NCBI GenBank assembly: GCA_016927995.1
Contig: JAFGLO010000015.1
Coordinates: forward strand, 75,430 to 139,429
Direction of reading: 5' to 3'
DNA: 64,000 bases
Source of the DNA: Candidatus Dojkabacteria bacterium
GTDB taxonomy: Bacteria > Patescibacteriota > Dojkabacteria > JAFGLO01
Each line of letters starts with the position of its first letter. Within the stretch, counting starts at the first letter, position 1. The position numbers were made by a program, and so were the translations under genes. The notes under the pieces are model-generated. The model searched no databases, was not told the origin of the DNA, and saw only the letters and a list, made by a program, of their open reading frames with translations. Positions 1 to 64,000 of this stretch are shown here, one piece after another.

Positions 1-666
1 ACCGTAGCGAGCCAAGGGCTTTACTACACCCATCACGTTACCTTAACAGATCTTGATATAGGCGGAACCTATTATATTCGTGTAAATTCCGGAACCGATA
101 GATATTTTACCCCAACAGCAAGGGCTGTAACGTTAAACCAGTTATCGGCAACTCCTCCGGCACTTTCACTTTTAAATGGTTCCATTTCCGGAACCGGACA
201 AAATGATACACTTGTTTATGCTACAATTTCCGATGCTGACAGCCAGGGGTCAGGAGGATCCTCTCAGGAGCTTTCGACCGTTGCTTCGGCTACCGGTGGA
301 TTTACAATTAGCCTTGGAGAGGCTTATACTACATCTGGAACATCATACTATCAGTCAACTAATAACGATGACGTACTTGTTTCAATGGCAACCTATGGTG
401 ATAATGACACCCAAACGGTTAAAGTATCCGCAGCCGAGACCGGAACCTCGTTTACTCTTGATTCATATGGCTCGTCCGATGGTAGATCAAACAAACTTTT
501 AGATATGTCAGTTCTAAAAGGATCATCCCCCAAAACGGCCGGATTAATAACGATTATAATGTCGGTTGCCACCTTTATTGTGTCCATACTTCTTTCCAGC
601 CAGCTGTACATATATAATAAAAAGCATGCCTGGGAAAATAAAATAATAGATACCTTAAGTGAATAG
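1..666 (+). CDS. C-terminal fragment of a large cell-surface protein (5' partial); Gly/Ser/Thr-rich repeats, then SPKTAG-like motif, a hydrophobic helix and a basic tail
   Basis: Frame 1 is open from base 1 to the stop at 664-666. Composition resembles beta-sandwich/FN3-like surface repeats. The C-terminus is a tripartite signal: motif, transmembrane helix, KKH tail. Confidence 0.45.
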   Translation, partial: TVASQGLYYTHHVTLTDLDIGGTYYIRVNSGTDRYFTPTARAVTLNQLSATPPALSLLNGSISGTGQNDTLVYATISDADSQGSGGSSQELSTVASATGGFTISLGEAYTTSGTSYYQSTNNDDVLVSMATYGDNDTQTVKVSAAETGTSFTLDSYGSSDGRSNKLLDMSVLKGSSPKTAGLITIIMSVATFIVSILLSSQLYIYNKKHAWENKIIDTLSE

Positions 667-1858
667 TAAATCGGGTTTAAGTTTATTATTCTTTACAATC
701 TTGGGGAGCTCGTTAGGTTTTACTTTGGTTGCACAGCTATTCTTAAATCAGGTTAAGGCCGAGTCACACTATCAAACAGTTGATGTAGACAGAAATATAG
801 CGGAATCGGGATTTGATAAGTATGCAAAGGTCGAGAAAATAGTATTATGTAACATTGATAAATCTAGTTTATATAATAATGTTTCGTCAGAAGATTGGTA
901 CAAATCTCTATATTTTTATACAATAACATCACTTCATTTTTATGATATTCCATACAATTTTGTATATGATGGTGGAACTATATATCAGGGACGGCAAACT
1001 TCACATTGGGTAGATTTACAGCCACTTGTTGTAAACAACACTCAGGGAATCGTGCTTGTTGGCGTAACAAATCTCGCAGGGAGTCTAGATTCTACACTTT
1101 CCTCGTTTATTTCGTATCTTTTAGATGTATACGATATTTCTCCGAGTGCAGTTTTGGTAAAAGATTGTAAAATTGAAAAGACCCAAATTCAAGATAGTTT
1201 TGTGTCAAATTTCTCGCTTGAAGAATCTTTTGTTAGCATATCTTCTTTTGTTGGACAACTTTCAGTGTCCGACAATTTTAAGCGAACTTACGAGGGGAGT
1301 GTAACAACAGTTTCCAATGAGGAATATACAGATCCCGACAAAAATCTGTCTGTAAAAATTAATATTGAGAATACCGGCGATTATGCTTGGTATGCAGTAG
1401 ACGATTTCTACATTGTTACAACCGACTTGTTTTTGCATGATAGTCAATTCTTTTTAACAGGAGTATGGCCAAGCAGATCACATGCAAAAAAAATCGATCA
1501 GGATATACCTCCGGGAGAAACTATTCCAATCACTTTTGAACTTAGACCGGGAATAATGCCCGGAGAATATACGGAAAAGTTCATTATCGTTGACAAAAAC
1601 AAACTACCCATACAAGGAACCGAATTTAGCGTAAGCTTTATTACAAACAATGTTGACTATACTTTTGTACGTGTAAAAGAAAATCAGTGGGGCTTTTTAA
1701 ATGTACGTGAAAGTCCATCCTCATCAGCAGAAATAGTAACGAAAGTGTCGCCGGGTGAGATTTTCATTGTTGTAGAGCATGTTAATTCGTGGTACAAAAT
1801 TAAGATAGATGAGACTCGCGAAGGCTGGGTTTCGGGAACATATATAGAATTTCTTTAA
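659..1858 (+). CDS. Secreted or membrane-anchored protein with C-terminal bacterial SH3 (SH3b) domain
   Basis: GTG start overlapping the upstream stop. N-terminal hydrophobic signal/anchor. C-terminus matches the SH3_3 pattern (FVRVKE...WGFLNVRESPS...WYKI...GWVSGTYIEF). Confidence 0.5.
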   Translation: MNSKSGLSLLFFTILGSSLGFTLVAQLFLNQVKAESHYQTVDVDRNIAESGFDKYAKVEKIVLCNIDKSSLYNNVSSEDWYKSLYFYTITSLHFYDIPYNFVYDGGTIYQGRQTSHWVDLQPLVVNNTQGIVLVGVTNLAGSLDSTLSSFISYLLDVYDISPSAVLVKDCKIEKTQIQDSFVSNFSLEESFVSISSFVGQLSVSDNFKRTYEGSVTTVSNEEYTDPDKNLSVKINIENTGDYAWYAVDDFYIVTTDLFLHDSQFFLTGVWPSRSHAKKIDQDIPPGETIPITFELRPGIMPGEYTEKFIIVDKNKLPIQGTEFSVSFITNNVDYTFVRVKENQWGFLNVRESPSSSAEIVTKVSPGEIFIVVEHVNSWYKIKIDETREGWVSGTYIEFL

Positions 1859-3804
1859 TGGATCTTCAGACACTTAACGACAAGCAAAAAGAGGCAGTTA
1901 CTTATTTTGATTCTCCACTTTTGGTTTTTGCAGGTGCAGGCTCCGGAAAAACTCGTGTTATCGTTCACAAAATCGCATATTTAATCAATGAGCTTAAGGT
2001 TTCGCCACATAACATTTTGGCACTTACCTTTACCAAAAAAGCTGCAGAAGAAATGAGAAGTAGAGTATCCCAGATGCTTAACTCAAGTGTAAATCTTAAG
2101 GGTATGTTTGTTGGAACGTTTCATTCATGGGGTGCATATATTCTACGTCGGGAATCCCAAGAGATAGGTCTTAATCAAAACTTTCCAATATTCGACAGTA
2201 CCGACAAAGACAACATAATTAAAGAAATAATAAAAGATTTTAACATTGGTAAGGTTTCATTTGGTGCAGTTTCTGCCGTAATTTCAAGGCTTAAGAGTGA
2301 CTTGATTTCAAGTTCCGACTACTTAAAACTTAATTTTAGCTCTCCTCAGGTTGAGCTAATGGCTAAAGTATATGACGAATACGAAAAACGCAAGTCCAAC
2401 ATGGGTGGAGTTGATTTTGATGACCTGTTAGCGTATCCGCTTAAATTGTTTTCTGAGAATTCCGAAATTTTACAAAAATATAAACAGACTTATTCATACA
2501 TTCTTGTCGATGAATACCAAGATACCAACAAAACCCAATATAAGCTAATCAAGAATATTTCAAACGAAAATGTGTGTGTAGTGGGTGACGACGACCAAAG
2601 TATTTATTCATGGCGGGGTGCAATTATTGAAAATATCCTGAGATTTAAATCTGACTTTGCACAGGCAAAGATCATTAAACTTGATACAAATTATAGATCC
2701 ACACAAAAAATAATTGATGCCGCATATGGTCTTGTTGCAAATAACACAAAGCGTGAAGATAAAGAAGTTTTTTCTGTCTCTGATACAGGCGAAGATCTTA
2801 CCTTGTACGAAGGCGATGACGAGAACGACGAAGCTTTCTTTGTGATAAGTCGGATCCAAAAGCTTTTGGATGAGGGTTATTCTTTTAATGATATTGCCAT
2901 TTTCTATAGAACAAACAGCCAATCCCGTGTGATTGAGGAACAGTTGGTAAGTTATGGATTGCCGTATAGGATATACGGAGGGTACCGGTTTTACGAACGT
3001 GCTGAAATAAAAGATCTAATTGGATATATTTCCTTTCTTGTTGACAACAAAGATGACATATCTCTATTTAGAATACTTAATACACCTGCAAGGAAAATCG
3101 GACCGTCAGCTATTTCGAAACTTAAGGAAGTTTCGTCACAAAACGGTATAAGCGCCAAGGAGTTAGTAAGAGCATATATTGTTAATTCCGGGGTTGCACT
3201 ACCGTTTGGAAGTAATACCAAAAGTCTTTCCGACAAAGACATAAAAGCCCTTAAATTCTTGGACAAGTTTGTAGAAGCTTTTAGGGAAATTGATTTTTCA
3301 AGGTTTTCAACCCTTACCGAATTTGTTACCACTATAATTGAAACAACTAATTACAAAGAGTATTTAGCCAATAAATACCCCGAGCTATACGAAGAAAAAC
3401 TTGAGAATATTGTTCAACTAAAACACGTCACCGAAAAATATGGATTTCAAAACAGTGACCTGCTTAATTTCCTAGAAGAGGTCGTACTAATGCTGGATAT
3501 TGAGAGTGAATCAACGAATAAAGAAGGTGCAGTAAATCTTATGACACTACATGCTTCAAAGGGTCTTGAGTTCTCGGTTGTGTTTATTGTTGGGATTGAG
3601 GAGGGGGTCCTGCCACATTTTAGATCACTTGAAAGTACCGATGCAGTTGAAGAAGAGCGTAGACTTTTATATGTTGGCATCACTCGTGCGAAGCGAAAAG
3701 TATTTTTAAGTTATACAAGATTTAATTCAGCAAGACTTATGTCCAGAAGTCCTTCTCGCTTTTTAAGTGAGATCCCGGAGGAACATCTTCAGATAATTAT
3801 GTAA
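1858..3804 (+). CDS. uvrD: ATP-dependent DNA helicase, UvrD/PcrA family (SF1)
   Basis: Walker A GAGSGKT, DEYQDT motif and UvrD_C motifs (LMTLHASKGLEF, VGITRAK). 648 aa. Confidence 0.85.
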   Translation: MDLQTLNDKQKEAVTYFDSPLLVFAGAGSGKTRVIVHKIAYLINELKVSPHNILALTFTKKAAEEMRSRVSQMLNSSVNLKGMFVGTFHSWGAYILRRESQEIGLNQNFPIFDSTDKDNIIKEIIKDFNIGKVSFGAVSAVISRLKSDLISSSDYLKLNFSSPQVELMAKVYDEYEKRKSNMGGVDFDDLLAYPLKLFSENSEILQKYKQTYSYILVDEYQDTNKTQYKLIKNISNENVCVVGDDDQSIYSWRGAIIENILRFKSDFAQAKIIKLDTNYRSTQKIIDAAYGLVANNTKREDKEVFSVSDTGEDLTLYEGDDENDEAFFVISRIQKLLDEGYSFNDIAIFYRTNSQSRVIEEQLVSYGLPYRIYGGYRFYERAEIKDLIGYISFLVDNKDDISLFRILNTPARKIGPSAISKLKEVSSQNGISAKELVRAYIVNSGVALPFGSNTKSLSDKDIKALKFLDKFVEAFREIDFSRFSTLTEFVTTIIETTNYKEYLANKYPELYEEKLENIVQLKHVTEKYGFQNSDLLNFLEEVVLMLDIESESTNKEGAVNLMTLHASKGLEFSVVFIVGIEEGVLPHFRSLESTDAVEEERRLLYVGITRAKRKVFLSYTRFNSARLMSRSPSRFLSEIPEEHLQIIM

Positions 3805-4356
3805 ACCTGTGGAAGCTTTTGTGTTACGATTTGTTGTGTTTTCATTAAAGAATAACACTTCAAGCTTTGTCAAACATGATTTCCCGTGGTGATGAACTTT
3901 AATAGGGGATCCGAATTATATTGAAACTCGCTATTTCAGACGATTTCTTTAACTTAAATTTTTGGGTAATTTAGAGTTGACCCACGTGCAAGTTTTTTGA
4001 GCATTAAAGCGACCTGCAGGAGGCGACTTTGAGGGTGTATACCTTGCGTGTACGTGTCTGTACCTGTTTTGTATACAAGTTATTGAGAAGCAAAGCTCTT
4101 TTTAAAAAAGTTGGAAAATCTTTCTACTGCTTAACTTTAGTAGTCAGTACCGAAATTCATAAACAGTGATTTTGCGTGATTTGAGGATATTTATATAAGA
4201 TAATTTAGGAGATGATCAATTGTAACGCCATTCTTTTTCAGCCTGTTACAATAGTCGCAATAGTGCTTTTGTTAGATGGTTTTATGACCTATCTGTTGTT
4301 GTCTCCGTTCCGAGTTTTTGTTATAGTGAAGAAGTATTATATACCGTCAAAACATA

Positions 4357-5715
4357 ATGCAACTATTCAATAAATTAAAGAAAACTTTCGGACTTCGCGA
4401 AAGTTCTAGAATTAATCGTTATTTTAATATTGTTAGCACTTTTTTCTTTGTTATATTTGCGTTGTTTTCAACCTTTAGAGTATCCCCCGCATATGCCGGT
4501 TCAATTGAACAAGCTGCACTTGTTGCACTTGCAAATGTTGATAGAATTTCCCGTGGATTAATTCCCTTGCAAGTAAACAACGAACTTGTGGCAGCAGCGT
4601 ATCTAAAGGCTTATGACATGCTTGATAAACAGTACTGGGCACACTATGGTCCCTCCGGAGAGAGTCCGTGGATGTATATTTTGTCATCGGGATACGATTA
4701 TACCTATGCAGGTGAGAACCTAGCTTATGGTTTCGAGGACTCATCCGGGGTGCACGAAGCATGGATGAATAGCCCGACTCATCGAGACAACATATTAAAT
4801 AACAGCTTTATTGATGTAGGAATTGCTGTTGTTAAGGGCTTCTTTGAAGGATCCGAGACTACCCTAGTTGTGCAACTTTTTGGATCGCTTGGTGATTCAT
4901 CCAAAACGGTTGATATATCATCGAAGCCGTTAAATATCCTTTATCCGACAGAAGGTTCTGTTGTAATTGATGAGCTGTTCGGTGTGCTGGGAACTGTTTC
5001 AACCGATGTACAAAATCCGCTGGTTCAGATTTTCATGGATGGTGAGAGTATTGGTGGAGCAATTATTTCGAGTGGGACCTTTAGTAAACGATTAAACTTT
5101 TCAAAACGAGGTGGGCATAAACTTACTGCCGATCTACTGGATTCAATGGGAAATATTGTTTATAGTGACATGGTAAATTATGAAATTGCAAACAATAATT
5201 GGGTCCAATTAGCTCCAACCAACCTTTCTTATGAACGATTAACAGATGACACATATAATTTAACTGGAACGGTAACAAAGGACGTTCTAAAAGCGAATAT
5301 TAAAACATCAACAGATGTTATTAATTGTAATGTGATAAATCAATCGCTAACGTGTGTTGTACCCAAGAAGATTTTTGAACAAAAAAATAAACAGTTAATC
5401 CTTCTTGACAACTCCGGAACGGCTGCCAATGTGGGTGTCGATAATCTTATTGTATATGGTGTTTCGGGAGCTGTGTTCATGGGAAGTAATGTACTTGGTC
5501 GGCTTCTTACCGAAGGGCAACAGATGACTTCAAAGTTTTTGAACCGGGGAACAATCGGTCTGTTTTTGTCGATATTTGTAATGATTGAGATTATTCGTGT
5601 AATTATATTGTGGAGAAATAACAGCTACAAAGGTCACTACGGCTACAGAGTTCTTATATTCATGCTTGCGCTTTTTGCACAGCTTTCATTTACTGGGGGA
5701 GGGATAGTTATATGA
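4357..5715 (+). CDS. Secreted CAP/SCP (YkwD-like) domain protein with C-terminal transmembrane segment
   Basis: N-terminal signal peptide. CAP-domain motifs (HYGPSGESPW, GENLAYG, HEAWMNSPTHRDNIL). Hydrophobic helix near the C-terminus. Confidence 0.5.
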   Translation: MQLFNKLKKTFGLRESSRINRYFNIVSTFFFVIFALFSTFRVSPAYAGSIEQAALVALANVDRISRGLIPLQVNNELVAAAYLKAYDMLDKQYWAHYGPSGESPWMYILSSGYDYTYAGENLAYGFEDSSGVHEAWMNSPTHRDNILNNSFIDVGIAVVKGFFEGSETTLVVQLFGSLGDSSKTVDISSKPLNILYPTEGSVVIDELFGVLGTVSTDVQNPLVQIFMDGESIGGAIISSGTFSKRLNFSKRGGHKLTADLLDSMGNIVYSDMVNYEIANNNWVQLAPTNLSYERLTDDTYNLTGTVTKDVLKANIKTSTDVINCNVINQSLTCVVPKKIFEQKNKQLILLDNSGTAANVGVDNLIVYGVSGAVFMGSNVLGRLLTEGQQMTSKFLNRGTIGLFLSIFVMIEIIRVIILWRNNSYKGHYGYRVLIFMLALFAQLSFTGGGIVI

Positions 5716-6503
5716 AAACCCAAAGCAAAATATTCAAAAAGAATCTTTTAATTAGTTCGTTAGTATATTTTGTCGTGCTTGAGCTTACTTTTTTTGTTAA
5801 GCAGTCTCTTAATACTGATTCATACCTTTTATCTTGGCATCTTGTACTTGCAATACTTTCACTTGGACTTAATTATCTTTCCTTTTACGTTTTGTTGACA
5901 AGAATAAATGATCAGAAACGAGCGAAAAGGAACTGGACTTTAACTCAAATATTTTTTGGTTTTCCGATTCTAATATGGACTCTTACAATTGGAGTTCTGA
6001 TTCTCTTAACAAGTGGGTATTCAGGTCAATTATGGATTTTGATCTCATCAACAATTTGGACGGTTTTTCTTGCTGCATTGCTTAGATCAGTACAAAACGC
6101 ATATTCGGTCTCAAAATATATAAAACTGATTGACTTTGTTGCCGTATATATTTTCTTTGCGGGAATACTATTGGTTGGATATTTCTTAAAAGATCTAACC
6201 TTTGGTGCTGTTCTAATCGTTTATCTGATAATGATATTTGCAACCTTTAAGCTTGAACTTTTAACAAAGCCTTTCTTTTATATAATAAATCTCTTAGCAA
6301 TTTTTGTGATGTATATGGTCTTTTTGTTTATAGATCATCAGTCGAAACTGCTTTTCTTTCGAGAGGCACTTTTCTTTACAAATATTTTTTTCTTGTTTTC
6401 ATCGGTCCTAAGGCTTATTGAACTTGGACGATTCAAAAAAGACAACATATTTCAGACAATAATAGCCTTTCTTGTTGTGGCAATTGTAACATTGGGTGGC
6501 TAG
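5712..6503 (+). CDS. Polytopic integral membrane protein, hypothetical
   Basis: About 8 predicted hydrophobic helices. Start overlaps the upstream gene stop by 4 nt (translational coupling). Confidence 0.4.
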   Translation: MKTQSKIFKKNLLISSLVYFVVLELTFFVKQSLNTDSYLLSWHLVLAILSLGLNYLSFYVLLTRINDQKRAKRNWTLTQIFFGFPILIWTLTIGVLILLTSGYSGQLWILISSTIWTVFLAALLRSVQNAYSVSKYIKLIDFVAVYIFFAGILLVGYFLKDLTFGAVLIVYLIMIFATFKLELLTKPFFYIINLLAIFVMYMVFLFIDHQSKLLFFREALFFTNIFFLFSSVLRLIELGRFKKDNIFQTIIAFLVVAIVTLGG

Positions 6504-6961
6504 TTTACCGATTTGATTTTTACTGATTCTTTTTTACCAGACGGGGTAGCATAATTTGCAGTATCTCCAGCTTCTTTGCCTAGAATTGCCTTGCCAAGTG
6601 GTGATTCAACCGAGAGTTTGTTTTCTTTGGGATCTGCCTCCTGTGGAGAAACGATTGTATATTCGATATCCTTTCTACCCTTAACAACGGTTACAGTTGA
6701 TCCGATTTCGGCAGTTTTGGAATTAACGTTCTTTAAAATTTTTGCGTTTTCAAGTATCTGTTCAATTTCGTTTATTCTTGCTACGTTGTTTTCGTACTCT
6801 TCCTGAGACATGCTCCAGGCACTGTTTTCCGATAAATCACCAGCTGATCTGGCTTCGGCCATTCGCTTACGGATATCGAGCATCTTGGGTCCCTTGCGTT
6901 CGGCAAGCTCGTTCTTTAATTGTTGTACTCCCTCTGCAGTTAATTGTACAACCTTATCCAT
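6500..6961 (-). CDS. greA: Transcription elongation factor GreA
   Basis: N-terminal coiled-coil plus FKBP-like C-terminal domain, typical GreA sequence, 153 aa. Confidence 0.9.
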   Translation of the reverse strand: MDKVVQLTAEGVQQLKNELAERKGPKMLDIRKRMAEARSAGDLSENSAWSMSQEEYENNVARINEIEQILENAKILKNVNSKTAEIGSTVTVVKGRKDIEYTIVSPQEADPKENKLSVESPLGKAILGKEAGDTANYATPSGKKESVKIKSVN

Positions 6962-6979
6962 GTATATATAATAAAGTTA

Positions 6980-7195
6980 ATGAAAAACGAAAGAATTATT
7001 ACACGTGTCATTCTAGTATGTCAAGTGATTGTTTCGGCTTTTGTAGATTTGTTAATAGTTGTCGCAATTACAGGGTACCGAAGTTCCGAACAATTGATAA
7101 CATTGTTAACAAATACCTTACCCGTTGGAATAGAGCTAGAATCATCTGTGATTGAGGATTATATCGGTTGTTCAAGGTGGGAACAACTAAAATAA
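6980..7195 (+). CDS. Small ORF encoding a single transmembrane helix; possibly the frame-shifted N-terminal anchor of the downstream L,D-transpeptidase
   Basis: Hydrophobic stretch VILVCQVIVSAFVDLLIVVAITG. The ORF ends 28 nt after the transpeptidase ORF opens in another frame. Confidence 0.25.
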   Translation: MKNERIITRVILVCQVIVSAFVDLLIVVAITGYRSSEQLITLLTNTLPVGIELESSVIEDYIGCSRWEQLK

Positions 7196-7623
7196 AGGTC
7201 TTCGCAGAAAAGCTTATTGATGCCAAGTTAAAGATGGAAAACAACAAGCTGGTAATGCCTTTTAATAACTATGCAATTGTTGATCTTTCGGAACAAAGAG
7301 AATATGTGTTTTCCGATGAGACTATTTATGTCTATAGAGTTGCAACCGGGGCTGCCGAAAATCCAACTCCTGTGGGTGTCTGGAAGATTGTTAAGTATTA
7401 TGAAGATTTTGAACTGAGTTCACTTTACGGACCGTGCCTTTTAAAACTTAATTATTTTGATGGACGCACCTGGATTCCAACAGAAAGAGCTTTGCATGGG
7501 ACTAATACGCCTGATATAATAGGTTCACCTGAGTCTTTTGGGTGTATATATCATTACAATGATGATATCCTTAAGATTTGTGAGCTCTTTAAAATTGGTG
7601 ACTTTGTAATTGTGATCGAGTAG
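7168..7623 (+). CDS. L,D-transpeptidase (YkuD domain)
   Basis: Catalytic motif HGT...SHGC-like (ALHGTNTPDIIGSPESFGCIYHYNDD) and the IVDLSEQ..YVY signature. TTG start as annotated; no signal peptide in this frame. Confidence 0.7.
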   Translation: MFKVGTTKIKVFAEKLIDAKLKMENNKLVMPFNNYAIVDLSEQREYVFSDETIYVYRVATGAAENPTPVGVWKIVKYYEDFELSSLYGPCLLKLNYFDGRTWIPTERALHGTNTPDIIGSPESFGCIYHYNDDILKICELFKIGDFVIVIE

Positions 7624-7732
7624 AGATTGTTGACCGCAGGTTGCTTATAACCCGTTATCAATGCTATGGGTTTGGCGTTTCGGGTTTGATACCTTTTACG
7701 TAATACCTTTAAATATACCGTTTCTCACTTGT

Positions 7733-7804
7733 GCCGCTATCGTCTAACGGTTAGGACGCGGGATTCTCAATCCTGTAATCGGGGTTCGATTCCCCGTAGC
7801 GGTA
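7733..7804 (+). tRNA. tRNA-Glu (anticodon CTC)
   Basis: Manual cloverleaf: acceptor GCCGCTA/TAGCGGT with G1-U72, D-arm GTCT/GGAC, anticodon stem CGGGA/TCCTG with loop TTCTCAA, T-arm CGGGG-TTCGATT-CCCCG. No CCA encoded. Confidence 0.8.
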
Positions 7805-7925
7805 TTTATTCAGTGGGGAATCGAACCTGTATCACTTGTTTAGTTTCTTGATCCATGCTCCAAGTATTCGCATTCAGCCTTAGCCTGAGTTAGGTACATC
7901 TCAGGCTCCCCGTAGCGAGTGGGTA
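7805..7925. other. tRNA-like fragment region: inverted T-loop motif GGAATCGAACC and a second copy of the tRNA-Glu 3' end (CCCCGTAGCG..GTATTT)
   Basis: Seen directly in the sequence. Neither strand folds into a canonical cloverleaf by hand. Confidence 0.25.
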
Positions 7926-7968
7926 TTTTGCAAAGCGTAAATTGTATTCATAAATTTTCAAAAAAGCC

Positions 7969-8604
7969 GTGATTAAATTTAAAATAATAACTCCGTTTCC
8001 GGACTTTGTCTCAACAATAAAAGACTTTAGCATAATAAAGAATGCTATTAATAAAAAGCTTGTATCGATAGAGGTCCACGACTTGCGAAAGTGGAGTTTA
8101 GGTAATTACAAACAGATTGATGATACTCCATACGGTGGTGGTGCCGGGATGGTTTTAATGATCGAGCCGATATTTAATGCCCTTAATGATCTAAAGAGTA
8201 CTGACTCGCATGTTGTTTTGACATCTGCAAAGGGTAAAAAGCTTGATTATCAAAAATCACACGAACTCTCAGAAAAAAAAGAGATTATTATAATATGTGG
8301 TCATTATGAAGGTGTCGATCAGCGGATAGAAGACAATTTGGTCGACGAATCAATAAGCATTGGCGATTATATTCTTTCCGGCGGTGAACTACCTGCAATG
8401 ACTATTGTGGATGTGGTAACACGCCTTGTTCCCGGAGTTATTAATGCAGACTCATTAACAGAAGAAACAGATCAGAAAAATAAAGAATATCCTCATTACA
8501 CACGACCGGCAAAGTTTAAGGGCTGGGCGGTACCGGAGGTATTGTTAAGTGGTAATCACGAAGAAATTAAAAAATGGCGAGAGTCTCAGCGCAAGAAAAC
8601 ATAA
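7969..8604 (+). CDS. trmD: tRNA (guanine37-N1)-methyltransferase TrmD
   Basis: SPOUT-fold TrmD sequence (IICGHYEGVDQR, LSGGELPAM), 211 aa. Confidence 0.9.
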   Translation: MIKFKIITPFPDFVSTIKDFSIIKNAINKKLVSIEVHDLRKWSLGNYKQIDDTPYGGGAGMVLMIEPIFNALNDLKSTDSHVVLTSAKGKKLDYQKSHELSEKKEIIIICGHYEGVDQRIEDNLVDESISIGDYILSGGELPAMTIVDVVTRLVPGVINADSLTEETDQKNKEYPHYTRPAKFKGWAVPEVLLSGNHEEIKKWRESQRKKT

Positions 8605-9716
8605 AAATTGCTGCCGAAATTGCAACTTCGGAGTTACGGGCATGTTATACATCCGATGGTATTATTGCCGGATCTACAACGTATGACGACTATTGGACGG
8701 GGGATTTTTTCTGGGCTGCACTTGGAGCTTTGAGCTTAGGCGATGTTGCTCCTGTTATTTCTCATGTAAAATTGCTTGCAAGGTTTCAGCGAAAAAGTGG
8801 ACAGATTCCATTTTTAATAAGAAGAAATTTTCCGGTTCTCCCATTTTGTGGAATAAAGGTTGGAATTCCTTATATCTCACAAGTAAGAAGTCATAAGTTT
8901 TTCTTTTTAAGCTCGTTTTCTGACAGCACTCCATATTTTATTATTTTACTTTCGGAATTGTGGGAAAAAGGAATTTTAGAAAAAGCAGATTATTTAGAAA
9001 ATTTTAGACATGCTGTTAACTGGTGTATACAAAGAATAGGCAAGGATAACCTTGTATTTGATTTACCAATATCTGGTTGGAACGATGGAGTTTACAAGCT
9101 TGGTAAAGTGCTCTATACAAATGTGCTATTTTATAAAGCGTTAGTGGAAGCTGGTTCAATTTCCAGTGAGGCTAGAGATATTTCTCAAAGGGTCTTAAAG
9201 TCGATTCGTGAAAAGCTATGGGGTAATGGTTATTATAATGACTGGGTATTTTTAAAATCTCATACAAACTTTTGTACTGTAGGCAATATGCTTGCAGTAG
9301 TTTATGACGTCGCGACAAAAGCAGAAGTTGTATCAATATTGGATTTTGTGGAAAAAAATCTATATAAGGATCCTTTTGTTAGTACTGTTTTTCCGGCATA
9401 TAAACAACACAAAATTGATATTTGGAATCGGCTTAGTGGAATGGGCGATTATGCCAACGGAAGTAGTGTGTACTGGCTTGAGCCTGTGCTTTTATATGTA
9501 ATCGCACTTGCCCAAATTGGACTTAAATCCAAAGCCGTTAATATCTTTAAGAAAGTGGCTAGTCAGATAGTAAGGTCGATAGGGGTGTACGAGATATATG
9601 ATTCGAAAGGAAAACCGTTTAGCAGTAGGTTATATAAATCTGAACATCCTTTTGCAAGGAGTTGCGGACTCTTTCTTTTAGCAAAAGAATCGCTTAAAGA
9701 TTTTCACCACCAATAA
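8574..9716 (+). CDS. (alpha/alpha)6-barrel glycoside-hydrolase-like protein (GDE_C / amylo-alpha-1,6-glucosidase-like)
   Basis: Composition and motifs (YDDYWTGDFFWAALGA, WNDG, YYNDW) resemble six-hairpin glycosidases. Overlaps the trmD 3' end by 31 nt. Confidence 0.35.
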   Translation: MARVSAQENIKIAAEIATSELRACYTSDGIIAGSTTYDDYWTGDFFWAALGALSLGDVAPVISHVKLLARFQRKSGQIPFLIRRNFPVLPFCGIKVGIPYISQVRSHKFFFLSSFSDSTPYFIILLSELWEKGILEKADYLENFRHAVNWCIQRIGKDNLVFDLPISGWNDGVYKLGKVLYTNVLFYKALVEAGSISSEARDISQRVLKSIREKLWGNGYYNDWVFLKSHTNFCTVGNMLAVVYDVATKAEVVSILDFVEKNLYKDPFVSTVFPAYKQHKIDIWNRLSGMGDYANGSSVYWLEPVLLYVIALAQIGLKSKAVNIFKKVASQIVRSIGVYEIYDSKGKPFSSRLYKSEHPFARSCGLFLLAKESLKDFHHQ

Positions 9717-10266
9717 GGATAATGTTTTTAGGATCCAGAATTCGTTCTATAAACATATCACGTTTTTTGCGCCTAAAGTCGAACTCATCTTTTGTTAGAA
9801 CGGAATACTTAATTTCGCGCTTTTCTTCTGTTTCGACTTGTTTTACAAGGTGGCTTGCAACGGGCACGTGAATTTCTCCGACCAATAAAAGGTCGACATC
9901 GTACTGGTTTTTGTGGGTATTGTTAACATAGTTTATTGTTAAAATAGCAATTTGAACATTTCCAATAGCCGTTGAATTTTGAATGATACTTTTCCCAAGT
10001 CCTGTTGTTTTATATACAAGTCTTAGAAATTCTTCATAAAGTGGAAATTGCGGATTGGCAGAAAACATTTTTTTTCGACCGGCCTTTTCGGCTTTAATAA
10101 AGCCAATATCGAGTAGGTTAGCAAGCTCACGGCTTACGGCATTTACCTGTTTTTTTATAATTCTAGAGATGCTTCTTAGGTGGATTTTTTCTCCCGGGTT
10201 TTTAATAAACCAGGTAATAAGTGATCTTCTTGTGTCAGCAGTTAGTATCTTGTCTAATATGTCCAT
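9694..10266 (-). CDS. Winged-helix (ArsR/MarR-like) DNA-binding protein, possibly with a C-terminal nucleotidyltransferase-like domain
   Basis: The N-terminal 90 aa look like a winged HTH. The C-terminal G..x..YDVDLLLVGE stretch is weakly NTase-like. Confidence 0.35.
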   Translation of the reverse strand: MDILDKILTADTRRSLITWFIKNPGEKIHLRSISRIIKKQVNAVSRELANLLDIGFIKAEKAGRKKMFSANPQFPLYEEFLRLVYKTTGLGKSIIQNSTAIGNVQIAILTINYVNNTHKNQYDVDLLLVGEIHVPVASHLVKQVETEEKREIKYSVLTKDEFDFRRKKRDMFIERILDPKNIILIGGENL

Positions 10267-10330
10267 ATAGAAATTCTAAAGGTTAATATACTACTATACC
10301 ATACTTTTTGTGAACATTTCAATAATCAGG

Positions 10331-11680
10331 CTACCTGTCTTGCAATGTATACAGGTTTATCGGAAGAATCATAACCCAGATTTGACCCCTATTAAATACT
10401 ACCTCCTCATTGGTTCCTCTAACGTAATATTTTGTTCTGTCGTTAACATTGGATTTACTCCATGTCGCATCGATTTTTTTACCGTCTATATAAATTGTAG
10501 CGTTTCCTTGTCCCGTGGTCCCAAGTATAAGATGACCCTCATAATCAAAGCTTTGAGTAAATGTAGTCTCCTCAATGATTACTGTTTTAACGGAGATTTG
10601 ACTACCCGTTATTGCGTCAACATGAGGTTGTCCGGCTAAATATCGTTTATAAGAATTGGAATCTTTGTCATATTTAAACTCAACGTCCATTCCGGATGTA
10701 AAGTTCTTCCAGGGTATAACATAGCACGAGGTTTCACCTCGATTGGTGTACGTTGCATCGGTTTTAAAAGGAGGGTTAGTGAAATTACTTTCCATACTAT
10801 AGCCAAGTGTTTTAGCAGCACTGATCATATCTTCTGTGTTTACGTATGCGTTGTGTGGTGATGCACGCTTGCTGTCTCGCCAATAAATGTCGGAGAATCC
10901 AACGGTTTTAACGTTGTATGTAAATAATGCACCCATTGCATTTGTATTTGGACTGTCTGTTACGGCCCCGCCAATATGGGCATAGATTGCATCGAATGGC
11001 AGAAGCCAGTGAATATAATAAAGCCTTGTGCTTCTTACCGGACCTACGTATTCAGGCATGTGTGACCAATAAATTGGCATGAATCTTGTAATTCCGCCTT
11101 CTGCAAGTGTTTCAAAAACGATATCGGCATATATAAGTCCCGTTTGGGGTCTTGCGTCGGGGTGGTTCTCTATCATCACGGCGATTGGGGGTGTTTCTGT
11201 CATTTTTTCGTATTCTTTTACAGACATAAATATCCCGTTTATTGGGTTCTCCATGGTTTTAGGGTCAGAAATCTGTTCCAAAAATATGCTTGGGTTGGGA
11301 TTGTTTACTTTTGCGTCAATATCAGAGGGAAGATTGATTTTTTGTGGGTCAACTCTACTGGTAATTGACGTGTAGGTGAAATATCCGATTCCTCCGATTA
11401 TTAAGGCAAATGGAAGTGATATTACAAGTATTCGTGGGACGAATGGTAGTTTTGAGACCCAGTTCTTGATGGCTTTTAAAAACTTTAAGAGTTTACGTTC
11501 TTTTATTTTGGTGGGAATTGAGGATTCTAATGGGGTATGTGTCATTGGAGATGTGGCATGTTTTGGGTCGATCGGTGAATTGGTAGCGGTTGAATGTGTT
11601 TTCGAGGGTAAGCTTTGATTAATGTTGGGGTTTTTTGTGGTATCAATGATTTTCATTTTTATGGTGCTTAAGTTAATCAA
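10331..11680 (-). CDS. Membrane-anchored extracytoplasmic protein, DUF3048 (YerB-like) family candidate
   Basis: N-terminal Pro/Thr/Ser-rich region, a transmembrane helix, then a large conserved domain (MPIYWSHMPEYVGPVRSTRLYYIHW...). Confidence 0.3.
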   Translation of the reverse strand: MINLSTIKMKIIDTTKNPNINQSLPSKTHSTATNSPIDPKHATSPMTHTPLESSIPTKIKERKLLKFLKAIKNWVSKLPFVPRILVISLPFALIIGGIGYFTYTSITSRVDPQKINLPSDIDAKVNNPNPSIFLEQISDPKTMENPINGIFMSVKEYEKMTETPPIAVMIENHPDARPQTGLIYADIVFETLAEGGITRFMPIYWSHMPEYVGPVRSTRLYYIHWLLPFDAIYAHIGGAVTDSPNTNAMGALFTYNVKTVGFSDIYWRDSKRASPHNAYVNTEDMISAAKTLGYSMESNFTNPPFKTDATYTNRGETSCYVIPWKNFTSGMDVEFKYDKDSNSYKRYLAGQPHVDAITGSQISVKTVIIEETTFTQSFDYEGHLILGTTGQGNATIYIDGKKIDATWSKSNVNDRTKYYVRGTNEEVVFNRGQIWVMILPINLYTLQDR

Positions 11681-11812
11681 TCGTTATACGAATAGTATAC
11701 GTTAAATTTTGTTTATTGTAACTATCTATTGTGGCAAAATGTCAGTTTAATTGGTTTACACACGAGGGTTGGTTTGTTACAATCGAGCCACTAAGTTTTA
11801 AAGGTATTTTAG

Positions 11813-12826
11813 ATGGTAAAGCAAAAGAATGATGACAGTATTGCCGTTGCTTCAAAAGATAGTGCCATTAGTGTTGCCGTGTCCGAGATTGAAAAAATGT
11901 TCGGTAAAGGTTCAATTATGCGTTTGGGTGACAAAAAACATGTTGATGTTGATGTAATTCCAACCGGAGCGCTTTCATTGGACGTTGCGCTTGGGGTCGG
12001 TGGGGTCCCGCGCGGTAGAATAATAGAAATTTATGGACCTGAATCTTCAGGCAAAACTACGCTAGCATTGCATATTGTTGCTGAAGCCCAGAAAAAGGGC
12101 GGAAGAGCCGCTTATATTGATGCAGAACATGCACTTGACCCTGTTTATGCAAGCAACTTAGGAGTCAATATTAAGGAACTTTACATTTCTCAACCAGACT
12201 ATGGTGAACAGGCACTTGAAATATTAGAAATGCTTGTACGCTCGGGTGCAATGGATGTTATCGTTATTGATTCAGTGGCCGCACTTACACCAAAGGCCGA
12301 AATAGAAGGAAATATGGGTGATACACACATGGGTCTTTTGGCAAGACTAATGTCTCAGGCATTACGCAAATTAACTGCAATCTCAGCCAAAACAGGAACA
12401 ACCGTAATATTTCTGAATCAAATAAGGTTAAACATTGGTGTATTTGTTGGCAACCCGGAAACAACTACCGGAGGTAAGGCGCTTAAATTCTACTCGTCCG
12501 TTCGAATGGACATTCGACAGCGCGAAAAAATCACCGAAGGTGACGAGATTGTTGGACATTTGCGGGAGGTCAAGGTTGTTAAAAACAAGGTTGCCCCACC
12601 ATTCAGACGGGCAACATTTGCAATTATTTATCCACAAGGAATGGACAAAGAATCAAGTATCATTGACGCAGCAATAAAAGTTGGTGTACTTGAAAAGAAA
12701 GGCGCATGGATAAGTATGGAAGGAAAACAAATTGCACAAGGTCAGTCAAAGATGATTCAGCTTCTTAAGGAAGATACAAAGTTTTGCAAGGATATTGAGA
12801 AAAAAGTAAGGGAAAAAATTAAGTAA
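11813..12826 (+). CDS. recA: Recombinase RecA
   Basis: Walker [10 protein letters not shown] and the canonical RecA sequence throughout. Confidence 0.95.
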
Positions 12827-12833
12827 TATAATT

Positions 12834-14519
12834 ATGGCGCGATGGATCCTTTCCGATAACTCCATTCTGGAAGGTAATATCCCATCAGACTTATCGGACT
12901 ACAATCCTTATTTACTGCAACTTTTGTTTAACCGTGGTGTAACGGACAGAATAAGTATTGAAAAATTCTTACACCCGCAAATTTCCGATTTACCACATCT
13001 TTCGGAGTTCAAAGATCTTCGGAAAATCGTTGATAGAATAAATCTTGCCGTCGAGCGAAAAGAAAAGGTATATATTCACGGCGATTACGATGTTGATGGT
13101 ATGACTGCTACGGCAATTTTGTGGGAGTATCTTTACAATCGACTAAAACTTAATGTGCTTCCATATATTCCGGATCGGGAAGGTGAGGGTTACGGCTTAA
13201 CTGACTCATCAATATCTACAATGTCCAAACGTGGAGTAAACCTTGTAATAACTGTTGACTGCGGCATAAGAGATCATGAACTGATTGATAAATGGAGCAA
13301 GAAGGGAATTGACTTTATAGTTACCGATCATCATCAATTGCCTGCTAAAATGCCGGATTGTTTAGTTTTGCATCCGGAAGTAAAAAGTAAAAAAGGGTTT
13401 TTAGGTACATCCGGGGCTGCAATTTCTTGGATTTTGGTGTGCGGTTGTGAATATTTTAAAGATACTAAGAACTTTTCATATCTTAATATTCCGGGCTTGG
13501 ATCTTGTCGCGATATCAATACTTTCGGATATGATTAACAGTATAGGAGTAAACAGGGTTCTTCTTTGGTATGGGCTGGAACAGCTTAAACTAACAAAGCG
13601 TGCAGGCTTAATAGCCTTATATCAGGCACTTGGTTTAAATTCACTAGAAATTTCGTCGGCAGACCTTTCGTACAAAATCATTCCGAGACTTAATTCTTGT
13701 GGTCGGATTGGGGATCCACTTGATCCCGTTAGGTTACTTGTTGCAGACACCGAAGAAATTGCCGAAAAACATGTGCTTAAAATAAATGATTTAAATGATA
13801 AAAGAAAAGGAATAACTACAGATCTTTATAATCAAGCGAAAGCCCAAACTGTTGATGATAGTTCCAGCACACTTGTTGTTATTGGTGAGGATTGGCCCGA
13901 GGGTCTAGTCGGACTTGTTGCCGGTAGACTTAACTCCGAATTTAACAAAGTTTCAGTAGTGTTAAGTAAACGACCGGATAGGTCCGTTGGATCGATTAGG
14001 AGTATATCCAGTGTAAACATTGTATCTGTACTTGAATCAATGCAAGAGCTTTTGGAAAAGTTCGGCGGACATGACCAAGCAGCAGGCTTTACCGTTAATA
14101 CTGAAAATATAGACAATTTTGTTAGTAAACTAAGAGCAAGTATTAATGAAATAACAAACAAGGAAGAACGTTATGTTACCCATAACATTGAGCTTAGTTT
14201 AAAACCCGATGAATTTGACTGGAAGTTACTTTTGACAATTCAGCAGTTAAGGCCGTTTGGTGAAGGAAATCAGGAACCATTAATTATGTTACGCAGTGGT
14301 AGGATTGATGCAATAAAAATTGTCGGCGATTCACACCTTAAACTAACTGTCGGAGGAGAGTATAATTACATAGACTGTATAGGATTTTCGCTTGCCGAAA
14401 AGACAGCAACCGTTAAAATCGGAAACATTGTTGATCTTGTAGGATATCTCGAGGTAAACAAATGGAACGGTAGTGAGTCATTGCAGTTCAGATTTATCGA
14501 TATTCGAGTAACAGATTAA
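12834..14519 (+). CDS. recJ: Single-stranded-DNA-specific exonuclease RecJ
   Basis: DHH motifs (HGDYDVDGMTA, VTDHHQ) and DHHA1 (GGHDQAAGF). Confidence 0.85.
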   Translation: MARWILSDNSILEGNIPSDLSDYNPYLLQLLFNRGVTDRISIEKFLHPQISDLPHLSEFKDLRKIVDRINLAVERKEKVYIHGDYDVDGMTATAILWEYLYNRLKLNVLPYIPDREGEGYGLTDSSISTMSKRGVNLVITVDCGIRDHELIDKWSKKGIDFIVTDHHQLPAKMPDCLVLHPEVKSKKGFLGTSGAAISWILVCGCEYFKDTKNFSYLNIPGLDLVAISILSDMINSIGVNRVLLWYGLEQLKLTKRAGLIALYQALGLNSLEISSADLSYKIIPRLNSCGRIGDPLDPVRLLVADTEEIAEKHVLKINDLNDKRKGITTDLYNQAKAQTVDDSSSTLVVIGEDWPEGLVGLVAGRLNSEFNKVSVVLSKRPDRSVGSIRSISSVNIVSVLESMQELLEKFGGHDQAAGFTVNTENIDNFVSKLRASINEITNKEERYVTHNIELSLKPDEFDWKLLLTIQQLRPFGEGNQEPLIMLRSGRIDAIKIVGDSHLKLTVGGEYNYIDCIGFSLAEKTATVKIGNIVDLVGYLEVNKWNGSESLQFRFIDIRVTD

Positions 14520-14520
14520 C

Positions 14521-15717
14521 ATGGATTTCTCTAAAATGCATCAAAACTTTCTAAGTCCTGAACCGAAAGATAATACCGGTTTATTATCCAATAATTTACC
14601 GGAGTCCAAGTTTCAAGTTGAACATGGATTGAAAAAGCAACCCTCTAACGAATCCTCTAATATTATCGATTCGGATGTTACTGCTGGTACTAGTAATCAG
14701 TCAGCCCAAACATTCTCCACAGATTTAAAAGAAAAGCCGATATATGTTTCGGGAAGTTGGAAAGACCTTGAGGCAAGACCGTTTAACCCCAAGACCATTT
14801 TTCTTATTGCTTTTATCATCACTCTTCCAATACTTATTTTTGTAATAAAAGGTATTTTTACCACAAGTGAGGCTGCAGGAAATTATTTAGTAGGAGCGGA
14901 CATTGTTGACCCAAATATTCAGATTGATAGTAAGGCGCAACCTGCAGTGGAGTTAAAAAATTTTTCAATAGACTATGCTGAATGTGTTGATAAGCTTTCG
15001 GCCGCATTGATTGTTGATTTGTCAACGGGCGAGGAGATCTTTGCATACAATGCTTCAAATAAACGTGCCATTGCAAGTATATCCAAATTGATAACAGCCT
15101 ATGTCGCATACAATACTTACAGTAAGGACCAGCTGTTAACGGTGGTTACACCAAGGTATTATTATGGTAGTCAACTTGGACTTTTAGAAGGTGAATTTCT
15201 TACAGTTGATGATCTTGTTTCGGCAATTCTGATTCAGTCTTCGAATGACGCAGCTTATATTCTTGCCGACAATTATCCCGGCGGATATAACAATTTTATT
15301 GCCGAAATGAATAATTTTGCAAGTTCACTTGGGCTTACAAATACAAACTTTGCAAATCCCGTTGGACTTGATGACTCCCTTCAGTATTCTTCTGCCGCAG
15401 ATGTTGTCAAGATTCTAAATGTAATTCTAAATATTTCTTACCTAAGGGGTAAACTTGAAACAAGTAATAAGGATATTTCGGTATATACAATGGATGGTGA
15501 ATTTATTCGGGAAATTAATCTTACAAACATTAACGAACTGTTAATCGATGATTTGGTTGATGGTGGGAAAACCGGCTATACCGGTAGTGCCGGTGGTTGC
15601 CTTGTTAGCTATGTAGGTGATGTTGTGTATGTTGTCCTAGGGTCTTACGATAGATTTGAAAGTACGAAGTGTTTACTGGGAGTGGGTGAAGCAGTAAGTA
15701 GTGAAGCAGTGAAATAG
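14521..15717 (+). CDS. D-alanyl-D-alanine carboxypeptidase (PBP5/6-like, peptidase S11)
   Basis: SxxK (ASISK), SxN (SSND) and KTG (KTGYT) motifs. N-terminal transmembrane anchor. Confidence 0.75.
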   Translation: MDFSKMHQNFLSPEPKDNTGLLSNNLPESKFQVEHGLKKQPSNESSNIIDSDVTAGTSNQSAQTFSTDLKEKPIYVSGSWKDLEARPFNPKTIFLIAFIITLPILIFVIKGIFTTSEAAGNYLVGADIVDPNIQIDSKAQPAVELKNFSIDYAECVDKLSAALIVDLSTGEEIFAYNASNKRAIASISKLITAYVAYNTYSKDQLLTVVTPRYYYGSQLGLLEGEFLTVDDLVSAILIQSSNDAAYILADNYPGGYNNFIAEMNNFASSLGLTNTNFANPVGLDDSLQYSSAADVVKILNVILNISYLRGKLETSNKDISVYTMDGEFIREINLTNINELLIDDLVDGGKTGYTGSAGGCLVSYVGDVVYVVLGSYDRFESTKCLLGVGEAVSSEAVK

Positions 15718-15885
15718 TGAAGTAATCCTCCGGAAGATAACTATGAGAGAAGTGGCAAGCTTTAACAATAAAAATAAAACAGATAAAGGGTTCACTTCGA
15801 ACATAGGAATCAACGGAAGCTTACGCAGTAAGTAGTAAAGTAGTGAAACAGTCACCTGTTACAGATTTGTCCCTAAGGAAGTAAA

Positions 15886-17109
15886 CTAATACTTTATTGC
15901 CGGAACGTAAATAACGAAATCAGCTTTACCATAACTTGTGTTGGCTTCACCAGTAAAAACATAAACCGGTTGTAGGAATTCCTGTTCGTAGCTAGTGTCT
16001 AAATATGCAAGCGAGATATCAAAGACTCTAAGTGAGGTTACAACGGTATCGGCCGGAACGGTATCAAGCGTTAGTGCACCGTCAAGCTTTAAACTGACCA
16101 GATAACCATTACCGGTTTTAATTTTTTGAACAGCGTTTTCCTCACCAATTAGTTCATAGGTTCCGCAAGGCGCTTCCGAAATCGGCCAGTTGGTATAGTT
16201 AAAAAAAAGAAGTGAATCTTTTGCGGTGGTATATCGCTCAGCTCCGGCTAGCACAATAAATATATTTGATTGACTGGGCTTTTCGGTAACAAGAGGTACG
16301 TTGTAGGCGCGTACAACAATATTTTTGCCATCTGATTGCAATCTTTGCTTTGGGGCATTAGCTAATTCTTTTTGGAGAAAGGCGCCAAGTTCTCTACTTT
16401 CAAGATATTCCTCTTCAATTACCACAATTGCCTTGGTTTTGACATAATCGATTCTAAGTACATCTGCATCAATTCGAGAGGCTGTTTCTTGTAGATTGTT
16501 TTGTGAGGTCACAAGTAAATACCTGGTAATTGTTTTCGATTCGTCAATATTAGAAGGCATTATGCCTAGACCGGTAATCAAAGACTTTGCAGATGAAGTG
16601 ATTGAATTAACGTCAATGATACTTGAGCTCGATGGTTGGAAATAGGATAGGTTTGTACTTATTGTGAAGTTTTGATTTCGTGTTTCTACAACCATAATTT
16701 TTCCCTTTGCCGTATTGGTGAATATATAGGCAGTTTGTCCCTCGCGGCGTATTGTTTCAGGATCGAATCCGAGCGACTTTGCAAGTGATTTTGCAATGTC
16801 CATTACTCCAAGATCGGGTGAGACTTCATATTTGTAGACGTTAACAATTTTGGGAAGGCCAGGATATTTTCCGGTCTCTGTTTCAATTTCAAGGTTCTCA
16901 AAATTTACCTCAAGCGGAAGTCCGGTGAGACTGGGTGGATAAACTTTGCCGCAACCGTTGTTTGCAATAATATACTTGTCAGGAAGTTTAGGCCCTGGAT
17001 ACAAAAAAGCAACAAGTTGCCAAATTCCAAGCACAAAGAGTATAGCAACACCAACGATTATTCCACCTTTTTTTGTCCAGTAGGACGCCTCTGTAAGTGT
17101 CATTGCCAA
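15886..17109 (-). CDS. Hypothetical secreted or membrane-anchored protein
   Basis: N-terminal transmembrane helix. No recognisable domain. Confidence 0.4.
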   Translation of the reverse strand: MAMTLTEASYWTKKGGIIVGVAILFVLGIWQLVAFLYPGPKLPDKYIIANNGCGKVYPPSLTGLPLEVNFENLEIETETGKYPGLPKIVNVYKYEVSPDLGVMDIAKSLAKSLGFDPETIRREGQTAYIFTNTAKGKIMVVETRNQNFTISTNLSYFQPSSSSIIDVNSITSSAKSLITGLGIMPSNIDESKTITRYLLVTSQNNLQETASRIDADVLRIDYVKTKAIVVIEEEYLESRELGAFLQKELANAPKQRLQSDGKNIVVRAYNVPLVTEKPSQSNIFIVLAGAERYTTAKDSLLFFNYTNWPISEAPCGTYELIGEENAVQKIKTGNGYLVSLKLDGALTLDTVPADTVVTSLRVFDISLAYLDTSYEQEFLQPVYVFTGEANTSYGKADFVIYVPAIKY

Positions 17110-17176
17110 ATTGAAGTAAAGATTTAACTAGAGTATACTTCTGTTATGAATATAGCTTAATTATGATACTTCGTCA

Positions 17177-18718
17177 ATGAATAAAGTTCGTGTAAGGGCC
17201 GCTCCAAGTCCGACAGGGAAGGTGCATATAGGGAATATTCGTACGTACCTTTATAACTATCTTCTTGTTAGAAAATACGGTGGTGCCAATATTATCCGTA
17301 TAGAAGACACCGATCAGAAACGAAAGGTTCCACAGGGTGTTGAAGCAATGATAGAAGCCTATGAAGCCTATGGAATTACCTTTGACGAAGGGCCTCATGT
17401 TGGTGGATTGCATGGACCATACGTTCAGTCCGAGCGCAAAGAAATCTATTCAAAGTATGCTCACGAATTAGTCGAAAAGGGTGCAGCATATTACTGCTTT
17501 TGCACGGAAAAAAGATTGCAGGAGGTGCGTAGCCGTCAGCAAGAGAATAAGGAGAGAGTGATGTACGATCGTGCCTGTAGAAATCTCTCAAAGGAAGAAG
17601 CCCAAAAACGTGTGAACGCCGGTGAAAAATACGTTGTACGAATGAAGTTTCCGCTTGCGGGTTTTACCGAATTTAACGATGTTATTTATGGGAAAATCAG
17701 AATAAATAATAATGAAATTGATGATATGGTTCTGCTTAAATCCGATGGCTTACCAACCTACCATTTCGCAGTAGTAGTTGATGACCATCTGATGCAAGTA
17801 ACACATGTTATTCGAGGACGAGAGTATCTTACTCAGACCACTAGAAATGTATTTCTCTATAACGCTTTCGGATGGGAGCAACCTATATGGGTAAATGTTC
17901 CACAAATTCTTAATCCCGATGGTAAAGGAAAGTTAAGCAAACGCCACGGGGCAATGCCTGCGCTTGCATATTTACGTAAAGGATACCTAAAAGAGGCGGT
18001 AATTAATTATATAATGCTTTGTGGTTGGTCGCCTCCACCTGAAAAGTCCAATCAGGACGACATCTATTCTGTCGAGGAACTTATTTCCCTTTTTGATTTG
18101 ACGCGATTTCAAAAGGCTGGTGCCAGGTACGATCAAAAGAAACTTGATTATATAAATGGAAAACATATAAGAAACCTTAGTATCGACAAGCTTTGTTCGG
18201 TGATAATATCTTGGGGTGAAAACCTAGTGCTTAAGCCGTTTATTACTGACAAATACGAGGATCCGGAGCCGTGGGAGGCAAGTCTTAAACAAAAGATTTC
18301 TAAACTCCTACCATTATGGAAGGCTGACCTGAATAAGTTTAAAAGAATTCTAGAACTTGTTCAGGAGCGAATGGTTTTACTTTCCGACATCTTAGATAGT
18401 ACTCTGTTTTTTTATGAGCAGATTAAGTCACCGGAACTAAGTACGGTAAAAGGGCTTGCTGCATACGAATCTACCGTTTTGGAAAATGCCAAAGAAAAAT
18501 ACACTGAAGTCTTTAACGGATACAATGATTTATCCGATATTTCGCAAGAGAAATGGGTTGCAGATGTAAGATCAACGGCTGATGAATTTGGCATAAAGCA
18601 TGGTGATTTGTTCATGCTTGTTCGTGTACTTATCTGTGGATCGGAATTTTCACCACCACTTTTTGAATGCTTGCAGCTTCTTGGAAAGAAAGAAGTCTTG
18701 GCAAGGCTTTCGCAATAA
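17177..18718 (+). CDS. gltX: Glutamyl-tRNA synthetase
   Basis: HIGH motif (PSPTGKVHIGNIRT) and KMSKS (KLSKRHG). 513 aa. Confidence 0.9.
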   Translation: MNKVRVRAAPSPTGKVHIGNIRTYLYNYLLVRKYGGANIIRIEDTDQKRKVPQGVEAMIEAYEAYGITFDEGPHVGGLHGPYVQSERKEIYSKYAHELVEKGAAYYCFCTEKRLQEVRSRQQENKERVMYDRACRNLSKEEAQKRVNAGEKYVVRMKFPLAGFTEFNDVIYGKIRINNNEIDDMVLLKSDGLPTYHFAVVVDDHLMQVTHVIRGREYLTQTTRNVFLYNAFGWEQPIWVNVPQILNPDGKGKLSKRHGAMPALAYLRKGYLKEAVINYIMLCGWSPPPEKSNQDDIYSVEELISLFDLTRFQKAGARYDQKKLDYINGKHIRNLSIDKLCSVIISWGENLVLKPFITDKYEDPEPWEASLKQKISKLLPLWKADLNKFKRILELVQERMVLLSDILDSTLFFYEQIKSPELSTVKGLAAYESTVLENAKEKYTEVFNGYNDLSDISQEKWVADVRSTADEFGIKHGDLFMLVRVLICGSEFSPPLFECLQLLGKKEVLARLSQ

Positions 18719-18782
18719 GTTGCAAACTGTTGCTATGGATTTGATTTAAACGTAAACTTATATATAAAATAAGATTTATAAA

Positions 18783-20294
18783 ATGAAAATGGACCCAAAG
18801 ACAGGTAAAAAGATACTTCAAATTCTTGGCGTTGTAGGTGCCGTATTTTTTGTGGGAGCTCTAGGATATGCAGTATACGTAAAATTTTTCTGGGGTAAGG
18901 TTTCCGACGAAAATCGTTTAAAAGCACAGGAGTATTACCTTACAGCAATCGATAATATTTCGGACTTGAGCTATTCAACGGCGCTTGAAAATCTAAACGA
19001 AGCTCTTAATCTGGATCCTTATAATATTGACACATATCTTGCAATTTCCAACGTTTACAAGAGTAAAAACCGATATGACCTTCAACTTCAGTTCTTATCT
19101 TCTACTGAAGGAGTAGTAAGATCGGATGAGCGAATTCAGCGTGAGATAGGTATAAGTCAATATAAAAACGGAAGATATGATGAGTGTTCGGCAACGTTGC
19201 AATCACTTTTTAAGGCAAACTCTGTTCAGGAGTCAGATGTATATTTGTTTAATGCCCTGTTAAAGGTCGGAGAATATAATCTTGCAACGGGTTATCTGTC
19301 AGACATAAACAGTTGTGACAATAATTACAAGCAAGCTCTAGTCCTTATAAAAACACTACTTGCGGGTTCTGATTACAACACAGCAATTAACTCTATTTCG
19401 GTTTGTAAGGACACTTCAGCGTTGGGCCCGCTATATACAACTCTTTCCGAGATTAAGAATTCCGAACTGGATGATGCCGGTAAAACCCAAAAAACACTTG
19501 TGGTTATTGCAAACGAGGCACTGAAAAATGGGTTTGACAGATATGTGGTTTATCTGCTTGAGACGAAAATGTCTGAGTTTCAAAACTACTGGGAGCCTAA
19601 CTTTCTATTGGCTTCTGCATATTTTAAGCTTGGGGATGTTAGTAAGGCTTTAGCTTGTGCGCAAACTGCGTGTACTGTTAACCCCTTTAGGTATGAGCCG
19701 GTTTGGTTGATTGCCCAAATAAAATCACAGCAGGGTGATAAGGAAGATGCAATATTAAAATATGAACAGGCTATTCTTTTAGCCGGTGACGAAGCTTCTC
19801 CCGTACAGGAAGAGTATGTTGACTTCTTAATAGCAGGAAATCTTTTTTCGAAGCTTGATATAGAATTTATTTTGGTTGCCGAGAAGTATGAAAGAAATGA
19901 AGAATGGACCGAATATGGGGAAATTTGCTTAAAGGCACTTAACTATTACCTTGGAAAAGACAATGAGCCCAAGGCTACTTATTATGTAAACAAACTTTTA
20001 ACCTACAGTCAGGAAGAGCTTTCCGATTTAGGACTAAATGACATGTTTTATTTACTATATGTTGAATACCTTGTTTCAAAAGGGGACATTTCAACTGCCG
20101 AAGGTATAGTGGCCGATATCACATTCGAGGAACAGATTTTTACCGAATATGTTGTTGGTGTTATTAACTTTACAAAACGTGAAGACAGTGTTGCAATAGA
20201 ACATTTTCGAAAGGCAATTGACATGGATACGCAAGGATTCATAACCGATAAGTCCAAAGAATATCTAAGGATTCTTGGAGTGTCGGTGAAATAG
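18783..20294 (+). CDS. TPR-repeat protein with N-terminal transmembrane anchor
   Basis: Transmembrane helix at residues 10-33. Repeated TPR-like helical hairpins. Confidence 0.5.
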   Translation: MKMDPKTGKKILQILGVVGAVFFVGALGYAVYVKFFWGKVSDENRLKAQEYYLTAIDNISDLSYSTALENLNEALNLDPYNIDTYLAISNVYKSKNRYDLQLQFLSSTEGVVRSDERIQREIGISQYKNGRYDECSATLQSLFKANSVQESDVYLFNALLKVGEYNLATGYLSDINSCDNNYKQALVLIKTLLAGSDYNTAINSISVCKDTSALGPLYTTLSEIKNSELDDAGKTQKTLVVIANEALKNGFDRYVVYLLETKMSEFQNYWEPNFLLASAYFKLGDVSKALACAQTACTVNPFRYEPVWLIAQIKSQQGDKEDAILKYEQAILLAGDEASPVQEEYVDFLIAGNLFSKLDIEFILVAEKYERNEEWTEYGEICLKALNYYLGKDNEPKATYYVNKLLTYSQEELSDLGLNDMFYLLYVEYLVSKGDISTAEGIVADITFEEQIFTEYVVGVINFTKREDSVAIEHFRKAIDMDTQGFITDKSKEYLRILGVSVK

Positions 20295-20422
20295 TAACCG
20301 GTTGATACGATATTGAATTTGCTGTTGTAACTCTATATAATTGCATCATCCATTAGTGCAAAGTATTTCTTGTTTTGTTATACTACGCGCTGTGTTCGGA
20401 TAAATTTATATAGTATCTAATA

Positions 20423-22522
20423 ATGGCAAAGGGTGAAAATATTAAAGTTGACCTTAAACTTTTACGGAATATTGGCATTATTGCCCATATCGATGCAGGC
20501 AAAACAACCACAACGGAAAGTTTACTTTTTTATACCGGAACAACTCATAAAAAGGGTGACATCAACGACGGTAATACAACAACCGACTGGATGGTTCAGG
20601 AGCGCGAAAGAGGAATAACAATTACTTCCGCTGCAATTACGTGCTTTTGGGATTTAAATAACGTTAAGTACAGAATCAACATCATTGATACCCCGGGTCA
20701 CGTTGATTTTACTGCCGAAGTTGAGCGATCACTTCGAGTACTTGATGGCGCCGTTGTTATATTCGACGGAAAAATGGGAGTTGAACCTCAGAGTGAGACT
20801 GTTTGGCGTCAAGCTGACAAGTATCATGTTCCAAGATTTTGCTTTATTAATAAGCTAAATCTTATCGGGGGTGATTTCTATATGAGCCTGGCCAGTATAA
20901 AGGAAAGGCTAAGTTCTAGTGCAGTTGCAGTTCATCTTCCGATTGGTAAAGAATATGAACTTAAGGGTGTTGTCGACCTTCTTTCGCAAAAGGCTTATAC
21001 CTATAAAACATTTGAAGATCAAGAACTTGTCGAGGAAGAAATTCCCGAAAATATGAAAGACCTGGTTACGGAACATAGATCGGAACTTGTCGAAAAAATA
21101 GTTGAATTTGATGATGCTCTCATGGAGAAATATCTCAACGGAGAGATGCCAACCGTTGATGAGCTAAAGCAAGCGCTTCGTAAGGGTGTTGTTGCAGGAA
21201 AAGTGTTTCCCGTGTCCGGAGGAGATTCAAGAAGTCCCGTAGCAAGAAAAATTCTCGATACAGTTGTTGAATATCTTCCTTCTCCGCTTGATATTCCTCC
21301 TGCCGAAGGTGAACTTCCCCAAACCGGCGAAAAGATAAAGGTTAACCCAACCGATGAGGAACCTTTTACAGGGCTTGTCTTTAAAATTATGAACGATCCG
21401 CACGTTGGTAATCTAGCATTCTTTAGAGTGTACAGCGGGGTTTTAAACAAAGGAACGTATGTTGTAAACTCCACCAAGGGAACAAAAGAGCGTGTCGGTC
21501 GTCTTTTATTAATGCACGCTAATCATCGAGAAGAGATTGAATTTGTTCGTACGGGTGATATTGCGGCAGTTGTTGGACTTAAAGACAGCACAACGGGTGA
21601 CACTTTATGCGACGAAAAACGTAAAATTCTTTTGGAAAACATTGTGTTTCCGGATCCCGTTGTCTCAATGGCAATCGAGCCAAAGACAAAGGCCGATCGT
21701 GAGAAAATGGGTATGGCACTTGGAAACCTTATTAAAGAAGATCCAACGCTTAAAGTTTCCACTAATCAAGAGACTGGTGAAACAATAATATCCGGAATGG
21801 GTGAACTTCACTTAGAAATTATTATTGACAGAATGGTGCGTGAATTCGGAGTAGAAACAAATACCGGTTCTCCACAGGTTGCATATAAAGAAACCGTTAG
21901 GGAAGCTGCCGAACGTGAAGGTAAGTTCATTAAGCAATCCGGTGGTAAAGGTCAGTATGGACACTGTGTGCTTGTGGTCGAGCCCCAGGAACCTGGAAAA
22001 GGATTCGAGTTTGTCAATGGAATTAAGGGTGGTGCAATTCCTAAAGAATATATTCCGTCTATTCAGAAGGGTGTCGTAGAGGCAATGCAAAGTGGTGTTG
22101 TGGCCGGTTACCCTGTAGTTGATATCAAAGTAACCTTAAAGGATGGCTCGTTCCACGAGGTTGACTCATCCGATATTGCATTCCAGATTGCCGGAAAAAT
22201 GGCCTTTACTGATGCAATGAAATCGGCTAAACCTTGTCTTTTGGAACCGTACATGAATATTGAAATAATCGTACCTGAAAAATACGTTGGTGATATTAAC
22301 GGATTTGTTAGTAGTAAACGAGGAAGTATTGAAGGTACCGAAATGAAGAATAACCTAAGTGTTATTAAAGGCAGAGCCCCGCTTGCCGAATTGTTTGGAT
22401 TGGCTAAGGAAGTTAGAGCTATTACATCCGGGAGAGGATCGCCGACAATCTTCTTTTCCCATTATGACAGAGTGCCTATGTCGGTAGAGGAGAAAATAAA
22501 GGGAACAACAAACGTTTCTTGA
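20423..22522 (+). CDS. fusA: Elongation factor G
   Basis: GTPase motifs AHIDAGKTT and DTPGHVDF, full EF-G domain order, 699 aa. Confidence 0.95.
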   Translation: MAKGENIKVDLKLLRNIGIIAHIDAGKTTTTESLLFYTGTTHKKGDINDGNTTTDWMVQERERGITITSAAITCFWDLNNVKYRINIIDTPGHVDFTAEVERSLRVLDGAVVIFDGKMGVEPQSETVWRQADKYHVPRFCFINKLNLIGGDFYMSLASIKERLSSSAVAVHLPIGKEYELKGVVDLLSQKAYTYKTFEDQELVEEEIPENMKDLVTEHRSELVEKIVEFDDALMEKYLNGEMPTVDELKQALRKGVVAGKVFPVSGGDSRSPVARKILDTVVEYLPSPLDIPPAEGELPQTGEKIKVNPTDEEPFTGLVFKIMNDPHVGNLAFFRVYSGVLNKGTYVVNSTKGTKERVGRLLLMHANHREEIEFVRTGDIAAVVGLKDSTTGDTLCDEKRKILLENIVFPDPVVSMAIEPKTKADREKMGMALGNLIKEDPTLKVSTNQETGETIISGMGELHLEIIIDRMVREFGVETNTGSPQVAYKETVREAAEREGKFIKQSGGKGQYGHCVLVVEPQEPGKGFEFVNGIKGGAIPKEYIPSIQKGVVEAMQSGVVAGYPVVDIKVTLKDGSFHEVDSSDIAFQIAGKMAFTDAMKSAKPCLLEPYMNIEIIVPEKYVGDINGFVSSKRGSIEGTEMKNNLSVIKGRAPLAELFGLAKEVRAITSGRGSPTIFFSHYDRVPMSVEEKIKGTTNVS

Positions 22523-22611
22523 TTTTTTGAAATCGGTATGCTAAACTCACGTGCTCGTTTCAACGAGAGAGTTTTTCAATACCACAAATAATTAAATTTA
22601 ATTAATAAAAC

Positions 22612-23781
22612 ATGGCTACATACGATAGAAGTAAATCGCACGTAAACGTAGGAACCATAGGTCATATTGACCACGGTAAGACTACGTTGGCTGCGGCTAT
22701 CTTAAAGGTTACGCGCCCGTCCGACTGGGAAGCCGAGCGAGACAAGCTCGACAAAGACCCAACGTCGCGTGCCAAGAGCATTACAATTGCTGCTGCTCAC
22801 ATAGAATATGAAACAGAAAAGCGACACTATGCTCACGTAGATTGTCCTGGCCATAAGGACTATATTAAGAACATGATTACAGGGGCTGCTCAGATGGATG
22901 GTGCAATCCTTGTTATTAGTTCTGTCGATGGACCAATGCCTCAGACAAGAGAGCATGTACTTTTGGCAAGACAGGTTGGCGTTCCAAAGATTTTAGTATT
23001 TATAAACGTTTTTGGTGAGAAGGATGAAGAAATGATTGAACTTATTAAAGATGAAACCAAGGAACTTCTCAAACAATACGAATTCGACGAAAATTGTCCG
23101 TTTGTTGTAGGTAGTGCACTCAAGGCTTTGGAAGGTGATGCAGAGGCAGAAACATCAATCAAAGAGCTTCTAACTGCAATCGATGAATACATCCCCGTTC
23201 CGGAGCGTGCCATTGATAAAGACTTCCTAATGCTTATTGAAGACGTGTTTTCGATCGAGGGTCGTGGAACTGTTGCAACAGGACGTATCGAAAGAGGTGT
23301 TGTAAAGGTTAACGATGAGGTCGAGCTTTTGGGACTTACTAAGGATGTCAAAAAGACTGTTGTTACTGGTGTCGAAATGTTCCACAAGTCACTTGACCAG
23401 GGTATGGCAGGTGATAACGCAGGAATTTTGCTTCGAGGTCTTAAGAAGGAAGAGGTTCAAAGAGGACAAGTTCTTGCAAAACCGGGAACAGTAAATCTAC
23501 ACACTGAATTCAAAGGTCAGGTTTATATCCTTTCCAAGGAAGAAGGCGGAAGACATAAGCCATTTATTACCGGATACAAGCCACAGTTCTATATTGGAAC
23601 AGCTGATGTAACCGGAGAGGTTTCACTTCCGGAGGGTGTAGAAATGGTAATGCCTGGTGATAACGTTGAATTTTTGGTGAAACTTATTGTTCCCGTTGCA
23701 ATCGAGAAAGGAATGAGATTTGCAATTCGTGAAGGTGGACGAACAGTAGGTTCGGGTGTTGTTACCGAGATAGTAAAATAA
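22612..23781 (+). CDS. tuf: Elongation factor Tu
   Basis: [14 protein letters not shown], NKxD. 389 aa. Confidence 0.95.
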
Positions 23782-23809
23782 GTTCTTTTAAATTTGGAGC
23801 ATTACTCAA

Positions 23810-24133
23810 ATGGCTGTAAAGATTAAAAAGCTTAGAGTAAAAATTAAAGGTTATGATGCCAAGGTAGTGGAGAGTAGCTCCAAAATGGTACTAGAGGCAG
23901 CATACAGTACTGGTTCTAAAGTTTTAGGACCAGTACTTCTTCCTAGACGAAGGCGGATTTATTGTGTAACCCGCTCACCTCACATTGAAAAAAGGTCGAT
24001 GGAGCACTTCGAGAAGAATTCTCACGTAAGGTTAATCGACATTTTAGAACCGACTGTCCAAACCGTTGACTCATTGCAGCATTTGGAATTACCTGCCGGT
24101 GTCGACGTAGAAGTTAAGTCACTTTTAGAATAA
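23810..24133 (+). CDS. rpsJ: 30S ribosomal protein S10
   Basis: Sequence and its position at the head of the S10 operon. Confidence 0.9.
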   Translation: MAVKIKKLRVKIKGYDAKVVESSSKMVLEAAYSTGSKVLGPVLLPRRRRIYCVTRSPHIEKRSMEHFEKNSHVRLIDILEPTVQTVDSLQHLELPAGVDVEVKSLLE

Positions 24134-24135
24134 AG

Positions 24136-24744
24136 ATGATGTTTATTGGTTTGAAACGGGACATGACTCATGTTTACAAAGATGATATGTCTGTTCCGGT
24201 AACAATAGTAGAGGTGCCGGATAATTATGTGGTATCAAAGCGGTTTGACACAAACAAAGACAAGTGGCTCGTTTCCGTAGGAATTGGTGAAAATAAAAAG
24301 GCCGGAAAAAGAATAAGTGGTCAGTTTAAAAACGTAGGCAAGGTTCCCAAACAGGTAAAGCAGTTTTGGGTGTCAAAAAACGTTGGAGATTTATTAGAGG
24401 TTGGACAGTTGTTAAACCTTGGTGAACAATTTAAAGATATTAAGACCGTATCCGTTTGCGGAAAGAGCAAGGGAAAGGGCTTTGCTAGCGTAATAAAACG
24501 TTGGGGTTTTAAAGAAGGTCCGGAAACAAGAGGTCAAGGGACAATGAAACGTCACCCGGGTTCAATCGGTGCACAGGGTACCGGTAGGGTATTCGCCGGT
24601 AAAAAAATGGCCGGTCGCATGGGTGGTGATTCTATTAAACTTAGCAAGGTCAAGGTTGTTGAAGTTCAGAATAACTTGATACTTTTAAAGGGTGGACTCC
24701 CGGGTTCACGGGGAAGCTGTATTTATATGGAAATCAATAATTAA
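24136..24744 (+). CDS. rplC: 50S ribosomal protein L3
   Basis: Sequence and operon position. Confidence 0.9.
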   Translation: MMFIGLKRDMTHVYKDDMSVPVTIVEVPDNYVVSKRFDTNKDKWLVSVGIGENKKAGKRISGQFKNVGKVPKQVKQFWVSKNVGDLLEVGQLLNLGEQFKDIKTVSVCGKSKGKGFASVIKRWGFKEGPETRGQGTMKRHPGSIGAQGTGRVFAGKKMAGRMGGDSIKLSKVKVVEVQNNLILLKGGLPGSRGSCIYMEINN

Positions 24745-25412
24745 TGGATATTAAAGTTTTCGACTTAACAAACAAAGAAGTATCAAAGATTTCTTTGTCT
24801 CCTTCTGTTTGGAATGTTGACTTTGATCCTGCAGTGATTGAAAAATATGTACAAATTGTTCTTTCAAATCGTAGGGCTTATAGTGCAAGTGTAAAGGATC
24901 GTTCCGAAGTTAGAGGTGGAGGAAGGAAACCTTGGGCCCAAAAGCATACGGGTCGCGCACGTCACGGCTCGATAAGATCACCAATCTGGGTTGGTGGTGG
25001 AGTTGCGCATGGTCCTGTTCCGGGAAAACGTCTAAAGTCAATGAACCAAAAGGAGCGTCAGTTGTTTTACAGAGTTGTATTAAGTAAGCTGGTAAAGGAA
25101 AATCTGGTTACATTTGTTTCTGCAGATTCATTCGAGAAGCTTGATAAAGCTATTTCAAAGGAAACAAAGGGTCTTACTAAATTGGTTTTGAGTAAATTTA
25201 ATAAGTTCTTTAATCCTAACGGACTTGTAATTGTGTCAAATGATACATACAATTCAATTCTTCTAGGACTAAGGAATTTAAATACCGTAAGTGCAATGGG
25301 TGCAAAAAACGTTGACTGGCTTCAAATATTAAATGCGGGTCAGGTAATAATGACAGATTCAGCGGCAAAGCAGCTAAACGATAACTTAGATACAGGTAAA
25401 AAGAATGATTAA
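24744..25412 (+). CDS. rplD: 50S ribosomal protein L4
   Basis: Sequence and operon position. Confidence 0.9.
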   Translation: MDIKVFDLTNKEVSKISLSPSVWNVDFDPAVIEKYVQIVLSNRRAYSASVKDRSEVRGGGRKPWAQKHTGRARHGSIRSPIWVGGGVAHGPVPGKRLKSMNQKERQLFYRVVLSKLVKENLVTFVSADSFEKLDKAISKETKGLTKLVLSKFNKFFNPNGLVIVSNDTYNSILLGLRNLNTVSAMGAKNVDWLQILNAGQVIMTDSAAKQLNDNLDTGKKND

Positions 25413-25680
25413 GCCGGTTGTCTCGGAAAAAAGTTTTAAACAGTCCGACGAACTTAAGTGTTACACGTTTATTACTTCTCCCGAAGAGACAAAAAACACA
25501 GTAAAAACAAAGATTGAGAAAATGTTTGGGGTAGAGGTCGATAAAGTTAGGTCAATATCAGGAAGAACCAAGCGTAGGTTTAACGCGAAAGTAAGGAAAA
25601 CGGTTTCCGGTAAAAAATACAAGAAGTTTTTTGTGTTTGTTAAGCCCGGCAGTGAAATAGAATTTTTTAAGAATAAATAA
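25405..25680 (+). CDS. rplW: 50S ribosomal protein L23
   Basis: Sequence and operon position. Confidence 0.85.
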   Translation: MIKPVVSEKSFKQSDELKCYTFITSPEETKNTVKTKIEKMFGVEVDKVRSISGRTKRRFNAKVRKTVSGKKYKKFFVFVKPGSEIEFFKNK

Positions 25681-25682
25681 TC

Positions 25683-26519
25683 ATGGCACTAAAAAAATAC
25701 AAACCAACAAGTCCGGGTAGAAGGCACAAAGTGGCTGTTCATACGAAGGATTTGTCAAAGGAGAAGCCGCTAAAACGTTTAACGGTTGGTAAGAAAAACC
25801 GTGCGGGTAGAAACAGTCAGGGTAGAATCACTGTTAGACACAGAGGCGGTGGTGCAAAACGGAACTACAGGATCGTTGATTTTAAAAGGAAAAAATTTGG
25901 AATCTCGGCTAAAGTTGAGACAATAGAGTACGATCCTAATAGGGGATCAAATATTGCACGGATTCTGTATGCCGACGGAGAGAGAAGTTACATTCTTGCT
26001 CCGGATGCATTAAAGGTTGGAGATAACGTTATCTCCGGGGAAGATGTTGAAATTAGGATTGGTAACACATGCGCCTTAAAACAAATTCCGTCAGGGACAA
26101 TGGTTCATAATGTTGAGGTTATGCCGGGCGCAGGCGGAAAGCTTGCCAAGGCGGCCGGTTCCGGATTAACAGTTCGTGGTAACAACGGAAAGGGTTATGT
26201 TATTGTAAAGCTGTCATCGGGGGAAGTACGACTTTTAAATGAAAATTGCTTGGCAACAATCGGGATAGTAAGTAATCCCGACAAGCTAAATGTTGTTTTA
26301 GGTAAGGCAGGAACAAGTAGACACTTAGGACGTAGGCCCGAGGTACGAGGAGTTGCGATGCATGCAGTTGAACATCCACACGGTGGAGGTGAAGGTCGTA
26401 ACGGATTCCGAGTTGCAAAAGATATTTGGGGGCACAAAGTTGGTGTCAAGACCCGAAAAAATAAGCGTACGCAGAAGTTCATTATTAAGAGAAGACCTGT
26501 AAAACGAGATAAAAAATAA
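25683..26519 (+). CDS. rplB: 50S ribosomal protein L2
   Basis: Conserved L2 C-terminal domain (GGGEGRN...). Confidence 0.95.
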   Translation: MALKKYKPTSPGRRHKVAVHTKDLSKEKPLKRLTVGKKNRAGRNSQGRITVRHRGGGAKRNYRIVDFKRKKFGISAKVETIEYDPNRGSNIARILYADGERSYILAPDALKVGDNVISGEDVEIRIGNTCALKQIPSGTMVHNVEVMPGAGGKLAKAAGSGLTVRGNNGKGYVIVKLSSGEVRLLNENCLATIGIVSNPDKLNVVLGKAGTSRHLGRRPEVRGVAMHAVEHPHGGGEGRNGFRVAKDIWGHKVGVKTRKNKRTQKFIIKRRPVKRDKK

Positions 26520-26535
26520 TTTATAAGTATGGGTT

Positions 26536-26838
26536 ATGTCCAGATCACTAAAGAAAGGTCCGTATATTAATCCCAAAATCCTGAAGAAGGTTTTAAAACT
26601 TAAGGAAGAGGGAAAGCGTGGCCCTATAAAGGTTTGGGATAAGGCTTGTGTAATAACACCTGACATGGTTGGAATGAACTTTGAGATTCATAATGGAAAA
26701 GATTTTATACCGGTTTTGGTAAATGAATTTATGGTTGGTTTTAGGTTTGGTGAGTTTGTTTTAACAACGAACTTTAAGGGACACAGTAAGAAAGGTAAAA
26801 TCGCAAAGACATATGGTAGTACCGGTCGATTTGAGTAA
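26536..26838 (+). CDS. rpsS: 30S ribosomal protein S19
   Basis: MSRSLKKGPY start and operon order. Confidence 0.9.
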   Translation: MSRSLKKGPYINPKILKKVLKLKEEGKRGPIKVWDKACVITPDMVGMNFEIHNGKDFIPVLVNEFMVGFRFGEFVLTTNFKGHSKKGKIAKTYGSTGRFE

Positions 26839-26855
26839 TTTATTAAATAATTATT

Positions 26856-27215
26856 GTGAAGGGTAGTATATTTAAAGGTCCGGGTACATGCACAAGGAAG
26901 AACGTTTATTCTTCTTTACAGAAGGCAAAACTTGTGGCGGACCTAATTAGAGGAATGGGTTTGCAGGAAGCAAGAGCAACACTTCACCTCTTAAACAAAA
27001 AGGTGGCTGTTGATTTTGACAAATGTTTAATGACTGCATTTGCCAGCCTTGCCGAAAAGGATAAGACTGCTGATGAGTCAAACACAGTAATAAATCAACT
27101 TTCTGTGGCTGAGGGCAGAAGAATACGAAAGGTCATATTCGGAGCAAGAGGGCGGGCAAGCAGAAAGTACAGAAAGTATTGTCATATATATGTTAAGTTA
27201 AACAAAAAGGGATAA
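26856..27215 (+). CDS. rplV: 50S ribosomal protein L22
   Basis: L22 core (ADLIRG) and position. The start codon is uncertain. Confidence 0.85.
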   Translation: MKGSIFKGPGTCTRKNVYSSLQKAKLVADLIRGMGLQEARATLHLLNKKVAVDFDKCLMTAFASLAEKDKTADESNTVINQLSVAEGRRIRKVIFGARGRASRKYRKYCHIYVKLNKKG

Positions 27216-27833
27216 ATGGGGACAAAGATGAACTCGGTGGCCTTAAGAATCGGAATAAACAAGACCTGGACATCTCATTGGTTTGCCAAGAGGGGTGAGT
27301 TCGCCGATTATCTCATGGAAGACATAAAAATTCGAGATTTTGTTCGAGGAAAGCTATCTCATGCAGGACTTGATTCAATAATAATTGAACGACCTGCCGG
27401 GAAATTAATTGTAGAAGCTTCCGTTGCTAAGCCGGGTGTAGCAATTGGTAGACAGGGCGCCGGAATCGAAGAGCTTAAGAAAAGCATTTCCGATATGGTT
27501 GGTAAAGCAGTTGATCTTCGCATAAAGGAATATGGAAACGCAGATCTGTCCGCAAGAATCGTTGGTCAGGAGATTGCAAATGGTATAAATAAAAGACAAG
27601 CACCAAAACTGTTGGCAAAACTTTTCATGAAGAAGGCGATGCAGGCTGGTGCAAAAGGAATAATGGTCTGGGTGTCCGGAAGAATTCGTGGACATAAAGA
27701 TGCAAGGCGATTAAAATTTACCGAAGGATCAGTTCCTTTACAGACACTTCGGGTAAATCTTGATTATGCTTTAGTTACAACCCAGTATCCTGGTGCGGGT
27801 ACCACTAGTGTGAAAGTATGGATAAATCGATAG
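27216..27833 (+). CDS. rpsC: 30S ribosomal protein S3
   Basis: KH domain plus S3 C-terminal domain. Start abuts the L22 stop. Confidence 0.9.
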   Translation: MGTKMNSVALRIGINKTWTSHWFAKRGEFADYLMEDIKIRDFVRGKLSHAGLDSIIIERPAGKLIVEASVAKPGVAIGRQGAGIEELKKSISDMVGKAVDLRIKEYGNADLSARIVGQEIANGINKRQAPKLLAKLFMKKAMQAGAKGIMVWVSGRIRGHKDARRLKFTEGSVPLQTLRVNLDYALVTTQYPGAGTTSVKVWINR

Positions 27834-27874
27834 TTCGTTGATAGTCTTAATTATGTGTGTTAAAATACCAAGCT

Positions 27875-28279
27875 ATGTTACAACCTAAAAGATATAAATA
27901 CGCAAAACAATTTACGAAGCGACCCAGAGGTATTGATGTTAAGTCAACCACTGTGGTTTTTGGTGACTTTGGGTTAAAGGCCATGGAAAACGGCTACATT
28001 ACGTCAAATCAGATAGAATCTGTACGTATGGCCATTAGCCGATTTACCAAAAGAAAAGGAAGAATCTGGGTAAGAATTTTCCCTGACTTGGCAATTACGG
28101 CTAAGCCACCAAGCAGAATGGGTGGCGGTAAAAGTCCAATTGATACCTGGACTGCACCTGTTCGTAAGGGAAGAATTCTGTTTGAAATAGGTGGTGTCGA
28201 TGAAAAAACAACTAAAGGTGCATTCGATTTGGCTAGGCATAAACTACCGATTAAAGTTAAGTTTGTTGAAAAGGTATAA
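27875..28279 (+). CDS. rplP: 50S ribosomal protein L16
   Basis: MLQPKR.. start typical of L16. The ORF track began at an upstream in-frame GTG at 27857. Confidence 0.9.
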   Translation: MLQPKRYKYAKQFTKRPRGIDVKSTTVVFGDFGLKAMENGYITSNQIESVRMAISRFTKRKGRIWVRIFPDLAITAKPPSRMGGGKSPIDTWTAPVRKGRILFEIGGVDEKTTKGAFDLARHKLPIKVKFVEKV

Positions 28280-28494
28280 TGGCTACTGAAAAAAAGAAAG
28301 TTTTAAAACCGAGCAAAACGGTTGACAAGCTTTCAGGGTTAAAAGCAAATGTATTAAAGATTCATTGGGATATAGTTACCGGCAAAGAAACCGACACGTC
28401 AAAGTTAAAGAAAGCTAAGAAAGAAGTCGCAAGATTTCTAACAAACGAGAAAAGTAAATTAATAAAGAGTCCAAATGGCCATTCAGAAAATTAA
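28279..28494 (+). CDS. rpmC: 50S ribosomal protein L29
   Basis: Size, helical pattern and position between L16 and S17. Confidence 0.75.
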   Translation: MATEKKKVLKPSKTVDKLSGLKANVLKIHWDIVTGKETDTSKLKKAKKEVARFLTNEKSKLIKSPNGHSEN

Positions 28495-28714
28495 GGGTGA
28501 AGTAGTAAGTACCGGAATGACTGATACCGTTGTGATTTCCGTAAAGCGGGCCATTTCTCACCCGATTTATTCAAAGCGTGTATTTAAAAGTAAAAAATAC
28601 ATGATTCATGCGCCTGGAGCAAAACTTTCGGTGGGTGATATCATAGAGGCTAAATTGGTAAGACCAATCTCAAAAAACAAAAAATGGGCTTATATTAAGA
28701 AAACAAAAAAATGA
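28475..28714 (+). CDS. rpsQ: 30S ribosomal protein S17
   Basis: Sequence and operon position. Confidence 0.9.
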   Translation: MAIQKIKGEVVSTGMTDTVVISVKRAISHPIYSKRVFKSKKYMIHAPGAKLSVGDIIEAKLVRPISKNKKWAYIKKTKK

Positions 28715-29082
28715 TTCAAAAGGGAAGTAGACTAACAGTTGCAGACAACACCGGAGCCAAAATCGCGGAGGTTATTGGTAACTATGGAGGTTCCGCAAGA
28801 AGATATTCTTCGCTGGGGGACATTGTTATGGTTTCAATAAAAAAGTCAAATCCCGGGGGAACGGTTGAGGCACACGGAAAACATAGGGCAGTAATCGTAA
28901 GGACAACAAAAGAAACCAGAAGGTCCGACGGTAGTCGTATTAGATTTGATGATAACGCTGCAGTAATACTTGATGGCACAACAAAACAACCCAAAGGAAC
29001 AAGGGTTTTTGGTCCTGTCGCAAGAGAAGTAAAAAACAAAGGATTCGATAAAATAAGTTCATTGGCACCAGAGGTACCGTGA
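28711..29082 (+). CDS. rplN: 50S ribosomal protein L14
   Basis: MIQKGSRLTVADNTGAK start. Confidence 0.95.
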   Translation: MIQKGSRLTVADNTGAKIAEVIGNYGGSARRYSSLGDIVMVSIKKSNPGGTVEAHGKHRAVIVRTTKETRRSDGSRIRFDDNAAVILDGTTKQPKGTRVFGPVAREVKNKGFDKISSLAPEVP

Positions 29083-29420
29083 AAATAAGAGTAAACGATA
29101 CAGTTAAGGTTCTTTTAGGAAAAGATGCAGGAAGAACCGGAGTTGTACAGGCAGTAAATCCTAACAAGAATTTAGTGTTGGTTGGTGGTTTAAATATTTT
29201 TAAGAAGCACGTCAAAAAGGATAATAAGGGAGACGGTGGAATAGTCGACATTTCAAAGCCAATTCAGGCTAGTAAGCTTGCTGTTTTATGTCCAAGCTGT
29301 GAAAAGACAACAAGGATTGGATTCAAGAAAACAGACGGAAAAGCCACAAGGGTATGTAAAAAGTGTGGAAAACCCCTAGAAGTAAAAACCCAAAAGTCAG
29401 TTAATTCAGATAAAAAATAA
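29079..29420 (+). CDS. rplX: 50S ribosomal protein L24, with a C-terminal CxxC..CxxC zinc-ribbon-like motif
   Basis: KOW motif at the N-terminus. The C-terminal 35 aa contain CPSC and CKKC pairs. Confidence 0.9.
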   Translation: MKIRVNDTVKVLLGKDAGRTGVVQAVNPNKNLVLVGGLNIFKKHVKKDNKGDGGIVDISKPIQASKLAVLCPSCEKTTRIGFKKTDGKATRVCKKCGKPLEVKTQKSVNSDKK

Positions 29421-29956
29421 TGGATAGCTTTAAGCAGATACACGATAAAGTAAGGACCGAATTGGCAAAGGAAGGTAAATATGCTAATATAATGGTCGCT
29501 CCGCGGTTAAGAAAGATTGTTGTTAATGCGGGCGTTGGAAACGGTACTAAGGATAGAGCCGTTGTAGAAGATGTAGTAAGTATACTTACTCAGATTACTG
29601 GGCAGAAGCCGGTTGAAACTAAAGCAAACGTTGCCGTATCAAACTTTGGAATAAGAAGGGGTGATGTTGTTGGAGTAAAAGTCACGTTAAGGGGTGAGCG
29701 AATGTGGAGTTTTGCGGAAAAGTTCTTAAACATTGTACTTCCCAGATTTAGGGACTTTAGAGGAATTGCTAAGAAATCGATTGATCAATCAGGAAACTTA
29801 CACATTGGTGTTCTTGATCATATGGTTTTTATAGAAATCGATCCCAATAAGGTTCAAAATAATAGATCTTTCCAGGTGAGTCTTGTTGCAAATGCAAGTT
29901 CAGCAGAGGCTGGCTTAGAGTTTTTTACAAGATTAGGGTTTCCTTTTATTGAATAA
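29420..29956 (+). CDS. rplE: 50S ribosomal protein L5
   Basis: Sequence and operon position. Confidence 0.9.
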   Translation: MDSFKQIHDKVRTELAKEGKYANIMVAPRLRKIVVNAGVGNGTKDRAVVEDVVSILTQITGQKPVETKANVAVSNFGIRRGDVVGVKVTLRGERMWSFAEKFLNIVLPRFRDFRGIAKKSIDQSGNLHIGVLDHMVFIEIDPNKVQNNRSFQVSLVANASSAEAGLEFFTRLGFPFIE

Positions 29957-29972
29957 ATTTTAATTACTTTAA

Positions 29973-30167
29973 ATGGCTACCACAGCAGGTTGGGTTCAAT
30001 ACAAAAGGCTCAAGAAAAAATCAAAATTTAAGACAAGAGTTTACGAGCGTTGTCGCAAATGCGGAAGATCGAGAGGTGTTTTCAAAGAATTCGGGCTTTG
30101 CAGAATTTGCTTTAGAGAGCTTGCACACAAGGGAGAAATTCCGGGTGTAAAAAAGTCAAGCTGGTAA
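29973..30167 (+). CDS. rpsZ: 30S ribosomal protein S14 type Z (zinc-binding)
   Basis: 64 aa with CRKCGRS and CRICFRE Cys pairs. Confidence 0.9.
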
Positions 30168-30186
30168 TTTATATATTTATAAAGTT

Positions 30187-30579
30187 ATGGTTACAGACAT
30201 TGTTGCAGATACAATAACAAGAATATATAACGGATCACTTAGTAAACTCGACGTTATTGAAGTCGTTTACGGAAAACTTGTTGTGGGTGTCTTGCAAATC
30301 CTTAAGGATCAGGGTTTTATAACTGATTTCGAGGAGATTGATAATAGTGGAAAGAAGTCTATCAATGTTGTCTTGAAATACGAGGACAAAGATCCTATAA
30401 TCACCGGAGTAAAGAGAGTTTCCAGTCCCGGAAGAAGAATATACAGATCGGCTAATCAGGTAAGAAAAGTAAAGCAAGGACTTGGAGTAGGAATCTACTC
30501 TACGTCAATAGGATTAATGTCCGATAAAGATGCTTACATTAAAAAAGTAGGCGGCGAATATTTATGTGAAGTTTGGTAA
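30187..30579 (+). CDS. rpsH: 30S ribosomal protein S8
   Basis: Sequence and operon position. Confidence 0.9.
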   Translation: MVTDIVADTITRIYNGSLSKLDVIEVVYGKLVVGVLQILKDQGFITDFEEIDNSGKKSINVVLKYEDKDPIITGVKRVSSPGRRIYRSANQVRKVKQGLGVGIYSTSIGLMSDKDAYIKKVGGEYLCEVW

Positions 30580-30580
30580 T

Positions 30581-31123
30581 ATGTCAAGAATAGGTATAAA
30601 ACCGATTACAATACCGGAGGGCGTTAATGTGTCGGTGGACAATAATATACTTACGGTTAAAGGACCTAAAGGCGAACTTACTTTCCCTGTTCATGACATG
30701 ATAACGGTTTCTGTAAATGACAAAAGTATTGAGGTAGCCAGAAAAAATGATCAGGAATTAAGCAAAGCAATGCATGGCACAACCAGAAGCATAATTAAAA
30801 ACATGGTAGAAGGTGTTGTTAACGGTTACCAGAAAGTTCTTTTAATCCAGGGTATTGGGTATAGGGCAAGTTTAAACGGCAAAGATATATCGTTAAGTAT
30901 TGGATATACTCATCCAGTTGAAATAATCGCTCCGGAAGGCATTACCTTTTCTGTAGAAGACTCGGTAAAAATAACCATATCAGGAATAGATAAGCAACTT
31001 GTGGGTGAGACTGCAGCAAAAATAAGGGCAGTCAGGAAGCCTGAACCGTATAAAGGTAAGGGTATTAGGTATGAAAACGAGTACGTAAGGAGAAAGACTC
31101 CTCGAGTTATTTCTTCAGAATAA
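30581..31123 (+). CDS. rplF: 50S ribosomal protein L6
   Basis: MSRIGIKPI.. start typical of L6. The ORF track began at 30566 in the same frame. Confidence 0.9.
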   Translation: MSRIGIKPITIPEGVNVSVDNNILTVKGPKGELTFPVHDMITVSVNDKSIEVARKNDQELSKAMHGTTRSIIKNMVEGVVNGYQKVLLIQGIGYRASLNGKDISLSIGYTHPVEIIAPEGITFSVEDSVKITISGIDKQLVGETAAKIRAVRKPEPYKGKGIRYENEYVRRKTPRVISSE

Positions 31124-31139
31124 TTATAAGCATAAAAAC

Positions 31140-31481
31140 ATGAGCAGTGTAGCGGAATCAAGACAAAGAAGAAAACTAAGGGTAAGGAAGAAAATTCATG
31201 GTACGTCTTTAAGACCCAGGATTTCCGTATTTAGGTCAGCAAAGCACTGTTATGTTCAGGCAATAGATGATGACAAAGGAAAAACTTTAGTTGGGGTTCG
31301 TGATACTGATCAAAAGGCTGATTCAAAAAACAGTAAGTGGTTTGCATTGGGAGCAGTAATGGGTGAAGCCTTAGTAAAAAAGAGGCTGAAATCAGCCATC
31401 TTCGACAGAGGGGCATACAAATACGGCGGTAGGTTAAAAGATATTGCTGACGGTATACGATCTAAAAAAATAAATTTTTAA
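31140..31481 (+). CDS. rplR: 50S ribosomal protein L18
   Basis: Sequence and operon position. Confidence 0.9.
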   Translation: MSSVAESRQRRKLRVRKKIHGTSLRPRISVFRSAKHCYVQAIDDDKGKTLVGVRDTDQKADSKNSKWFALGAVMGEALVKKRLKSAIFDRGAYKYGGRLKDIADGIRSKKINF

Positions 31482-31484
31482 TTC

Positions 31485-32150
31485 TTGCTTGTGAAAAGAA
31501 GGGAACAACGAAGAGAAAAGCCAAGGTTTGAGAGACATATTGTTGACACAAGGCGTGTCGCAAAGGTTCGTGCAGGTGATAAGCTATTAAGTTTTAGTGC
31601 TTTGGTTGTTGTCGGTGACAAGAAGAGTAAAGTTGGTGTTGGACTTGGTAAAGGTCGTGATACAAGGGCCGCAATAATGAAAGCAGTAAATAAAGGTGAA
31701 CGAAAAATGTTTGAAGTATGTAGGATCGGAACAACAATTCCGCACGAAGTCCTTCATAAGTTTGGGGCTGCAAAGATACTTCTAAAACCCGCTCCCCCCG
31801 GTACTGGTGTAATTGCAGGAAGTTCGATTAGACCTGTATTAGAACTTGCCGGAATTGCCGATATTGTCACAAAGCAGGTGGGTAGAGGAAACGCAATTAA
31901 TAATGTTTATTGCGTAGTTGAAGCATTAAAAAAACTAAAAAAAGAGAGAGTATTATCGAAGCGCTCCAAGGCACCTAAAGTTGAAGAAACAAGTGTTGAC
32001 ACAGTTGAGGAAAATAAAAAGATAGATTTACCCAAAAGCAAACAGGTCAAAACTAAGTCAGTAGAGAAGGTCGTGAGTCCCGTAAAAACAGACGTAAAAC
32101 CTTCTAGAACAGTAAAGTCAGAAAAAAATACTAAACTTAAAAAATCATAG
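31485..32150 (+). CDS. rpsE: 30S ribosomal protein S5 with roughly 55-aa lysine-rich C-terminal extension
   Basis: dsRBD plus S5 C-terminal domain, then a K/V/S-rich tail. L15 starts 1 nt after the stop, so there is no room for an rpmD (L30) gene. Confidence 0.9.
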   Translation: MLVKRREQRREKPRFERHIVDTRRVAKVRAGDKLLSFSALVVVGDKKSKVGVGLGKGRDTRAAIMKAVNKGERKMFEVCRIGTTIPHEVLHKFGAAKILLKPAPPGTGVIAGSSIRPVLELAGIADIVTKQVGRGNAINNVYCVVEALKKLKKERVLSKRSKAPKVEETSVDTVEENKKIDLPKSKQVKTKSVEKVVSPVKTDVKPSRTVKSEKNTKLKKS

Positions 32151-32612
32151 ATGAGTATACTTGCCGAAGTTTCATTTAAAGGAAATCCCCTTCAGAAAAA
32201 AAAGCGACTTGGTAGAGGTTATGGATCAGGAAAAGGTGGACATACGGTAGGACGTGGTCAAAAGGGACAAAAATCAAGAGGGAAGAGAAAAGTAAGACTT
32301 GGGTTTACCGGAGGACAGGTATCATTACATGAACGACTTCCTCATTACAGAGGAATTACCAGGAGAAATATCGGCGTAAGAAGATCCACAAAAACTGTTA
32401 ACGTATCACAGATTGAAACGCATTTTAAGACCGGTGACATTGTTAACAAGGCTGCGCTTATTAATAAGAGGCTTGTCAGGAAAACAGAGCTTGTAAAAAT
32501 TCTGGGAAACGGTGATCTTAAGAAAAAGGTAAAAGTTATTAATCTTAACGTCTCGCTTTCCGCAAAGGAGAAAATAGAAAAGGCGGGTGGAGAAGTTATC
32601 AATGAAGGCTAA
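32151..32612 (+). CDS. rplO: 50S ribosomal protein L15
   Basis: Gly/Arg-rich N-terminus typical of L15. Confidence 0.9.
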   Translation: MSILAEVSFKGNPLQKKKRLGRGYGSGKGGHTVGRGQKGQKSRGKRKVRLGFTGGQVSLHERLPHYRGITRRNIGVRRSTKTVNVSQIETHFKTGDIVNKAALINKRLVRKTELVKILGNGDLKKKVKVINLNVSLSAKEKIEKAGGEVINEG

Positions 32613-33924
32613 GAGCAAAATACAAAAATGGATTCTTTCATTTAGAAGCGGTAATGGTCCAGACATTTTAAATAAGACTCTATTTATATTACTGGTCTCG
32701 GTACTCTTTAGAATTCTTTTTGCAATTCCTGTGCCCGGAGTGCCAATAAACTCACTTGGTGAGTTATTATCTCAATATTCACTTACCGAAGTTTTAAACA
32801 TAACGTCGTCCGGGGCATTAATGAATACAACCTTAATTGCTATTGGGTTGGGTCCATATATAAATGCCTCCGTAGTAATTCAGCTTTTAACAACTATATT
32901 TCCCAAGTTCCAGGAACTCCAAAAGGAAGGTGTTTCCGGCCGGATGAAGCTTAGTATGTATACAAGGCTTCTAACTCTTCCTTTGGCGGTTTTTCAATCT
33001 GTCGCGATTTATCTTGCATTAAAAGGTGACGGGATAATCATGCCGCTTTTTCCTCTGGAGCTAGCTTGTTTGATTGCTGCATTTACTGGCGGTTCTTTTC
33101 TTTTGATGTGGTTAAGTGAACTTGTAACTGAGGATGGATTTCTAAACGGCAGCTCATACCTAATTGCCGCAGGAATACTTTCAGATATACCGAGTAGGTT
33201 TATAAGTGCATCCGGTAGTGTTGGAACATTAGTACTTATATTAACAATAGTAGGAAGTTTGCTTTGGATTGGATTTGTAGTTTTTGTTACATCCGCAGAG
33301 CGTAGAGTTGTAATGAAACACGCTAAAATAATGACATTTAACAGTAAAAAGGTAAAAGATAATCATTTGCCACTAAAACTAAATCAAGCCGGAGTGATGC
33401 CTGTCATTTTTGCAACATCATTTGTTTCTATGCCACAACTCTTGGTAAAAGTCTTGTCAAATGTTTCATGGGTGCAAACTACAGCATGGTTATCAAATGC
33501 TGTTTCGAAAATTGAGTTGTTTTATACAGATGCTTCACTTGAATACTATAGACAGGGACTTATTGCGCTTTTAATAATTGTATTTTCATTGGTATATACT
33601 TTTGTGGTATTTAACCCACGAGAAGTTGCTGAAAATCTTCAAAAACAGGGAGCCTACATTCCGGGTGTACGACCCGGGAAAGATACAACAAATTATCTAA
33701 TTAAAGTAATGTTGCGACTTTCTGTTGTTGGTTCTATATTCCTGTCGCTTCTTGCGATGTTTCCGTTTATTGTCCAGGAGATTACCTCGCTGTTTAATGA
33801 GAATCTCATAATCCCAATGTTTTTCAGCGGAACAGGTATTTTAATTGTTATCGGTGTGGCGATTGATCTTTTTAACAAGATCAGATCAATGAAAACCGAA
33901 ACATACTCTATTACCGGTATTTAA
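32587..33924 (+). CDS. secY: Preprotein translocase subunit SecY
   Basis: 10-helix SecY topology and sequence. 445 aa. Confidence 0.9.
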   Translation: MEKLSMKAKSKIQKWILSFRSGNGPDILNKTLFILLVSVLFRILFAIPVPGVPINSLGELLSQYSLTEVLNITSSGALMNTTLIAIGLGPYINASVVIQLLTTIFPKFQELQKEGVSGRMKLSMYTRLLTLPLAVFQSVAIYLALKGDGIIMPLFPLELACLIAAFTGGSFLLMWLSELVTEDGFLNGSSYLIAAGILSDIPSRFISASGSVGTLVLILTIVGSLLWIGFVVFVTSAERRVVMKHAKIMTFNSKKVKDNHLPLKLNQAGVMPVIFATSFVSMPQLLVKVLSNVSWVQTTAWLSNAVSKIELFYTDASLEYYRQGLIALLIIVFSLVYTFVVFNPREVAENLQKQGAYIPGVRPGKDTTNYLIKVMLRLSVVGSIFLSLLAMFPFIVQEITSLFNENLIIPMFFSGTGILIVIGVAIDLFNKIRSMKTETYSITGI

Positions 33925-33935
33925 AGTCTTTTGTA

Positions 33936-34595
33936 ATGATAATTATTATCCTTGGTCCAAGTGGTTCGGGGAAGGATACTCAGGCAGATCTTATCTCCAG
34001 GAAATATGGATTTAGCGTTTGCGGAACAGGAGATCTTTTTAGACATGAAATTGAAAAGGGTACAAAGTTAGGTAAAATCGCTGAAGGGTATATAAAAAAG
34101 GGAATCTGGGTCCCAATAAGATATTGGGAACAGGTTGTAAAGAATTGGATCTCCAGAACAGATCTTTCAAAAAATCACCTACTTGTAGGCTTCATAAGAA
34201 TAGACGGTCAACAGCAAATATTGGACAAGCTTTTGGCCAATGCAAAAAGCAGAGTGGACTTGGTAATTCACGTAACGTTATCTGATCAAGAAGCTATCAA
34301 AAGACTGAGTTGTAGATGGTTTTGTAAGACATGTGGCGAAACATATGACGATGTACATAAACCACCCAAGGTTAAAGGCATTTGTGATAAAGACGGAAGC
34401 AAACTAATAAAAAGAGAAGATGATAAACCCCAAAGTATAAGACATCGAATGAGTGATTATAATAAAAATATTCACCCAATAATAAGTTACTATCGTGAAC
34501 ATGGGGTTTTAGAGGAAGTGGATGGTGCACCGTCAATACCTAAGGTTTTTAAAGCTATCTCAAAAATTTTAACGAAAAACAATGAAAAAGCCTGA
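33936..34595 (+). CDS. adk: Adenylate kinase with zinc-binding LID
   Basis: P-loop GPSGSGKDT. LID region with CxxC...C.D. Confidence 0.9.
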   Translation: MIIIILGPSGSGKDTQADLISRKYGFSVCGTGDLFRHEIEKGTKLGKIAEGYIKKGIWVPIRYWEQVVKNWISRTDLSKNHLLVGFIRIDGQQQILDKLLANAKSRVDLVIHVTLSDQEAIKRLSCRWFCKTCGETYDDVHKPPKVKGICDKDGSKLIKREDDKPQSIRHRMSDYNKNIHPIISYYREHGVLEEVDGAPSIPKVFKAISKILTKNNEKA

Positions 34596-35304
34596 AGCAA
34601 TGAGAAAAGGCGGCAAAATAATTGCCGAAATTCACGAAATTCTAATGGGGATGATATCTAAAGGAGTTAGTGAACTTGAAATAGAGAATAAAGCCAAGTC
34701 GTTATGTAAAAAATATAACGTTATTCCGGGATTTCTGGGTTATGAGGGATATCCTGCCGCTACTTGTATTTGCGTAAATGACGAGGTTGTACATGCAATT
34801 CCGTCAAATTACAGGTTTAAGACGGGTGATGTGGTAACTATTGATTTTGGAATTGTCTTTAATGGTTATAATCTTGACATGGCAAGAACCGTAGTTGTTG
34901 GTAAGACCCAAACCAATGATATAATCGAGGTTAGTAAGACAGCACTAAAACTTGCAACGGCGATATGTAAAAACGGTGTAAGGGTCGGAGATATTGGGGA
35001 AGTAATTCAGGACTATGTTGAATCTCATGGATATGCTATAATCCGGGAACTTGTTGGTCATTCAATAGGTAGGCATTTGCACGAAGCTCCGTACATTCCC
35101 AATTTTGGGAATAAAGGAACCGGTGCAGTATTAAAAAAGGGTGATACAATTGCAATAGAGGTTATAATTTCCGAAGGTTCAGGTGAAATTGTAATTGCAG
35201 AAGACGATTGGACAGTACTTACGGATGATGGCTCTATTGGTGTAGCCACCGAAAATACTATCATGGTCGGGTCAAGTGCCCCCGAAGTGTTGACTATTCG
35301 CTAG
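34582..35304 (+). CDS. map: Methionine aminopeptidase type I
   Basis: Pita-bread fold motifs and conserved metal ligands (D..D..H..E..E pattern). Confidence 0.85.
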   Translation: MKKPEAMRKGGKIIAEIHEILMGMISKGVSELEIENKAKSLCKKYNVIPGFLGYEGYPAATCICVNDEVVHAIPSNYRFKTGDVVTIDFGIVFNGYNLDMARTVVVGKTQTNDIIEVSKTALKLATAICKNGVRVGDIGEVIQDYVESHGYAIIRELVGHSIGRHLHEAPYIPNFGNKGTGAVLKKGDTIAIEVIISEGSGEIVIAEDDWTVLTDDGSIGVATENTIMVGSSAPEVLTIR

Positions 35305-35367
35305 AAAGAGTATAAAATAGCCAGCATTGTCAATGGTATATCCGATATGATATGTTAAATTTAATCA

Positions 35368-35601
35368 GTGGCTTGTATGGAACCAAAGGTCTTTGAAATA
35401 GACGGTGTGGTAACAGAAGCACTTCCACAGATTAAATTTATTGTTGAAATCGAGGTCAGTGGTAAAAAGCGTCAATTAGTTTGTCACCTGGCAGGAAGAA
35501 TGAAATTAAATTACATAAAAATCGTTGTGGGTGATAAGGTAAAACTCGAGATTAACTCATATGATCCCACAAAGGGAAGAATAATATATAGGCACCCTTA
35601 A
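35368..35601 (+). CDS. infA: Translation initiation factor IF-1
   Basis: S1-like OB fold sequence. Start may be the second ATG at 35377. Confidence 0.85.
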   Translation: MACMEPKVFEIDGVVTEALPQIKFIVEIEVSGKKRQLVCHLAGRMKLNYIKIVVGDKVKLEINSYDPTKGRIIYRHP

Positions 35602-35718
35602 ATGAAAGTAAAAACATCAGTAAAAAAAAGATGTATACATTGTTATGTGGTTAGAAGAAAAGGTAGAGTGTATGTGTATTGCAGAAAAAGTCCTAAACAT
35701 AAGCAGAGGCAAAGATAA
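35602..35718 (+). CDS. rpmJ: 50S ribosomal protein L36 (Zn-ribbon type)
   Basis: Hand translation gives [38 protein letters not shown], with the C..C..C..H L36 motif. It sits between infA and rpsM as expected. It is absent from the ORF track because it is 38 aa. Confidence 0.85.
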
Positions 35719-35733
35719 ATTTAATCAAGTAAG

Positions 35734-36117
35734 ATGGCAAGACTTTTTGGTGTAGAACTAAATGACAACAAGAGAGTAGCATATGCATTGACCGGAATAG
35801 TCGGTGTCGGGTTAAATCAGGCAAGAAAGATTATTGTCGCTATAAATATTGACTCTAACCTTAAGCTTAAGGACCTTACAAACGACGAACTTGACAGAGT
35901 TCGAAGTTATATCGAAGAAAATCTAAAAGTCGAAGGTGAATTAAGACAAGAAGTTAATCAGAATATTAAAAAGTTAAAAGACGTTCGAGTTTATCGAGGA
36001 ATAAGGCACAAACTTGGACTTCCAGTGAGAGGTCAGCGAACCCGTAGAAATTGTCACACCCGTAAAGGACATTCAATGCCGGTTGGTGGACTTAAGCGTG
36101 TACTTACGAAGACTTAA
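35734..36117 (+). CDS. rpsM: 30S ribosomal protein S13
   Basis: MARLFGVEL.. start. Confidence 0.9.
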   Translation: MARLFGVELNDNKRVAYALTGIVGVGLNQARKIIVAINIDSNLKLKDLTNDELDRVRSYIEENLKVEGELRQEVNQNIKKLKDVRVYRGIRHKLGLPVRGQRTRRNCHTRKGHSMPVGGLKRVLTKT

Positions 36118-36132
36118 TTGTTTTAAATATTA

Positions 36133-36570
36133 ATGGCAGATAAAGCTGTAGACAAAAAGACCAAAGTTTCAAAGGTTGTTAAAAAGGATGTAAAACCCAA
36201 GAAAAACAAGGTTAAAAGAAAGGTTCTAAGGGGGCGTGCATATATAAAGGCCACTTTTAACAATACAATGATTACCATTACCGATGAAGAAGGTGCAACT
36301 TTGGCTTGGGGATCTCCGGCAATATTAGGGTACAGTGGAGCCAGAAAAGGTAGTTCTTTTGTTGCTACAAAAGCCGCAGAAGATGTTGCTACCCGTGTTC
36401 AACGATTTGGTCTTGTCGAAATAGATGTTTTTGTTTCGGGACCCGGTTCAGGAAGAAACGCGGCAATTAAAGGACTTGCTTCGGGTGGACTTAGGATAAA
36501 TACTTTACGTGACGTAACCCCGATAAGGCATGGTGGATGTAAACCAAGAAAACGACCAAGGGGTAGTTAG
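36133..36570 (+). CDS. rpsK: 30S ribosomal protein S11
   Basis: Sequence and operon position. Confidence 0.9.
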   Translation: MADKAVDKKTKVSKVVKKDVKPKKNKVKRKVLRGRAYIKATFNNTMITITDEEGATLAWGSPAILGYSGARKGSSFVATKAAEDVATRVQRFGLVEIDVFVSGPGSGRNAAIKGLASGGLRINTLRDVTPIRHGGCKPRKRPRGS

Positions 36571-36596
36571 TTTTAATTTGTTAACTGGATTCTTAA

Positions 36597-37181
36597 ATGG
36601 GTAAATATACAGGGCCAAAATGTAGACTTTGCAGACGTGAAGGCGTTAAGCTTTTCTTAAGGGGCGAAAGATGTTTGTCTCCAAAGTGTGCATTTAACAG
36701 AAGACCAGTTGCTCCGGGAATGTATCCCAATACTACCGGTAAGATTTCAGACTATGGTGTACATCTTCGTGAAAAGCAAAAGGTAAAGCGGATGTATGGA
36801 ATGGGTGAGGCACAATTTAAAAGGTTTTTTGGTATGGTTTCAAAGGAATCGAATCGAGGATTTGCCTTTCTTCAGCTTTTGGAAAGAAGACTGGACAATA
36901 TTGTACTAAAATCAGGTTGGGCTGTTTCAATTTCGTCCGCCAGGCAGATTGTAAGTCACGGTAATATTTCCGTTAATGGTAAAAAGGTCGATATTCCATC
37001 ATATCTTGTTAAAGTCGGTGATAAAATAACAATAAAGAAACTTTTGTGGGAACCGTCCGGCAAGGCTCCAAAATGGCTTGAAGTTTCTGGAACCGAATGT
37101 ATTATTAAAGATTATCCGTCAAGAGAAATGATTGACTCCGGAATCAAAGAAAACCTTATTGTAGAGTTTTATTCTAGATAA
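36597..37181 (+). CDS. rpsD: 30S ribosomal protein S4 (with N-terminal zinc finger)
   Basis: CRLCRREG...C..KC zinc finger followed by an S4 domain. Confidence 0.9.
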   Translation: MGKYTGPKCRLCRREGVKLFLRGERCLSPKCAFNRRPVAPGMYPNTTGKISDYGVHLREKQKVKRMYGMGEAQFKRFFGMVSKESNRGFAFLQLLERRLDNIVLKSGWAVSISSARQIVSHGNISVNGKKVDIPSYLVKVGDKITIKKLLWEPSGKAPKWLEVSGTECIIKDYPSREMIDSGIKENLIVEFYSR

Positions 37182-37197
37182 ATTTAACCTTTCATAG

Positions 37198-38115
37198 ATG
37201 AGTCTTTTTGATGACGTAAAAGTTACAACAAAACAGGAATCGGCAGTAAAAGCTAAAATTGAAGTTACAAATCTTCCGTCCGGATACGGATACACCTTGG
37301 GATCTGCAGTTAGGAGAATCCTTCTAAGCAGTATGGAAGGTGTTGCCGTTGTCGGAGTAAGGATTACAGGCGTAACTCACGAATTTTCAACAATAAAGGG
37401 TGTAAAAGAAGGTGTGTTCGAGATTCTTTTAAATTTAAAGCGGGTAAAATTTAAGATTGATGGTGCCGACGAGGCTACCGGTGTAATTAAATTTCCCAAG
37501 AGTGGCGTTGTAACAGCAAAGGATATAACCGTTCCTTCAAACGTTACAATTGCAAACCCTGATCAAAAGATTGCTGAGATTAGTAAGCTTTCGGGTAGTG
37601 TTAAATTTGACTTAGATATAAAACGTGGAATTGGTTACAATCATGTAGAACTTGTTGATCGAAACGAGATCGGATATATTCCACTTGATGCTGACTTTTC
37701 TCCAATTAGACGAGTCGATATGGATGTTGAAAAAGTAAGGTTTGGTGAAAGAACCGATCTTGACAAAGTTTCCTTAGTCGTTGTAACGGATAACTCCGTT
37801 GAACCACTTGAGGCTGTAAAGCGTTCAATTGGAATCCTAGTTGAAGCCTTAAGCACATTTGGCGAAATATTAAAAAATGAAAAGGAAGACGTTGCCGAAC
37901 CAACCGAAGTTCAGGAAGAATCAGGTTGGAATATTGAAAATATTGACATTCCGACAAAGGTTAGAAACGTATTGATTGCGGCAGGGGTTAAAACACTAGA
38001 CCAATTAACAAAGCTTACGGTTGCAGATGTGATGGAGATACAGGGATTGGGAGCAAAGGCTGTAAAGGAAATAGAGAAAGCACTTAAGAAAATAGGATTA
38101 ACATTAGCAAAATAA
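37198..38115 (+). CDS. rpoA: DNA-directed RNA polymerase subunit alpha
   Basis: N-terminal dimerisation domain and C-terminal domain; sits in the alpha operon. Confidence 0.9.
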   Translation: MSLFDDVKVTTKQESAVKAKIEVTNLPSGYGYTLGSAVRRILLSSMEGVAVVGVRITGVTHEFSTIKGVKEGVFEILLNLKRVKFKIDGADEATGVIKFPKSGVVTAKDITVPSNVTIANPDQKIAEISKLSGSVKFDLDIKRGIGYNHVELVDRNEIGYIPLDADFSPIRRVDMDVEKVRFGERTDLDKVSLVVVTDNSVEPLEAVKRSIGILVEALSTFGEILKNEKEDVAEPTEVQEESGWNIENIDIPTKVRNVLIAAGVKTLDQLTKLTVADVMEIQGLGAKAVKEIEKALKKIGLTLAK

Positions 38116-38118
38116 TAA

Positions 38119-38565
38119 ATGAAGGTTCTGGCAAAACAAAAAATAAACGCACGAGTAGGTGTTCGAGAAAGGCTTATAATCTCTCAGTTTGTATCTTTAG
38201 TAACTACAGGTAAAATTACAACTACCACTACTAAGGCTCGTGCATTAAAGTCATTTGCCGACAAAATAATCGGAATGATTGTATCTAAGAAGACGGCTCA
38301 CGATCAGAATATTGTTAGGGCCAGATTAAAGCACAACAAAAGACTTGCCGAAATGTTCGAGAAACTTTCTAAACTTCCCCCTAGAATGGGAAGTTATGTA
38401 AGTATGATCGGTGCAGGTAATAGAAAAGGTGATAATGCTGCTGTATCGGAAGTATCACTTATTGATTACGACAAACTTACAAAATCTACAAAAGAAAACA
38501 AAATAGAGGACAAAAGTTCCAAGAAGGAAGAAAAAAATACTTCCGGTCGTGCTAAGAAATCTTAA
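38119..38565 (+). CDS. rplQ: 50S ribosomal protein L17 with lysine-rich C-terminal tail
   Basis: Sequence and position after rpoA. Confidence 0.85.
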   Translation: MKVLAKQKINARVGVRERLIISQFVSLVTTGKITTTTTKARALKSFADKIIGMIVSKKTAHDQNIVRARLKHNKRLAEMFEKLSKLPPRMGSYVSMIGAGNRKGDNAAVSEVSLIDYDKLTKSTKENKIEDKSSKKEEKNTSGRAKKS

Positions 38566-38580
38566 TTGGAGTTAGTTTAA

Positions 38581-39039
38581 ATGAGAAGAATCAGACAAGA
38601 CACAACCTGGGTAAAAGGAAAAGATACTCATAAGCGAAATTGGTATCTTGCCGATGCCAAAGGTCAAACCCTGGGTAGACTTGCCACTAAGATTGCAACT
38701 ATATTGACAGGAAAGCATAAGCCGGACATGGTTCCAAATCTTGATCAAGGTGATGGCGTTGTAGTTATAAATGCAAAGTATGTTAGACTTTCAAGTGAAG
38801 GAAAGCTCGAAAACAAAATCTATCGAAGTCATACCCGTTATCCGACCGGACTTAAAGAAATTAGTCTTGGGGCGATGCTACGAAAAAGTCCCGAAGAGGT
38901 AATAAAAAGAGCCGTAAAGGGTATGCTCCCGGTAAACAAGCTGAGAGACAGATATATGACTAGGCTTTCTATTTTTGCAGAGGCAGAGCATGACAAACAG
39001 GCTCAAAAACCTGAACCAATAGATAATTTGTTTAAGTAG
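38581..39039 (+). CDS. rplM: 50S ribosomal protein L13
   Basis: Sequence and L13-S9 pairing. Confidence 0.9.
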   Translation: MRRIRQDTTWVKGKDTHKRNWYLADAKGQTLGRLATKIATILTGKHKPDMVPNLDQGDGVVVINAKYVRLSSEGKLENKIYRSHTRYPTGLKEISLGAMLRKSPEEVIKRAVKGMLPVNKLRDRYMTRLSIFAEAEHDKQAQKPEPIDNLFK

Positions 39040-39044
39040 TTTAA

Positions 39045-39446
39045 GTGGTAGACAAAAAGTTAAAATACATCGAAGGTATAGGCAGGAGAAAAACATCAAC
39101 AGCCAGAGCTAGAATATATGATGGTGAAGATATTTCAATTGTTAATGGTAAGGATATCAAAGAATATTTTTTTAACCAGTCAGATCTTGAATCCGCAATT
39201 GAACCGCTTACCGTTACAAATACTCAAAAGAAGTTTGGCTATTCGATTTCGGTTAATGGTGGTGGAATTTCCGGTCAGTCCGGTGCAGCGAGCTTGGCAT
39301 TGGCAAGGGCCCTTGTCAAATTCGATGAAACGTTAAAGCCGGCACTCAAGGCTAAAGGTCTTATGACTCGAGATCCACGTATGGTTGAGCGTAAGAAATA
39401 CTTTCTTAAAAAGGCAAGAAAATCTCCGCAATATTCAAAGCGTTAA
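39045..39446 (+). CDS. rpsI: 30S ribosomal protein S9
   Basis: Conserved C-terminal ..KKARKSPQYSKR. Confidence 0.9.
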   Translation: MVDKKLKYIEGIGRRKTSTARARIYDGEDISIVNGKDIKEYFFNQSDLESAIEPLTVTNTQKKFGYSISVNGGGISGQSGAASLALARALVKFDETLKPALKAKGLMTRDPRMVERKKYFLKKARKSPQYSKR

Positions 39447-40963
39447 GCTTTCACCTGTTCCGACCTATAGGACAATGCTTCCGTTATATGGCTTGCTTTT
39501 ACTTTACGGGAATTTTTAAGGTCTGCAATTGTTCTACCAACCCTTGCAATCTTAACAAAGGCTCTAGGAGATAGAGCAAGTTTTTTATATGCAAGATTAA
39601 GAAGATCTTCGGCTTCATTAGTAAGTTCACAGTATTCCTTTATTTGCTTGTATGATAACTGTGAGTTGCTTGTAAGTTTTGTACCTGAAAACCTTGTTTT
39701 TTGAATTTCTTGTGCTGTAAAAATTGATGTTTTCAAAGCGCTAATTTCGGTATCCGTGCAAGTGGAATTAGCAAGATTCTCCGGTCTGGTAATGTATTTG
39801 TAAATGTCAATTCTGTCTAAAAGTACTTTTGATACTTTGTTAAAGTATCGATTTATTACAAAGGGTTGGCAGGTACATTCATGCTCGGGATCATTAAAGT
39901 ACCCGCAGGGACAAGGATTCATGGCCGCGATAAACAAAAATCTGCAAGGATACAAAACACGGTATTCGGCTCTGGCAATAGTGATATTTCCTTCTTCTAA
40001 TGGTTCTCTAAGTGCATTAAGCGTTTTAATTCCAAATTCGGGGAGTTCGTCAAGGAATAATACGCCATTGTGTGCTAAGCTTATCTCGCCTGGGCTGGGC
40101 TTGGTTCCACCACCAATAATTGAGGCATAGCTCGAGGTGTGATGTGGAGTCCGTATTGGACAGCTTCCTAAGGATATTAGATCTGTTGGTGTTTTGTGGG
40201 CAGAACTACTGTAAATAAGTGCTGTTTCGTATATTTTTTCGGGAGTAAGTTTTGGCATTAGCTGAGATATTGCCTTTGCGGTAAGAGTTTTCCCACAGCC
40301 TGGTGAACCCACGGTAATAATATGATGATCACCTGCAGCTGCAATTTGTGCAATGTGTGCTTCCGATCGGGGTAAGAGGATAGGGATTGGTTCGATCTTA
40401 GGTTGGATATTCAATTGTTTTGAGGCGTTCCAAACGGGTAAGATTTTTATTCCGTTAAGGTGCCGAAGGACTTCGTTAAACCGTTGTGCATAAAATATTG
40501 TTCCGCTAAATGTTTTGGAAAGGGGTATATCGTAAAGATTATCTTTGGGAATAATAATATTGCGTAACCCTTGAGTTTCCATTATGTCGATTGCTTGAAG
40601 AATACCGTTACTGTATTTTACTTCGCCGGACAGTGAAAGTTCACCAATAAACAGATATTCATCGCAAATTTTTTGAGGTAGGTGTTTGTATGCTCCCAGA
40701 ATACTTATTGCAATTGGTAAGTCAAGACTGGCTCCTGTTTTGGGAATATATGACGGGGCAAGATTTATTGTAATCTTCTTGGGGATAAGTGAAAGTCCGG
40801 AATTCTTGATTGCCGGCCAAACACGTTCTTTTGCATCTTCTACTGCTTTATCGGGTAATCCGACGATTCGAATAGAAGGCAAGGAATTGCTGGTGCTTGC
40901 CTCTACAGTCACCATCTGACCGGTAACGCCATAGGTTGTCGATGAATAAACTCTAAATACCAT
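39443..40963 (-). CDS. comM: Mg-chelatase-like AAA+ ATPase ComM/YifB
   Basis: N-terminal Lon-like domain, Walker A GSPGCGKT, and a zinc-binding C..C..C cluster typical of YifB. Confidence 0.85.
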   Translation of the reverse strand: MVFRVYSSTTYGVTGQMVTVEASTSNSLPSIRIVGLPDKAVEDAKERVWPAIKNSGLSLIPKKITINLAPSYIPKTGASLDLPIAISILGAYKHLPQKICDEYLFIGELSLSGEVKYSNGILQAIDIMETQGLRNIIIPKDNLYDIPLSKTFSGTIFYAQRFNEVLRHLNGIKILPVWNASKQLNIQPKIEPIPILLPRSEAHIAQIAAAGDHHIITVGSPGCGKTLTAKAISQLMPKLTPEKIYETALIYSSSAHKTPTDLISLGSCPIRTPHHTSSYASIIGGGTKPSPGEISLAHNGVLFLDELPEFGIKTLNALREPLEEGNITIARAEYRVLYPCRFLFIAAMNPCPCGYFNDPEHECTCQPFVINRYFNKVSKVLLDRIDIYKYITRPENLANSTCTDTEISALKTSIFTAQEIQKTRFSGTKLTSNSQLSYKQIKEYCELTNEAEDLLNLAYKKLALSPRAFVKIARVGRTIADLKNSRKVKASHITEALSYRSEQVKA

Positions 40964-41100
40964 AAATTACTATACCAGTTGTAATCCGTGTGATTAAAGT
41001 CTTGAATCTGTCAATTTGAAAGATTATCGTGGAATCTTTCAGTGGGTAGTACTTTCCGGCGGAGGAGTGATACAGTAAACGATGAAATTTGATATAATAT

Positions 41101-41442
41101 AACATCCTTGGTTTATCGGATGACTGCTTCGATAGGTTTTTCTTATTGAAGAGGAAAGTCCAGACACCATGTGGTCCCGACTTTTCGGGATAGACACTCT
41201 GGAGACAGAGGTAGGTGAAAGCTTACGGAGAAAAGGGCAACAGAAAGTTATACCGCCCCGACTTGTCGGGGTAAGGGTGAAATGGTGGAGTAAGAGCCCA
41301 CCGGTTCCAACAGTAATGTTGGGATGCGTGGTAACCCCTGTCTGGTGCAAGGGCAAAAACGCCCGCATAGATTGATAGTCATACATTCCCGACTTGTCGG
41401 GGAGGACAGAATTTGGCTTATAGGTAGGCCAAGGATGCTTAT
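41101..41442 (+). ncRNA. rnpB: RNase P RNA (bacterial type A)
   Basis: Conserved blocks GAGGAAAGTCC (P4 5' strand), AGGGTGAAATGGTGGAGTAAGAGCCCACC (CR-II) and ACAGAATTTGGCTTA (CR-V). P1 pairing CATCCTTGG (41103-11) with CCAAGGATG (41429-37). The region is visibly GC-rich. Confidence 0.85.
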
Positions 41443-42314
41443 TCCAATACGGTTTTGTTAAACCGTAAATATCCATTGTAAAAGGCTTTTGGCTCGACAG
41501 GTTGTTTCCCTTCGAGTTGAAGTTTACCTGGAGTGTACAAGCCCCGTGTACACGCAATTTGAACAAAGGGGGCCGTTTTTGATAGTAATATTGTTCCCGG
41601 GGTGTAGTCATGACTTATAAAGATCATTTCCCCGGGGTAGATTTTTAATATTTTATTATCAAGTTTCGTCCACGCAATAGGGTTATCAAAATAGGCTTGG
41701 ATAAACCATTTTAGCTTTTCTGCAGGTGTCTTCCAGTCGATGTGAGCTGTGTCAAAATTCACCAGGGTTCTGTCAGCGTATGAGGGTTTTCCCGTCTGTG
41801 CAAAAGGTGTTATAAATTCAAGGTTATTTAACAGATTCGGCAACTTTTCGTGAGCAAGTTTTGCAAGTTTATATTCAAGAGAGTAGGCTGTTTCGGATGG
41901 CACAATTGAGGCTTCAAATTGTTGGAAGATTTCTCCCTCATCCATTCCCTTTACGGTTCGGTGAAACGTAACACCGGTTTTTGTATCTCCCACCAGGATT
42001 GCTCCCACAATTGGATTTGCACCTCTATATTTTGGAAGTAAAGAAGGGTGAATGTTTATAAAGATTGAATCAGGGTTTCCAAAAAACTTTTCCGGAATAT
42101 ATTTTCCATACGAGGCAACAATGTTTATACCCTTGTAGCCTGTAGGTTTATCTGTAACCGGTATTTCTTTGGTTTTACAAAGCTCAATTAATTGAACATA
42201 AGTTGTTTTAATATTGGTAGTTATGAGAGTAGTTATATTAAGATCGCTGTTTTCAAGGAGTCCTTTTAGTATTGTATGTGTTATTCTTGATGTTCCCCAA
42301 AGGGTAATGTTCAT
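41439..42314 (-). CDS. fmt: Methionyl-tRNA formyltransferase
   Basis: Formyl-transferase N-terminal domain (HPSLLPKYRG) plus C-terminal domain. 291 aa. Confidence 0.8.
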   Translation of the reverse strand: MNITLWGTSRITHTILKGLLENSDLNITTLITTNIKTTYVQLIELCKTKEIPVTDKPTGYKGINIVASYGKYIPEKFFGNPDSIFINIHPSLLPKYRGANPIVGAILVGDTKTGVTFHRTVKGMDEGEIFQQFEASIVPSETAYSLEYKLAKLAHEKLPNLLNNLEFITPFAQTGKPSYADRTLVNFDTAHIDWKTPAEKLKWFIQAYFDNPIAWTKLDNKILKIYPGEMIFISHDYTPGTILLSKTAPFVQIACTRGLYTPGKLQLEGKQPVEPKAFYNGYLRFNKTVLE

Positions 42315-42373
42315 GGCTTCCTTTTAGAAGTTATCCATAATATTTATTATATCAAAATTGTTGTATAATTACT

Positions 42374-43606
42374 GTGCAATTAAGCAGGTTCTTAATTATG
42401 AATGACATTTTAACTCCGCTTGCCTATAGATACCGACCTATTGATCTATCAGACTTTGTGGGTCAAAAGCATCTTGTAGGGAAAGATGGACCAATAAGAT
42501 CTTTTATTAAAAGTAAAAAACTTCCGTCTATGGTGTTTTGGGGGCCTCCCGGTACGGGCAAAACTACGCTTGCAATAATTCTTTCAAAAGAGCTGGGATA
42601 TGATTTTCATTCTATGTCAGCTGTTAGCAGCGGTAAATCTATGCTTCTTGATATTGTAAAAAGTGCAAAGGAATCAAAACTCTTTTCTAAAAAGGTTGTT
42701 TTGTTTCTGGACGAAATTCATCGCTGGAATAAAGCCCAACAGGACGTACTCTTGCCTTACGTAGAAAGTGGATTAATAACGCTTATTGGTGCAACTACCG
42801 AGAATCCGTCTTTTTCACTAAATGCCGCACTTTTATCACGTGTAAAAATTTTTACGTTTGAGCGACATACTGCACCCGAAATTGCCGGTTACCTTGGGAA
42901 AGTTATAAAAGATCTGCAGAAAGAAAAAAACTTCCGGATCAAAAAGAATGTGATTGATTTAATTGCCGAAATTTCTAATGGGGATTTGCGTTCTGCATTA
43001 AATATTCTGGAGATAACCATTAATTTGTTACCGCCCAAAAATAAAGATATAACGGTGGCACTTGTTAAAAATGCTGTTCAGAAGCAAATTTATTATGACA
43101 AAACCGGCGACGAGCATTACAACATAATTTCAGCTATCCACAAAAGCCTACGAAGCTCGAATGCAGATGCTGCCTGTTATTGGATTGGCAGAATGCTTAT
43201 TGCAGGTGAAGACCCTAGATACGTTGCAAGAAGGCTGGTGCGCTTTGCCAGTGAGGATATTGGGAATGCCAAGCCGGCTGCACTTTCTTTGGCACTAACT
43301 GTTTATGAGTCCATCGAAAAGGTTGGAATGCCTGAATGTAACGTATTTTTAATGCAACTTGCCATTTACCTTGCAAACTGTCCCAAAGACAATACGGCAT
43401 ATAAGGTTTGGGGCATGGTGGCTGCCGATGTAGAGAAATTTGGCAATTTACCTGTACCTCTGCATTTGCGCAATGCACCGACTAAGCTTATGGAGGGTTT
43501 GGGTTATGGCAAAGGATATGAGTACGATCACGACTTGCCCGGCAAAAAATCAGATCAGCAATGTATGCCCGATAAATTAAAAAATCGGAAGTATCTTGAT
43601 GTTTAG
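42374..43606 (+). CDS. rarA: Replication-associated recombination protein A (RarA/MgsA AAA+ ATPase)
   Basis: Walker A GPPGTGKTT and MgsA C-terminal domain. Start may be 42398. Confidence 0.85.
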   Translation: MQLSRFLIMNDILTPLAYRYRPIDLSDFVGQKHLVGKDGPIRSFIKSKKLPSMVFWGPPGTGKTTLAIILSKELGYDFHSMSAVSSGKSMLLDIVKSAKESKLFSKKVVLFLDEIHRWNKAQQDVLLPYVESGLITLIGATTENPSFSLNAALLSRVKIFTFERHTAPEIAGYLGKVIKDLQKEKNFRIKKNVIDLIAEISNGDLRSALNILEITINLLPPKNKDITVALVKNAVQKQIYYDKTGDEHYNIISAIHKSLRSSNADAACYWIGRMLIAGEDPRYVARRLVRFASEDIGNAKPAALSLALTVYESIEKVGMPECNVFLMQLAIYLANCPKDNTAYKVWGMVAADVEKFGNLPVPLHLRNAPTKLMEGLGYGKGYEYDHDLPGKKSDQQCMPDKLKNRKYLDV

Positions 43607-44324
43607 ATTTTTTACGTCCAAAATAAATAGTTCAGGATTTCTTATAGAAGAGAAATTTGACATAAAACACATAACAACGGTTTTAAGGTTAACCCCGGGT
43701 GATCATATAGAAATTGTAAACGATACTCAGGTATATGAGGGAGTAATAGACAGCCTTTCTAAATCTGCGGTGAGAGGCTCAATTATTAAACCGCTTGAGG
43801 CGGTGTCTGATAAAATCGAGTTCAGACTTTTTCTTGCAACTATTCGGCCAAGGCTATTTGAATTGGTAATCGAAAAGGCAACCGAACTTGGTGTTTCCGA
43901 AATAATTCCCGTTGTTATGAAAAACTCACAGTTTAGTGTAGATGTTTATAGCTCAAAACATGAGCGGTTTAAAAAAATTATAGTTGCTGCAAGTAAGCAG
44001 TCCAAGCAGGTGAGGGTTCCGCTTATAAGTTATCCTATTGCAATTTTAAATTTAGCCGACAATATATTAAAAGGAGATTTAAATGTCATGTTTGATTTGG
44101 GCTCTAAGTCAGTTTCGATTGATTCGATAAAATCCAAGCTTCTAAAACATAAACGAACAAACTGTTTTGTAGGACCTGAAGGTGGTTTTTCCAAAGAGGA
44201 CAAAGATAATCTAAACGATTTAGATAACCTTTTTACTATAAAACTCTCTGATCATATACTTCGTGCCGAGACTGCAGCTATCGTCGGATTAGGTATTATG
44301 AAAGCCTTAGCTGTTGACAGTTAG
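43596..44324 (+). CDS. rsmE: 16S rRNA (uracil1498-N3)-methyltransferase RsmE
   Basis: PUA-like N-terminus plus SPOUT C-terminus (GPEGGFS). Confidence 0.8.
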   Translation: MMFRFFTSKINSSGFLIEEKFDIKHITTVLRLTPGDHIEIVNDTQVYEGVIDSLSKSAVRGSIIKPLEAVSDKIEFRLFLATIRPRLFELVIEKATELGVSEIIPVVMKNSQFSVDVYSSKHERFKKIIVAASKQSKQVRVPLISYPIAILNLADNILKGDLNVMFDLGSKSVSIDSIKSKLLKHKRTNCFVGPEGGFSKEDKDNLNDLDNLFTIKLSDHILRAETAAIVGLGIMKALAVDS

Positions 44325-44371
44325 CCAAAAGTCTGGTTTAATTGTCGTATATAATATAACTTTTATAAATA

Positions 44372-44773
44372 ATGAACTATATCCTGGGTGTTGATCTCTC
44401 AAGTTTCTTAAATCTTAACACTATTCCGTTATGGGCAATTATTGTTTATGGCGTAATGGTAGTTTTTCTGGGAATGATAGGATATGTCATTAAATCATTC
44501 ATAATTTACAAAATAGCCCAAAAGCTCAATGCTCCAAACGACTGGCAGTCTTGGGTTCCTGTGCTTCGAAGTATGTACAGATTCGAATTAGGTGACCAAA
44601 ACAAGTGGTTATATCTTCTTTCTTACATTCCTTGTATCGGAGTAGTAGCGTTTGTTTTTGGTATAATTGCATGTATAAAGATTCTTTCAAAGCTCGGAAA
44701 ACCTACTTGGCACATCGTTTTATTCTTTGTCCCGGTTGTAAACCTGATTTATATGATTACGTTGGCTCTGTAA
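44372..44773 (+). CDS. Small 3-4 transmembrane-helix membrane protein, hypothetical
   Basis: Hydrophobicity pattern only. Confidence 0.35.
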   Translation: MNYILGVDLSSFLNLNTIPLWAIIVYGVMVVFLGMIGYVIKSFIIYKIAQKLNAPNDWQSWVPVLRSMYRFELGDQNKWLYLLSYIPCIGVVAFVFGIIACIKILSKLGKPTWHIVLFFVPVVNLIYMITLAL

Positions 44774-44849
44774 AAGTGATTAGTAATTGGTAATCCGTGA
44801 GTGATTAACAACAAGCACCCAACTCATGCAATAACTTCGGTGTTTCTTA

Positions 44850-45614
44850 ATGTATTGGTATTATTTTAAGGCACAGCTCGCCGTAGATTTAGAACGTCGG
44901 CTGGATTTTATACTTGATCCTCTCCTAAGAACAATCGGACTACTTGTTTATTTCTATTTGTGGAGGGGTAGTGTTTCGGATGTTGGCTCTCTTTTTGTAT
45001 ATTTCTTAATTTATTATCTTGTAGTCAATCCATTGCATTCGGGTAAGGTTGCTGTGTTTATGTCCAAAGGCATAAATACGGGAGAGTTAAACAATTTTCT
45101 TTGCAAGCCAATTGATTTTAGAATTGCCTCCACGGTTAGGTTCTTTTCTACCCTTATTAAAAGACTTGTTTTACCTACATGTTTGATAGCTGTGGCAATT
45201 ATATTTCTTCCCGGGATTTTCGCACCTGTTTCTTTTACAGCATTTATACTATTTATCTTGGCACTTATTCTGGGTGAAATATCGTGGATTTTGTTTATGT
45301 GGATATTTGGGGCTTTATCGTTTTGGGTTACCGAAATAGACTTTACTATAGTTGTTTGGGATTTAATCATGAACATCTTTGCGGGGGTATATATTCCATA
45401 TTTTCTTTTTCCCGAGAGTTTAAAGACTATTCTTGCATATACGCCAATTCCTTATTGGGGTGCATTTCCTATAACAATTTTCCAGGGTGAGGTAGTTGGC
45501 AACAAAGTATTTTGGGGCTTTGTTATTCTTCTCGGATGGACTGTTGTTTTGTATCTTACTGGGAAAGTACTCTATCGGTTGGGTCTCAAGAAGTATGAAG
45601 GAGTTGGAATTTAA
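44850..45614 (+). CDS. ABC-2 family transporter permease
   Basis: 6-helix ABC-2 topology. Lies upstream of a second permease and the ATPase. Confidence 0.55.
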   Translation: MYWYYFKAQLAVDLERRLDFILDPLLRTIGLLVYFYLWRGSVSDVGSLFVYFLIYYLVVNPLHSGKVAVFMSKGINTGELNNFLCKPIDFRIASTVRFFSTLIKRLVLPTCLIAVAIIFLPGIFAPVSFTAFILFILALILGEISWILFMWIFGALSFWVTEIDFTIVVWDLIMNIFAGVYIPYFLFPESLKTILAYTPIPYWGAFPITIFQGEVVGNKVFWGFVILLGWTVVLYLTGKVLYRLGLKKYEGVGI

Positions 45615-45630
45615 GTTTTCTTAAGGTGCA

Positions 45631-46416
45631 ATGTTTCGATATTTTAAAATCTACTTACAGTACTTTAAGAGTTCGATTATGCTTTTAATGGCACATAAGT
45701 TTAATCTTGGGATGGGTCTTTTAGCAAATATTCTTTGGACTTCCGGTCAATTAGTTTCATTATGGTTTCTGTTTAAGAATATTAGCGGTCTTGGCACTTG
45801 GAACGCACATGATCTTGTGCTCCTACTGGCATTTAGCCAAATATCTTTTTACTTGTCATATTCTATTTACTACAATAATTTTGAAAAGTTTAACGATAAA
45901 ATAAATGAAGGTAATCTGGATAAATATTTGTTAAAGCCGATAAGCCTGATTTTCCAGATTTCTTTTGAGGAGGTCGCTGTTGCACAAATAATTGCAACCG
46001 TAATTAACGTTTTACCGCTTTTTGTATTTGGGTTAATAGGTAAAAGCCTAACTTGGGGTGCAGTAGTCATATGTGGGATAGTTACAATCCTTGGGATTTT
46101 GCTTGTTTATTTGTTTTTCCTAAATATTGTTGGGTTAACTTTGATTATTGGTCGGACGGGTGGAGTTTTATCGGTTCTGCGTAACAGTAGTGATCTTGGT
46201 CGTATTCCAATAGATCAGATGAACAAATATCTTGGCGGGTTTTTGTCATATGTGCTTCCAATTGCGTTTGCAACCAGTTATCCGGTAATGGTTCTAACGG
46301 GGAGGATTAGTGCATTGTCCGTTATCGGTATGGAGGGGGCGTTGCTACTTATTTTGTTAATTCTTAATCTAATAACATGGCGTATTGGAATAAGAAAGTA
46401 TTCCGGTTCGATATAA
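45631..46416 (+). CDS. ABC-2 family transporter permease (second subunit)
   Basis: Paralogous topology to the upstream gene. Confidence 0.55.
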   Translation: MFRYFKIYLQYFKSSIMLLMAHKFNLGMGLLANILWTSGQLVSLWFLFKNISGLGTWNAHDLVLLLAFSQISFYLSYSIYYNNFEKFNDKINEGNLDKYLLKPISLIFQISFEEVAVAQIIATVINVLPLFVFGLIGKSLTWGAVVICGIVTILGILLVYLFFLNIVGLTLIIGRTGGVLSVLRNSSDLGRIPIDQMNKYLGGFLSYVLPIAFATSYPVMVLTGRISALSVIGMEGALLLILLILNLITWRIGIRKYSGSI

Positions 46417-46433
46417 TTTCAAGTACCCAAAAA

Positions 46434-47429
46434 ATGGAAGTAATCTCGGTAAAAAACTTAAGCAGGAGTTTTAATCAATACAAGAAGGCTACCGGGCTGT
46501 TGGGTTCAATTAAGTCACTTTTAAAGCGTAATTATTTTAAGGTTTCGGCCGTATCCGATATCTCGTTTTCGATTGATGCCGGTGAGATAGTAGGATTTAT
46601 AGGACCAAATGGAGCAGGGAAAACCACAACCCTTAAAATGCTTTCGGGTATTTTGTATCCAACAAGTGGACAAGTGCAGGTACTTGGACATACTCCGACA
46701 GACAGAAAAAGAGAATTTCAGGAAAAGATTGCTCTTGTAATGGGGCAAAAGTCTCAGCTTATTTGGGACCTTCCTGCTAAGGATAGCTTTATGTTAAATA
46801 AACACGTTTATAATATTCCTGAAAACACGTTTAAAAATTCGGTTTTAGAGCTTTCTTCAATTCTAGAAATTGAGGATATATTGGAGATACCGGTTAAAAA
46901 ACTTTCGTTGGGTCAGCGAATGAAATGTGAATTATTGGCATCGATTTTACATGGACCGCAAATTTTGTTTTTAGATGAACCTACAATTGGACTGGATGTT
47001 GTTGTTCAAAAAAAGGTTCGTGAATTTATAAAGGAATACAATGAAACTTATAAAACAACCGTTATTTTGACAAGTCATTATATGGACGACGTAAAGGAGC
47101 TTTGCAAACGGATTATTGTAATTTCAAAAGGCAGCATTGTTTTTGATGGTGAGATTTCAACCCTTGTAAAGAAATACGCGACACATAAATATTTGAAACT
47201 TGTTTTTACTAAGTCGGTTAATAGGGAAGATATTCAAGTATTTGGAAAAATTACTGATTCTAGTGATGACGGTTTTTCGTATACATTGTCTGTTCCGGAA
47301 GAAGGTCATGTCCAAATTGCAAGTCAAATACTTCAAAAGCTACCTGTCGACGATATTGATATTTCCGAGGTTGAACTGGAAGATATAATTAGAAAGATAT
47401 TTGCAAACTCAGACTCAAGTATCTGTTAA
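46434..47429 (+). CDS. ABC transporter ATP-binding protein
   Basis: Walker A GPNGAGKTT, signature LSLGQRM, Walker B LFLDEPT. Start MEVISVKNLS. Confidence 0.85.
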   Translation: MEVISVKNLSRSFNQYKKATGLLGSIKSLLKRNYFKVSAVSDISFSIDAGEIVGFIGPNGAGKTTTLKMLSGILYPTSGQVQVLGHTPTDRKREFQEKIALVMGQKSQLIWDLPAKDSFMLNKHVYNIPENTFKNSVLELSSILEIEDILEIPVKKLSLGQRMKCELLASILHGPQILFLDEPTIGLDVVVQKKVREFIKEYNETYKTTVILTSHYMDDVKELCKRIIVISKGSIVFDGEISTLVKKYATHKYLKLVFTKSVNREDIQVFGKITDSSDDGFSYTLSVPEEGHVQIASQILQKLPVDDIDISEVELEDIIRKIFANSDSSIC

Positions 47430-47442
47430 AGGTTGTACCGAG

Positions 47443-48795
47443 TTACTTACTAATGATCTCTTTCCCTATATATTTTTGCAAGGACTTTGGAATTTTAACA
47501 GAACCGTCGGGTTGTTGGTAGTTATCAATTATTGCAATAATCATTCTGCCCATTGCTACGCCGGTATCGTTTACAGTATGTGCAAATTTCTTTTGACCAT
47601 CAACATCTGTAAACTTAATGTTTAACCTTCGTGCCTGATAATCGGTTGTGTTTGTACTTGTGCCAACCTCCATAAATTCTTGCTGTGAAGGAAGCCATGC
47701 TTCGGGATCCCACTGGGCATGTGAAGCGTAGTAGCCCATGTCGCCAAAGCATTTGCGTACAATTCTAAATGGTATTTCGAGTGTTTGCAAAAGCCATTTG
47801 TTTATTCCAAGCAGGTAATTTTCGGCAAGTTCGTTAGATTCATCGGGATGGCAAATTAAGTCCATTTCAAGTTTGTCGAACTGATGAACACGTTTTATGC
47901 CGCGAGTATCCTTGCCCCATGATCCTGCCTCACTTCTAAAGCAGGTTGTATATGCCATAAGTTTAATTGGCAGGTCTTTTATATCCAGAGTTTTATCCAT
48001 ATACAAGGCAAAGTTTGAAGGTTCTGACGAGCCTACAAGATACAATTGATTGTTGTCTTCTACGTTGGATCCGTCAATTTTATAGACTTGTTCCTTGTCG
48101 GCAGGAAAGTGGCTAGTACCGTAAAGTGCACGTTCTCTGACTAAAAGTGGGGGTACAACGGGGATAAATCCTTCGGTTATAAGTTTATCCTTAAGAAGTT
48201 CGAATAATGCGTACTGTAAGAGAGCGCCTTCATTTTTGATATAGGTAAAGCGGCTGCCCGATACGATTGCGCTTTGTTCGTTGTCGATAATGTCAAGTGC
48301 TTTTCCAATATCGATATGATGAGCTCCTTTAAAGTTTTTGTTAGCATGCGATGGAAACTCTGGCATGAATTTTGTTGCGCTTCCCGGCTTATTTATTTTG
48401 CTAGCCGGAATTTCACCGTCTGTAGGAGTCCAGGCATAAACGTCGACATTGTCGGCTTCGCCTTTACCGTTAGGGGTATCCGGTCTTGCAATATTGGGAA
48501 TAAGATCATAGGTTTCTTGCCAGCGGGCTGTAAGCTCTTTTAGAGCGGTTTCTAGTTCGGCAGTTTTGGTTTTTATTTCCTTAACTTTTTCTATTTCCTC
48601 TGCTGTAGGCTTTTTGCCCTTTGCGCTTATATCGTTGCGTTCTTTTTTAAAAATGTCAATTTTTGTAATAAGTGCCCTTCGAGATGAATCCATTTCCAAA
48701 AATGTCTTAACGATTGAATTGCCTGAAAGCCCTCGTTTGTTCATGGTTTCTGCTACGAGTTCAGGGTTTTCCTGAAGTATCCGAAGGTCTAACAT
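47443..48795 (-). CDS. serS: Seryl-tRNA synthetase
   Basis: N-terminal coiled coil plus class II core motifs. 450 aa. Confidence 0.9.
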   Translation of the reverse strand: MLDLRILQENPELVAETMNKRGLSGNSIVKTFLEMDSSRRALITKIDIFKKERNDISAKGKKPTAEEIEKVKEIKTKTAELETALKELTARWQETYDLIPNIARPDTPNGKGEADNVDVYAWTPTDGEIPASKINKPGSATKFMPEFPSHANKNFKGAHHIDIGKALDIIDNEQSAIVSGSRFTYIKNEGALLQYALFELLKDKLITEGFIPVVPPLLVRERALYGTSHFPADKEQVYKIDGSNVEDNNQLYLVGSSEPSNFALYMDKTLDIKDLPIKLMAYTTCFRSEAGSWGKDTRGIKRVHQFDKLEMDLICHPDESNELAENYLLGINKWLLQTLEIPFRIVRKCFGDMGYYASHAQWDPEAWLPSQQEFMEVGTSTNTTDYQARRLNIKFTDVDGQKKFAHTVNDTGVAMGRMIIAIIDNYQQPDGSVKIPKSLQKYIGKEIISK

Positions 48796-48921
48796 GTTGT
48801 TAGGTTTATTATGTTATATGGTCAATTATACAGCTACTTGATATAATCAGCAATTGCATGTTGATAAAATCCTTATAATATATTAAAATCAACGGCTTAT
48901 TTCTAATTTGTAGTTTGTAAA

Positions 48922-49557
48922 ATGAAAGGTGATAAATTTGCGGTTATTGAGCACGACAGAACACAATATATTGTGGTGCCGGGCAGTCTTGTCGACGTTG
49001 AAAAGTTAAATATTGAGGAAGGCACAGAATATTCGGTCGATTCTGTTTTACTCATAAAAGATGGTGATAATGTCCTAATAGGCAAGCCTACAGTAAAGGG
49101 TGCAAAAGTGGTTTTTGAGGTCAAGCTTCACGGCCGGGATAATAAAGTAGTTATCTACAGGTATAAAGCTAAGTCAAGATATAGAAGGACTCGTGGGCAC
49201 AGGCAGGAATTTACAAGGCTCTTCGTAAAAAGTATTGAAGTTGATGGGAAGGTAGTTGCCAAGGCTGAAGGTGTAAAATCCGTTAAATCAACTAAAACCG
49301 TAGTTGTGCAGTCCAAAGCTAAAAATACGCATAAAAAGGCTGCTAAGGCTTCTTCAGGGAACGTTACAAAAGCAGTCACGAAAACTAAATCCAAAAGCCA
49401 ACTTGCCAAGAAGGTCACTAAGAAAGTTGCGACAAAAAAAACAGTAAAGAAACCTGCCGTTAAGAAGCCGGTTAAGAAATCCGTGGGAAAAAAGCCGGTT
49501 AAAAAAGCGACCGTAAAAAAATCTTCAACAGCAAAAAAGACTTCTTCGCAAAAATAA
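48922..49557 (+). CDS. rplU: 50S ribosomal protein L21 with roughly 100-aa lysine/alanine-rich C-terminal extension
   Basis: The N-terminal 105 aa are canonical L21. The tail is K/A/T-rich (KKPVKK repeats). Confidence 0.85.
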   Translation: MKGDKFAVIEHDRTQYIVVPGSLVDVEKLNIEEGTEYSVDSVLLIKDGDNVLIGKPTVKGAKVVFEVKLHGRDNKVVIYRYKAKSRYRRTRGHRQEFTRLFVKSIEVDGKVVAKAEGVKSVKSTKTVVVQSKAKNTHKKAAKASSGNVTKAVTKTKSKSQLAKKVTKKVATKKTVKKPAVKKPVKKSVGKKPVKKATVKKSSTAKKTSSQK

Positions 49558-49617
49558 ATACTCTTACGTCCGTAGGAATGGTATAATTGCCCATAATTAG
49601 ATTTTTTCATTTATAAC

Positions 49618-50883
49618 GTGGATAAACGATTTTTTGTTCCTGGGCATAGATTGGGATTATCTATTGCTGAAGTAGTTAACCATTTGTCCGTACATAAGGC
49701 AGAATTTGATCTTACTACTATTAACGATGATTTTTTCATTATTGAATCCGATTTTAAAAAGTGTAATATTGAACGGCTTGGGGGAATTGTAAAGTCAGGC
49801 AAGATTCTTGAAGTTTTCGATATAAAGGATTTTTCACAAGATATTCTTATTTCAACTTTGATCAAAAGTATAGTTAAAAACAAGAAAGATAAGCTTTCGG
49901 TTATCTTAAATTTTAGAGGGAATGTAAGAAACCTACGAATTAGCAAGAAAAATGTTTTAATGGGGCTTAAGCAGACTTTACGAGCGGAAGGTATTGCACT
50001 TAGGTTTCCGGGAGACATGAACTCACTCGTAAGTTCGGCCGTTGTTTTTGACAAGAAAATAAAAGGCAAAGGACTAGAGTTTGAGGTACTTGCCGACTCT
50101 ACTTATGTTTACATTGGATCTACGGATTGGGTTCAAGATTACGAAGAGTTTAGAGAACGTGATTACGATAAGCCATTTTTTGATAAAGAGGCGGGAATGC
50201 TTCCGCCTAAGCTTGCTCGAATAATGGTAAATCTTGCCGACACAGGCAAAACAAAGGTAGTTTGGGATCCATTTTGCGGTAGTGGGGCTGTACTTATGGA
50301 GGCACTTGATCTTGGATATCACCTTATCGGTACGGACATAAGTGATAGGGCCATAAAAAACACAAAGGGTAACATTGATTGGCTAATGAATCGGCTTGAT
50401 GAGTCGGGTCATTATGCCGGGGATAAGTCTGGTCAGTTTGTGTTTTTAAAGCAGAATGTAATTGTGGGTATACATAAAGTGTACAAGGAGCTGGGAATCG
50501 AGATCAATTCAAATATCGCTTTCGTAACGGAGCCTTATTTAGGTCCGCCGGTACTAAGAGTTTTGGAAACGGAAAAAGCCGCAAAGATTATTAAAAATGT
50601 ACACAATATTTATATAGACTTTTTAAACAAAGTTGAATACATTGATAGGCAGTTGGGAAAGCCGATAGATTCGATAGTCATGGTGGTTCCCGAATATAAA
50701 ACCAGACTGGGCTGGATTCCGCTCCATCTGAGTAAGGAGCTTAAGATGCTTGGACGAATAGGTTTTTCTTCCCCTAGGTGGTTTAGTTATCTTTCAAAAA
50801 AGATTCCTAACTTTGATATGTATTGGTTTAGAGAAGAAAGTCTAATAAGAAGAAAAATATTAGTTCTGCACAAGGAAAGATGA
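49618..50883 (+). CDS. Putative RNA (tRNA/rRNA) methyltransferase, UPF0020 / Trm14-like class I SAM MTase
   Basis: DPFCGSGAV (motif I) and LIGTDISDRA. Confidence 0.5.
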   Translation: MDKRFFVPGHRLGLSIAEVVNHLSVHKAEFDLTTINDDFFIIESDFKKCNIERLGGIVKSGKILEVFDIKDFSQDILISTLIKSIVKNKKDKLSVILNFRGNVRNLRISKKNVLMGLKQTLRAEGIALRFPGDMNSLVSSAVVFDKKIKGKGLEFEVLADSTYVYIGSTDWVQDYEEFRERDYDKPFFDKEAGMLPPKLARIMVNLADTGKTKVVWDPFCGSGAVLMEALDLGYHLIGTDISDRAIKNTKGNIDWLMNRLDESGHYAGDKSGQFVFLKQNVIVGIHKVYKELGIEINSNIAFVTEPYLGPPVLRVLETEKAAKIIKNVHNIYIDFLNKVEYIDRQLGKPIDSIVMVVPEYKTRLGWIPLHLSKELKMLGRIGFSSPRWFSYLSKKIPNFDMYWFREESLIRRKILVLHKER

Positions 50884-51665
50884 GCTTTAAGCTATTTAAG
50901 CTTCCATCCTACAATGTGATTATAGGAAAAGAGCGGGAGATAATTGATTATTTAGTAAACGATAACGAATTTAAAGCAATAAGCTACCTTAACGTAAATA
51001 CATTTATTGAGCTTAAGGAAACTTTTACAAGGGTCGAACTCTCAATGTTTAAATTTCTTGTTGATGGTAAATATGTAGATTTTGTACTAAATCTTTTCTT
51101 TGGAGCGGAGAATACGCAGGTTATGAGTTTTACATATATTTATAAAAGTTTTTTTGCGGAATGCGAGAAAGCTGCAAAATCCATTTATCTTGTGGGCGGA
51201 ACCGATGAAGTTATAAAAAAGACGGTAGACTATTTAAAAGATACTTTTCCAAATCTTATAATTGCCGGATATGCACCCGCCTGGGTTGAAAATTTAAGGG
51301 AAGGGGCATCCGGAATGCCCGATCTTACACCTGTTGTGAACGATATAAGTACCAAGAAACCTGACTTTGTGGTTTTGTCTATGGGTGGTAAACAACACAA
51401 TCAGGAAAAATTTGTGCTTAAAAATATAGGGATGTTTAGAGCAAATACCAATGCCGTTTTTTGTGTTGGTGGACTGTTTAATAGGCTGGCCGGCAAAGAT
51501 TTAACTATCCCACGATGGGTTAATAGCCTGGGGCTTGAATGGTTAATTCGATTTTTGGTAAAGCCCGGCAAGATCATTAGAAGGATTTACGAGGGGTTAG
51601 GGTTTTTCAAAGTATTTTCAGAGGAATTAAACGAATTTAAAAATGAACAGGCTGGAAATAAGTAA
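50880..51665 (+). CDS. WecB/TagA/CpsF-family glycosyltransferase
   Basis: Family signatures YLVGG...VLSMGGKQ...EWLIRF. Confidence 0.7.
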   Translation: MSFKLFKLPSYNVIIGKEREIIDYLVNDNEFKAISYLNVNTFIELKETFTRVELSMFKFLVDGKYVDFVLNLFFGAENTQVMSFTYIYKSFFAECEKAAKSIYLVGGTDEVIKKTVDYLKDTFPNLIIAGYAPAWVENLREGASGMPDLTPVVNDISTKKPDFVVLSMGGKQHNQEKFVLKNIGMFRANTNAVFCVGGLFNRLAGKDLTIPRWVNSLGLEWLIRFLVKPGKIIRRIYEGLGFFKVFSEELNEFKNEQAGNK

Positions 51666-52500
51666 CTTTAATCCCGATTTAACACTTTTGGGTGGCCAGG
51701 GGCTTACCTGGGAGTACGACAAAACAGCCAAGGTTTATTATGGTGTCACAAGCCAGAATGTAATTGAACTTAAAAAGTACGGCAAAGACTTTCTCTGGCA
51801 GACATATCCCAATCTTGACGATTATGAGTTTATTCGTAAATATTTTCGGCTGGACCTTCCTTATCGAGAAATAATTGATCAGATAGCTGTAGACTCGCTT
51901 ACAAAGTCGGCAGTTTCATCACTTTCAGGCTTAAGGCTTATATCACAACCGTTTGCCGATACGGTAATTATGTTTATTTCAAGTACCAATCGCAACATCC
52001 CATTGATCAAACAAAGTATACGTTTGTTGTATACCGATATTGGACAACGGGTAGAAACGCCAACGGGTAATCGATATTTGTTTCCTGATCCGGCAGGCAT
52101 TGCCGATTTGGAGCTTGATAGGCTTTTTTCTTATAAATTAGGTTACAGGGCACCTTTTATTAAAGAAGCAGCGCAAAGACTTTTGGATGTAAATTATCAG
52201 ATTGGTAAATCAAAAGTTAGTAAAATAAAAAATAAAAGCTTCGAGGCCGAGACGCGGTCTAAGCTATTAAGGCTTCCCGGGGTAGGTCCTAAAGTTGCCG
52301 ACTGTATAATGTCTTTTTCGTTAGGATTTGATGATATTATTCCACAGGATGTATGGATGCGAAGAATCTTTGGTGAACGATACGACATATCACCTACGGC
52401 AAAATATCAAGAAGTTGTTGATTGGTACAGAAATTATTGGGGTAAATATGCCGCTTGGGCAGGGCAATTTCTTTTTGAATTTTTAAGGAAACCGCATTGA
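51643..52500 (+). CDS. ogg: 8-oxoguanine DNA glycosylase (Ogg, HhH-GPD superfamily)
   Basis: HhH motif LPGVGPKVADCI followed by the catalytic Asp region. OGG-like N-terminal domain. Confidence 0.7.
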   Translation: MNRLEISNFNPDLTLLGGQGLTWEYDKTAKVYYGVTSQNVIELKKYGKDFLWQTYPNLDDYEFIRKYFRLDLPYREIIDQIAVDSLTKSAVSSLSGLRLISQPFADTVIMFISSTNRNIPLIKQSIRLLYTDIGQRVETPTGNRYLFPDPAGIADLELDRLFSYKLGYRAPFIKEAAQRLLDVNYQIGKSKVSKIKNKSFEAETRSKLLRLPGVGPKVADCIMSFSLGFDDIIPQDVWMRRIFGERYDISPTAKYQEVVDWYRNYWGKYAAWAGQFLFEFLRKPH

Positions 52501-52555
52501 CTGGACTCCTTAATATTGATACCATAATGATCTGATTACTTTATAAAGAGCAAAA

Positions 52556-55500
52556 GTGGTTATTACGGCAATCGCAATTATAGCTGGACTAATATTGGTT
52601 TTTAGTTTGTTTAATCCCTTAATTGTTAAGCTTGGAATAAGAAATGTTTTTAGAAGATTTGGAAACACAATATTAATAATAATCGGATCCATGGTGGGAA
52701 CGGCTCTAATAACGGGCTCACTTGTGCTTTCATTTTCGCTTGATAAAACCCTTTCGGGTGTTGTTATAAACCAGGTGGGAGAAAATGATGTTGTGCTTTC
52801 TGTAAAAAATCTTGGACTAAGTGAAGAGCTAATTGATGGAATAAATCAAGAAAAATATGATCAGCTTGCTGCACAGTTTAATACCGATGAGTACGACGGG
52901 TTTGTAGGAGCAATCGAGCTTGATGTTTCTCCCGCAAAGCTTGAAAACGGTGAACCTGCAATAAAAGCGTATAACTCAACGCTAATAGGAATCGAGCTTC
53001 CGGAACTTTCCGATTGGGGTTCGGAGTTTGATTTTCCTGATATTGTGCTTACGGGTTCTACTATTGCGGTTTCGGAGTCATTTGCAAAAAATACCGATGC
53101 CAAAGTGGGAGACCAATTACTGTTGTCATTTTTTGGTAACGAGACTACATTCGATATAGGTTCAATAATTCCGGAAAACGGAATTTTAAAGCATAACTCG
53201 TTTTGGGTTTCAAGAGAGTATGTTCAGGATCTACTTGGATATGAAAATGACATATACAACAGAATTTATCTTTCTGTTGCGGGTGGATTCGAGCCTAAAG
53301 ACTATGATGGGGCAAAGGTAAAAACTGATGTAGAAAGTAAAATTGATGAACTTTCATGGGATACAGTTAAAGTTATTGTTGGTGAACGAAAAAGCGATGC
53401 ACTCGACGGATATGGAGCAGGAGTTTTTGCCGATATGTTCTTGATTTTAAGTATGTTCGGAGTTCTGGCCGGAATTATTCTTTTGGTAAATATATTTGCA
53501 ATGCTTGCAGATGAGCGAAAAACAGAACTTGGTATTTTAAGAGCTATTGCATTAACAAGGTCAAAATTGACTCTAATATTTGGGTATGAATCTATCATAT
53601 ATTCTTTCTTTTCTGCAATAGTAGGGATGTGTTTCGGAATTGGTGTAGGATATGTGATAATTGCATTCCTAAATCGGCTTATTTCAGGAATTGGTGGAAT
53701 GGGTCGTATGGCCGGTTCCTTTACACTTGCCTTTGGATTTGATCATAATACAATTTTAACGGGATTTCTGGTCGGATTTCTAATAACAGTAGTAACTTCT
53801 TTTATACTTAGTGCCGGAATAAGTCGGCTTAATATTGTTGAGGCAATAAGAAAAATAAAACCCAGAGAAAAATTCAAGTTTAATGCTTGGGTAATACTTA
53901 AGCTTACCGGCTATTTCTTATTAACGGGTTCCGGAATTGGGTTAATTGGAATTTCTCAAAAGGCGCAGGCAATTTTTGATAGGCTAATCTCCGGGGAAAT
54001 TCCCAACTTCCCGGAGCTTTCCGAAACAATGTTCACTAAAATGGTGCGACTTACCGAAGGTATGGGACTTTATTTCGGAATAATGATGGCTCTAATAGGT
54101 TTTACACTTATTGTAGACAATGTACTTAAATACATTTTTAAGAAGGATTTTGGAAAGCATGTTTTTATTGTTGCAGCAATTGCTTCTATTTTGTTTAATA
54201 CGTTTATTGACAAGTTTCATGCAATCGGAGAGATTCTTGACTATACCGAGGGTGTAGTAATTTTCTTTTCAAATGGGCTTGCGTTGGTAGTATCAGCAAC
54301 TATTGTTATTGCATTTAATTTTGACTTGATTGCAAAACTTGCAAGCTTTATTGTATCAAAATTTTCGCGGCTTAGAGCACTTGTAAACATAAGTTTTAGG
54401 TATCCCGGTATTCATATAAAGCGTACGGCATTAACAATGATTATGTTTGGAATTATAATATATCTCGTGGTTTTTATAGGACTTGTTCGTGCAACGGTAG
54501 CGGAAGAGTTGGATAAAGCAACAAGGGAAATATTAGGAGAATACTCGTTGTCAATCAATACCCAACCATTTATAACAGAGGCGGATCTTACAGAAATAGA
54601 GTCTACCGTTATATCAAATGAAGGTATTGAGCGAGCCGATTGGGTTCGAGGTCTTTCCGTAAGAATGATAGGTTATTCAGGGAAGGGGATGTCTGTAAGT
54701 ACATCCGGGATGAGTATGGCTCCTACCGATGCAAAGTATAGGGAAGATTTCATTTCAGCTTTTCCTTATCAGTACTTAAGTTCGTTTGAAGCGGATTTTG
54801 AACAGATTCTAGATGGTTATTCAGAAGATCAAATTTGGCAACTTATCGACTCAGATCCTTCAAAAATTGTTCTTGGAATGGATTATTCGGAGAACTTTGC
54901 ATATCCATCACCCGAGAAAATAAATGTGGGTGATAAATTTACAATTACCGATTCATTTGGTGAATTCCCGTGGGAAGTCGAAGTTGTCGGGATTTTAAAA
55001 GATAACAATAGAATTTCCGGCTCATCGAACTTTGGAATAATTGTCGGTTCATCCTTTTATAACGAAGTATTTAGTAAAGATATTTGGCTTAAATACGGAT
55101 ATAATCAGCTCCTGGTTAAAATTTCAGATGATGCTGAATTTGATAAGGTTGCTAATGGGGTTAACAGAACTTTAATAAAACTTCCTGTTAGTTCAATTAC
55201 AAATATAGCCGATGTGCTTGTAAGTATACAATCCGTATACAACTCGATTATGTATTTGTTTCAGGGCTTTTTAGCCTTTAATCTTTTGGTAGGGTCGTCG
55301 GGACTGGCTATAATGACGGTTAGATCGGTACAGGAACGGAAGCAGCAAATAGGCATGTTGCGAGCACTTGGATTTGGACGAAGCGATATTCTTTTCATTT
55401 TCTTCATTGAGATATCTTTTGTTGCTATTAGTAGCATTGCTGTGGGGCTTTCTATGGGTGTTATCGGTGCTTTAAATGCATTTAAGGCAGCCTATGCTAA

Positions 55501-55648
55501 TCAACCGGACATTTCTCCGGTATTTCCTAGGCTTGAGATTGCACTCGTTGTGATTGGTGTTTATTTGATTTCTATACTTTTATCCCTAAGACCGGCAATT
55601 AATGCCTCAAAACTTGAACCAGTGGAGGCAACTAATTATCCCGAATAA
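52556..55648 (+). CDS. FtsX/MacB-like ABC transporter permease with two FtsX domains and large extracytoplasmic domains
   Basis: 1030 aa. Two 4-helix FtsX modules, each preceded by a large soluble domain. Confidence 0.7.
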   Translation: MVITAIAIIAGLILVFSLFNPLIVKLGIRNVFRRFGNTILIIIGSMVGTALITGSLVLSFSLDKTLSGVVINQVGENDVVLSVKNLGLSEELIDGINQEKYDQLAAQFNTDEYDGFVGAIELDVSPAKLENGEPAIKAYNSTLIGIELPELSDWGSEFDFPDIVLTGSTIAVSESFAKNTDAKVGDQLLLSFFGNETTFDIGSIIPENGILKHNSFWVSREYVQDLLGYENDIYNRIYLSVAGGFEPKDYDGAKVKTDVESKIDELSWDTVKVIVGERKSDALDGYGAGVFADMFLILSMFGVLAGIILLVNIFAMLADERKTELGILRAIALTRSKLTLIFGYESIIYSFFSAIVGMCFGIGVGYVIIAFLNRLISGIGGMGRMAGSFTLAFGFDHNTILTGFLVGFLITVVTSFILSAGISRLNIVEAIRKIKPREKFKFNAWVILKLTGYFLLTGSGIGLIGISQKAQAIFDRLISGEIPNFPELSETMFTKMVRLTEGMGLYFGIMMALIGFTLIVDNVLKYIFKKDFGKHVFIVAAIASILFNTFIDKFHAIGEILDYTEGVVIFFSNGLALVVSATIVIAFNFDLIAKLASFIVSKFSRLRALVNISFRYPGIHIKRTALTMIMFGIIIYLVVFIGLVRATVAEELDKATREILGEYSLSINTQPFITEADLTEIESTVISNEGIERADWVRGLSVRMIGYSGKGMSVSTSGMSMAPTDAKYREDFISAFPYQYLSSFEADFEQILDGYSEDQIWQLIDSDPSKIVLGMDYSENFAYPSPEKINVGDKFTITDSFGEFPWEVEVVGILKDNNRISGSSNFGIIVGSSFYNEVFSKDIWLKYGYNQLLVKISDDAEFDKVANGVNRTLIKLPVSSITNIADVLVSIQSVYNSIMYLFQGFLAFNLLVGSSGLAIMTVRSVQERKQQIGMLRALGFGRSDILFIFFIEISFVAISSIAVGLSMGVIGALNAFKAAYANQPDISPVFPRLEIALVVIGVYLISILLSLRPAINASKLEPVEATNYPE

Positions 55649-55664
55649 ATTCATATATATAAAT

Positions 55665-56342
55665 ATGGCAAAAGACATACTTCGTGCAAAAAATGTATAC
55701 AAAATATACGAGGAAGGGCGTGAAACAGAGGTTCGAGCACTTGACGGACTTTCATTGACTGTATTTGAGGGCGAAATTGTTGCAGTAATGGGTCCATCGG
55801 GATCAGGGAAAACTACGTTACTTAACTGCTTTTCAGGAATAGATAGTGCCACAAGGGGTGAGATTGTTATAGATGGGCAGGATATTCAAAAATTAAGTGA
55901 TCGTAAAAAGACACTTTACAGGGCAAAAAAAATGGGATTTATATTTCAGTCGTTTAACCTTATTCCTGTTCTAACGGCGCTTGAAAACGTTGAATTACCG
56001 CTACTTGTTAATGGCGTACCAAAGGCTGAGGCAAGAGAGCGTGCAATTACAATTTTAAACCGAGTTGGACTTTCCGATAGGTTGGCACATACACCTAATG
56101 AGCTTTCGGGTGGTCAAAAACAGAGGGTTACTGTTGCAAGGGCGCTCGCTCACAAGCCTAGTATAGTTTGGGCCGACGAGCCTACTGGTAACCTTGATTC
56201 GCATACTGCCGATTCGGTAATGGAATTAATTTCTGAGCTTCAGAAGGAAAATAATGCAACCTTTGTACTTGTTACCCACGATGAAAAAATTGCCAAAAAG
56301 GCAGATAGAATTGTACGTCTAATGGATGGGAAAATTAAATAA
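55665..56342 (+). CDS. ABC transporter ATP-binding protein (MacB/LolD-like)
   Basis: GPSGSGKTT, LSGGQKQR, WADEPTGNLD. Start MAKDILRAKNVYK. Confidence 0.85.
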   Translation: MAKDILRAKNVYKIYEEGRETEVRALDGLSLTVFEGEIVAVMGPSGSGKTTLLNCFSGIDSATRGEIVIDGQDIQKLSDRKKTLYRAKKMGFIFQSFNLIPVLTALENVELPLLVNGVPKAEARERAITILNRVGLSDRLAHTPNELSGGQKQRVTVARALAHKPSIVWADEPTGNLDSHTADSVMELISELQKENNATFVLVTHDEKIAKKADRIVRLMDGKIK

Positions 56343-56450
56343 TATCAAATTGTAGGGGCGGGTTTATAACCTGCCCGACTTGTAATTTCCCAGCCTTGTC
56401 AAATTTCATTATTCTTTGTATATTGGAGTATCTAAGATTTTTTTACATTC

Positions 56451-57347
56451 ATGGACAAAAAGAAGATTCTAATTATTGTTGCTGTGCTTGTGGCGGTGTT
56501 GCTACTTATTAGCTGCTCCTGCAGTGGTATTCTTATTTGGAAATGGAATGACCTTAAAGACTGGGTAGAAAGTCTTAGTGAAAAATCGGAAGATAATAAT
56601 TCTCAAACGGAGGAAAATGATGATGAAGAAGATGCCGAAGAAGATGATGATAATTTGGTATACGGAACCTACGAAATAGTCGTCGATTCGACGTATGAAG
56701 ACGAGGATGAATGGGATGATGTAAATTTCTGCACAATGGAAAACGAAATTCCTGAACTAACTCTACTTTTGGACGGGGGGGAAGTTTCGTCGGATAATAT
56801 CGATGATATAAACCAAGAATTTGAGGCTTTGTTTACTGCAGAAGGTTTTTGTGAAGATGTACTAGATTCTAATTCCGATTATCCTTCCGGTGATCTTTAT
56901 TTTGAGGGGTATTACGAGATTGGTTTAAATCAGTATCCTTTTGTAAGTATAGTCTACTACTCCTCAAGTTATACTGGTGGTGCACATGGCAGCAATATTG
57001 CCAAGGCAGCTACATTTAATGTTTTAACCGGTAATAGGCTTAATCTTTCCGACCTGTTTACCGACGATGGCTCAAATGATTGGGAAGAAGTCTTATGGAC
57101 TGGTGTTAAAACTGTTACTCTTGATGAATGGGAGGGTTATCTTTATGAGGATACATTTTCCGGTCAAACAGAACCTCCTTCCGGTCAGATTTGGTATTTA
57201 ACCGATGAGTATATTGGTTTCATCTGGAATGAATATGATATTGCGCCTTATGCTGCTGGCATGATTTATGTGGAAATTCCGTTTGACGCCGACTTTCTTG
57301 AAGATATTATTAAGTCGGGTGGTCCGATTGGGGTGCTTGTGGAGTAG
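56451..57347 (+). CDS. Membrane-anchored DUF3298/DUF4163-like protein with an acidic (D/E) tract
   Basis: N-terminal transmembrane helix, a DDEEDAEEDDD tract, and a YTGGAHG motif typical of DUF3298 (RsiV C-terminal-like). Confidence 0.5.
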   Translation: MDKKKILIIVAVLVAVLLLISCSCSGILIWKWNDLKDWVESLSEKSEDNNSQTEENDDEEDAEEDDDNLVYGTYEIVVDSTYEDEDEWDDVNFCTMENEIPELTLLLDGGEVSSDNIDDINQEFEALFTAEGFCEDVLDSNSDYPSGDLYFEGYYEIGLNQYPFVSIVYYSSSYTGGAHGSNIAKAATFNVLTGNRLNLSDLFTDDGSNDWEEVLWTGVKTVTLDEWEGYLYEDTFSGQTEPPSGQIWYLTDEYIGFIWNEYDIAPYAAGMIYVEIPFDADFLEDIIKSGGPIGVLVE

Positions 57348-57579
57348 GGGGAGGAGGTTCTCTGGGGGGACATAGGCTATTAGTATCGAATGGTTCTACT
57401 ACATGGTCAACGCCGTTATCGTTTTCGTGGTGAACTTCTCTTATTATAAATCCTATTTGCCAACTGCGTCTACCTCTGTTGTGTGCCTCGAATATGTAAG
57501 CCGTGGGTTTTTCAATTGGTCCGGCGATTCCAAAAAAGTCTACTTCTATTACATCGAGTTGGGCTGTGTTTCTATTCAT
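57310..57579 (-). CDS. Hypothetical protein; ORF may extend upstream without an ATG
   Basis: ORF in a locally GC-richer stretch. The 3' end overlaps the DUF3298 gene. Confidence 0.2.
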   Translation of the reverse strand: MNRNTAQLDVIEVDFFGIAGPIEKPTAYIFEAHNRGRRSWQIGFIIREVHHENDNGVDHVVEPFDTNSLCPPREPPPPTPQAPQSDHPT

Positions 57580-57990
57580 TAATGCTTCTATTGAGTCCGA
57601 ACAAGTGAAAGCAACATCCTGAACTTTTAGCTCTGGTTCATTACCTTTTTTTGGAATTTATTGAGTGCATAAGTAATTGCAAGTTCAGCCGCATAATAAG
57701 GCGGGTGAACTCCTTGACGTTTTTCTAAATCTAAACGTCTTTCACCTAGATCGGGTTCTTGTGGTAGGGTATCTTCTGGTTCAGGATGGGAAACCTGTGC
57801 TTCCTGTGTCTGTCTTCTACCTTCAAACAATCTCCTCAGGACGTTCATTTCAATGTGGCGGCTTAGATTAATTAAACGCAGAATAAGTGATTATACCACC
57901 ATCATCTAAACGGCACATTACAGTTTCTATTGAAATAAGCTTGAGATATAATTCATTACTTAGATAATATATTTTATGTAGCACACAAAA

Positions 57991-58461
57991 ATGAAGAACA
58001 TTACAAAAATAGACACTTTTCTTATGAATGCTTGGGGATGGTCATTTCTTTACGCATTTATCTTGGTTAACGACCTCGTGGCCTATTTAGTAATCGGGTC
58101 AATAGATTTGCATTTTAATATTTGGAATTCGAATCTGATATCATACATTCTTAGTTTTATTGTGGGTTATGGTATTACATTCTTGGCTATGTATACTTTA
58201 GGTAGCAGAGGGCTTATGAAATCAAAACTTTATGAAGTTAAAGATTTTAAGCTTGCAACCTTTGAAGGAATAAAATTTGCTGATGCTTTTAGTGGATTTC
58301 TCATCTGTAGTCTTGTCGCTTTATTTATAAGAATTGTTTGGGGCGTAGAAATTAGTGAAGATGTTGTTAATTCAGCAGGATATTACTCGTACGCAATTGC
58401 AGGGCTTTCTTATGTGTTTGGGATTACAACGGTTATTAATCTTTTTAGAAAGAATTTTTAA
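57991..58461 (+). CDS. Hypothetical 4-transmembrane-helix membrane protein
   Basis: Hydrophobicity pattern only. Confidence 0.35.
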   Translation: MKNITKIDTFLMNAWGWSFLYAFILVNDLVAYLVIGSIDLHFNIWNSNLISYILSFIVGYGITFLAMYTLGSRGLMKSKLYEVKDFKLATFEGIKFADAFSGFLICSLVALFIRIVWGVEISEDVVNSAGYYSYAIAGLSYVFGITTVINLFRKNF

Positions 58462-58471
58462 CTTTACTGAC

Positions 58472-59404
58472 CTACACGGGATCTACATAGTAAACGATTT
58501 TACCTTCAAAGGTTTTAACTTTATATCTGCCCGGAGAAACCTCTTTAAGCCAATCAACAGGTACCTTTCCATATCCGCCGGGTAGATCTAAAACGTATGT
58601 TGGAATTGCAATTCCCGAAAGGTTGCCTCGAAGTGATTTGTAGAGCTTAAGCCCGGTTTTTATTGAAACTCTAAAGTGATGAGTACCTTTGGCTTTGTCC
58701 AGATGGTGAAGGTAGTAGGGCTTTATGCCTATCTGAACTAGGTTGGTAAACAGCATAGGAAGTGTCTTAAGAGTATCGTTTACACCCTTAAGTAGTACTG
58801 TCTGGCTTAGCATAAGGATTCCAAAAGATTGAAGTTTTTTTGTAAGCGTAATTGTTTTTTTACTGATTTCTCTTGGATGGTTTACATGAACCACTATAAT
58901 TACCTGTTTTTTCCGCTGAATTTTAGCAAGTTTAGCTATGACGCCTGCTGTTATTAGCTTTGGTGCTGCCACAGGGACGCGTGTATGAATTCGTACAAGC
59001 TTTACTGTGTTTTGTGCATTTAAGGTGGATAGATATGAAAATAAAGCGGGTAGATCAGCTAAAGGGTCGCCACCTGATAAAATTACCTCGTTAACTTCTT
59101 GATGTTTTGACAAATAGGCTTTCACTTTTTTAGGGTCGGTATGCGTGCTTTCTAAATTATGTTTTCTAAAGCAGAATCTACAATGAATCGCGCATTTATC
59201 TGTTGTAAGTAGAAGAATGCGATTTGGGTATCTGTGAATAAGTCCGGGAATAGGGGACTTAAAATTATCTCCGATAGGGTCGGTCAACTCGTATGGTTTA
59301 ATATTGCGCTCGTGCTTGCTTGGTACAGCCATTAGTCTAAGTGGATCATTAGGATTGGTAGGATCAATAAGCGACGAATAGTGTTTAGGGATTAGTGGTT
59401 TCAT
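58472..59404 (-). CDS. KamA-family radical SAM protein (lysine 2,3-aminomutase / EpmB-like)
   Basis: CAIHCRFC CxxxCxxC cluster in a KamA-type context. At 310 aa its length fits EpmB better than KamA. Confidence 0.65.
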   Translation of the reverse strand: MKPLIPKHYSSLIDPTNPNDPLRLMAVPSKHERNIKPYELTDPIGDNFKSPIPGLIHRYPNRILLLTTDKCAIHCRFCFRKHNLESTHTDPKKVKAYLSKHQEVNEVILSGGDPLADLPALFSYLSTLNAQNTVKLVRIHTRVPVAAPKLITAGVIAKLAKIQRKKQVIIVVHVNHPREISKKTITLTKKLQSFGILMLSQTVLLKGVNDTLKTLPMLFTNLVQIGIKPYYLHHLDKAKGTHHFRVSIKTGLKLYKSLRGNLSGIAIPTYVLDLPGGYGKVPVDWLKEVSPGRYKVKTFEGKIVYYVDPV

Positions 59405-59518
59405 ACGCGGCGATTATATCACGCTCTTTGGGTTTGCAAATAAATAGGATATAATTACGCGTAATAGGAGAGGTGCCTGACCTTGCCATAGGCAGATCTG
59501 GCCCTAGTTTATGTTCTG

Positions 59519-59606
59519 GGAGAGGTGCCTGAGTGGTCGAAAGGACCGCTTTCGAAAAGCGGCGTCCCGCTTGTCGGGACCGTGGGTTCGAATCCCACCC
59601 TCTCCG
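59519..59606 (+). tRNA. tRNA-Ser (anticodon CGA), class II with long variable arm
   Basis: Acceptor GGAGAGG/CCTCTCC. Anticodon stem CCGCT/AGCGG with loop TTCGAAA. Variable arm CGTCCCGCTTGTCGGGACC. T-arm GTGGG-TTCGAAT-CCCAC. Confidence 0.8.
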
Positions 59607-59716
59607 GGTGGCACCCAAAGGGTGTCAGCCGGAGAGGGATGAAGTAGGAGAGCCCAGTGAAACGGGGGCGGAACGTACCATAAAGAAAATATCAGCACGT
59701 CTTGGCCGAAGGCCAA

Positions 59717-59732
59717 AATCCCACCCTCTCCG
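59717..59732 (+). repeat. Copy of the tRNA-Ser 3' end (AATCCCACCCTCTCCG)
   Basis: Exact 16-nt match to 59591-59606. Confidence 0.8.
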
Positions 59733-59851
59733 AGTGTGTGATTCTTCGCCACGGTATTCTGGTCAAATTCTTCCCGCAAGCCTAGGCTTTCGGGAAAGTT
59801 AGCCCCTTTATAGGTGTGCGGGCTGGGTTCCCTGTCTGCCGACAGGTAGAG

Positions 59852-59867
59852 AATCCCACCCTCTCCG
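59852..59867 (+). repeat. Second copy of the tRNA-Ser 3' end (AATCCCACCCTCTCCG)
   Basis: Exact 16-nt match to 59591-59606. Confidence 0.8.
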
Positions 59868-59983
59868 CAGATGTGCTTTAGTATACAATATTTGACTTAC
59901 CCATATTTGAAAAGGTAATATAGGCCAATATGAAAGAACCTACTATACAAACATAGGTTATACAAAGGGCCAAAAAAAGATTA

Positions 59984-60205
59984 TTGATTGTGGGATTGGT
60001 AATACTTGGCTTGTTTGTAATATATGCAATTATTCCTAAAAGATGCGACGATTATGTGATTTTTACTGGGCATATTACTGGAGGTAGTGATGATTCTGGG
60101 TACATTTTAGTATGTGAATGTATTGGATATAAAATTCAAAGAAAATATGCTCCTACCGATAATTCTGGCACGTGCATTGGGATAATGTATCATAGGAAAG
60201 AATAA
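59984..60205 (+). CDS. Small hypothetical protein with N-terminal transmembrane helix, Cys-containing
   Basis: ORF only. Confidence 0.25.
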   Translation: MIVGLVILGLFVIYAIIPKRCDDYVIFTGHITGGSDDSGYILVCECIGYKIQRKYAPTDNSGTCIGIMYHRKE

Positions 60206-60369
60206 ATGAACGAGGGGCAGGGGAACAAGCTGTGTTGGAAAAGTATTATCCTGATGCCCAAATTACTGCGATTGGCTTGTCTCATGCAGGGTCAGAGTTT
60301 TTAGTGATGTTTGATATTGCCAAATGGATTAAAGAAAATTTTGGGATCGAGGCTACGCCTTTTCCAGAG

Positions 60370-60388
60370 AAAAACTGGTGGAGGTAAT
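60370..60388 (+). repeat. 19-bp direct repeat AAAAACTGGTGGAGGTAAT (copy 1)
   Basis: Exact match to 61909-61927. Confidence 0.75.
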
Positions 60389-60449
60389 ACCATCATCTCA
60401 AAGGTTATTGCTTAATCGGTAATACATTCTAATATAACAAAGCTGATTA

Positions 60450-60611
60450 CTATATTAGAGGGCTTTTGATATTTTCGGTGTCCAGCTGACTTAAGTTCTT
60501 TTTTCTAAAAGTGAAATACTTCTTGAGACCATTCACATAACTTTTTATTGTTCTGGGGCTGTAATCACGAATTTCGAGCTCTCGTATTGTTATATTCAGT
60601 TCTTTTTGCAT
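60450..60611 (-). pseudogene. Tyrosine recombinase (phage-integrase) N-terminal fragment, truncated after 53 codons
   Basis: Hand translation gives MQKELNITIRELEIRDYSPRTIKSYVNGLKKYFTFRKKN.. then a stop. The ..YSPRTIKSY.. pattern is the integrase N-terminal SAM-like domain signature. No downstream frame continues the protein. Confidence 0.5.
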
Positions 60612-60669
60612 AAAAATATGGTTATGATAAAATTAGGACAGTTAATTTAGTGTTATTATAGCAGGGTGG

Positions 60670-60706
60670 ATTCGTATAGTATACGAATTTTCGTATAAAT
60701 TACGAA
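60670..60706. promoter_or_regulatory. Tandem palindromic operator-like site ATTCGTATAgTATACGAAT followed by TTCGTAtaaatTACGAA, 50-90 bp upstream of the DUF1801 gene
   Basis: Two perfect inverted repeats share TTCGTA/TACGAA half-sites. The region is divergent between the integrase remnant and the DUF1801 gene. Confidence 0.45.
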
Positions 60707-60756
60707 AACACTTCGGATAGTAACGAGTTGTACGCAATTCAAAAAAAGAGGTTTAT

Positions 60757-61101
60757 ATGGATGAAAAAATAAAACAATACATTGAAAAACAGAAGCCTAA
60801 AGAAAGACAGCTTATTGAAGAAGCGAGAAAATTAATATATGAAACGATTCCGGAATGTGATGAGTTTTTTCAATGGGGTGTTTTATGTTACTCTAAAGGC
60901 AAAATTTATATTGCTGCAATGAAGGACAGAATCCATGTAGGTTTTTCAATTATTGGTTTATCAAAAGAAGAGGTGAAAATTTTTGAAGGTAGTGGAAAAA
61001 CAGCCAGGCATATAAAAATATTTTCTGTTAATCAATTAGAAGAAAAAAATATTGCAGAATATGTTGAGATGGTTAATAAAAAAGCTGGTATACCTAGTTA
61101 A
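60757..61101 (+). CDS. DUF1801 (YdhG-like) domain protein
   Basis: Size and the conserved DUF1801 core pattern (..IPECDEFFQWGVLCYS.G..IYIAAMKDRIHVGF..). Confidence 0.5.
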   Translation: MDEKIKQYIEKQKPKERQLIEEARKLIYETIPECDEFFQWGVLCYSKGKIYIAAMKDRIHVGFSIIGLSKEEVKIFEGSGKTARHIKIFSVNQLEEKNIAEYVEMVNKKAGIPS

Positions 61102-61132
61102 CTTTTATTACCATTTTTTTTTGAACTGCGTA

Positions 61133-61215
61133 CAACAGCGTGTAGCCGGTTCGGGCGGAGTACCTCTCTCTCCCAAATTGCCTCCGCGAGTACGCTCCGG
61201 CAACTTCGGCTACAC
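61133..61215. repeat. GC-rich structured element: perfect 11-bp inverted repeat GCGTGTAGCCG / CGGCTACACGC enclosing nested GCGGAG/CTCCGC pairing
   Basis: Seen directly. Local GC content is far above the genome background. Confidence 0.5.
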
Positions 61216-61289
61216 GCGGAACGTTATGTGACATTTCGCGCACTGCCAAAAACGAAAAGGTTATAAATTTTGTTTTTTATATAGATACT

Positions 61290-61739
61290 ATGACGAAAAA
61301 AAGACATCAAAATATTCCTGCTTCTTATCTAACATTGTTCAAAGATAACAAAATCTTACTTCTTCGGCGTTGTAATACTGGATATGAAGACGGCAATTAC
61401 TCAATGGTTGCAGGACATGTTGATCCTTGCGAAACTTTTACTCAATGTATTATCAGAGAAGCAAAGGAAGAAGCAGGAATATTACTTAAACCTGAAGATT
61501 TGAAAGTTGTTCATGTAATGCACAGAAACTCTGGTACTGCTGAAAATAATGAAAGAGTTGATGTCTTTTTTATTGCTGAAAAATGGGGTGGTGAGATAGT
61601 AAACAAGGAACCTCACAAGTGCGATGATTTGTATTGGTTTGACTTGGATAGTATCCCAGAAAATGTCATCCCATATATCAAGCAAGCTATTGAAGGAATA
61701 AAAAATAAAATTTATTATAGTGAACATGGATGGCAGTGA
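61290..61739 (+). CDS. NUDIX hydrolase
   Basis: Nudix box GHVDPCETFTQCIIREAKEEAGI (G-x5-E-x7-REuxEExGu). Confidence 0.8.
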   Translation: MTKKRHQNIPASYLTLFKDNKILLLRRCNTGYEDGNYSMVAGHVDPCETFTQCIIREAKEEAGILLKPEDLKVVHVMHRNSGTAENNERVDVFFIAEKWGGEIVNKEPHKCDDLYWFDLDSIPENVIPYIKQAIEGIKNKIYYSEHGWQ

Positions 61740-61908
61740 GCGAAACGCTAAAGCCATGCTGCGCTCTCGTTCCGCTACGCTCCACTCGGGTCACATAACA
61801 CGGGATAAAAGGTTTGGCACTCGGCTCGTGTCTCACCAAAATTTTGCTCCACTCCGTTCCGCAAAACTTTGTATAGTCGCGGCACATTGTGGCGAAATTC
61901 CGTTCATT

Positions 61909-61927
61909 AAAAACTGGTGGAGGTAAT
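61909..61927 (+). repeat. 19-bp direct repeat AAAAACTGGTGGAGGTAAT (copy 2)
   Basis: Exact match to 60370-60388. Confidence 0.75.
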
Positions 61928-62122
61928 CAATGTGTTATAAGTCCATCTTAATGGCTGAGTTATCATACCCATCTTTAGTAGGCAAAACAATTAACGTTTC
62001 TGATCCTCGATATTAGGATATAACTACAGAGGTTCCTGTCTAATTGTGTTTGTATCTTATCGTTACTTTTTACTTTTACGTAATTTCTGCTATTATTTGT
62101 ATATAATTAGCTAACGTAATCC

Positions 62123-62554
62123 ATGATTAAGTCCAACCTAATAGCCCCATGCGGAATGAACTGTGCCTTATGTCTTGGGTATATCCGTGAAAAGAACCGT
62201 TGTGCAGGTTGTAGGGGAGACGAAAAGGGCATGCCAACGTATTGTGGAACCTGTAAAATGAAGGAGTGTGCAAAGGCAAAAGGATTTAAATACTGCTTTG
62301 AGTGTGATAAATATCCCTGTATGCTGGTAAAACATGTAGACAAGCGATACAGAACTCGTTATGGCATGAGCATGATAGAAAACCTAGACTTTATTAAAGC
62401 CCACGGAATTAGGGCATTTGTCAAAAAAGAAAAGGCCAGGTGGACGTGCAAATCCTGTGGAGCCATGCTTTGTGTTCATAGGCCAGTTTGTTTAAACTGT
62501 GGGGCGCAAAGGAATCCGCCGATGCCAGTTCCAACAAAGACAAGATCAAAGTAA
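62123..62554 (+). CDS. Cys-rich DUF3795-like protein
   Basis: N-terminal PCGMNCALCLGY... followed by multiple CxxC pairs (about 16 Cys in 143 aa), the pattern typical of DUF3795. Confidence 0.45.
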   Translation: MIKSNLIAPCGMNCALCLGYIREKNRCAGCRGDEKGMPTYCGTCKMKECAKAKGFKYCFECDKYPCMLVKHVDKRYRTRYGMSMIENLDFIKAHGIRAFVKKEKARWTCKSCGAMLCVHRPVCLNCGAQRNPPMPVPTKTRSK

Positions 62555-62590
62555 ACAATATCTTAACGGCTTTACTTGTTACCAACTTTA

Positions 62591-62624
62591 ATCGGTTCGC
62601 GTATAATCTATTAAGATAAGTTTT
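62591..62624 (+). repeat. 34-bp direct repeat ATCGGTTCGCGTATAATCTATTAAGATAAGTTTT (copy 1; contains TATAAT)
   Basis: Exact match to 63193-63226. Confidence 0.8.
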
Positions 62625-63096
62625 GTATTTTATCTTTATAAGAATTCTATTCAAGAGGAGAAAGGTTAAAAGATTTCTCATAATTTTCTTGTCAATGGTT
62701 ACACTTATTTCCATTTTGGTGGGAGTTATTTATTTCTTTTCATTTTGGTCGTGTGGTATGGATGATATGCAGAGGATATATTCTTGGCAGAAGTTTATTA
62801 TCCCAAGTGTATTAAGAAATGCACCTGAAAGCGAAACTATTAGTTGTTCTTGTGGTTATTATCCGAGTTGTGGAATTTTTGTTAAACATAATGAAACAAC
62901 AGAAAAAAATTTGGCTGATCTTATGCAGGATAATATCGTTTATTTTGAAAGTAATGGATACTATCTCACGATAGAGAGTTACTCTGGTGATGAACTTTAT
63001 TGTAAGGAAGGTTCATCAAAACTTGATTGTTTTCAGATGGTCAGTTATGAAAAGGATAATGCGACAATCCTAGCCGTTACATTTTATGACAGGTAG
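62623..63096 (+). CDS. Hypothetical membrane-anchored, Cys-containing protein
   Basis: N-terminal transmembrane helix. Begins right after the repeat. The C-terminal domain has a truncated paralog 600 bp downstream. Confidence 0.4.
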   Translation: MYFIFIRILFKRRKVKRFLIIFLSMVTLISILVGVIYFFSFWSCGMDDMQRIYSWQKFIIPSVLRNAPESETISCSCGYYPSCGIFVKHNETTEKNLADLMQDNIVYFESNGYYLTIESYSGDELYCKEGSSKLDCFQMVSYEKDNATILAVTFYDR

Positions 63097-63192
63097 TTAT
63101 TTGTCGTTTGGTTTCTTTCGCAACTTTGGGAACAGGTCCTGGAACATTGTAATTTGAGGTACTAAAGAAAAATTCGAGATTGAGCGACTCCG

Positions 63193-63226
63193 ATCGGTTC
63201 GCGTATAATCTATTAAGATAAGTTTT
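63193..63226 (+). repeat. 34-bp direct repeat (copy 2)
   Basis: Exact match to 62591-62624. Confidence 0.8.
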
Positions 63227-63231
63227 AATAA

Positions 63232-63381
63232 CAAAGTTTGGAAATTATAGTCTCTCCTGGAGAAATAGCCTATTGCTATCATGGAAGTGAATATTCGGAT
63301 AATGGTGATCGTAATGATTGTTTCAAGGTTGAGCATCTAGGATCTGATCGTTTAATTGTAACATTTTACAACAGGTGGTAG
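63232..63381 (+). pseudogene. Truncated paralog of the C-terminal domain of the 62623..63096 protein (no ATG start)
   Basis: Frame-1 translation ..SPGEIAYCYHGSEYSDNGDRNDCFKVEHLGSDRLIVTFYNRW* aligns with ..YSGDELYCKEGSSKLDCFQMVSYEKDNATILAVTFYDR*. Confidence 0.45.
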
Positions 63382-63605
63382 TGTTTGATATTAGAAAAAC
63401 AACAATTTGGCTGCTTTTGGTAAATGCAGCCTTCTGGCTTGTATATGCAATCTACTTTTCATTCCTTTGGTTTTGGGGAAGACCAGAGTATCTGATAATA
63501 AAGATACTACTTTTTATGGAACCAATTTTATATGTAGGTTCGCTCTGGGGGTTTGTAAAGAGAAACAGGTATATATATATGTTCAGTATTATTTGTGTTT
63601 GCTAA
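63375..63605 (+). CDS. Small 2-transmembrane-helix hypothetical membrane protein
   Basis: ORF and hydrophobicity only. Confidence 0.25.
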   Translation: MVVFDIRKTTIWLLLVNAAFWLVYAIYFSFLWFWGRPEYLIIKILLFMEPILYVGSLWGFVKRNRYIYMFSIICVC

Positions 63606-63812
63606 CACAATATTGTCAATAACAGATCAGTTTGGAATTTTAGACCTTCTATCCTTAGGGATAAGTTTTGTGTGTTTGGTTGGGCTATTGGCGAACTGGG
63701 CTCAAATATTCAAGAAAAAACCTTAGAGCACTTTAATCACATAGTACCAATAGACAGCATTCAAAAAATATATTACACTTGGGGTAGATAATAAATTAAA
63801 AAATCCCAGACA

Positions 63813-64000
63813 GATGAAGTTTTCAATCAAAACCACGGACATCGCAAAATACATGGCAAATATCGGGAGACTGGTTGATCCTAAACCGTCCATACCTGTT
63901 TTGGGGAATATCCTTATAAATGCATCAAAAGATGGAGTAATGTTTACTGCTTCAAATCTTGAACTTAGCATGCAGGTTACCCTAAAGGCCGATGTATCCG
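63813..64000 (+). CDS. dnaN: DNA polymerase III beta subunit (sliding clamp), N-terminal fragment (3' partial)
   Basis: MKFSIKTTDIAKYMANIGRLVDPKPSIPVLGNILINASKDGVMFTASNLELSM matches the DnaN N-terminal domain consensus (..P.LGN.L......L.L.A.DLE...). Confidence 0.75.

Follow-up and report, generated by a model that had tools for sequence, protein, structure and literature searches.

The locus behind the tRNA-Ser(CGA) gene in the stretch of DNA analysed here (64,000 nt at its full length, referred to below as the window) is best explained as a tRNA gene carrying RtT-type repeat units, a reading to which a probability of about 0.6 was assigned. The name RtT refers to the repeats of the tyrosine tRNA gene of E. 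coli, which have been known since 1978. Units of this type are short, non-coding, hairpin-rich modules arranged head to tail behind the tRNA, and every unit terminates in a copy of the tRNA 3' end that reaches from the T loop to the discriminator. The terminal copy can pair with an internal complement near the start of the unit, thereby closing a domain of one to three hairpins. On this reading, two units in the window (B and C) would follow tRNA-Ser(CGA) in tandem, a third would follow tRNA-Glu, and a short mirror-image remnant would precede tRNA-Ser.

The tRNA-Ser gene and its repeated ends

An intact tRNA-Ser(CGA) gene had been placed at 59519-59606 in the initial annotation, which also asked for tRNA callers to be run on the locus. 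ARAGORN called exactly this one intact tRNA-Ser and no further tRNA at the locus, and the Rfam tRNA model agreed. The features of the locus, together with the second case in the window, are as follows.

7732-7917, plus strand: tRNA-Glu(CTC) gene (7732-7805) and a 112-nt unit (ARAGORN, shuffle test, sequence)
59428-59455, plus strand: candidate promoter, TTGGGT and TATAAT with a 16-nt spacer, which would place the transcription start about 5 nt upstream of the partial copy of the 5' end (read from the sequence)
59467-59480, plus strand: exact 14-nt partial copy of the tRNA 5' end, comprising the acceptor 5' strand and the start of the D arm (sequence search)
59481-59518, plus strand: insert of 38 nt that separates the 5' partial copy from the tRNA and contains the small hairpin TGCC-ATA-GGCA (sequence)
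59519-59606, plus strand: tRNA-Ser(CGA), no encoded CCA (ARAGORN; Rfam RF00005, 58.1 bits)
59598-59638, plus strand: imperfect 19-bp hairpin in which the tRNA 3' end pairs with the inverted copy that lies at the start of unit B (inverted-repeat search, 89% complementary)
59607-59732, plus strand: unit B, RtT-like, 126 nt (repeat search, shuffle test, sequence)
59733-59867, plus strand: unit C, RtT-like, 135 nt (repeat search, shuffle test, sequence)
60450-60611, minus strand: truncated tyrosine-recombinase gene with the N-terminal SAM-like domain only, 53 aa followed by stop codons (Pfam PF13495)

The repeats described in the initial annotation were recovered at both ends of the tRNA. The 3'-terminal 16-mer, AATCCCACCCTCTCCG, occurs in three exact copies starting at 59591, 59717 and 59852, and the 5'-end 14-mer, GGAGAGGTGCCTGA, is exact at 59467 and 59519. 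Measured from start to start, the spacings are 126 and 135 nt for the 3' end, which had been given as about 130 bp, and 52 nt for the 5' end, as stated before. At the third copy, the match with the tRNA is 17 nt long (GAATCCC..., 59851-59867). Beyond the three copies, no relative of AATCCCACCCTCTCCG with up to two mismatches was found in the 64-kb window, where 0.04 matches are expected by chance and at least three copies appeared in 0 of 100 shuffles.

Copies similar to the one at the 5' end precede tRNAs at the metagenome loci L125, L192/L197 and L218/L222. In the insert at 59481-59518, an inverted tRNA copy was non-significant by the shuffle test (p=0.57). The candidate promoter failed a consensus promoter scan, and zero intrinsic terminators were predicted on the plus strand of 59300-60100. 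The G+C content is 54% in 59436-59887 versus 38% in the whole window, and the folding z-score of 59455-59880, with the tRNA included, is -4.9. As for related genomes, the sole relative of the KamA-like neighbour protein in the genome-collection scan was 39% identical, and the closest homologue of the neighbouring gene in a protein search was 54% identical. Logan contigs stop at 59604 and resume at 59838, with further breaks within tRNA-Glu; these ends were rejected as evidence of strain variation because the breaks lie inside tRNA bodies, off the positions predicted for an empty-site variant.

Architecture of the units

The hairpin at 59598-59638, which joins the tRNA end to unit B, is also present in the minimum-free-energy fold. 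Inside unit B, the inverted copy of the tRNA end, CGGAGAGGG (59630-59638), is followed by ATGAAG (59639-59644), which is comparable to the GAUGAGAA box of RtT. The same inverted copy forms the closing pairing with 59724-59732 over 9 of 9 bp (shuffle p=0.018), and the hairpin TTGGCC-GAA-GGCCAA (59702-59716) directly adjoins the 16-nt terminal copy (59717-59732). Unit B has one C-GNA-G hairpin, with the longest stem among the nine in the window, and no GGTTCGA piece. In unit C, the T arm and acceptor 3' strand of the tRNA recur in inverted form at 59732-59755 with a 75% match, and the closing pairing extends over 10 of 12 bp (59732-59743 with 59852-59863; shuffle p=0.043). A palindromic hairpin at 59771-59796 is followed in order by TGGGTTC (59824-59830), the hairpin CCTGTC-TGCC-GACAGG (59831-59846) and GAATCCCACCCTCTCCG (59851-59867). 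The last 24 nt of the tRNA therefore recur in unit C with the T loop interrupted by a 20-nt insert that carries a hairpin. This unit is without a GAUGAGAA box, and the loop of its hairpin is a TGCC tetraloop, not GNA.

The unit behind tRNA-Glu(CTC) repeats the T arm exactly in inverted orientation, GGGGAATCGAACC, at 7815-7827 (shuffle p<0.001), and its hairpin at 7882-7907 adjoins a copy of the tRNA 3' part, TCCCCGTAGCG, at 7907-7917 (original at 7791-7801). The inverted copies in B and C were non-significant by a gapped-alignment test and, taken singly, only marginal by shuffles; those of B, C and the tRNA-Glu unit gave a combined p of about 1e-4 in our own Fisher calculation.

Only 110 and 119 bp of ORF-free sequence lie between the copies behind tRNA-Ser, and according to the initial annotation the segment between the copies looks like a decayed tRNA-like sequence. 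That description did not hold up: no tRNA-model match at E<=10 was obtained outside 59519-59606 with the Rfam models (59300-60100 searched), and the interiors of B and C had no significant similarity to the tRNA body in alignment tests (p 0.08-0.97), so the units were rejected as tRNA pseudogenes. Furthermore, B and C are mutually unrelated in sequence.

The closing helix may resemble an acceptor stem stacked on a T stem, with a 3' tail like that of a tRNA. If so, units co-transcribed with the tRNA could be excised by tRNA-processing enzymes.

Comparable loci and competing explanations

Metagenomes were scanned for pairs of exact 16-mers at a distance of 100-130 nt, which yielded at least 120 loci. 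Among the 120 matches listed, 71 were tandem intact tRNA-Ser genes and 49 had partial copies, and approximately 40-45 unrelated loci among the matches listed had the same anatomy behind tRNA-Ser, with a unit size and perfect terminal copies that are partly a product of selection because loci were chosen by exact 16-mers at that distance. Of the 43 non-redundant units among the matches listed, 16 carried the tRNA end in exact inverted form at a significant level (about 2 expected), and 11 carried a separate direct copy of the T-arm 5' piece. Where both pieces were significant, the inverted copy came first in 5/5 units among the matches listed. The set is heterogeneous, the inverted copy being absent in some units, and only the ends were aligned in a MAFFT alignment of 15 units. 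The best of the tRNA-Ser units, at locus L146, aligned end to end with the Rfam model of RtT, RF00391 (30.8 bits, E=2.5e-4). Also in favour of RtT-type units are the strand-specific triloop hairpins and the homologous units behind different tRNA-Ser isoacceptors, both described below, as well as published accounts of rttR (PMC3318445) and of dispersed rtT-like elements (PMC2965389).

The units of the window are not arbitrary island debris; their anatomy is that of RtT-type tRNA-linked repeat units. The att-like scar pattern proposed in the initial annotation was supported in part. The direct repeats from T loop to discriminator are there, and the integrase N-terminal remnant about 600 bp downstream was confirmed by Pfam Phage_int_SAM_4 (PF13495, E=3.3e-6), but no element lies between the copies and the anatomy is RtT-type. 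The classical explanation would be repeated integration of a tyrosine-recombinase island or prophage into the tRNA gene and near-total deletion, leaving stumps of 110-120 bp. It is considered unlikely. The repeat does span the T loop to the discriminator, which Williams (2002) reportedly described for the att identity blocks of integrases that target tRNA genes, and a full-length gene extending from the remnant at 60450-60611 would have overlapped the present units. The downstream region is a mosaic of small accessory genes with flanking repeats, viral contigs contain bare partial copies of the same 16-mer, and short classical stumps, contiguous tRNA fragments of 42-62 nt, exist at L175 and L183.

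Nevertheless, the att-scar reading was doubted because RtT-type units occur without integrases in E. coli and at about 40 metagenome loci, and the supposed stumps have a specific internal anatomy in common with these integrase-free units. No gene family recurs next to the roughly 40 comparable loci among the matches listed, and the ten largest neighbouring ORFs, judged by eye only, were not integrase-like. The tRNA-Glu gene has a like unit with no integrase near it, and at tRNA-Ser the structured, G+C-rich content ends exactly at the third copy; the integrase remnant is outside the repeats, and no additional tRNA-end copy was found out to position 64000. In viral contigs the tandem-copy pattern was found 0 times despite an abundance of the 16-mer, which also counts against att scars, and the hairpin pattern gave 2 irrelevant matches. 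Among the viral 16-mer matches listed, 110/120 were intact tRNA-Ser genes. No matching phage attP arms were found when the unit flanks and the 16-mer were searched in viral contigs, and the plasmid collection gave no match to two unit sequences.

A second alternative, which we regard as quite improbable, is that the units are non-autonomous mobile elements acting as folded single-stranded DNA, like attC or REP/BIME, and inserted into tRNA genes by an enzyme supplied in trans. The folded sense strand would then recreate a double-stranded tRNA-gene end. Very stable DNA mini-hairpins have loops of the C-GNA-G type, and the distribution of such loops favours this explanation by its strand specificity: 38 C-GNA-G triloop hairpins were in the tRNA-sense orientation versus 2 in the antisense orientation in 45 metagenome units (0.9 expected), and 10 versus 0 were counted in the E. 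coli RtT region. Their density was 7.2 per kb in the metagenome units versus 0.13 per kb in flanking DNA, and the tRNA-Ser variable arms of the same loci have GNRA tetraloops instead. The sense strand has no excess of G-U pairs, which points in the same direction, and folding energies of the units showed no sense-strand preference; neither measure gave a sense-strand RNA signature. Homologous units, 77-95% identical with unrelated flanks, stand behind different tRNA-Ser isoacceptors, and the order of tRNA end, inverted copy and direct copy corresponds to an attI-then-attC topology. It has been reported that rtT-like elements, dispersed among enterobacteria, were assigned to BIMEs (PMC2965389), and that, under stress, the tyrT/rttR region is over-represented in exonuclease-resistant DNA (bioRxiv 10.1101/2024.07.17.603846); the BIME assignment and this over-representation were counted in favour of single-stranded DNA elements. 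On the other side, no associated recombinase or transposase was found at the metagenome loci (neighbour families; ten largest ORFs by eye), and an RNA product has been documented for the E. coli unit: rttR, which belongs to the repeated units in the tyrT operon, is reported to be co-transcribed with the tRNA and released by processing as a stable RNA (PMC3318445). Moreover, GNA triloops occur in RNA too, and in the window the hairpins are not multi-copy and the loop signature is confined to unit B.

Very unlikely, in our judgement, is that the units are local by-products of replication errors without function or mobility, arising through tRNA duplication and decay or through snap-back synthesis (tandem inversion duplication) at terminator or tRNA hairpins. 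The direct/inverted/direct order with a hairpin at each turn would fit snap-back synthesis, the spacing equals that of a tRNA-Ser gene plus spacer, as in the true tandem tRNA-Ser pairs that make up 71/120 of the matches listed, and near-identical unit arrays exist at L160 and L182. Against this stand unit interiors without significant similarity to the tRNA body, homologous interiors behind non-orthologous tRNAs, and conserved boxes and loop types common to the E. coli Tyr units and the Ser units. Similarly, both terminal copies in the window are exact, whereas the adjoining sequence is without detectable similarity.

Three further candidates were rejected: casposon- or CRISPR-like target duplication by the variable repeat length (11 to >50 nt across loci), DDE-type miniature transposons by the tRNA-specific unit ends, and hammerhead or other ribozymes by the lack of core motifs and of any Rfam match.

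The RtT design is thus not limited to tRNA-Tyr: it is also seen with other tRNAs, both in a reduced CPR genome and in numerous metagenome lineages that are unrelated to one another. In all these cases the end copy is specific to the tRNA and varies together with its internal complement, and the hairpins are biased to one strand. The tyrT repeats of E. coli, for which no function or origin has been accepted in over four decades, become a comparative problem rather than a single-species curiosity, in which one can ask which features are constrained, whether RNA or single-stranded DNA is the active form, and how units move between tRNA genes. In addition, island finders that rely on repeats of tRNA fragments will misread such units as att scars. 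A bolder extension, to which only a low probability was given, is that RtT-type units form a superfamily of modules that mimic tRNA ends and range very widely, from Proteobacteria-like genomes to CPR, with members behind tRNA-Ser, tRNA-Glu and tRNA-Tyr and mirror-image forms before tRNA-Ser and tRNA-Arg. The units would pass from one tRNA gene to another as folded single-stranded DNA, in which the sense-strand C-GNA-G hairpins and an internal target copy would recreate the end of the tRNA gene. If this were true, tRNA genes would be integration platforms, as attI is for integron attC, without a linked integrase.

Comparison with known systems

The literature on earlier descriptions under other names yielded only sX4 and RtT. 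The attL/attR sites of integrated elements, tandem accretion included, are alike in their direct repeats from T loop to gene end, in tandem copies and in a degraded integrase nearby, but differ from the 110-120 bp of structured DNA found here, which has an inverted target copy and no element between the copies. Integron attC sites share, as we take it, the succession of a platform site and units whose inverted and direct cores pair in the folded single strand, and presumably also strand-specific features and a size of approximately 60-140 bp; the R/L box consensus, an integron integrase and cassettes are absent here. The sX4 sRNA of Xanthomonas (RF02223) is known from RNA-seq and a northern blot (PMC3300014), and its model consists of tRNA-Ser and a 3' extension of about 70 nt that pairs with the tRNA 3' strand. 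This model gave a weak match in the window (28.7 bits) and matches of 31-50 bits at several metagenome loci, but all of these are below the gathering score of 70 and are driven mainly by the tRNA itself.

The RtT repeats are the closest system. In E. coli, the tyrT/tyrV units are 175-178 bp long and each ends in the last 19 nt (16 + CCA) of tRNA-Tyr. Strain K-12 has four units, which score 133-137 bits with RF00391 and each end in AATCCTTCCCCCACCACCA. Units were found in 4700/5426 E. coli genomes, at 1-9 places each, and their number varies by strain. For example, strain SK1144 has 0 units, and its flank after tyrT is the flank that follows the unit in K-12; an occupied site exceeds an empty one by exactly one unit. 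The E. coli strains and the metagenome loci show that the repeated tRNA ends let units be gained, lost and multiplied via recombination or slippage between these ends.

The units of the window differ from RtT in being shorter (126 and 135 nt versus 175-178 nt) and more A+T-rich, in belonging to tRNA-Ser and tRNA-Glu of a CPR bacterium whose tRNA genes have no encoded CCA, in the lack of relationship between B and C, and in the additional 5' partial copy. Since B and C remain short of the RF00391 gathering score (45 bits), with no match at E<=10 in 59300-60100, their membership in RtT is based on architecture, not on score, and they were filed as a divergent variant. In the RF00391 consensus, the order is inverted tRNA end, GAUGAGAA, ...GGUUCGAg, hairpins with GAA/GCA loops, and AAUCC..., and the likeness to the window follows this plan. 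In both cases, head-to-tail units stand directly behind the tRNA gene on the same strand and have no ORF requirement; an exact copy of the tRNA 3' end (16 and 17 nt here) forms the unit terminus, and the identity with the tRNA begins at the same T-loop base (AAUCC...). A complement of the tRNA end lies inside the unit near its start, as in the outer helix of the Rfam consensus. Finally, the boxes and loops of this plan are found only in part in each unit: C has TGGGTTC, comparable to the separate copy of the T-arm 5' half, but neither a GAUGAGAA box nor a GNA loop, and B has ATGAAG and a GAA-triloop hairpin that adjoins the terminal copy, but no GGTTCGA piece.

The tRNA genes of the window and the units behind them

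Two tRNAs (Glu and Ser) are encoded in the 64-kb window, and two segments 3' of tRNA-Ser, units B and C, were delimited by copies of the end of this gene. The features are as follows (window coordinates):

7732-7805, tRNA-Glu(CTC) (ARAGORN; Rfam 63 bits)
59519-59606, tRNA-Ser(CGA) (ARAGORN; Rfam 58 bits)
59607-59732, unit B, 3' of tRNA-Ser
59733-59867, unit C, 3' of unit B

The last 16 nt of tRNA-Ser, AATCCCACCCTCTCCG (the 16-mer), were found exactly at three sites in the window (59591, 59717 and 59852; 0.04 matches expected by chance), and no other site in the window matched with two or fewer mismatches. The match at the third copy extends to 17 nt. The first 14 nt of the gene have an exact second occurrence at 59467, so that all the copies of both gene ends described in the initial annotation were confirmed. 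The G+C content of 59436-59887 is 54% against a window mean of 38%, and the G+C-rich part stops at the third 16-mer copy.

The sequence between the copies had been said to look like a decayed tRNA. However, ARAGORN found the intact tRNA-Ser at this locus and called no tRNA in B or C, the Rfam tRNA model gave no match there at E<=10, and alignments of the B and C interiors to the tRNA body scored no better than shuffles. B and C were thus rejected as tRNA pseudogenes. Each is single-copy within the window, and their similarity to each other is limited to the terminal copy, the recurrence of the 16-mer that closes each unit. Despite this unrelated sequence, B and C have a common anatomy. At the start of unit B, the tRNA 3' end and an inverted copy of it form a hairpin (59598-59638, 19 bp at 89%); for this inverted copy, CGGAGAGGG (59630-59638), the terminal copy at 59724-59732 is an equally possible partner. 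Unit C opens with an inverted copy that spans the T arm and acceptor 3' strand (24 nt at 59732-59755, 75% matching). In shuffle tests the inverted copies gave p=0.018 (B) and p=0.043 (C), which is modest for either unit singly. A further hairpin abuts the terminal copy on its 5' side (59702-59716 in B, 59831-59846 in C). In C it is preceded by the 7 nt TGGGTTC, so C holds all of the 3'-terminal 24 nt of the tRNA, with the T loop split by a 20-nt insert.

The same design was found at tRNA-Glu, which together with a 112-nt unit occupies 7732-7917. In this Glu unit, 13 nt at 7815-7827 exactly repeat the T arm in inverted orientation (shuffle p<0.001), and a hairpin (7882-7907) adjoins a copy of TCCCCGTAGCG at 7907-7917, 116 nt past the original. 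Beyond this copy, an indel of 4-5 nt is followed by what looks like further similarity to the tRNA end (GGTATTT). B, C and the Glu unit are best read as divergent units of the RtT type (Rfam RF00391), the repeats behind E. coli tyrT and tyrV that each end in a copy of the tRNA-Tyr 3' end.

Comparable loci in metagenomes and viral contigs

No close relative of the Dojkabacteria genome was found in genome collections or in protein searches with a neighbouring gene product. Metagenomes were scanned for two 16-mers 100-130 nt apart, which gave at least 120 loci; among the matches listed, 71 were tandem intact tRNA-Ser genes and 49 had partial copies. The set was chosen by spacing and exact copies, so both properties are uninformative, and the unit interiors are unselected. 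Among the matches listed, 16 of 43 non-redundant units had an exact inverted copy of the tRNA end that was significant (about 2 expected), and 11 of 43 repeated the T-arm 5' half (…GGTTCGAC) separately in direct orientation; in all five units where both were significant, the inverted copy came before the direct one. The predicted fold of many metagenome units is a closing helix enclosing two or three hairpins. Units 77-95% identical were found behind distinct tRNA-Ser isoacceptors (CGA and GGA) with unrelated flanks, and therefore units have been copied between tRNA genes.

The 16-mer is very common as the end of tRNA-Ser genes: 110 of the 120 matches listed in viral contigs lie within intact tRNA-Ser genes, and the tandem pattern was not found in viral contigs. 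Otherwise, partial 3' copies in the 400 nt downstream of a tRNA are rare, with 2 cases among 433 tRNAs in the retrieved DNA. No recurrent gene family adjoining the metagenome units was found, and no integrase was recognised by eye among the ten largest adjoining ORFs. A gene inside a repeat-bounded segment was seen solely in locus L127 (2727-3256), where 377 nt between tRNA-Ser(CGA) and a partial 3'-end copy, with tRNA-Ser(GGA) next, encode a putative small GIY-YIG-type nuclease of ~85 aa, as read by eye. Two viral contigs (L008 and L122) have a tRNA-Tyr with a 12-nt 3'-end copy 169 nt downstream, probably an RtT unit on a contig called viral.

Partial 5' copies upstream of tRNAs were found in the window and in L125, L192/L197 and L218/L222. 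The upstream units have a mirror-image design, in which a distal direct copy is followed by hairpins and a proximal inverted copy. The 52-nt segment preceding tRNA-Ser in the window is best read as a small 5' counterpart of RtT-type units. The mirror-image units of L125 lie at 1779-1896 and 3515-3630, and the duplicated part takes in promoter-like upstream sequence of two tRNA-Arg genes. In L218 (~6830-7120; also L222) a whole tRNA-Ser copy (positions 1-58) is broken in the T loop by ~95 nt forming four G+C hairpins, followed by a degenerate 3' end and then the intact gene.

Turnover of the units and their possible molecular form

An RtT unit is present in 4700 of 5426 complete E. coli genomes, with 1-9 matching places each, and a unit match is absent in 726. 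In strain SK1144, tyrT and tyrV lie 33 nt apart with zero RtT units, and the downstream gene differs from that of K-12. The flank past the tyrT unit in K-12 (TCTCAAGCATTACC...) directly follows tyrT in SK1144; therefore, the occupied site equals the empty one plus exactly one unit, with the tRNA-end repeat as its boundary. Such a difference is what the initial annotation looked to as diagnostic of integrase action, yet in E. coli it is seen with no integrase known to take part, and recombination or slippage between repeats would have the same outcome. The initial annotation had read the window repeats as att-like scars of tyrosine-recombinase islands or prophages. This reading is partly supported as regards their form, but not as regards the cause.

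The integrase N-terminal remnant noted downstream (60450-60611, minus strand) is real; it encodes the N-terminal SAM-like domain over 53 residues, after which stop codons follow. Together with the DUF1801 and NUDIX genes it is bracketed by a 19-nt perfect direct repeat, AAAAACTGGTGGAGGTAAT (60370-60388 and 61909-61927, 1539-nt spacing), each copy of which lies at the end of a small ORF terminating in ...KNWWR. A 31-nt inverted repeat (84%; 60727-60757 and 61106-61136) encloses the DUF1801 gene in a cassette-like manner, and its right arm continues into a palindromic, rod-like element rich in G+C (~61128-61215; GCGTGTAGCCG...CGGCTACACGC), which has TACGCTCC in common with a second G+C-rich patch at ~61740-61900. 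A 34-nt perfect direct repeat (62591-62624 and 63193-63226, 602 nt apart) flanks an ORF of 157 aa that fits no clear family. The remnant and the repeat-bounded small genes show that this region is also variable; no link of either to B and C was established. In the Logan assembly of SRR13394437, an independent short-read assembly of the same sample, contigs break inside both tRNA genes (7760/7778; 59604) and at 59838, 14 nt before the third 16-mer copy, and 59605-59837 (units B and C) was not recovered on any gene-bearing contig. Shared k-mers or low coverage are the probable cause, with strain variation as an alternative.

A TATAAT box at 59450-59455 is a candidate promoter, from which transcription would begin just upstream of the 5' partial copy. 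With this box upstream and no intrinsic terminator predicted on the plus strand up to 60100, B and C are probably co-transcribed with tRNA-Ser, as judged from the sequence. The window also encodes a class A bacterial RNase P RNA (41108-41436; 155 bits), and the enzyme by which tRNA-like ends would be processed is thus present in the organism.

C-GNA-G triloops are the prevailing hairpin type on the tRNA-sense strand of the units. In 45 units there were 38 on the sense and 2 on the antisense strand (0.9 expected), a density of 7.2 per kb compared with 0.13 per kb in the flanks of the same contigs, and the E. coli RtT region has 10 sense and 0 antisense; tRNA-Ser variable arms in the same data have GNRA tetraloops instead. 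The units showed no sense-strand preference in folding energy (Wilcoxon p=0.42) and no sense-strand G-U enrichment (110 vs 167 overall, 1 vs 4 at internal mismatches). Unusually stable DNA mini-hairpins have loops of the C-GNA-G type, and such triloops are found in RNA too. Because of this loop type and the lack of sense bias in folding and G-U pairs, there is a hint that the units may act as single-stranded DNA, although for the E. coli unit an RNA product is documented. Exonuclease-resistant DNA of the tyrT/rttR region was reported to be enriched under stress (preprint, bioRxiv 10.1101/2024.07.17.603846).

Relation to RtT and sX4

The 178-bp repeats of the E. coli tyrT-tyrV locus were reportedly described by Egan and Landy in 1978. 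E. coli K-12 has one RtT unit behind tyrT and three behind tyrV, each of 175-178 nt and closing in AATCCTTCCCCCACCACCA, and all four match RF00391 with 133-137 bits. A longer 23-mer was found only in the two K-12 tRNAs; therefore, the RtT repeat begins at the same T-loop base as that of the window. In RefSeq, one K-12 unit carries the annotation of small RNA RttR, and tpr overlaps it. It has been reported that the tyrT operon contains rttR as one of its repeated units (PMC3318445, citing Bösl and Kersten 1991) and that rtT-like elements, dispersed in enterobacteria, were assigned to BIMEs (PMC2965389).

When ten metagenome loci were searched against Rfam with permissive settings, the unit of L146 matched RF00391 over the whole model (30.8 bits against a gathering threshold of 45; E=2.5e-4, local search). 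The order in the RF00391 consensus is that already worked out from the metagenome units: inverted tRNA end (GgGaaGGAU), GAGAA, cCUUCGacc, aAGGUuCGAg, hairpins such as CCCGaAGgg and GcgCgaAGcG, and finally aAUCCuuCcCccaCCACCA. B and C reached no RF00391 score and each has only part of the RtT box set, and they were therefore classed as a variant and not as members. A second described tRNA-Ser with a structured 3' extension is that of the Xanthomonas sRNA sX4 (RF02223). The locus is best classed as a new CPR variant within the RtT tRNA-linked repeats, which are already known although poorly understood, and so founds no category of its own; it shows that the RtT design is far wider spread and more tRNA-general than would be expected from the Rfam family.

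Follow-up and report, generated by a model that had tools for sequence, protein, structure and literature searches.

What is the DNA that separates a tRNA-Ser gene from dnaN in this Candidatus Dojkabacteria genome, and how was it acquired? The original prediction described 59900-63812 of the window (the whole stretch of 64,000 nucleotides that was analysed) as an accessory island of small ORFs and mobile-element debris. We find that its middle part, 60450-61892, is very probably a dead, sedentary chromosomal integron of a CPR bacterium (Patescibacteria), adjoining a tRNA-Ser hotspot.

Organization of the region between tRNA-Ser and dnaN

The two landmarks, the left flank and a repeat that recurs further right are as follows:

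59519-59606, + strand: tRNA-Ser(CGA), left landmark (ARAGORN; Rfam tRNA, 58.1 bits)
59591-59867, + strand: three exact direct copies of the tRNA 3' end, AATCCCACCCTCTCCG, at 59591, 59717 and 59852; att-like scars
59984-60205, + strand: 73-aa ORF, candidate coding, hydrophobic N-terminus/TM segment and 4 Cys; no family match, unannotated by NCBI
60232-60387, + strand: 51-aa ORF or fragment ending in EKNWWR; no family match, present in L042
60370-60388, + strand: first copy of a 19-nt exact repeat, at the 3' end of the 51-aa ORF
61909-61927, + strand: second copy of this repeat, AAAAACTGGTGGAGGTAAT, about 20 nt into the sequence after attC2
63814-64000, + strand: start of dnaN, right landmark (PF00712, 3e-12)

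Every feature listed in the original prediction is present; dnaN does lie on the right, its ATG being at 63814 and not at 63813. With all small ORFs included, coding density is about 67%, and NCBI annotates with exact sequences only the DUF1801, NUDIX and DUF3795 genes. Positions 59838-61161 recur at 100% identity in an independent Logan assembly (L042). The repeats are indeed denser than chance: the 16-nt tRNA-Ser 3' end occurs in three exact copies (0.36 expected), the 19-nt sequence forms an exact pair (0.07 expected), and a further exact pair is 34 nt long.

The observation that dnaN has neither dnaA beside it nor a cluster of DnaA boxes was borne out. No DnaA box with up to one mismatch occurs in 59242-64000, and the GC skew is positive across the whole 64-kb window, with constant sign and no switch. 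By these two measures, a DnaA-box cluster and a skew switch, an oriC signal is absent at dnaN.

A truncated integron-type integrase faces a conserved attI site

The central part contains the following features:

60611-60450, - strand: integrase remnant (Pfam Phage_int_SAM_4, PF13495, E=3.3e-6)
60612-60729, + strand: attI region, TTCGkATAr motifs at 60671, 60690 and 60712, crossover G|TT at 60727-60729
60728-61223, + strand: cassette 1, DUF1801 ORF at 60757-61101 (PF08818, 2.2e-9)
61130-61229, + strand: attC1, intact (CM R1, 49.9 bits, E=1e-9)
61224-61886, + strand: cassette 2, NUDIX ORF at 61290-61739 (PF00293, 2.7e-17)
61790-61892, + strand: attC2, decayed (CM R1, 14.6 bits, E=0.53)

In the remnant, an integron-type tyrosine recombinase gene runs for its first 53 codons and then meets stop codons, and frame translations showed no continuation beyond these codons in any frame. 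Its 53 residues match NCBIfam models weakly (XerA 6e-5, IntI 5e-3) and are too short to classify alone. The intact integrase of loci L005 and L006 (271 aa) is 68% identical to them at its N-terminus, the range over the full-length relatives, which are about 270 aa long, being 68-50%. Relatives recovered with phmmer have TIGR02249 (integron integrase) or NF040815 as their best match. TIGR02249 is the best or second-best NCBIfam match of the full-length relatives, with scores of 194-224 against a cutoff of 265; the NF040815 cutoff of 220 is passed by four of the five scanned relatives (224-239), L007 falling just under it at 218.5.

Compared with the canonical integrases IntI1 and VchIntIA (PDB 2A3V), the relatives can be aligned to VchIntIA in both the SAM-like N-terminal domain and the catalytic C-terminus (E=1.2e-42), but the proteins are about 270 aa long instead of 320-337, and the stretch from KGxKDR to HxLRH measures 64-69 aa instead of about 108; the segment with the I2 helix is therefore missing. 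This IntI-specific additional domain is absent from the full-length relatives, where about 43 aa are lacking; the window copy stops at residue 53. The relatives match archaeal XerA/NF040815 ("site-specific tyrosine recombinase/integron integrase") over their full length and ungapped, and align with P. abyssi XerA (4A8E) at E=1.1e-42. However, Xer resolves chromosome dimers at dif, whereas the relatives' genes adjoin attI and cassette arrays, in which cassettes are replaced at attI. Because the full-length relatives are without the defining IntI domain, "integron" is meant here in a functional sense.

In the window, attI lies beside the integrase remnant with its crossover point in the GTT core. 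It is conserved in L003, L005-L007 and L015-L018, where the aligned similarity ends at GTT and the sequences beyond are unrelated; in L005, L006 and L007, blastn similarity to the window stops at 60731-60738. Moreover, three pairs of near-identical loci (L005/L006, 99.97% identical over 6 kb, L013/L014 and L026/L030) part within a few nt of the attI GTT. Cassettes are thus naturally exchanged at attI in the relatives.

Two cassettes with their attC sites

The attC sites were scored with CM R1, a covariance model trained on 12 attC sites from related metagenomic loci, window sequences excluded. In these 12 sites, 9 of the 12 L-helix pairs covary, and across 35 loci all matches (17/17) are on the cassette side and in cassette orientation. 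attC1 is the sole significant match in the 64 kb; attC2 comes second, and the third-best match in the island, at 62550-62626, scores E=8.8. attC1 is an imperfect palindrome of the integron type (R''(...AAC)/L''/L'/R'(GTT...)): R'' GTACAAC, an 11-bp L helix, two inner hairpins around CCCAAATT, the spacer GGAAC and R' GTTATGT. attC2 is recognisable only as a decayed copy, which retains the 5' half and the central CACCAAAATTT motif, has lost the L''/L' pairing and reads ATTGTGG at R', with G changed to A at the crossover base; it is homologous base by base to a bona fide attC, L043:982-1075.

Each cassette starts with the exact reverse complement of its own R'' (9-10 nt), as left by circularisation, and the two are chained: the first bases of cassette 1, TTGTACGC, complement its R'' box GCGTACAAC (61128-61136), and the start of cassette 2, TTATGTGAC, complements R'' GTCACATAAC (61790-61799). 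The same pattern is seen in L007, L008, L010, L014, L026 and L033. Taken by itself the signature is not rare: chance gives six more 10-mer GTT/AAC inverted pairs within the window. The 12-bp L helix runs without a break in 12/12 family sites (95% of cells paired) and in attC1; neither these sites nor attC1 have extrahelical L-box bases, the canonical docking points of I2, and the family's asymmetry instead comes from a 1-nt versus a 4-nt spacer.

Both cassettes have travelled. The DUF1801 cassette of L043 and L044, which in L043 belongs to an array of 14 kb where at least 20 attC matches occur, is 88.8% identical to the window over exactly 60727-61137. The window and L043 copies have sequence in common from R' to R'' only, their attC interiors being unrelated, a pattern that suggests crossover at both R boxes. 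Homology of the NUDIX gene in L037 and L039 begins exactly at 61223, and its homologues reach 95% amino-acid identity in MAGs of several phyla; since the nearest EF-Tu relative is 78% identical and the closest KamA homologue 54%, this comparison indicates that the NUDIX gene recently moved horizontally. Both ORFs recur in other arrays or genomes with homology bounded by R boxes, as would be expected of independently mobile cassettes. The proposal of horizontally acquired, variable content is thus upheld for at least 60728-61892, where the cassettes are exchangeable. As for mobile-element debris, the integrase fragment is a true remnant, but the repeats include an attI, an intact attC and a decayed attC, and DUF1801 and NUDIX are individual integron cassettes.

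A mechanism can be proposed for the preferred reading, a dead integron. A minus-strand integron-type tyrosine recombinase would have recombined attI (G|TT, 60727) with the folded attC hairpin of circular cassettes, so that mostly promoterless ORFs were inserted in a single orientation. Two such cassettes remain, that of DUF1801 with its attC intact and that of NUDIX with its attC decayed, crossover G included. Since the integrase was later cut to 53 codons, only an integrase supplied in trans could still move cassettes; otherwise the array is frozen. Had the gene kept its full length, it would extend to about 59796, beside the att scars; 582 bp at 59868-60449 now stand in its place, and we infer that the truncation was probably a deletion or rearrangement tied to elements integrating at tRNA-Ser.

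Alternative explanations

Could the region instead be a conventional genomic island, the remnant of a prophage or integrative element brought to tRNA-Ser by its own tyrosine integrase, whose relic would be the 53-aa fragment, with the ORFs up to dnaN as cargo? The tRNA gene is followed by copies of its own 3' end, which are att-like scars of integration at this gene, same-strain Logan contigs break at ~59604 and ~59838, and the relative L005, whose tRNA-Ser is 83% identical and lies on the integrase's far side, carries at the same tRNA a 5-kb element with a large serine recombinase, a Replic_Relax protein and an HTH_36 protein. However, that element relies on a serine recombinase distinct from the adjacent integron integrase, and the integrase genes related to the remnant do not occupy island ends: they stand head-to-head with attI and cassette arrays. 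The 3'-end repeats are confined to 59591-59867: beyond the integrase remnant and on the dnaN side there is none, a fourth copy occurs nowhere in the 64-kb window, and a tRNA-linked integrative island was rejected as a candidate on this distribution. Homology to other genomes, moreover, runs cassette by cassette and ends at GTT/AAC boxes. An island is an improbable explanation of the region as a whole; it probably accounts for 59607-60449, not for 60450-61892, and no recognisable attC is found in the flank 59868-60449.

Far less credible still is the view that takes the GC-rich palindromes at 61130-61229 and 61790-61892 for nothing more than intergenic hairpins (terminators or REP-like) in vertically inherited, lineage-specific core DNA. 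Both do sit just past stop codons, all genes of the region are co-oriented with the flanking core genes, and the available relatives are distant, EF-Tu being at most 78% identical. Yet neither palindrome has a terminator-like T-tract, attC1 stands alone in the window in matching the family-specific model significantly, chaining links the R''/R' boxes to cassette starts, the same ORFs are found elsewhere between other attC sites, and the NUDIX protein is 95% identical across phyla. For 60.7-61.9 kb, this explanation is largely refuted.

The DUF1801, NUDIX and DUF3795 genes are neighbours on the same strand, and it had been speculated that NUDIX and a Cys-rich partner form an anti-phage or nucleotide-detox module. 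NUDIX elsewhere adjoins MazG and GNAT genes, a hint of a role in nucleotide metabolism, and PADLOC defence models returned one weak match, of NUDIX to candidate PDC-S07 (2.7e-7), and none for the other eight ORFs. Against a joint acquisition, attC1 parts DUF1801 from NUDIX and the decayed attC2 parts NUDIX from what follows, which splits the three genes into separate mobile units. Nor does the trio recur: the three families did not co-occur in five other NUDIX contexts (L037, L039, L040, L041, L045-47) or in the DUF1801 context (L043/L044), the other two being missing from each. The DUF3795 protein, finally, is a singleton at 90% identity. A functional module acquired as one unit is thus very improbable.

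The right part of the region

Integron features are absent from 59900-60449 and 61893-63812, which together make up more than half of the flagged interval. The right part of the interval contains:

62123-62554, + strand: DUF3795 Cys-rich protein (PF12675, 1.9e-9), 143 aa, 16 Cys
62591-63381, + strand: partial tandem duplication, two identical 34-nt leaders at 62591 and 63193, promoter-like TATAAT in each
62623-63096, + strand: 157-aa membrane ORF, behind the first leader
63238-63381, + strand: 47-aa remnant ORF, behind the second leader
63375-63605, + strand: 76-aa two-helix ORF, unannotated by NCBI

No recognisable attC was found on either side of the DUF3795 gene or at the membrane ORFs. The 157-aa ORF has a counterpart of its C-terminus in the 47-aa ORF (36% over 42 aa, E=0.036), and an identical leader precedes each; the "duplicated membrane-protein family" is a partial duplication, with a second copy of just 47 aa. 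No homologues of the 76-aa ORF were found. The genes from DUF3795 through the duplicated membrane ORFs to the last small ORF before dnaN may be fossil cassettes, or else accessory genes of the usual kind.

Comparison with known integrons

Sedentary chromosomal integrons with decayed integrases exist, for example those of Xanthomonas, and the window has in common with them a pseudogenised integrase and a frozen array. Like them, it also has a minus-strand integrase gene head-to-head with attI, a G|TT crossover and co-oriented small ORFs, each followed by an imperfect palindrome (...AAC / GTT...). It differs from these in its host, a CPR bacterium, in an integrase family without the IntI-specific domain and in an attC family whose 12-bp L helix has no bulge, whose spacers measure 1 nt against 4 nt and which keeps a conserved CCCAAAT at its centre. 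Close to it, too, are the categories In0 and CALIN that IntegronFinder defines (Cury et al. 2016, PMC4889954; Néron et al. 2022, PMC9024848), a CALIN having at least two attC sites and no integrase nearby. The window has one significant attC and one sub-threshold decayed attC, which counted by intact sites is fewer than CALIN's two, and an integrase pseudogene. Archaeal integrons (Ghaly et al. 2022, PMC9668308) resemble it in lying beyond the classical proteobacterial range, in MAGs, with a semi-conserved attI beside intI; archaeal IntIs are, however, defined by having the IntI-specific domain, which the window's integrase family does not have. Work on canonical integrases (Messier & Roy 2001; Escudero et al. 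2020) is taken here as cited in PMC9668308 and PMC7790495.

Implications

The I2 domain is held to be indispensable for attC recombination. It is also held to have enabled single-strand attC recombination, with no intermediates known (PMC7790495). We tentatively suggest, at somewhat less than even chance, that this Dojkabacteria genome and at least 30 metagenomic loci represent an undescribed integron clade, in which I2-less integrases of about 270 aa exchange cassettes at attI and use a distinct type of attC. In this type of attC, again under the tentative reading, the L helix has no bulge, the spacer is asymmetric (1/4 nt) and a three-way junction carries CCCAAAT. One possible place for the clade is between Xer-like recombinases and IntI, as the pre-I2 intermediate that has been missing; another possibility is that it solves hairpin or double-strand attC recombination in a second way.

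For this genome, a vague "island" gives way to a defined history: a capture platform beside a tRNA hotspot took up two or more cassettes that travel widely, and later became inactive. If the clade is real, a natural I2-less integrase family, evidently active and equipped with attI and attC sites of its own, would make the origin of I2 experimentally testable. Such a family would escape the standard definition of a complete integron, which demands an IntI-specific profile, and integrons in CPR bacteria may therefore be under-counted.

A decayed integron beside the tRNA-Ser hotspot

The stretch between tRNA-Ser and dnaN (59900-63812) had originally been predicted to be a horizontally acquired accessory island. 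The finding is real, and the accessory reading holds for the central 1.4 kb. This centre is correctly described as a decayed two-cassette integron beside a tRNA hotspot. The region has the following features:

59852-59867, third copy of the tRNA-Ser 3' end
60370-60388, 19-nt direct repeat, first copy
60611..60450, minus strand, integrase remnant of 53 codons
60671-60720, three TTCGkATAr motifs
60727, attI crossover G|TT
61130-61229, attC1, after DUF1801 (cassette 1)
61790-61892, attC2, decayed, after NUDIX (cassette 2)
61909-61927, 19-nt direct repeat, second copy
63814, start of dnaN

All ORFs listed in the original prediction were found where it had placed them. The dnaN gene was also confirmed, although it starts one base later than the predicted 63813, and the membrane-protein family is indeed duplicated but only partially: a 157-aa ORF is matched by a 47-aa C-terminus remnant, with identical 34-nt leaders. 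Pfam supported DUF1801, NUDIX and DUF3795 individually; at 90% identity the DUF3795 protein (143 aa, including 16 Cys) remains a singleton. The small ORFs carry no annotation. The integrase remnant matched Phage_int_SAM_4; no further integrase piece in other frames and no second integrase were found in the window, where tRNA was the sole Rfam match. Integron-like features were not found in 59868-60449 and 61893-63812, and a covariance model (see below) detected no significant attC around DUF3795 and the membrane ORFs.

A NUDIX-based defence or nucleotide-detoxification module with a Cys-rich partner had been suggested as well. DUF1801, NUDIX and DUF3795 occurred together in none of the examined contexts and PADLOC returned a weak NUDIX match alone, so the module is not supported and this speculation is rejected. 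As predicted, no DnaA box lies near dnaN; since GC skew is moreover positive throughout the window, oriC is not located here.

attC sites behind DUF1801 and NUDIX

Two long GC-rich palindromes, one behind DUF1801 and one behind NUDIX, are built like integron attC sites. The DUF1801 unit starts with G|TTGTACGC (60727), and the first bases of its own palindrome are the exact complement of that start, GCGTACAAC (61128-61136); this palindrome ends in ...GGAAC GTTATGTGAC (61223), and the following one opens with GTCACATAAC (61790). Such paired boxes at cassette start and palindrome are the signature of circularisation at G|TT. Because about six 10-mer GTT/AAC inverted pairs arise by chance in the window, independent evidence for attC was sought. 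An energy-only hairpin scan detected attC1 and missed attC2, and loose AAC...GTT pattern scans gave dozens of chance matches; we therefore adopted a covariance model, trained exclusively on 12 post-cassette palindromes from six fetched loci (L007, L008, L010, L014, L020 and L033). These share a layout of R'' ...TAAC, a 12-bp L helix and two inner hairpins flanking an unpaired CCCAAAT, followed by an AACTTC motif, L', a 4-nt spacer and R' GTT. Compensatory changes were present at 9 of the 12 L-helix pairs, and the observed covariation score was reached by none of 500 shuffles.

In an unfiltered search of both strands of the whole 64-kb window, attC1 was the sole significant match (49.9 bits, E=1e-9). 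The second-ranked match, from 61793 (E=0.53), agreed with the model in the 5' half and the central motif only. Aligned base by base with a bona fide attC of L043, a locus carrying a DUF1801 homologue, the second site, ending at 61892, proves to be a decayed attC copy: its L''/L' pairing is gone and its R' reads ATTGTGG instead of GTTrygC. In a scan of 35 loci, the model matched 17 times, always to the cassette side of the integrase and oriented like the cassettes, with no match downstream of integrases or in control loci.

attI and the relatives of the integrase remnant

Queried with the 53 residues of the remnant, HMMER returned 67 relatives, mostly truncated too; for the longer ones, the top-scoring family was TIGR02249 (integron integrase) or NF040815. 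Most of these relatives (P0001-P0067) are fragments of 36-136 aa with differing end points. Pseudogenisation seems common in this integrase family, although some fragments may be contig-end cuts.

A metagenome scan for integrase relatives yielded 32 loci. In many of them, read in the orientation of the window, the interval from the start of the integrase to the next gene downstream keeps GAAAACACTTCGkATAGTAACGA|GTT, and after the GTT the sequences become abruptly unrelated. Three pairs of near-identical loci (L005/L006, L013/L014 and L026/L030) part within a few bases of this GTT, L005 and L006 being 99.97% identical across 6 kb. These pairs show cassette replacement at attI in natural populations. 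The first of the three TTCGkATAr motifs 5' of the window's crossover lies within the palindrome TTCGTATAgTATACGAA, and the last is kept in relatives as CTTCGTATAGTAACGA|GTT. By analogy to DR1/DR2 and L/R of attI1, these motifs are candidate integrase-binding sites.

Mobility of the cassettes

The DUF1801 protein has homologues at least 90% identical on other contigs. On one of them, L043, small ORFs that all point the same way form a 14-kb array, in which the model matched at least 20 attC. The DUF1801 cassettes of the window and L043 are 88.8% identical over exactly 60727-61137 (L043:3731-4139), that is from R' to R''. The attC interiors behind the two cassettes are unrelated. In the canonical integron model, an attC moves together with the ORF upstream of it. 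The R'-to-R'' pattern hints that crossover may also occur at the R'' box, which would imply no strand selectivity, or double-strand recombination. The L043 array contains duplicated cassettes. Near-identical 157-nt attC matches start at 1243, 1567, 2412, 2736, 3581 and 11288 (ranges 1243-3737 and 11288-11444), 134-aa ORFs are repeated at 1744, 2913 and 7894, and a DDE transposase ORF lies at 9491-10843.

The databases contained no close relatives for synteny: the next-best relatives of the host EF-Tu and KamA reach 78% and 54%, whereas NUDIX homologues reach 95%, in MAGs labelled Patescibacteria, Moran-, Pace- and Magasanikbacteria, Flavobacterium, Prolixibacteraceae and Robiginitomaculum. Exact-sequence look-ups of NUDIX and DUF3795 gave no match, and scanning genome contigs with a KamA-like neighbour gave a sole match, at 39%, in an unrelated MAG. 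Nucleotide homology of the NUDIX cassette to L037 and L039 begins exactly at window position 61223; in L040 and L041, NUDIX lies among attC sites of the same family, and in Magasanikbacteria it belongs to a MazG-NUDIX-GNAT cluster that has no attC. Genes for MazG-like proteins and GNAT acetyltransferases recur beside NUDIX (L045/L047:8876-10913, L040:162-2703, L041:836-3955), and the Magasanikbacteria gene also adjoins a radical-SAM SPL-like gene, where reading frames overlap. These neighbours may make up a nucleotide-sanitising set of genes that supplied the NUDIX cassette.

Upstream in L010, on the cassette side (1884-7712), two chained attC (GTTAGCT ... AGCTAAC) enclose an unusually large unit of about 5.8 kb. 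It encodes a DLFAGIGGFHLAF-type motif, which is typical of C5 cytosine DNA methyltransferases; the unit is possibly a restriction-modification cassette.

The truncated integrase and the tRNA-Ser hotspot

An intact integrase of about 271 aa would end near 59796, beside the third tRNA-Ser 3'-end copy. Instead, codon 53 of the remnant adjoins 582 bp of unrelated DNA, made up of a 73-aa ORF and a gene fragment ending in EKNWWR, and this junction is reproduced in an independent Logan assembly of the same strain. Of the relatives that retain an intact integrase, L005 is the closest. There, the same tRNA-Ser(CGA) is kept apart from the integrase by a 5-kb element (L005:5031-6658, also L005:1600-4924), which codes for a large serine recombinase of 522 aa (Resolvase, Recombinase and Zn_ribbon_recom domains) together with Replic_Relax and HTH_36 proteins. 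The recombinase ORF runs into the antisense tRNA 3' end. Most likely, repeated integration at tRNA-Ser would have been followed by a deletion that took most of intI.

An exact 19-nt direct repeat, AAAAACTGGTGGAGGTAAT, flanks the integrase remnant and both cassettes, its copies lying 1539 bp apart and each closing a short ORF in ...KNWWR*. At L005:6565-6580, the antisense tRNA-Ser 3' end with its CCA looks similar to the core of this repeat, AACTGGyGGAG; the repeat could represent an att core or the scar of a rearrangement. In the fetched loci the 19-nt and 34-nt repeats were absent, except for the 19-mer in L042, the same strain. Conceivably, the EKNWWR fragment could derive from the C-terminus of a serine recombinase or from an antisense tRNA end; its likeness to L005 is confined to the short AACTGGyGGAG, with no protein similarity. 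Same-strain Logan assemblies (SRR13394437) break at 59604 (tRNA-Ser 3' end), 59838 (before the third att copy) and 61161 (inside attC1). The repeats at the break points are below typical k-mer size, and the breaks at the att scars possibly reflect population heterogeneity at the hotspot.

An integron integrase family without the I2 domain

Full-length relatives of the integrase measure 267-281 aa. Compared with VchIntIA (2A3V), they aligned at 4-168 and 197-270 and skipped about 43 integron-integrase residues; in 16 relatives the KGxKDR-to-HxLRH distance is 64-69 aa, versus about 108 in VchIntIA. The NF040815 (XerA-type) cutoff of 220 was passed by four of five scanned relatives, L007 scoring 218.5, and the integron-integrase cutoff by none of the five. 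What these relatives lack is the IntI-specific additional domain (I2). This domain is regarded as IntI-defining and required for cassette recombination, and no intermediates are known (PMC9668308, PMC7790495). The L helix in the family's attC sites has zero bulged bases, which is consistent with the absence of I2 in the integrase relatives. A literature search, of incomplete coverage, found no description of integrons in CPR/Patescibacteria/Dojkabacteria or of integron integrases lacking I2. As an integron remnant, the window copy is ordinary in kind; the integron family behind it appears to be a new integron variant.

Follow-up and report, generated by a model that had tools for sequence, protein, structure and literature searches.

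A probable decayed integron-like gene-capture platform, bracketed by a 19-bp direct repeat, in a Candidatus Dojkabacteria genome

Within the window, by which we mean the whole 64,000-nt stretch of DNA analysed here, from the genome of an uncultivated Candidatus Dojkabacteria (CPR) bacterium, two copies of a 19-bp sequence enclose a block of about 1.5 kb. The first-pass annotation had listed in this block an integrase fragment, palindromes, a DUF1801 gene, a NUDIX gene and two GC-rich inverted-repeat elements, and sequence reading together with Pfam bore out these contents. Both GC-rich elements are present as described, but covariance models (R1 and R2, below) and covariation identify them as putative attC sites. 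The features of the locus, in window coordinates, are as follows.

59519..59606, plus strand: tRNA-Ser(CGA) (ARAGORN, Rfam); its 3' end faces the integrase 3' end, about 840 bp off
59717-59732 and 59852-59867, plus strand: two extra copies of the tRNA-Ser 3' end (last 16-17 nt, AATCCCACCCTCTCCG; repeat search, blastn)
60370..60388, plus strand: 19-mer copy 1, 62 nt past the integrase stop codon, with no cassette or attC feature adjoining
60450..60611, minus strand: integrase pseudogene (Pfam Phage_int_SAM_4) with an in-frame internal deletion
60666..60729 (approximate), plus strand: attI-like site with three TAT(A/C)CGAA-type motifs, ending at the predicted crossover G|TT, whose G is 60727
60728..61223, plus strand: predicted cassette 1, the DUF1801 ORF (60757-61101) plus attC1
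61126-61231, plus strand: attC1 (E1), a covariance-model match; R'' AAC at 61134-36, 12-bp L stem from 61138, R' GTT at 61223-25
61224..61886, plus strand: predicted cassette 2, the NUDIX ORF (61290-61739) plus a decayed attC2
61789-61894, plus strand: attC2 (E2); R'' GTCACATAAC at 61790-99; ATTGTGG at the R' position (61886-92), with GTT mutated to ATT
61887..62016, plus strand: stump of a predicted third cassette, with a decayed 5' inverted-repeat leader (61887-61908), 19-mer copy 2, an ATG at 61930 and a 28-codon ORF
61909..61927, plus strand: 19-mer copy 2, an A-run plus GGAGG, 22 nt into the third cassette

The integrase pseudogene retains 53 codons only. Its N-terminal 49 codons (...LDTENIK) are joined to the final codons (NIKSPLI and stop) of a 270-aa IntI-like recombinase, and its sequence shares 55-62% identity with the N-terminal parts of intact 270-aa integrases from Patescibacteria. 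It belongs to this large family, which numbers more than 5,000 integrases. The intact proteins end in ...KNIKSPL or ...KNIKSPF, and because the C-terminal NIKSPL-stop of the remnant matches this ending, the gene has suffered an internal deletion; AAAATAT.AA.AG DNA repeats lie at both deletion positions. A word-index homology search with the 53-aa remnant returned nothing. We also considered a pseudogene that runs further left through copy 1 of the 19-mer ('WYYL' against 'FYYL' in frame), but tblastn gave no support and the NIKSPL-stop match ends the gene at 60450. The closest solved relative of the 270-aa family is VchIntIA, the Vibrio integron integrase (PDB 2A3V, 162 bits), with XerA and XerD scoring lower. 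The IntI-specific domain is absent from the family, which has 18 residues against 61 in IntI and a 43-residue gap against 2A3V, and intact relatives reach 213-223 bits with TIGR02249, below its cutoff of 265.

Upstream of the integrase start, a 60-70-bp block is kept in six independent loci (the window, L086, L087, L088, L089 and L090), with the common sequence AAC|TC.TT..TAT.CGAA...TTGTAT.TTATGCGAA. Conservation ends exactly at AAC|T, beyond which the loci diverge, each continuing into a cassette-type 5' end of its own. The palindromes of the window lie in this block, and its conservation at six loci points to an attI-like site of the integrase family in place of the tandem palindromic operator proposed earlier; lying next to the integrase gene and ending at G|TT, the block would correspond to the attI of an integron, the site at which cassettes enter. 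As an alternative, the palindromes were compared with attC as a decayed site ('attC0'). The similarity was weak (p about 0.02; 4 bits), and conservation at other integrase loci favours attI. No attC remnant was found left of the integrase. In a scan for a cassette promoter (Pc), a TTTGCA-17-TAAAAT match at 60605-60633 faces the cassettes; promoter-like sites in the scan were no more numerous than in shuffles.

The stem pattern of E1 recurs at 72 metagenome loci, about 50 of which are 77-81-nt near-copies flanked by variable ..YAAC-A ... GGAAC-GTTR.. sequence, and same-strand arrays of such sites stand behind small ORFs. Compensatory changes were seen in 23 of the 25 stem pairs, with 95% of cells paired; slid controls pair at 35-47%, and none of 500 shuffles matches the observed covariation. 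AAC and GTT are near-invariant in the family alignment, and canonical extrahelical bases are absent from the family. As judged with our own models R1 and R2, the elements combine R''/R' boxes, a hairpin and a structure kept while the sequence varies, as would be expected of attC sites. R1 gives attC1 111 bits, and the site is about 94% identical to the family core; a search for it in plasmids gave no match. The decayed attC2 scores 15 bits with R1 (E 0.0017 in 4.4 kb) and 33 bits with the broader R2 (E 3e-6), and it aligns with lower-GC subfamily members (L017, L081 and L054). GC-rich attCs in low-GC hosts are the rule for this family.

The units between these sites appear to follow the logic of integron cassettes, each starting after G|TT and having a 5' end that would pair with its own R''. 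In 9/9 adjacent pairs (the window and 8 loci), the stretch of ~20 nt that follows G|TT is the reverse complement of the 5' flank of the next attC; a mismatch at position 11 is conserved in the complementary ends, and cassette 1 of the window has the same mismatch. The 5' end of cassette 1, GTTGTACGCAATTCAAAAAAA, is the reverse complement of 61116-61136, and that of cassette 2, GTTATGTGAC..., is complementary to its own R''. When circularised, cassette 1 has a folding energy of -39 to -45 kcal/mol, with z between -7 and -10, a gain of about 15-20 kcal/mol from circularisation. Crossover is predicted not at the 19-mers but at G|TT, at 60727/8, 61223/4 and, in mutated form, 61886/7. An end of cassette 2 at GTTCATT (61902) was also considered; the subfamily alignment places it at the mutated ATTGTGG, 61886. 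For the third cassette, the covariance-model scan detected no partner R'' or attC downstream.

We conclude, with a probability of roughly 0.8, that the 1.5-kb block is a decayed chromosomal integron-like gene-capture platform of a type common in Patescibacteria (CPR). Sequence comparison shows the identity of the cassettes and their attC sites, the conservation of attI, the integrase family and the integrase deletion. According to this model, a minus-strand tyrosine recombinase gene would have diverged from its own attI site, and circular cassettes, each an ORF with a hairpin-forming attC, would have entered at the G|TT of attI, giving the present head-to-tail order of DUF1801 with attC1, NUDIX with attC2 and a third cassette of which the first ~130 nt are present. 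The platform would now be dead through deletion of recombinase codons ~50-265 between two short 'NIK'-encoding repeats, and the loss of stem pairs and GTT from attC2 would be a second inactivating change. The DUF1801 and NUDIX genes are captured cassette genes of this dead platform. The earlier description of the block as a small decayed site-specific integrative cassette was right in seeing mobile DNA around a tyrosine-recombinase remnant and captured genes, but not in the mechanism, which would involve integron-type units with G|TT boundaries.

Tyrosine recombinases also occur beside attC sites of this family at L068 and L029. We considered them as platform integrases and rejected them, as they proved to be companions of an IS91 Y2 transposase. 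Together with the Xer-like length of the recombinase, these pairings would suit an origin of the sites as Xer/dif-type modules or IS91-type cargo, with a recombinase remnant derived from an insertion sequence. We give this origin almost no credence: the remnant falls in the 270-aa family, at all six loci compared the upstream attI stops at G|TT and no Y2 transposase lies near, the sites are long covarying hairpins and not 28-bp dif-like sites, and array sites all share one orientation, in contrast to alternating pdif modules.

Intact platforms of the same kind as the proposed gene-capture platform exist elsewhere (L088-L090). L090 carries a 270-aa integrase, attI, two same-strand attCs of 63 bits each and a weakly scoring third (15 bits, E 0.31); its first adjacent pair fits the cassette logic and its second fails, where an attC may have been overlooked. 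A single attC was found at L088 and a weak one at L089. Platforms often adjoin tRNA 3' ends: in two related ones the distance between a tRNA and the integrase 3' end is 24-50 nt (tRNA-Ser(GGA) at L089, tRNA-Gly at L086). The two duplicated tRNA-Ser ends in the window look like scars of earlier integrations at the tRNA.

The 19-mer itself, AAAAACTGGTGGAGGTAAT, is exact at 60370-60388 and 61909-61927 and absent elsewhere in the window, even when 3 mismatches are allowed. A further ~8 bp of similarity on the left, reported earlier, did not hold up, since the 40- and 120-nt left flanks align locally no better than shuffles; the same is true of the 200-nt right flanks. The repeat is therefore exactly 19 bp long with sharp edges. 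Its copies bracket the whole platform: 62 nt separate copy 1 from the integrase stop, and copy 2 lies 22 nt beyond the last crossover. Copy 2 is the ribosome-binding leader of the third cassette, as alignment with attC-family loci shows a shared layout after R' (for example L017, GTTATCGGAAATTTCAAAATTGGAGGATTTTATATG). An independent assembly at k=31 crosses the junction at copy 1: its Logan contig L001 equals window 59838-61161 at 100% identity. This independent support covers the copy 1 junction and not that of copy 2.

A search for further copies, proposed with the original observation, yielded none in a related context. Viral contigs hold 8 matches to the 19-mer, all inside unrelated phage genes, where it codes KTGGGN in three unrelated gene families, and none of the fetched loci contains a near match. 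We found no empty site, circular junction or second example, and contigs matching the locus came from one sample only. Exact protein matches to DUF1801, a 71-aa ORF and a radical-SAM gene (58472-59404; KamA-like, lysine 2,3-aminomutase family) were confined to that sample, and exact-protein look-ups of NUDIX, DUF3795 and a 157-aa ORF hit zero contigs. A scan of genome-collection contigs with the KamA-like gene matched only a 39% relative from another phylum.

The first-pass annotation had taken the repeats as attL (copy 1) and attR (copy 2) of an integrative element inserted into, and replacing, the 3' end of a gene ending in KNWWR. An exact, sharp-edged repeat around a tyrosine-recombinase gene that ends 62 nt from copy 1 would suit such an element, as would a length of 19 bp, which is usual for att cores. 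Both copies do end an open frame (60232-60387, 51 aa; 61720-61926, 68 aa), but neither frame behaves like a gene. The shared KNWWR and stop merely reflect 19 identical bases read in an identical frame and are not independent evidence. The left frame has no Pfam match and no homologue in a word-index search, and the gene caller left it uncalled on the independent Logan contig; the right frame spans the NUDIX 3' end and the non-coding attC2. These findings speak against insertion into a coding 3' end, and joining the outer flanks as a mock 'empty site' produces no longer ORF. Furthermore, the sequence left of copy 2 is a cassette 5' leader homologous to family members, so the supposed host side of attR is also integron DNA, and no flanking direct repeat was seen at other platforms of the family. 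An element of this kind is quite improbable; the 19-mer pair does not represent a gene 3' end that was replaced, and the KNWWR gene-end account should be dropped.

A transposon or insertion sequence with a target-site duplication was likewise rejected: the block has no transposase ORF, its two inner edges carry no terminal inverted repeat, and the repeat, at 19 bp, exceeds the 2-14 bp usual for such duplications. An assembly artefact, in which the block was spliced in through the shared 19-mer or GC-rich attC DNA was drawn from another organism, is very improbable. It could draw on the fact that 19 equals k-1 for the smallest k (20) of IDBA-UD, on breaks of same-sample Logan contigs at 59604, 59838 and 61161 (at the tRNA-end repeat and inside attC1), and on the copy 2 junction, for which independent support is lacking. 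Against this, L001 begins in the AT-rich left flank, passes copy 1, the integrase remnant, attI and DUF1801 without a break and reaches into attC1, GC-rich attCs are usual for the family in low-GC hosts, and a loop traversal giving two junctions would be an unusual assembler error.

The platform could also be real and the 19-mer pair devoid of mechanistic meaning, two leader-like sequences of an AT-rich island, both A-rich and with GGAGG, having come to match by chance. Exact direct repeats of at least 19 nt arose in 5 of 100 first-order Markov simulations of the window, the presence of the 19-mer in three phage gene families suggests that the word is not unusual, and the finding emerged from a scan of many windows. 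Yet requiring a spacing below 2 kb lowers the chance expectation to ~0.3% per window, and both copies lie fairly close to the ends of the platform. Across the 60 kb of core genes there is no repeat of at least 19 nt; the only other one in the window is a 34-nt pair (62591/63193) within the same 4-kb variable region. A chance origin at ~0.3% per window is unlikely, yet not negligible across a scan of many windows, and overall we regard coincidence as improbable. To our knowledge, direct repeats are not produced by integron recombination. Tentatively, and at rather less than even odds, we infer that the sharp-edged repeat is a junction scar, left when the platform block was put in place or rearranged; a circular intermediate that recombined with the chromosome in one crossover, at 19 bases identical in both, could have left such a scar.

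The definition of an integron rests on an integrase with a special extra domain, and descriptions of integrons come mainly from Proteobacteria, with a few other phyla represented. The CPR platforms look complete, with an integrase, attI, ordered cassettes and covarying attC hairpins, and their integrase is nearest to IntI while lacking the IntI domain. It is possible, though the balance tips against it, that Patescibacteria own an integron class with a 270-aa IntI-like recombinase devoid of the IntI-specific domain, a conserved attI in which TAT(G/A)CGAA motifs recur, and attC sites free of extrahelical bases, and that the 19-bp repeat is a first hint that a whole platform can move or be captured as one unit. 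If so, standard tools would report CPR platforms merely as CALINs, or miss them. If the platforms are active, genes can be captured through folded single-stranded attC by a recombinase without the IntI-specific domain. Tiny as their genomes are, CPR bacteria would then possess a system devoted to acquiring genes, and surveys that count integrons by the IntI domain would arrive at too low a number.

Among known systems, the platform most resembles the sedentary chromosomal integrons, such as the Vibrio cholerae superintegron with its VCR attC sites. As there, the integrase diverges from attI, same-orientation cassettes combine an ORF with an imperfect-palindrome attC whose family is highly conserved within arrays, crossover falls on G|TT in a GTTRRRY-like box with an inverse RYYYAAC-like box, the first cassette bases are complementary to the cassette's own attC, and the integrase is nearest to VchIntIA. 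In contrast to VchIntIA, whose IntI-specific domain contacts the extrahelical bases, the platform integrases are 270 aa long and lack this domain of ~43 residues. Unlike the Vibrio attC, the L stem is a perfect 12-bp helix with no extrahelical bases, and asymmetry is due to an internal loop with 1 nt on one side and 5 nt (GGAAC) on the other. Complementarity of the ends also reaches ~20-25 nt past the 7-bp boxes, the host phylum is Patescibacteria, and in the window the integrase is destroyed.

Archaeal XerA and NCBIfam NF040815 ('site-specific tyrosine recombinase/integron integrase') are similar in length, and the family scores 217-221 bits against the NF040815 cutoff of 220. XerA acts at dif in chromosome resolution, whereas the platform integrases adjoin attI and cassette arrays and score higher against VchIntIA than against XerA structures. 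The arrangement also recalls tRNA-targeting islands with attL and attR, in that the recombinase 3' end faces a tRNA 3' end, tRNA ends are duplicated and a repeat brackets the whole; it differs from them in that the 19-mer is unrelated to the tRNA, island-type cargo is absent and the inner units are cassettes.

Since the 270-aa family lacks the IntI-specific domain, the platform is not an integron by the usual definition. The integron integrase IntI is a tyrosine recombinase with an additional domain around patch III, according to Messier & Roy 2001 as cited in PMC9668308. By this measure the window does not hold a complete integron, as its integrase is a 53-codon remnant with relatives below the TIGR02249 cutoff. 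CALINs are at least two clustered attC sites with no integron-integrase nearby and have been proposed to be degraded integrons (IntegronFinder, PMC9024848). attC1 (111 bits) and attC2 (33 bits), on the same strand about 660 nt apart with no functional integrase, fit that description when scored with our own covariance model in place of that of IntegronFinder. The block thus resembles a CALIN in having at least two same-orientation attC sites and no functional integrase, and differs from one in that an integrase remnant and attI remain.

The exact 19-mer AAAAACTGGTGGAGGTAAT occurs twice, at 60370-60388 and 61909-61927, and the window holds no third copy even with three mismatches. As the first-pass annotation had stated, each copy closes an open frame (ORF1, 60232-60387, and ORF2, 61720-61926), while the further similarity reported to the left of the copies was absent. 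In local alignments the flanks do no better than shuffled sequence, so the repeat stops sharply at exactly 19 bp. The KNWWR* ending common to both frames is merely identical DNA read in an identical frame. The interpretation of the pair as att sites, left by an element that entered the 3' end of a gene and supplied a replacement end, is improbable: ORF1 has no domain or homologue, ORF2 lies within the 3' end of the NUDIX gene and the element behind it, and joining the outer flanks created no gene. Chance is an unlikely source of the pair, at a low but non-negligible probability. Of 100 Markov simulations run on the window, 5 held an exact repeat of at least 19 nt; the figure falls to about 0.3% per window once spacing is constrained. 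An att pair of 19 bp in a shared gene end is thus a description that holds only in part, and the interest lies in what the bracketed block proved to be.

The two GC-rich inverted-repeat elements noted earlier are present, and their scores, covariation and cassette logic identify them as attC sites (attC1 behind DUF1801, attC2 behind NUDIX). A 21-nt inverted repeat (GTTGTACGCAATTCAAAAAAA / TTTTTTTGAACTGCGTACAAC) flanks the DUF1801 gene, and the stretch ahead of attC2 contains the reverse complement of what follows attC1 (GTTATGTGAC...). Scanning metagenome contigs with the attC1 stem pattern (GCGTGTAGCCG-N35-65-CGGCTACACGC) returned 72 loci, about 50 of them with near-identical 77-81-nt elements (left flank variable, ..YAAC-A; right flank GGAAC-GTTR..). 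A narrow covariance model built from 34 such elements gave attC1 111 bits and revealed same-strand attC arrays behind small ORFs in L025, L054, L074, L044 and other loci. In 9 of 9 adjacent pairs (eight loci and the window), the ~20 nt after G|TT are the reverse complement of the next site's 5' flank, with a conserved mismatch at position 11 of the complementary ends that is also seen in window cassette 1. Circularisable integron cassettes follow just this logic. An alignment of 37 distinct sites, fitted to the model and so somewhat in the structure's favour, has compensatory changes in 23 of 25 stem pairs and pairing in 95% of cells; none of 500 shuffles reached this level, and slid controls were 35-47% paired. 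The attC L stem is a perfect 12-bp helix lacking extrahelical bases, its asymmetry arising from a 1-nt versus a 5-nt loop.

With the narrow model attC2 reached 15 bits; a broader model gave it 33 bits (E 3e-6), and it aligns to L017, L081 and L054. Its R' position reads ATTGTGG (61886-92) where GTT... is expected, and several stem pairs are broken; on these alignments it is a decayed attC of a lower-GC subfamily. A ~44-nt GC-rich insert (CGCTAAAGCCATGCTGCGCTCTCGTTCCGCTACGCTCCACTCGG, 61746-61789) splits its outer stem; the insert is about 75% conserved in one other family member (L054, reverse complement, about 430-470), and a portion of the insert is similar to the inner hairpin of this attC family.

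What had been annotated as an operator is an attI-like site. Six independent loci (the window and L086, L087, L088, L089 and L090) share AAC|TC.TT..TAT.CGAA...TTGTAT.TTATGCGAA upstream of the integrase start. Because conservation ends exactly at AAC, which is G|TT on the other strand (60727|60728 in the window), and every locus differs beyond it in a sequence of the cassette-start type GTTAxxxxxAATT..., the block looks like an attI site with differing first cassettes. Three of these loci encode intact 270-aa IntI-like integrases of Patescibacteria, with the conserved attI within the upstream 130 nt and divergent cassette arrays:

L088, 8001-8819: intact integrase
L089, 1982-2794: intact integrase
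L090, 8001-8813: intact integrase

L090 is a complete example, with two well-scoring same-strand attCs (63 bits each) and, behind the first cassette gene, a weak third (15 bits, E 0.31). Of its adjacent pairs, the first obeys cassette logic and the second does not; a further attC may have escaped detection there. L088 has one attC and L089 one weak attC. A CYTH-domain gene is the first cassette in both L089 and L090; tRNA-Ser(GGA) lies 24 nt from the L089 integrase stop, and tRNA-Gly ~50 nt from a truncated integrase in L086. Sequence right after the attI crossover recurs past a downstream attC in L089 (344-509 / 1698-1862, 166 nt, 97-100%) and L088 (5747-5776 / 7862-7891, 30 nt, 90%), as would be expected if a cassette had been copied back to the array's first position. 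Upstream of the DUF3795 gene, window 62073-62092 (CTTTTACGTAATTTCTGC) is similar to the reverse complement of the second attI motif (TTCGTATAAATTACGAAAA); either chance or a stray site bound by the integrase could explain this.

The window's own integrase is reduced to a short frame:

60450-60611, minus strand: integrase remnant, 53-codon ORF, 55-62% identical to family N-termini

At E <= 1e-10 this very large family counts 5,551 proteins. Its intact members have a length of 270 aa and, where named, belong to Patescibacteria, Parcubacteria, Portnoybacteria, Moranbacteria and Shapirobacteria. Intact C-termini read ...KNIKSPL* or KNIKSPF*, the remnant's ...LDTENIKSPLI*, and in intact genes the DNA motif AAAATAT.AA.AG is found twice, at codons ~46-50 and at the 3' end. 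The NIKSPL* match and the motif at both positions thus indicate an in-frame deletion of codons ~50-265 that kept the native stop. A second remnant, from a different genome (L012, 150-308, adjoining dnaJ), is 59% identical and has the same deletion, N-terminal ..ENIK joined to C-terminal NIKSP(L/F)*. The deletion seems to have formed between the short repeats; the shared form could reflect a recurrent hotspot or a selected mini-protein with only the N-terminal DNA-binding helix bundle.

Against solved structures, the intact family integrase P0074 matched the Vibrio integron integrase VchIntIA (2A3V) best, at 162 bits, versus 148 and 142 bits for archaeal XerA and 85 bits for XerD. Family integrases score 213-223 bits on TIGR02249, below its cutoff of 265. 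The VchIntIA alignment skips chain residues 183-243, the IntI-specific domain that defines IntI in the literature (PMC9668308). Its absence would tie in with an attC L stem devoid of extrahelical bases.

The window comes from a Candidatus Dojkabacteria (CPR/Patescibacteria) MAG (window EF-Tu, GenBank MBN1374440.1; SerRS, MBN1374481.1; 158.8-kb contig), a species found in one sample only, SRR13394437. The block lies within a 4-kb variable stretch between tRNA-Ser(CGA) and the start of dnaN. Features mapped in the window include:

41108-41436: bacterial class A RNase P RNA, 155 bits
59519-59606: tRNA-Ser(CGA)
59591-59606, 59717-59732, 59852-59867: tRNA-Ser(CGA) 3'-end copies, 16-17 nt (AATCCCACCCTCTCCG), spaced 126 and 135 nt
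62623-63096, 63238-63381: small paralogous ORFs, similar C-termini (..AVTFYDR* and ..IVTFYNRW*)
63816-64000: dnaN start, at the right window edge

Because cumulative GC skew climbs monotonically over the whole window and dnaN stands at its right edge, the platform is close to the probable replication origin. The triple tRNA ends look like serial att scars of elements once integrated there, with hardly anything remaining between them. Just upstream of dnaN, the two small ORFs are preceded by a perfect direct repeat of 34 nt with TATAAT (62591-62624, 63193-63226); this local duplication has nothing to do with the cassettes. An independent k=31 Logan assembly of SRR13394437 is 100% identical to 59838-61161, which shows that the copy 1 junction is real, as is the join between AT-rich DNA and the first GC-rich element. 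An assembly artefact is a very unlikely explanation for the 19-mer arrangement.

Copy 2 starts 22 nt past the mutated attC2 crossover. Since family cassettes carry a 5' inverted-repeat leader homologous to these 22 nt, and copy 2 provides an A-run and GGAGG ahead of the ATG at 61930, as in L017, copy 2 looks like the leader of a third cassette that survives only as a stump; no attC or matching R'' was found downstream of it. Copy 1 is located 62 nt beyond the integrase stop codon, with no attC remnant in the surrounding sequence, and from these positions the 19-mers bracket the entire platform. Direct repeats are not a product of integron recombination, and a flanking bracket sought in three other platforms was absent. 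If not due to chance, the repeat may, at a tentative 35-40%, be a junction scar left when the block was placed or rearranged, for example by a single crossover at the 19 identical bases with a circular intermediate.

Other recombinases occur around this attC family. Two further Xer/IntI-like integrases (L022 12267-13023; L066 260-1135, same in L053) also have no IntI domain, are co-oriented with the array and have the first cassette G|TT boundary 75-80 bp past the stop codon, a different platform geometry on the same attC family. IS91-family elements (Y2_Tnp + Zn_Tnp_IS91 transposase, tyrosine recombinase upstream; L068 308-2360, L029 835-2790) lie within ~100 nt of family attC sites in either orientation and may be attC-targeting insertion sequences.

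Full-text searches of one literature collection for integrons in Patescibacteria/CPR found no description of such platforms, which is weak evidence of absence. In IntegronFinder's operational terms the locus would be a CALIN (as defined in PMC9024848); in functional terms its sequence features make it a degraded integron. Compared with integrons, it shows attI, attC and cassette logic but not the IntI domain: VchIntIA has 61 residues at chain 183-243, where the Patescibacteria integrase P0074 has 18.
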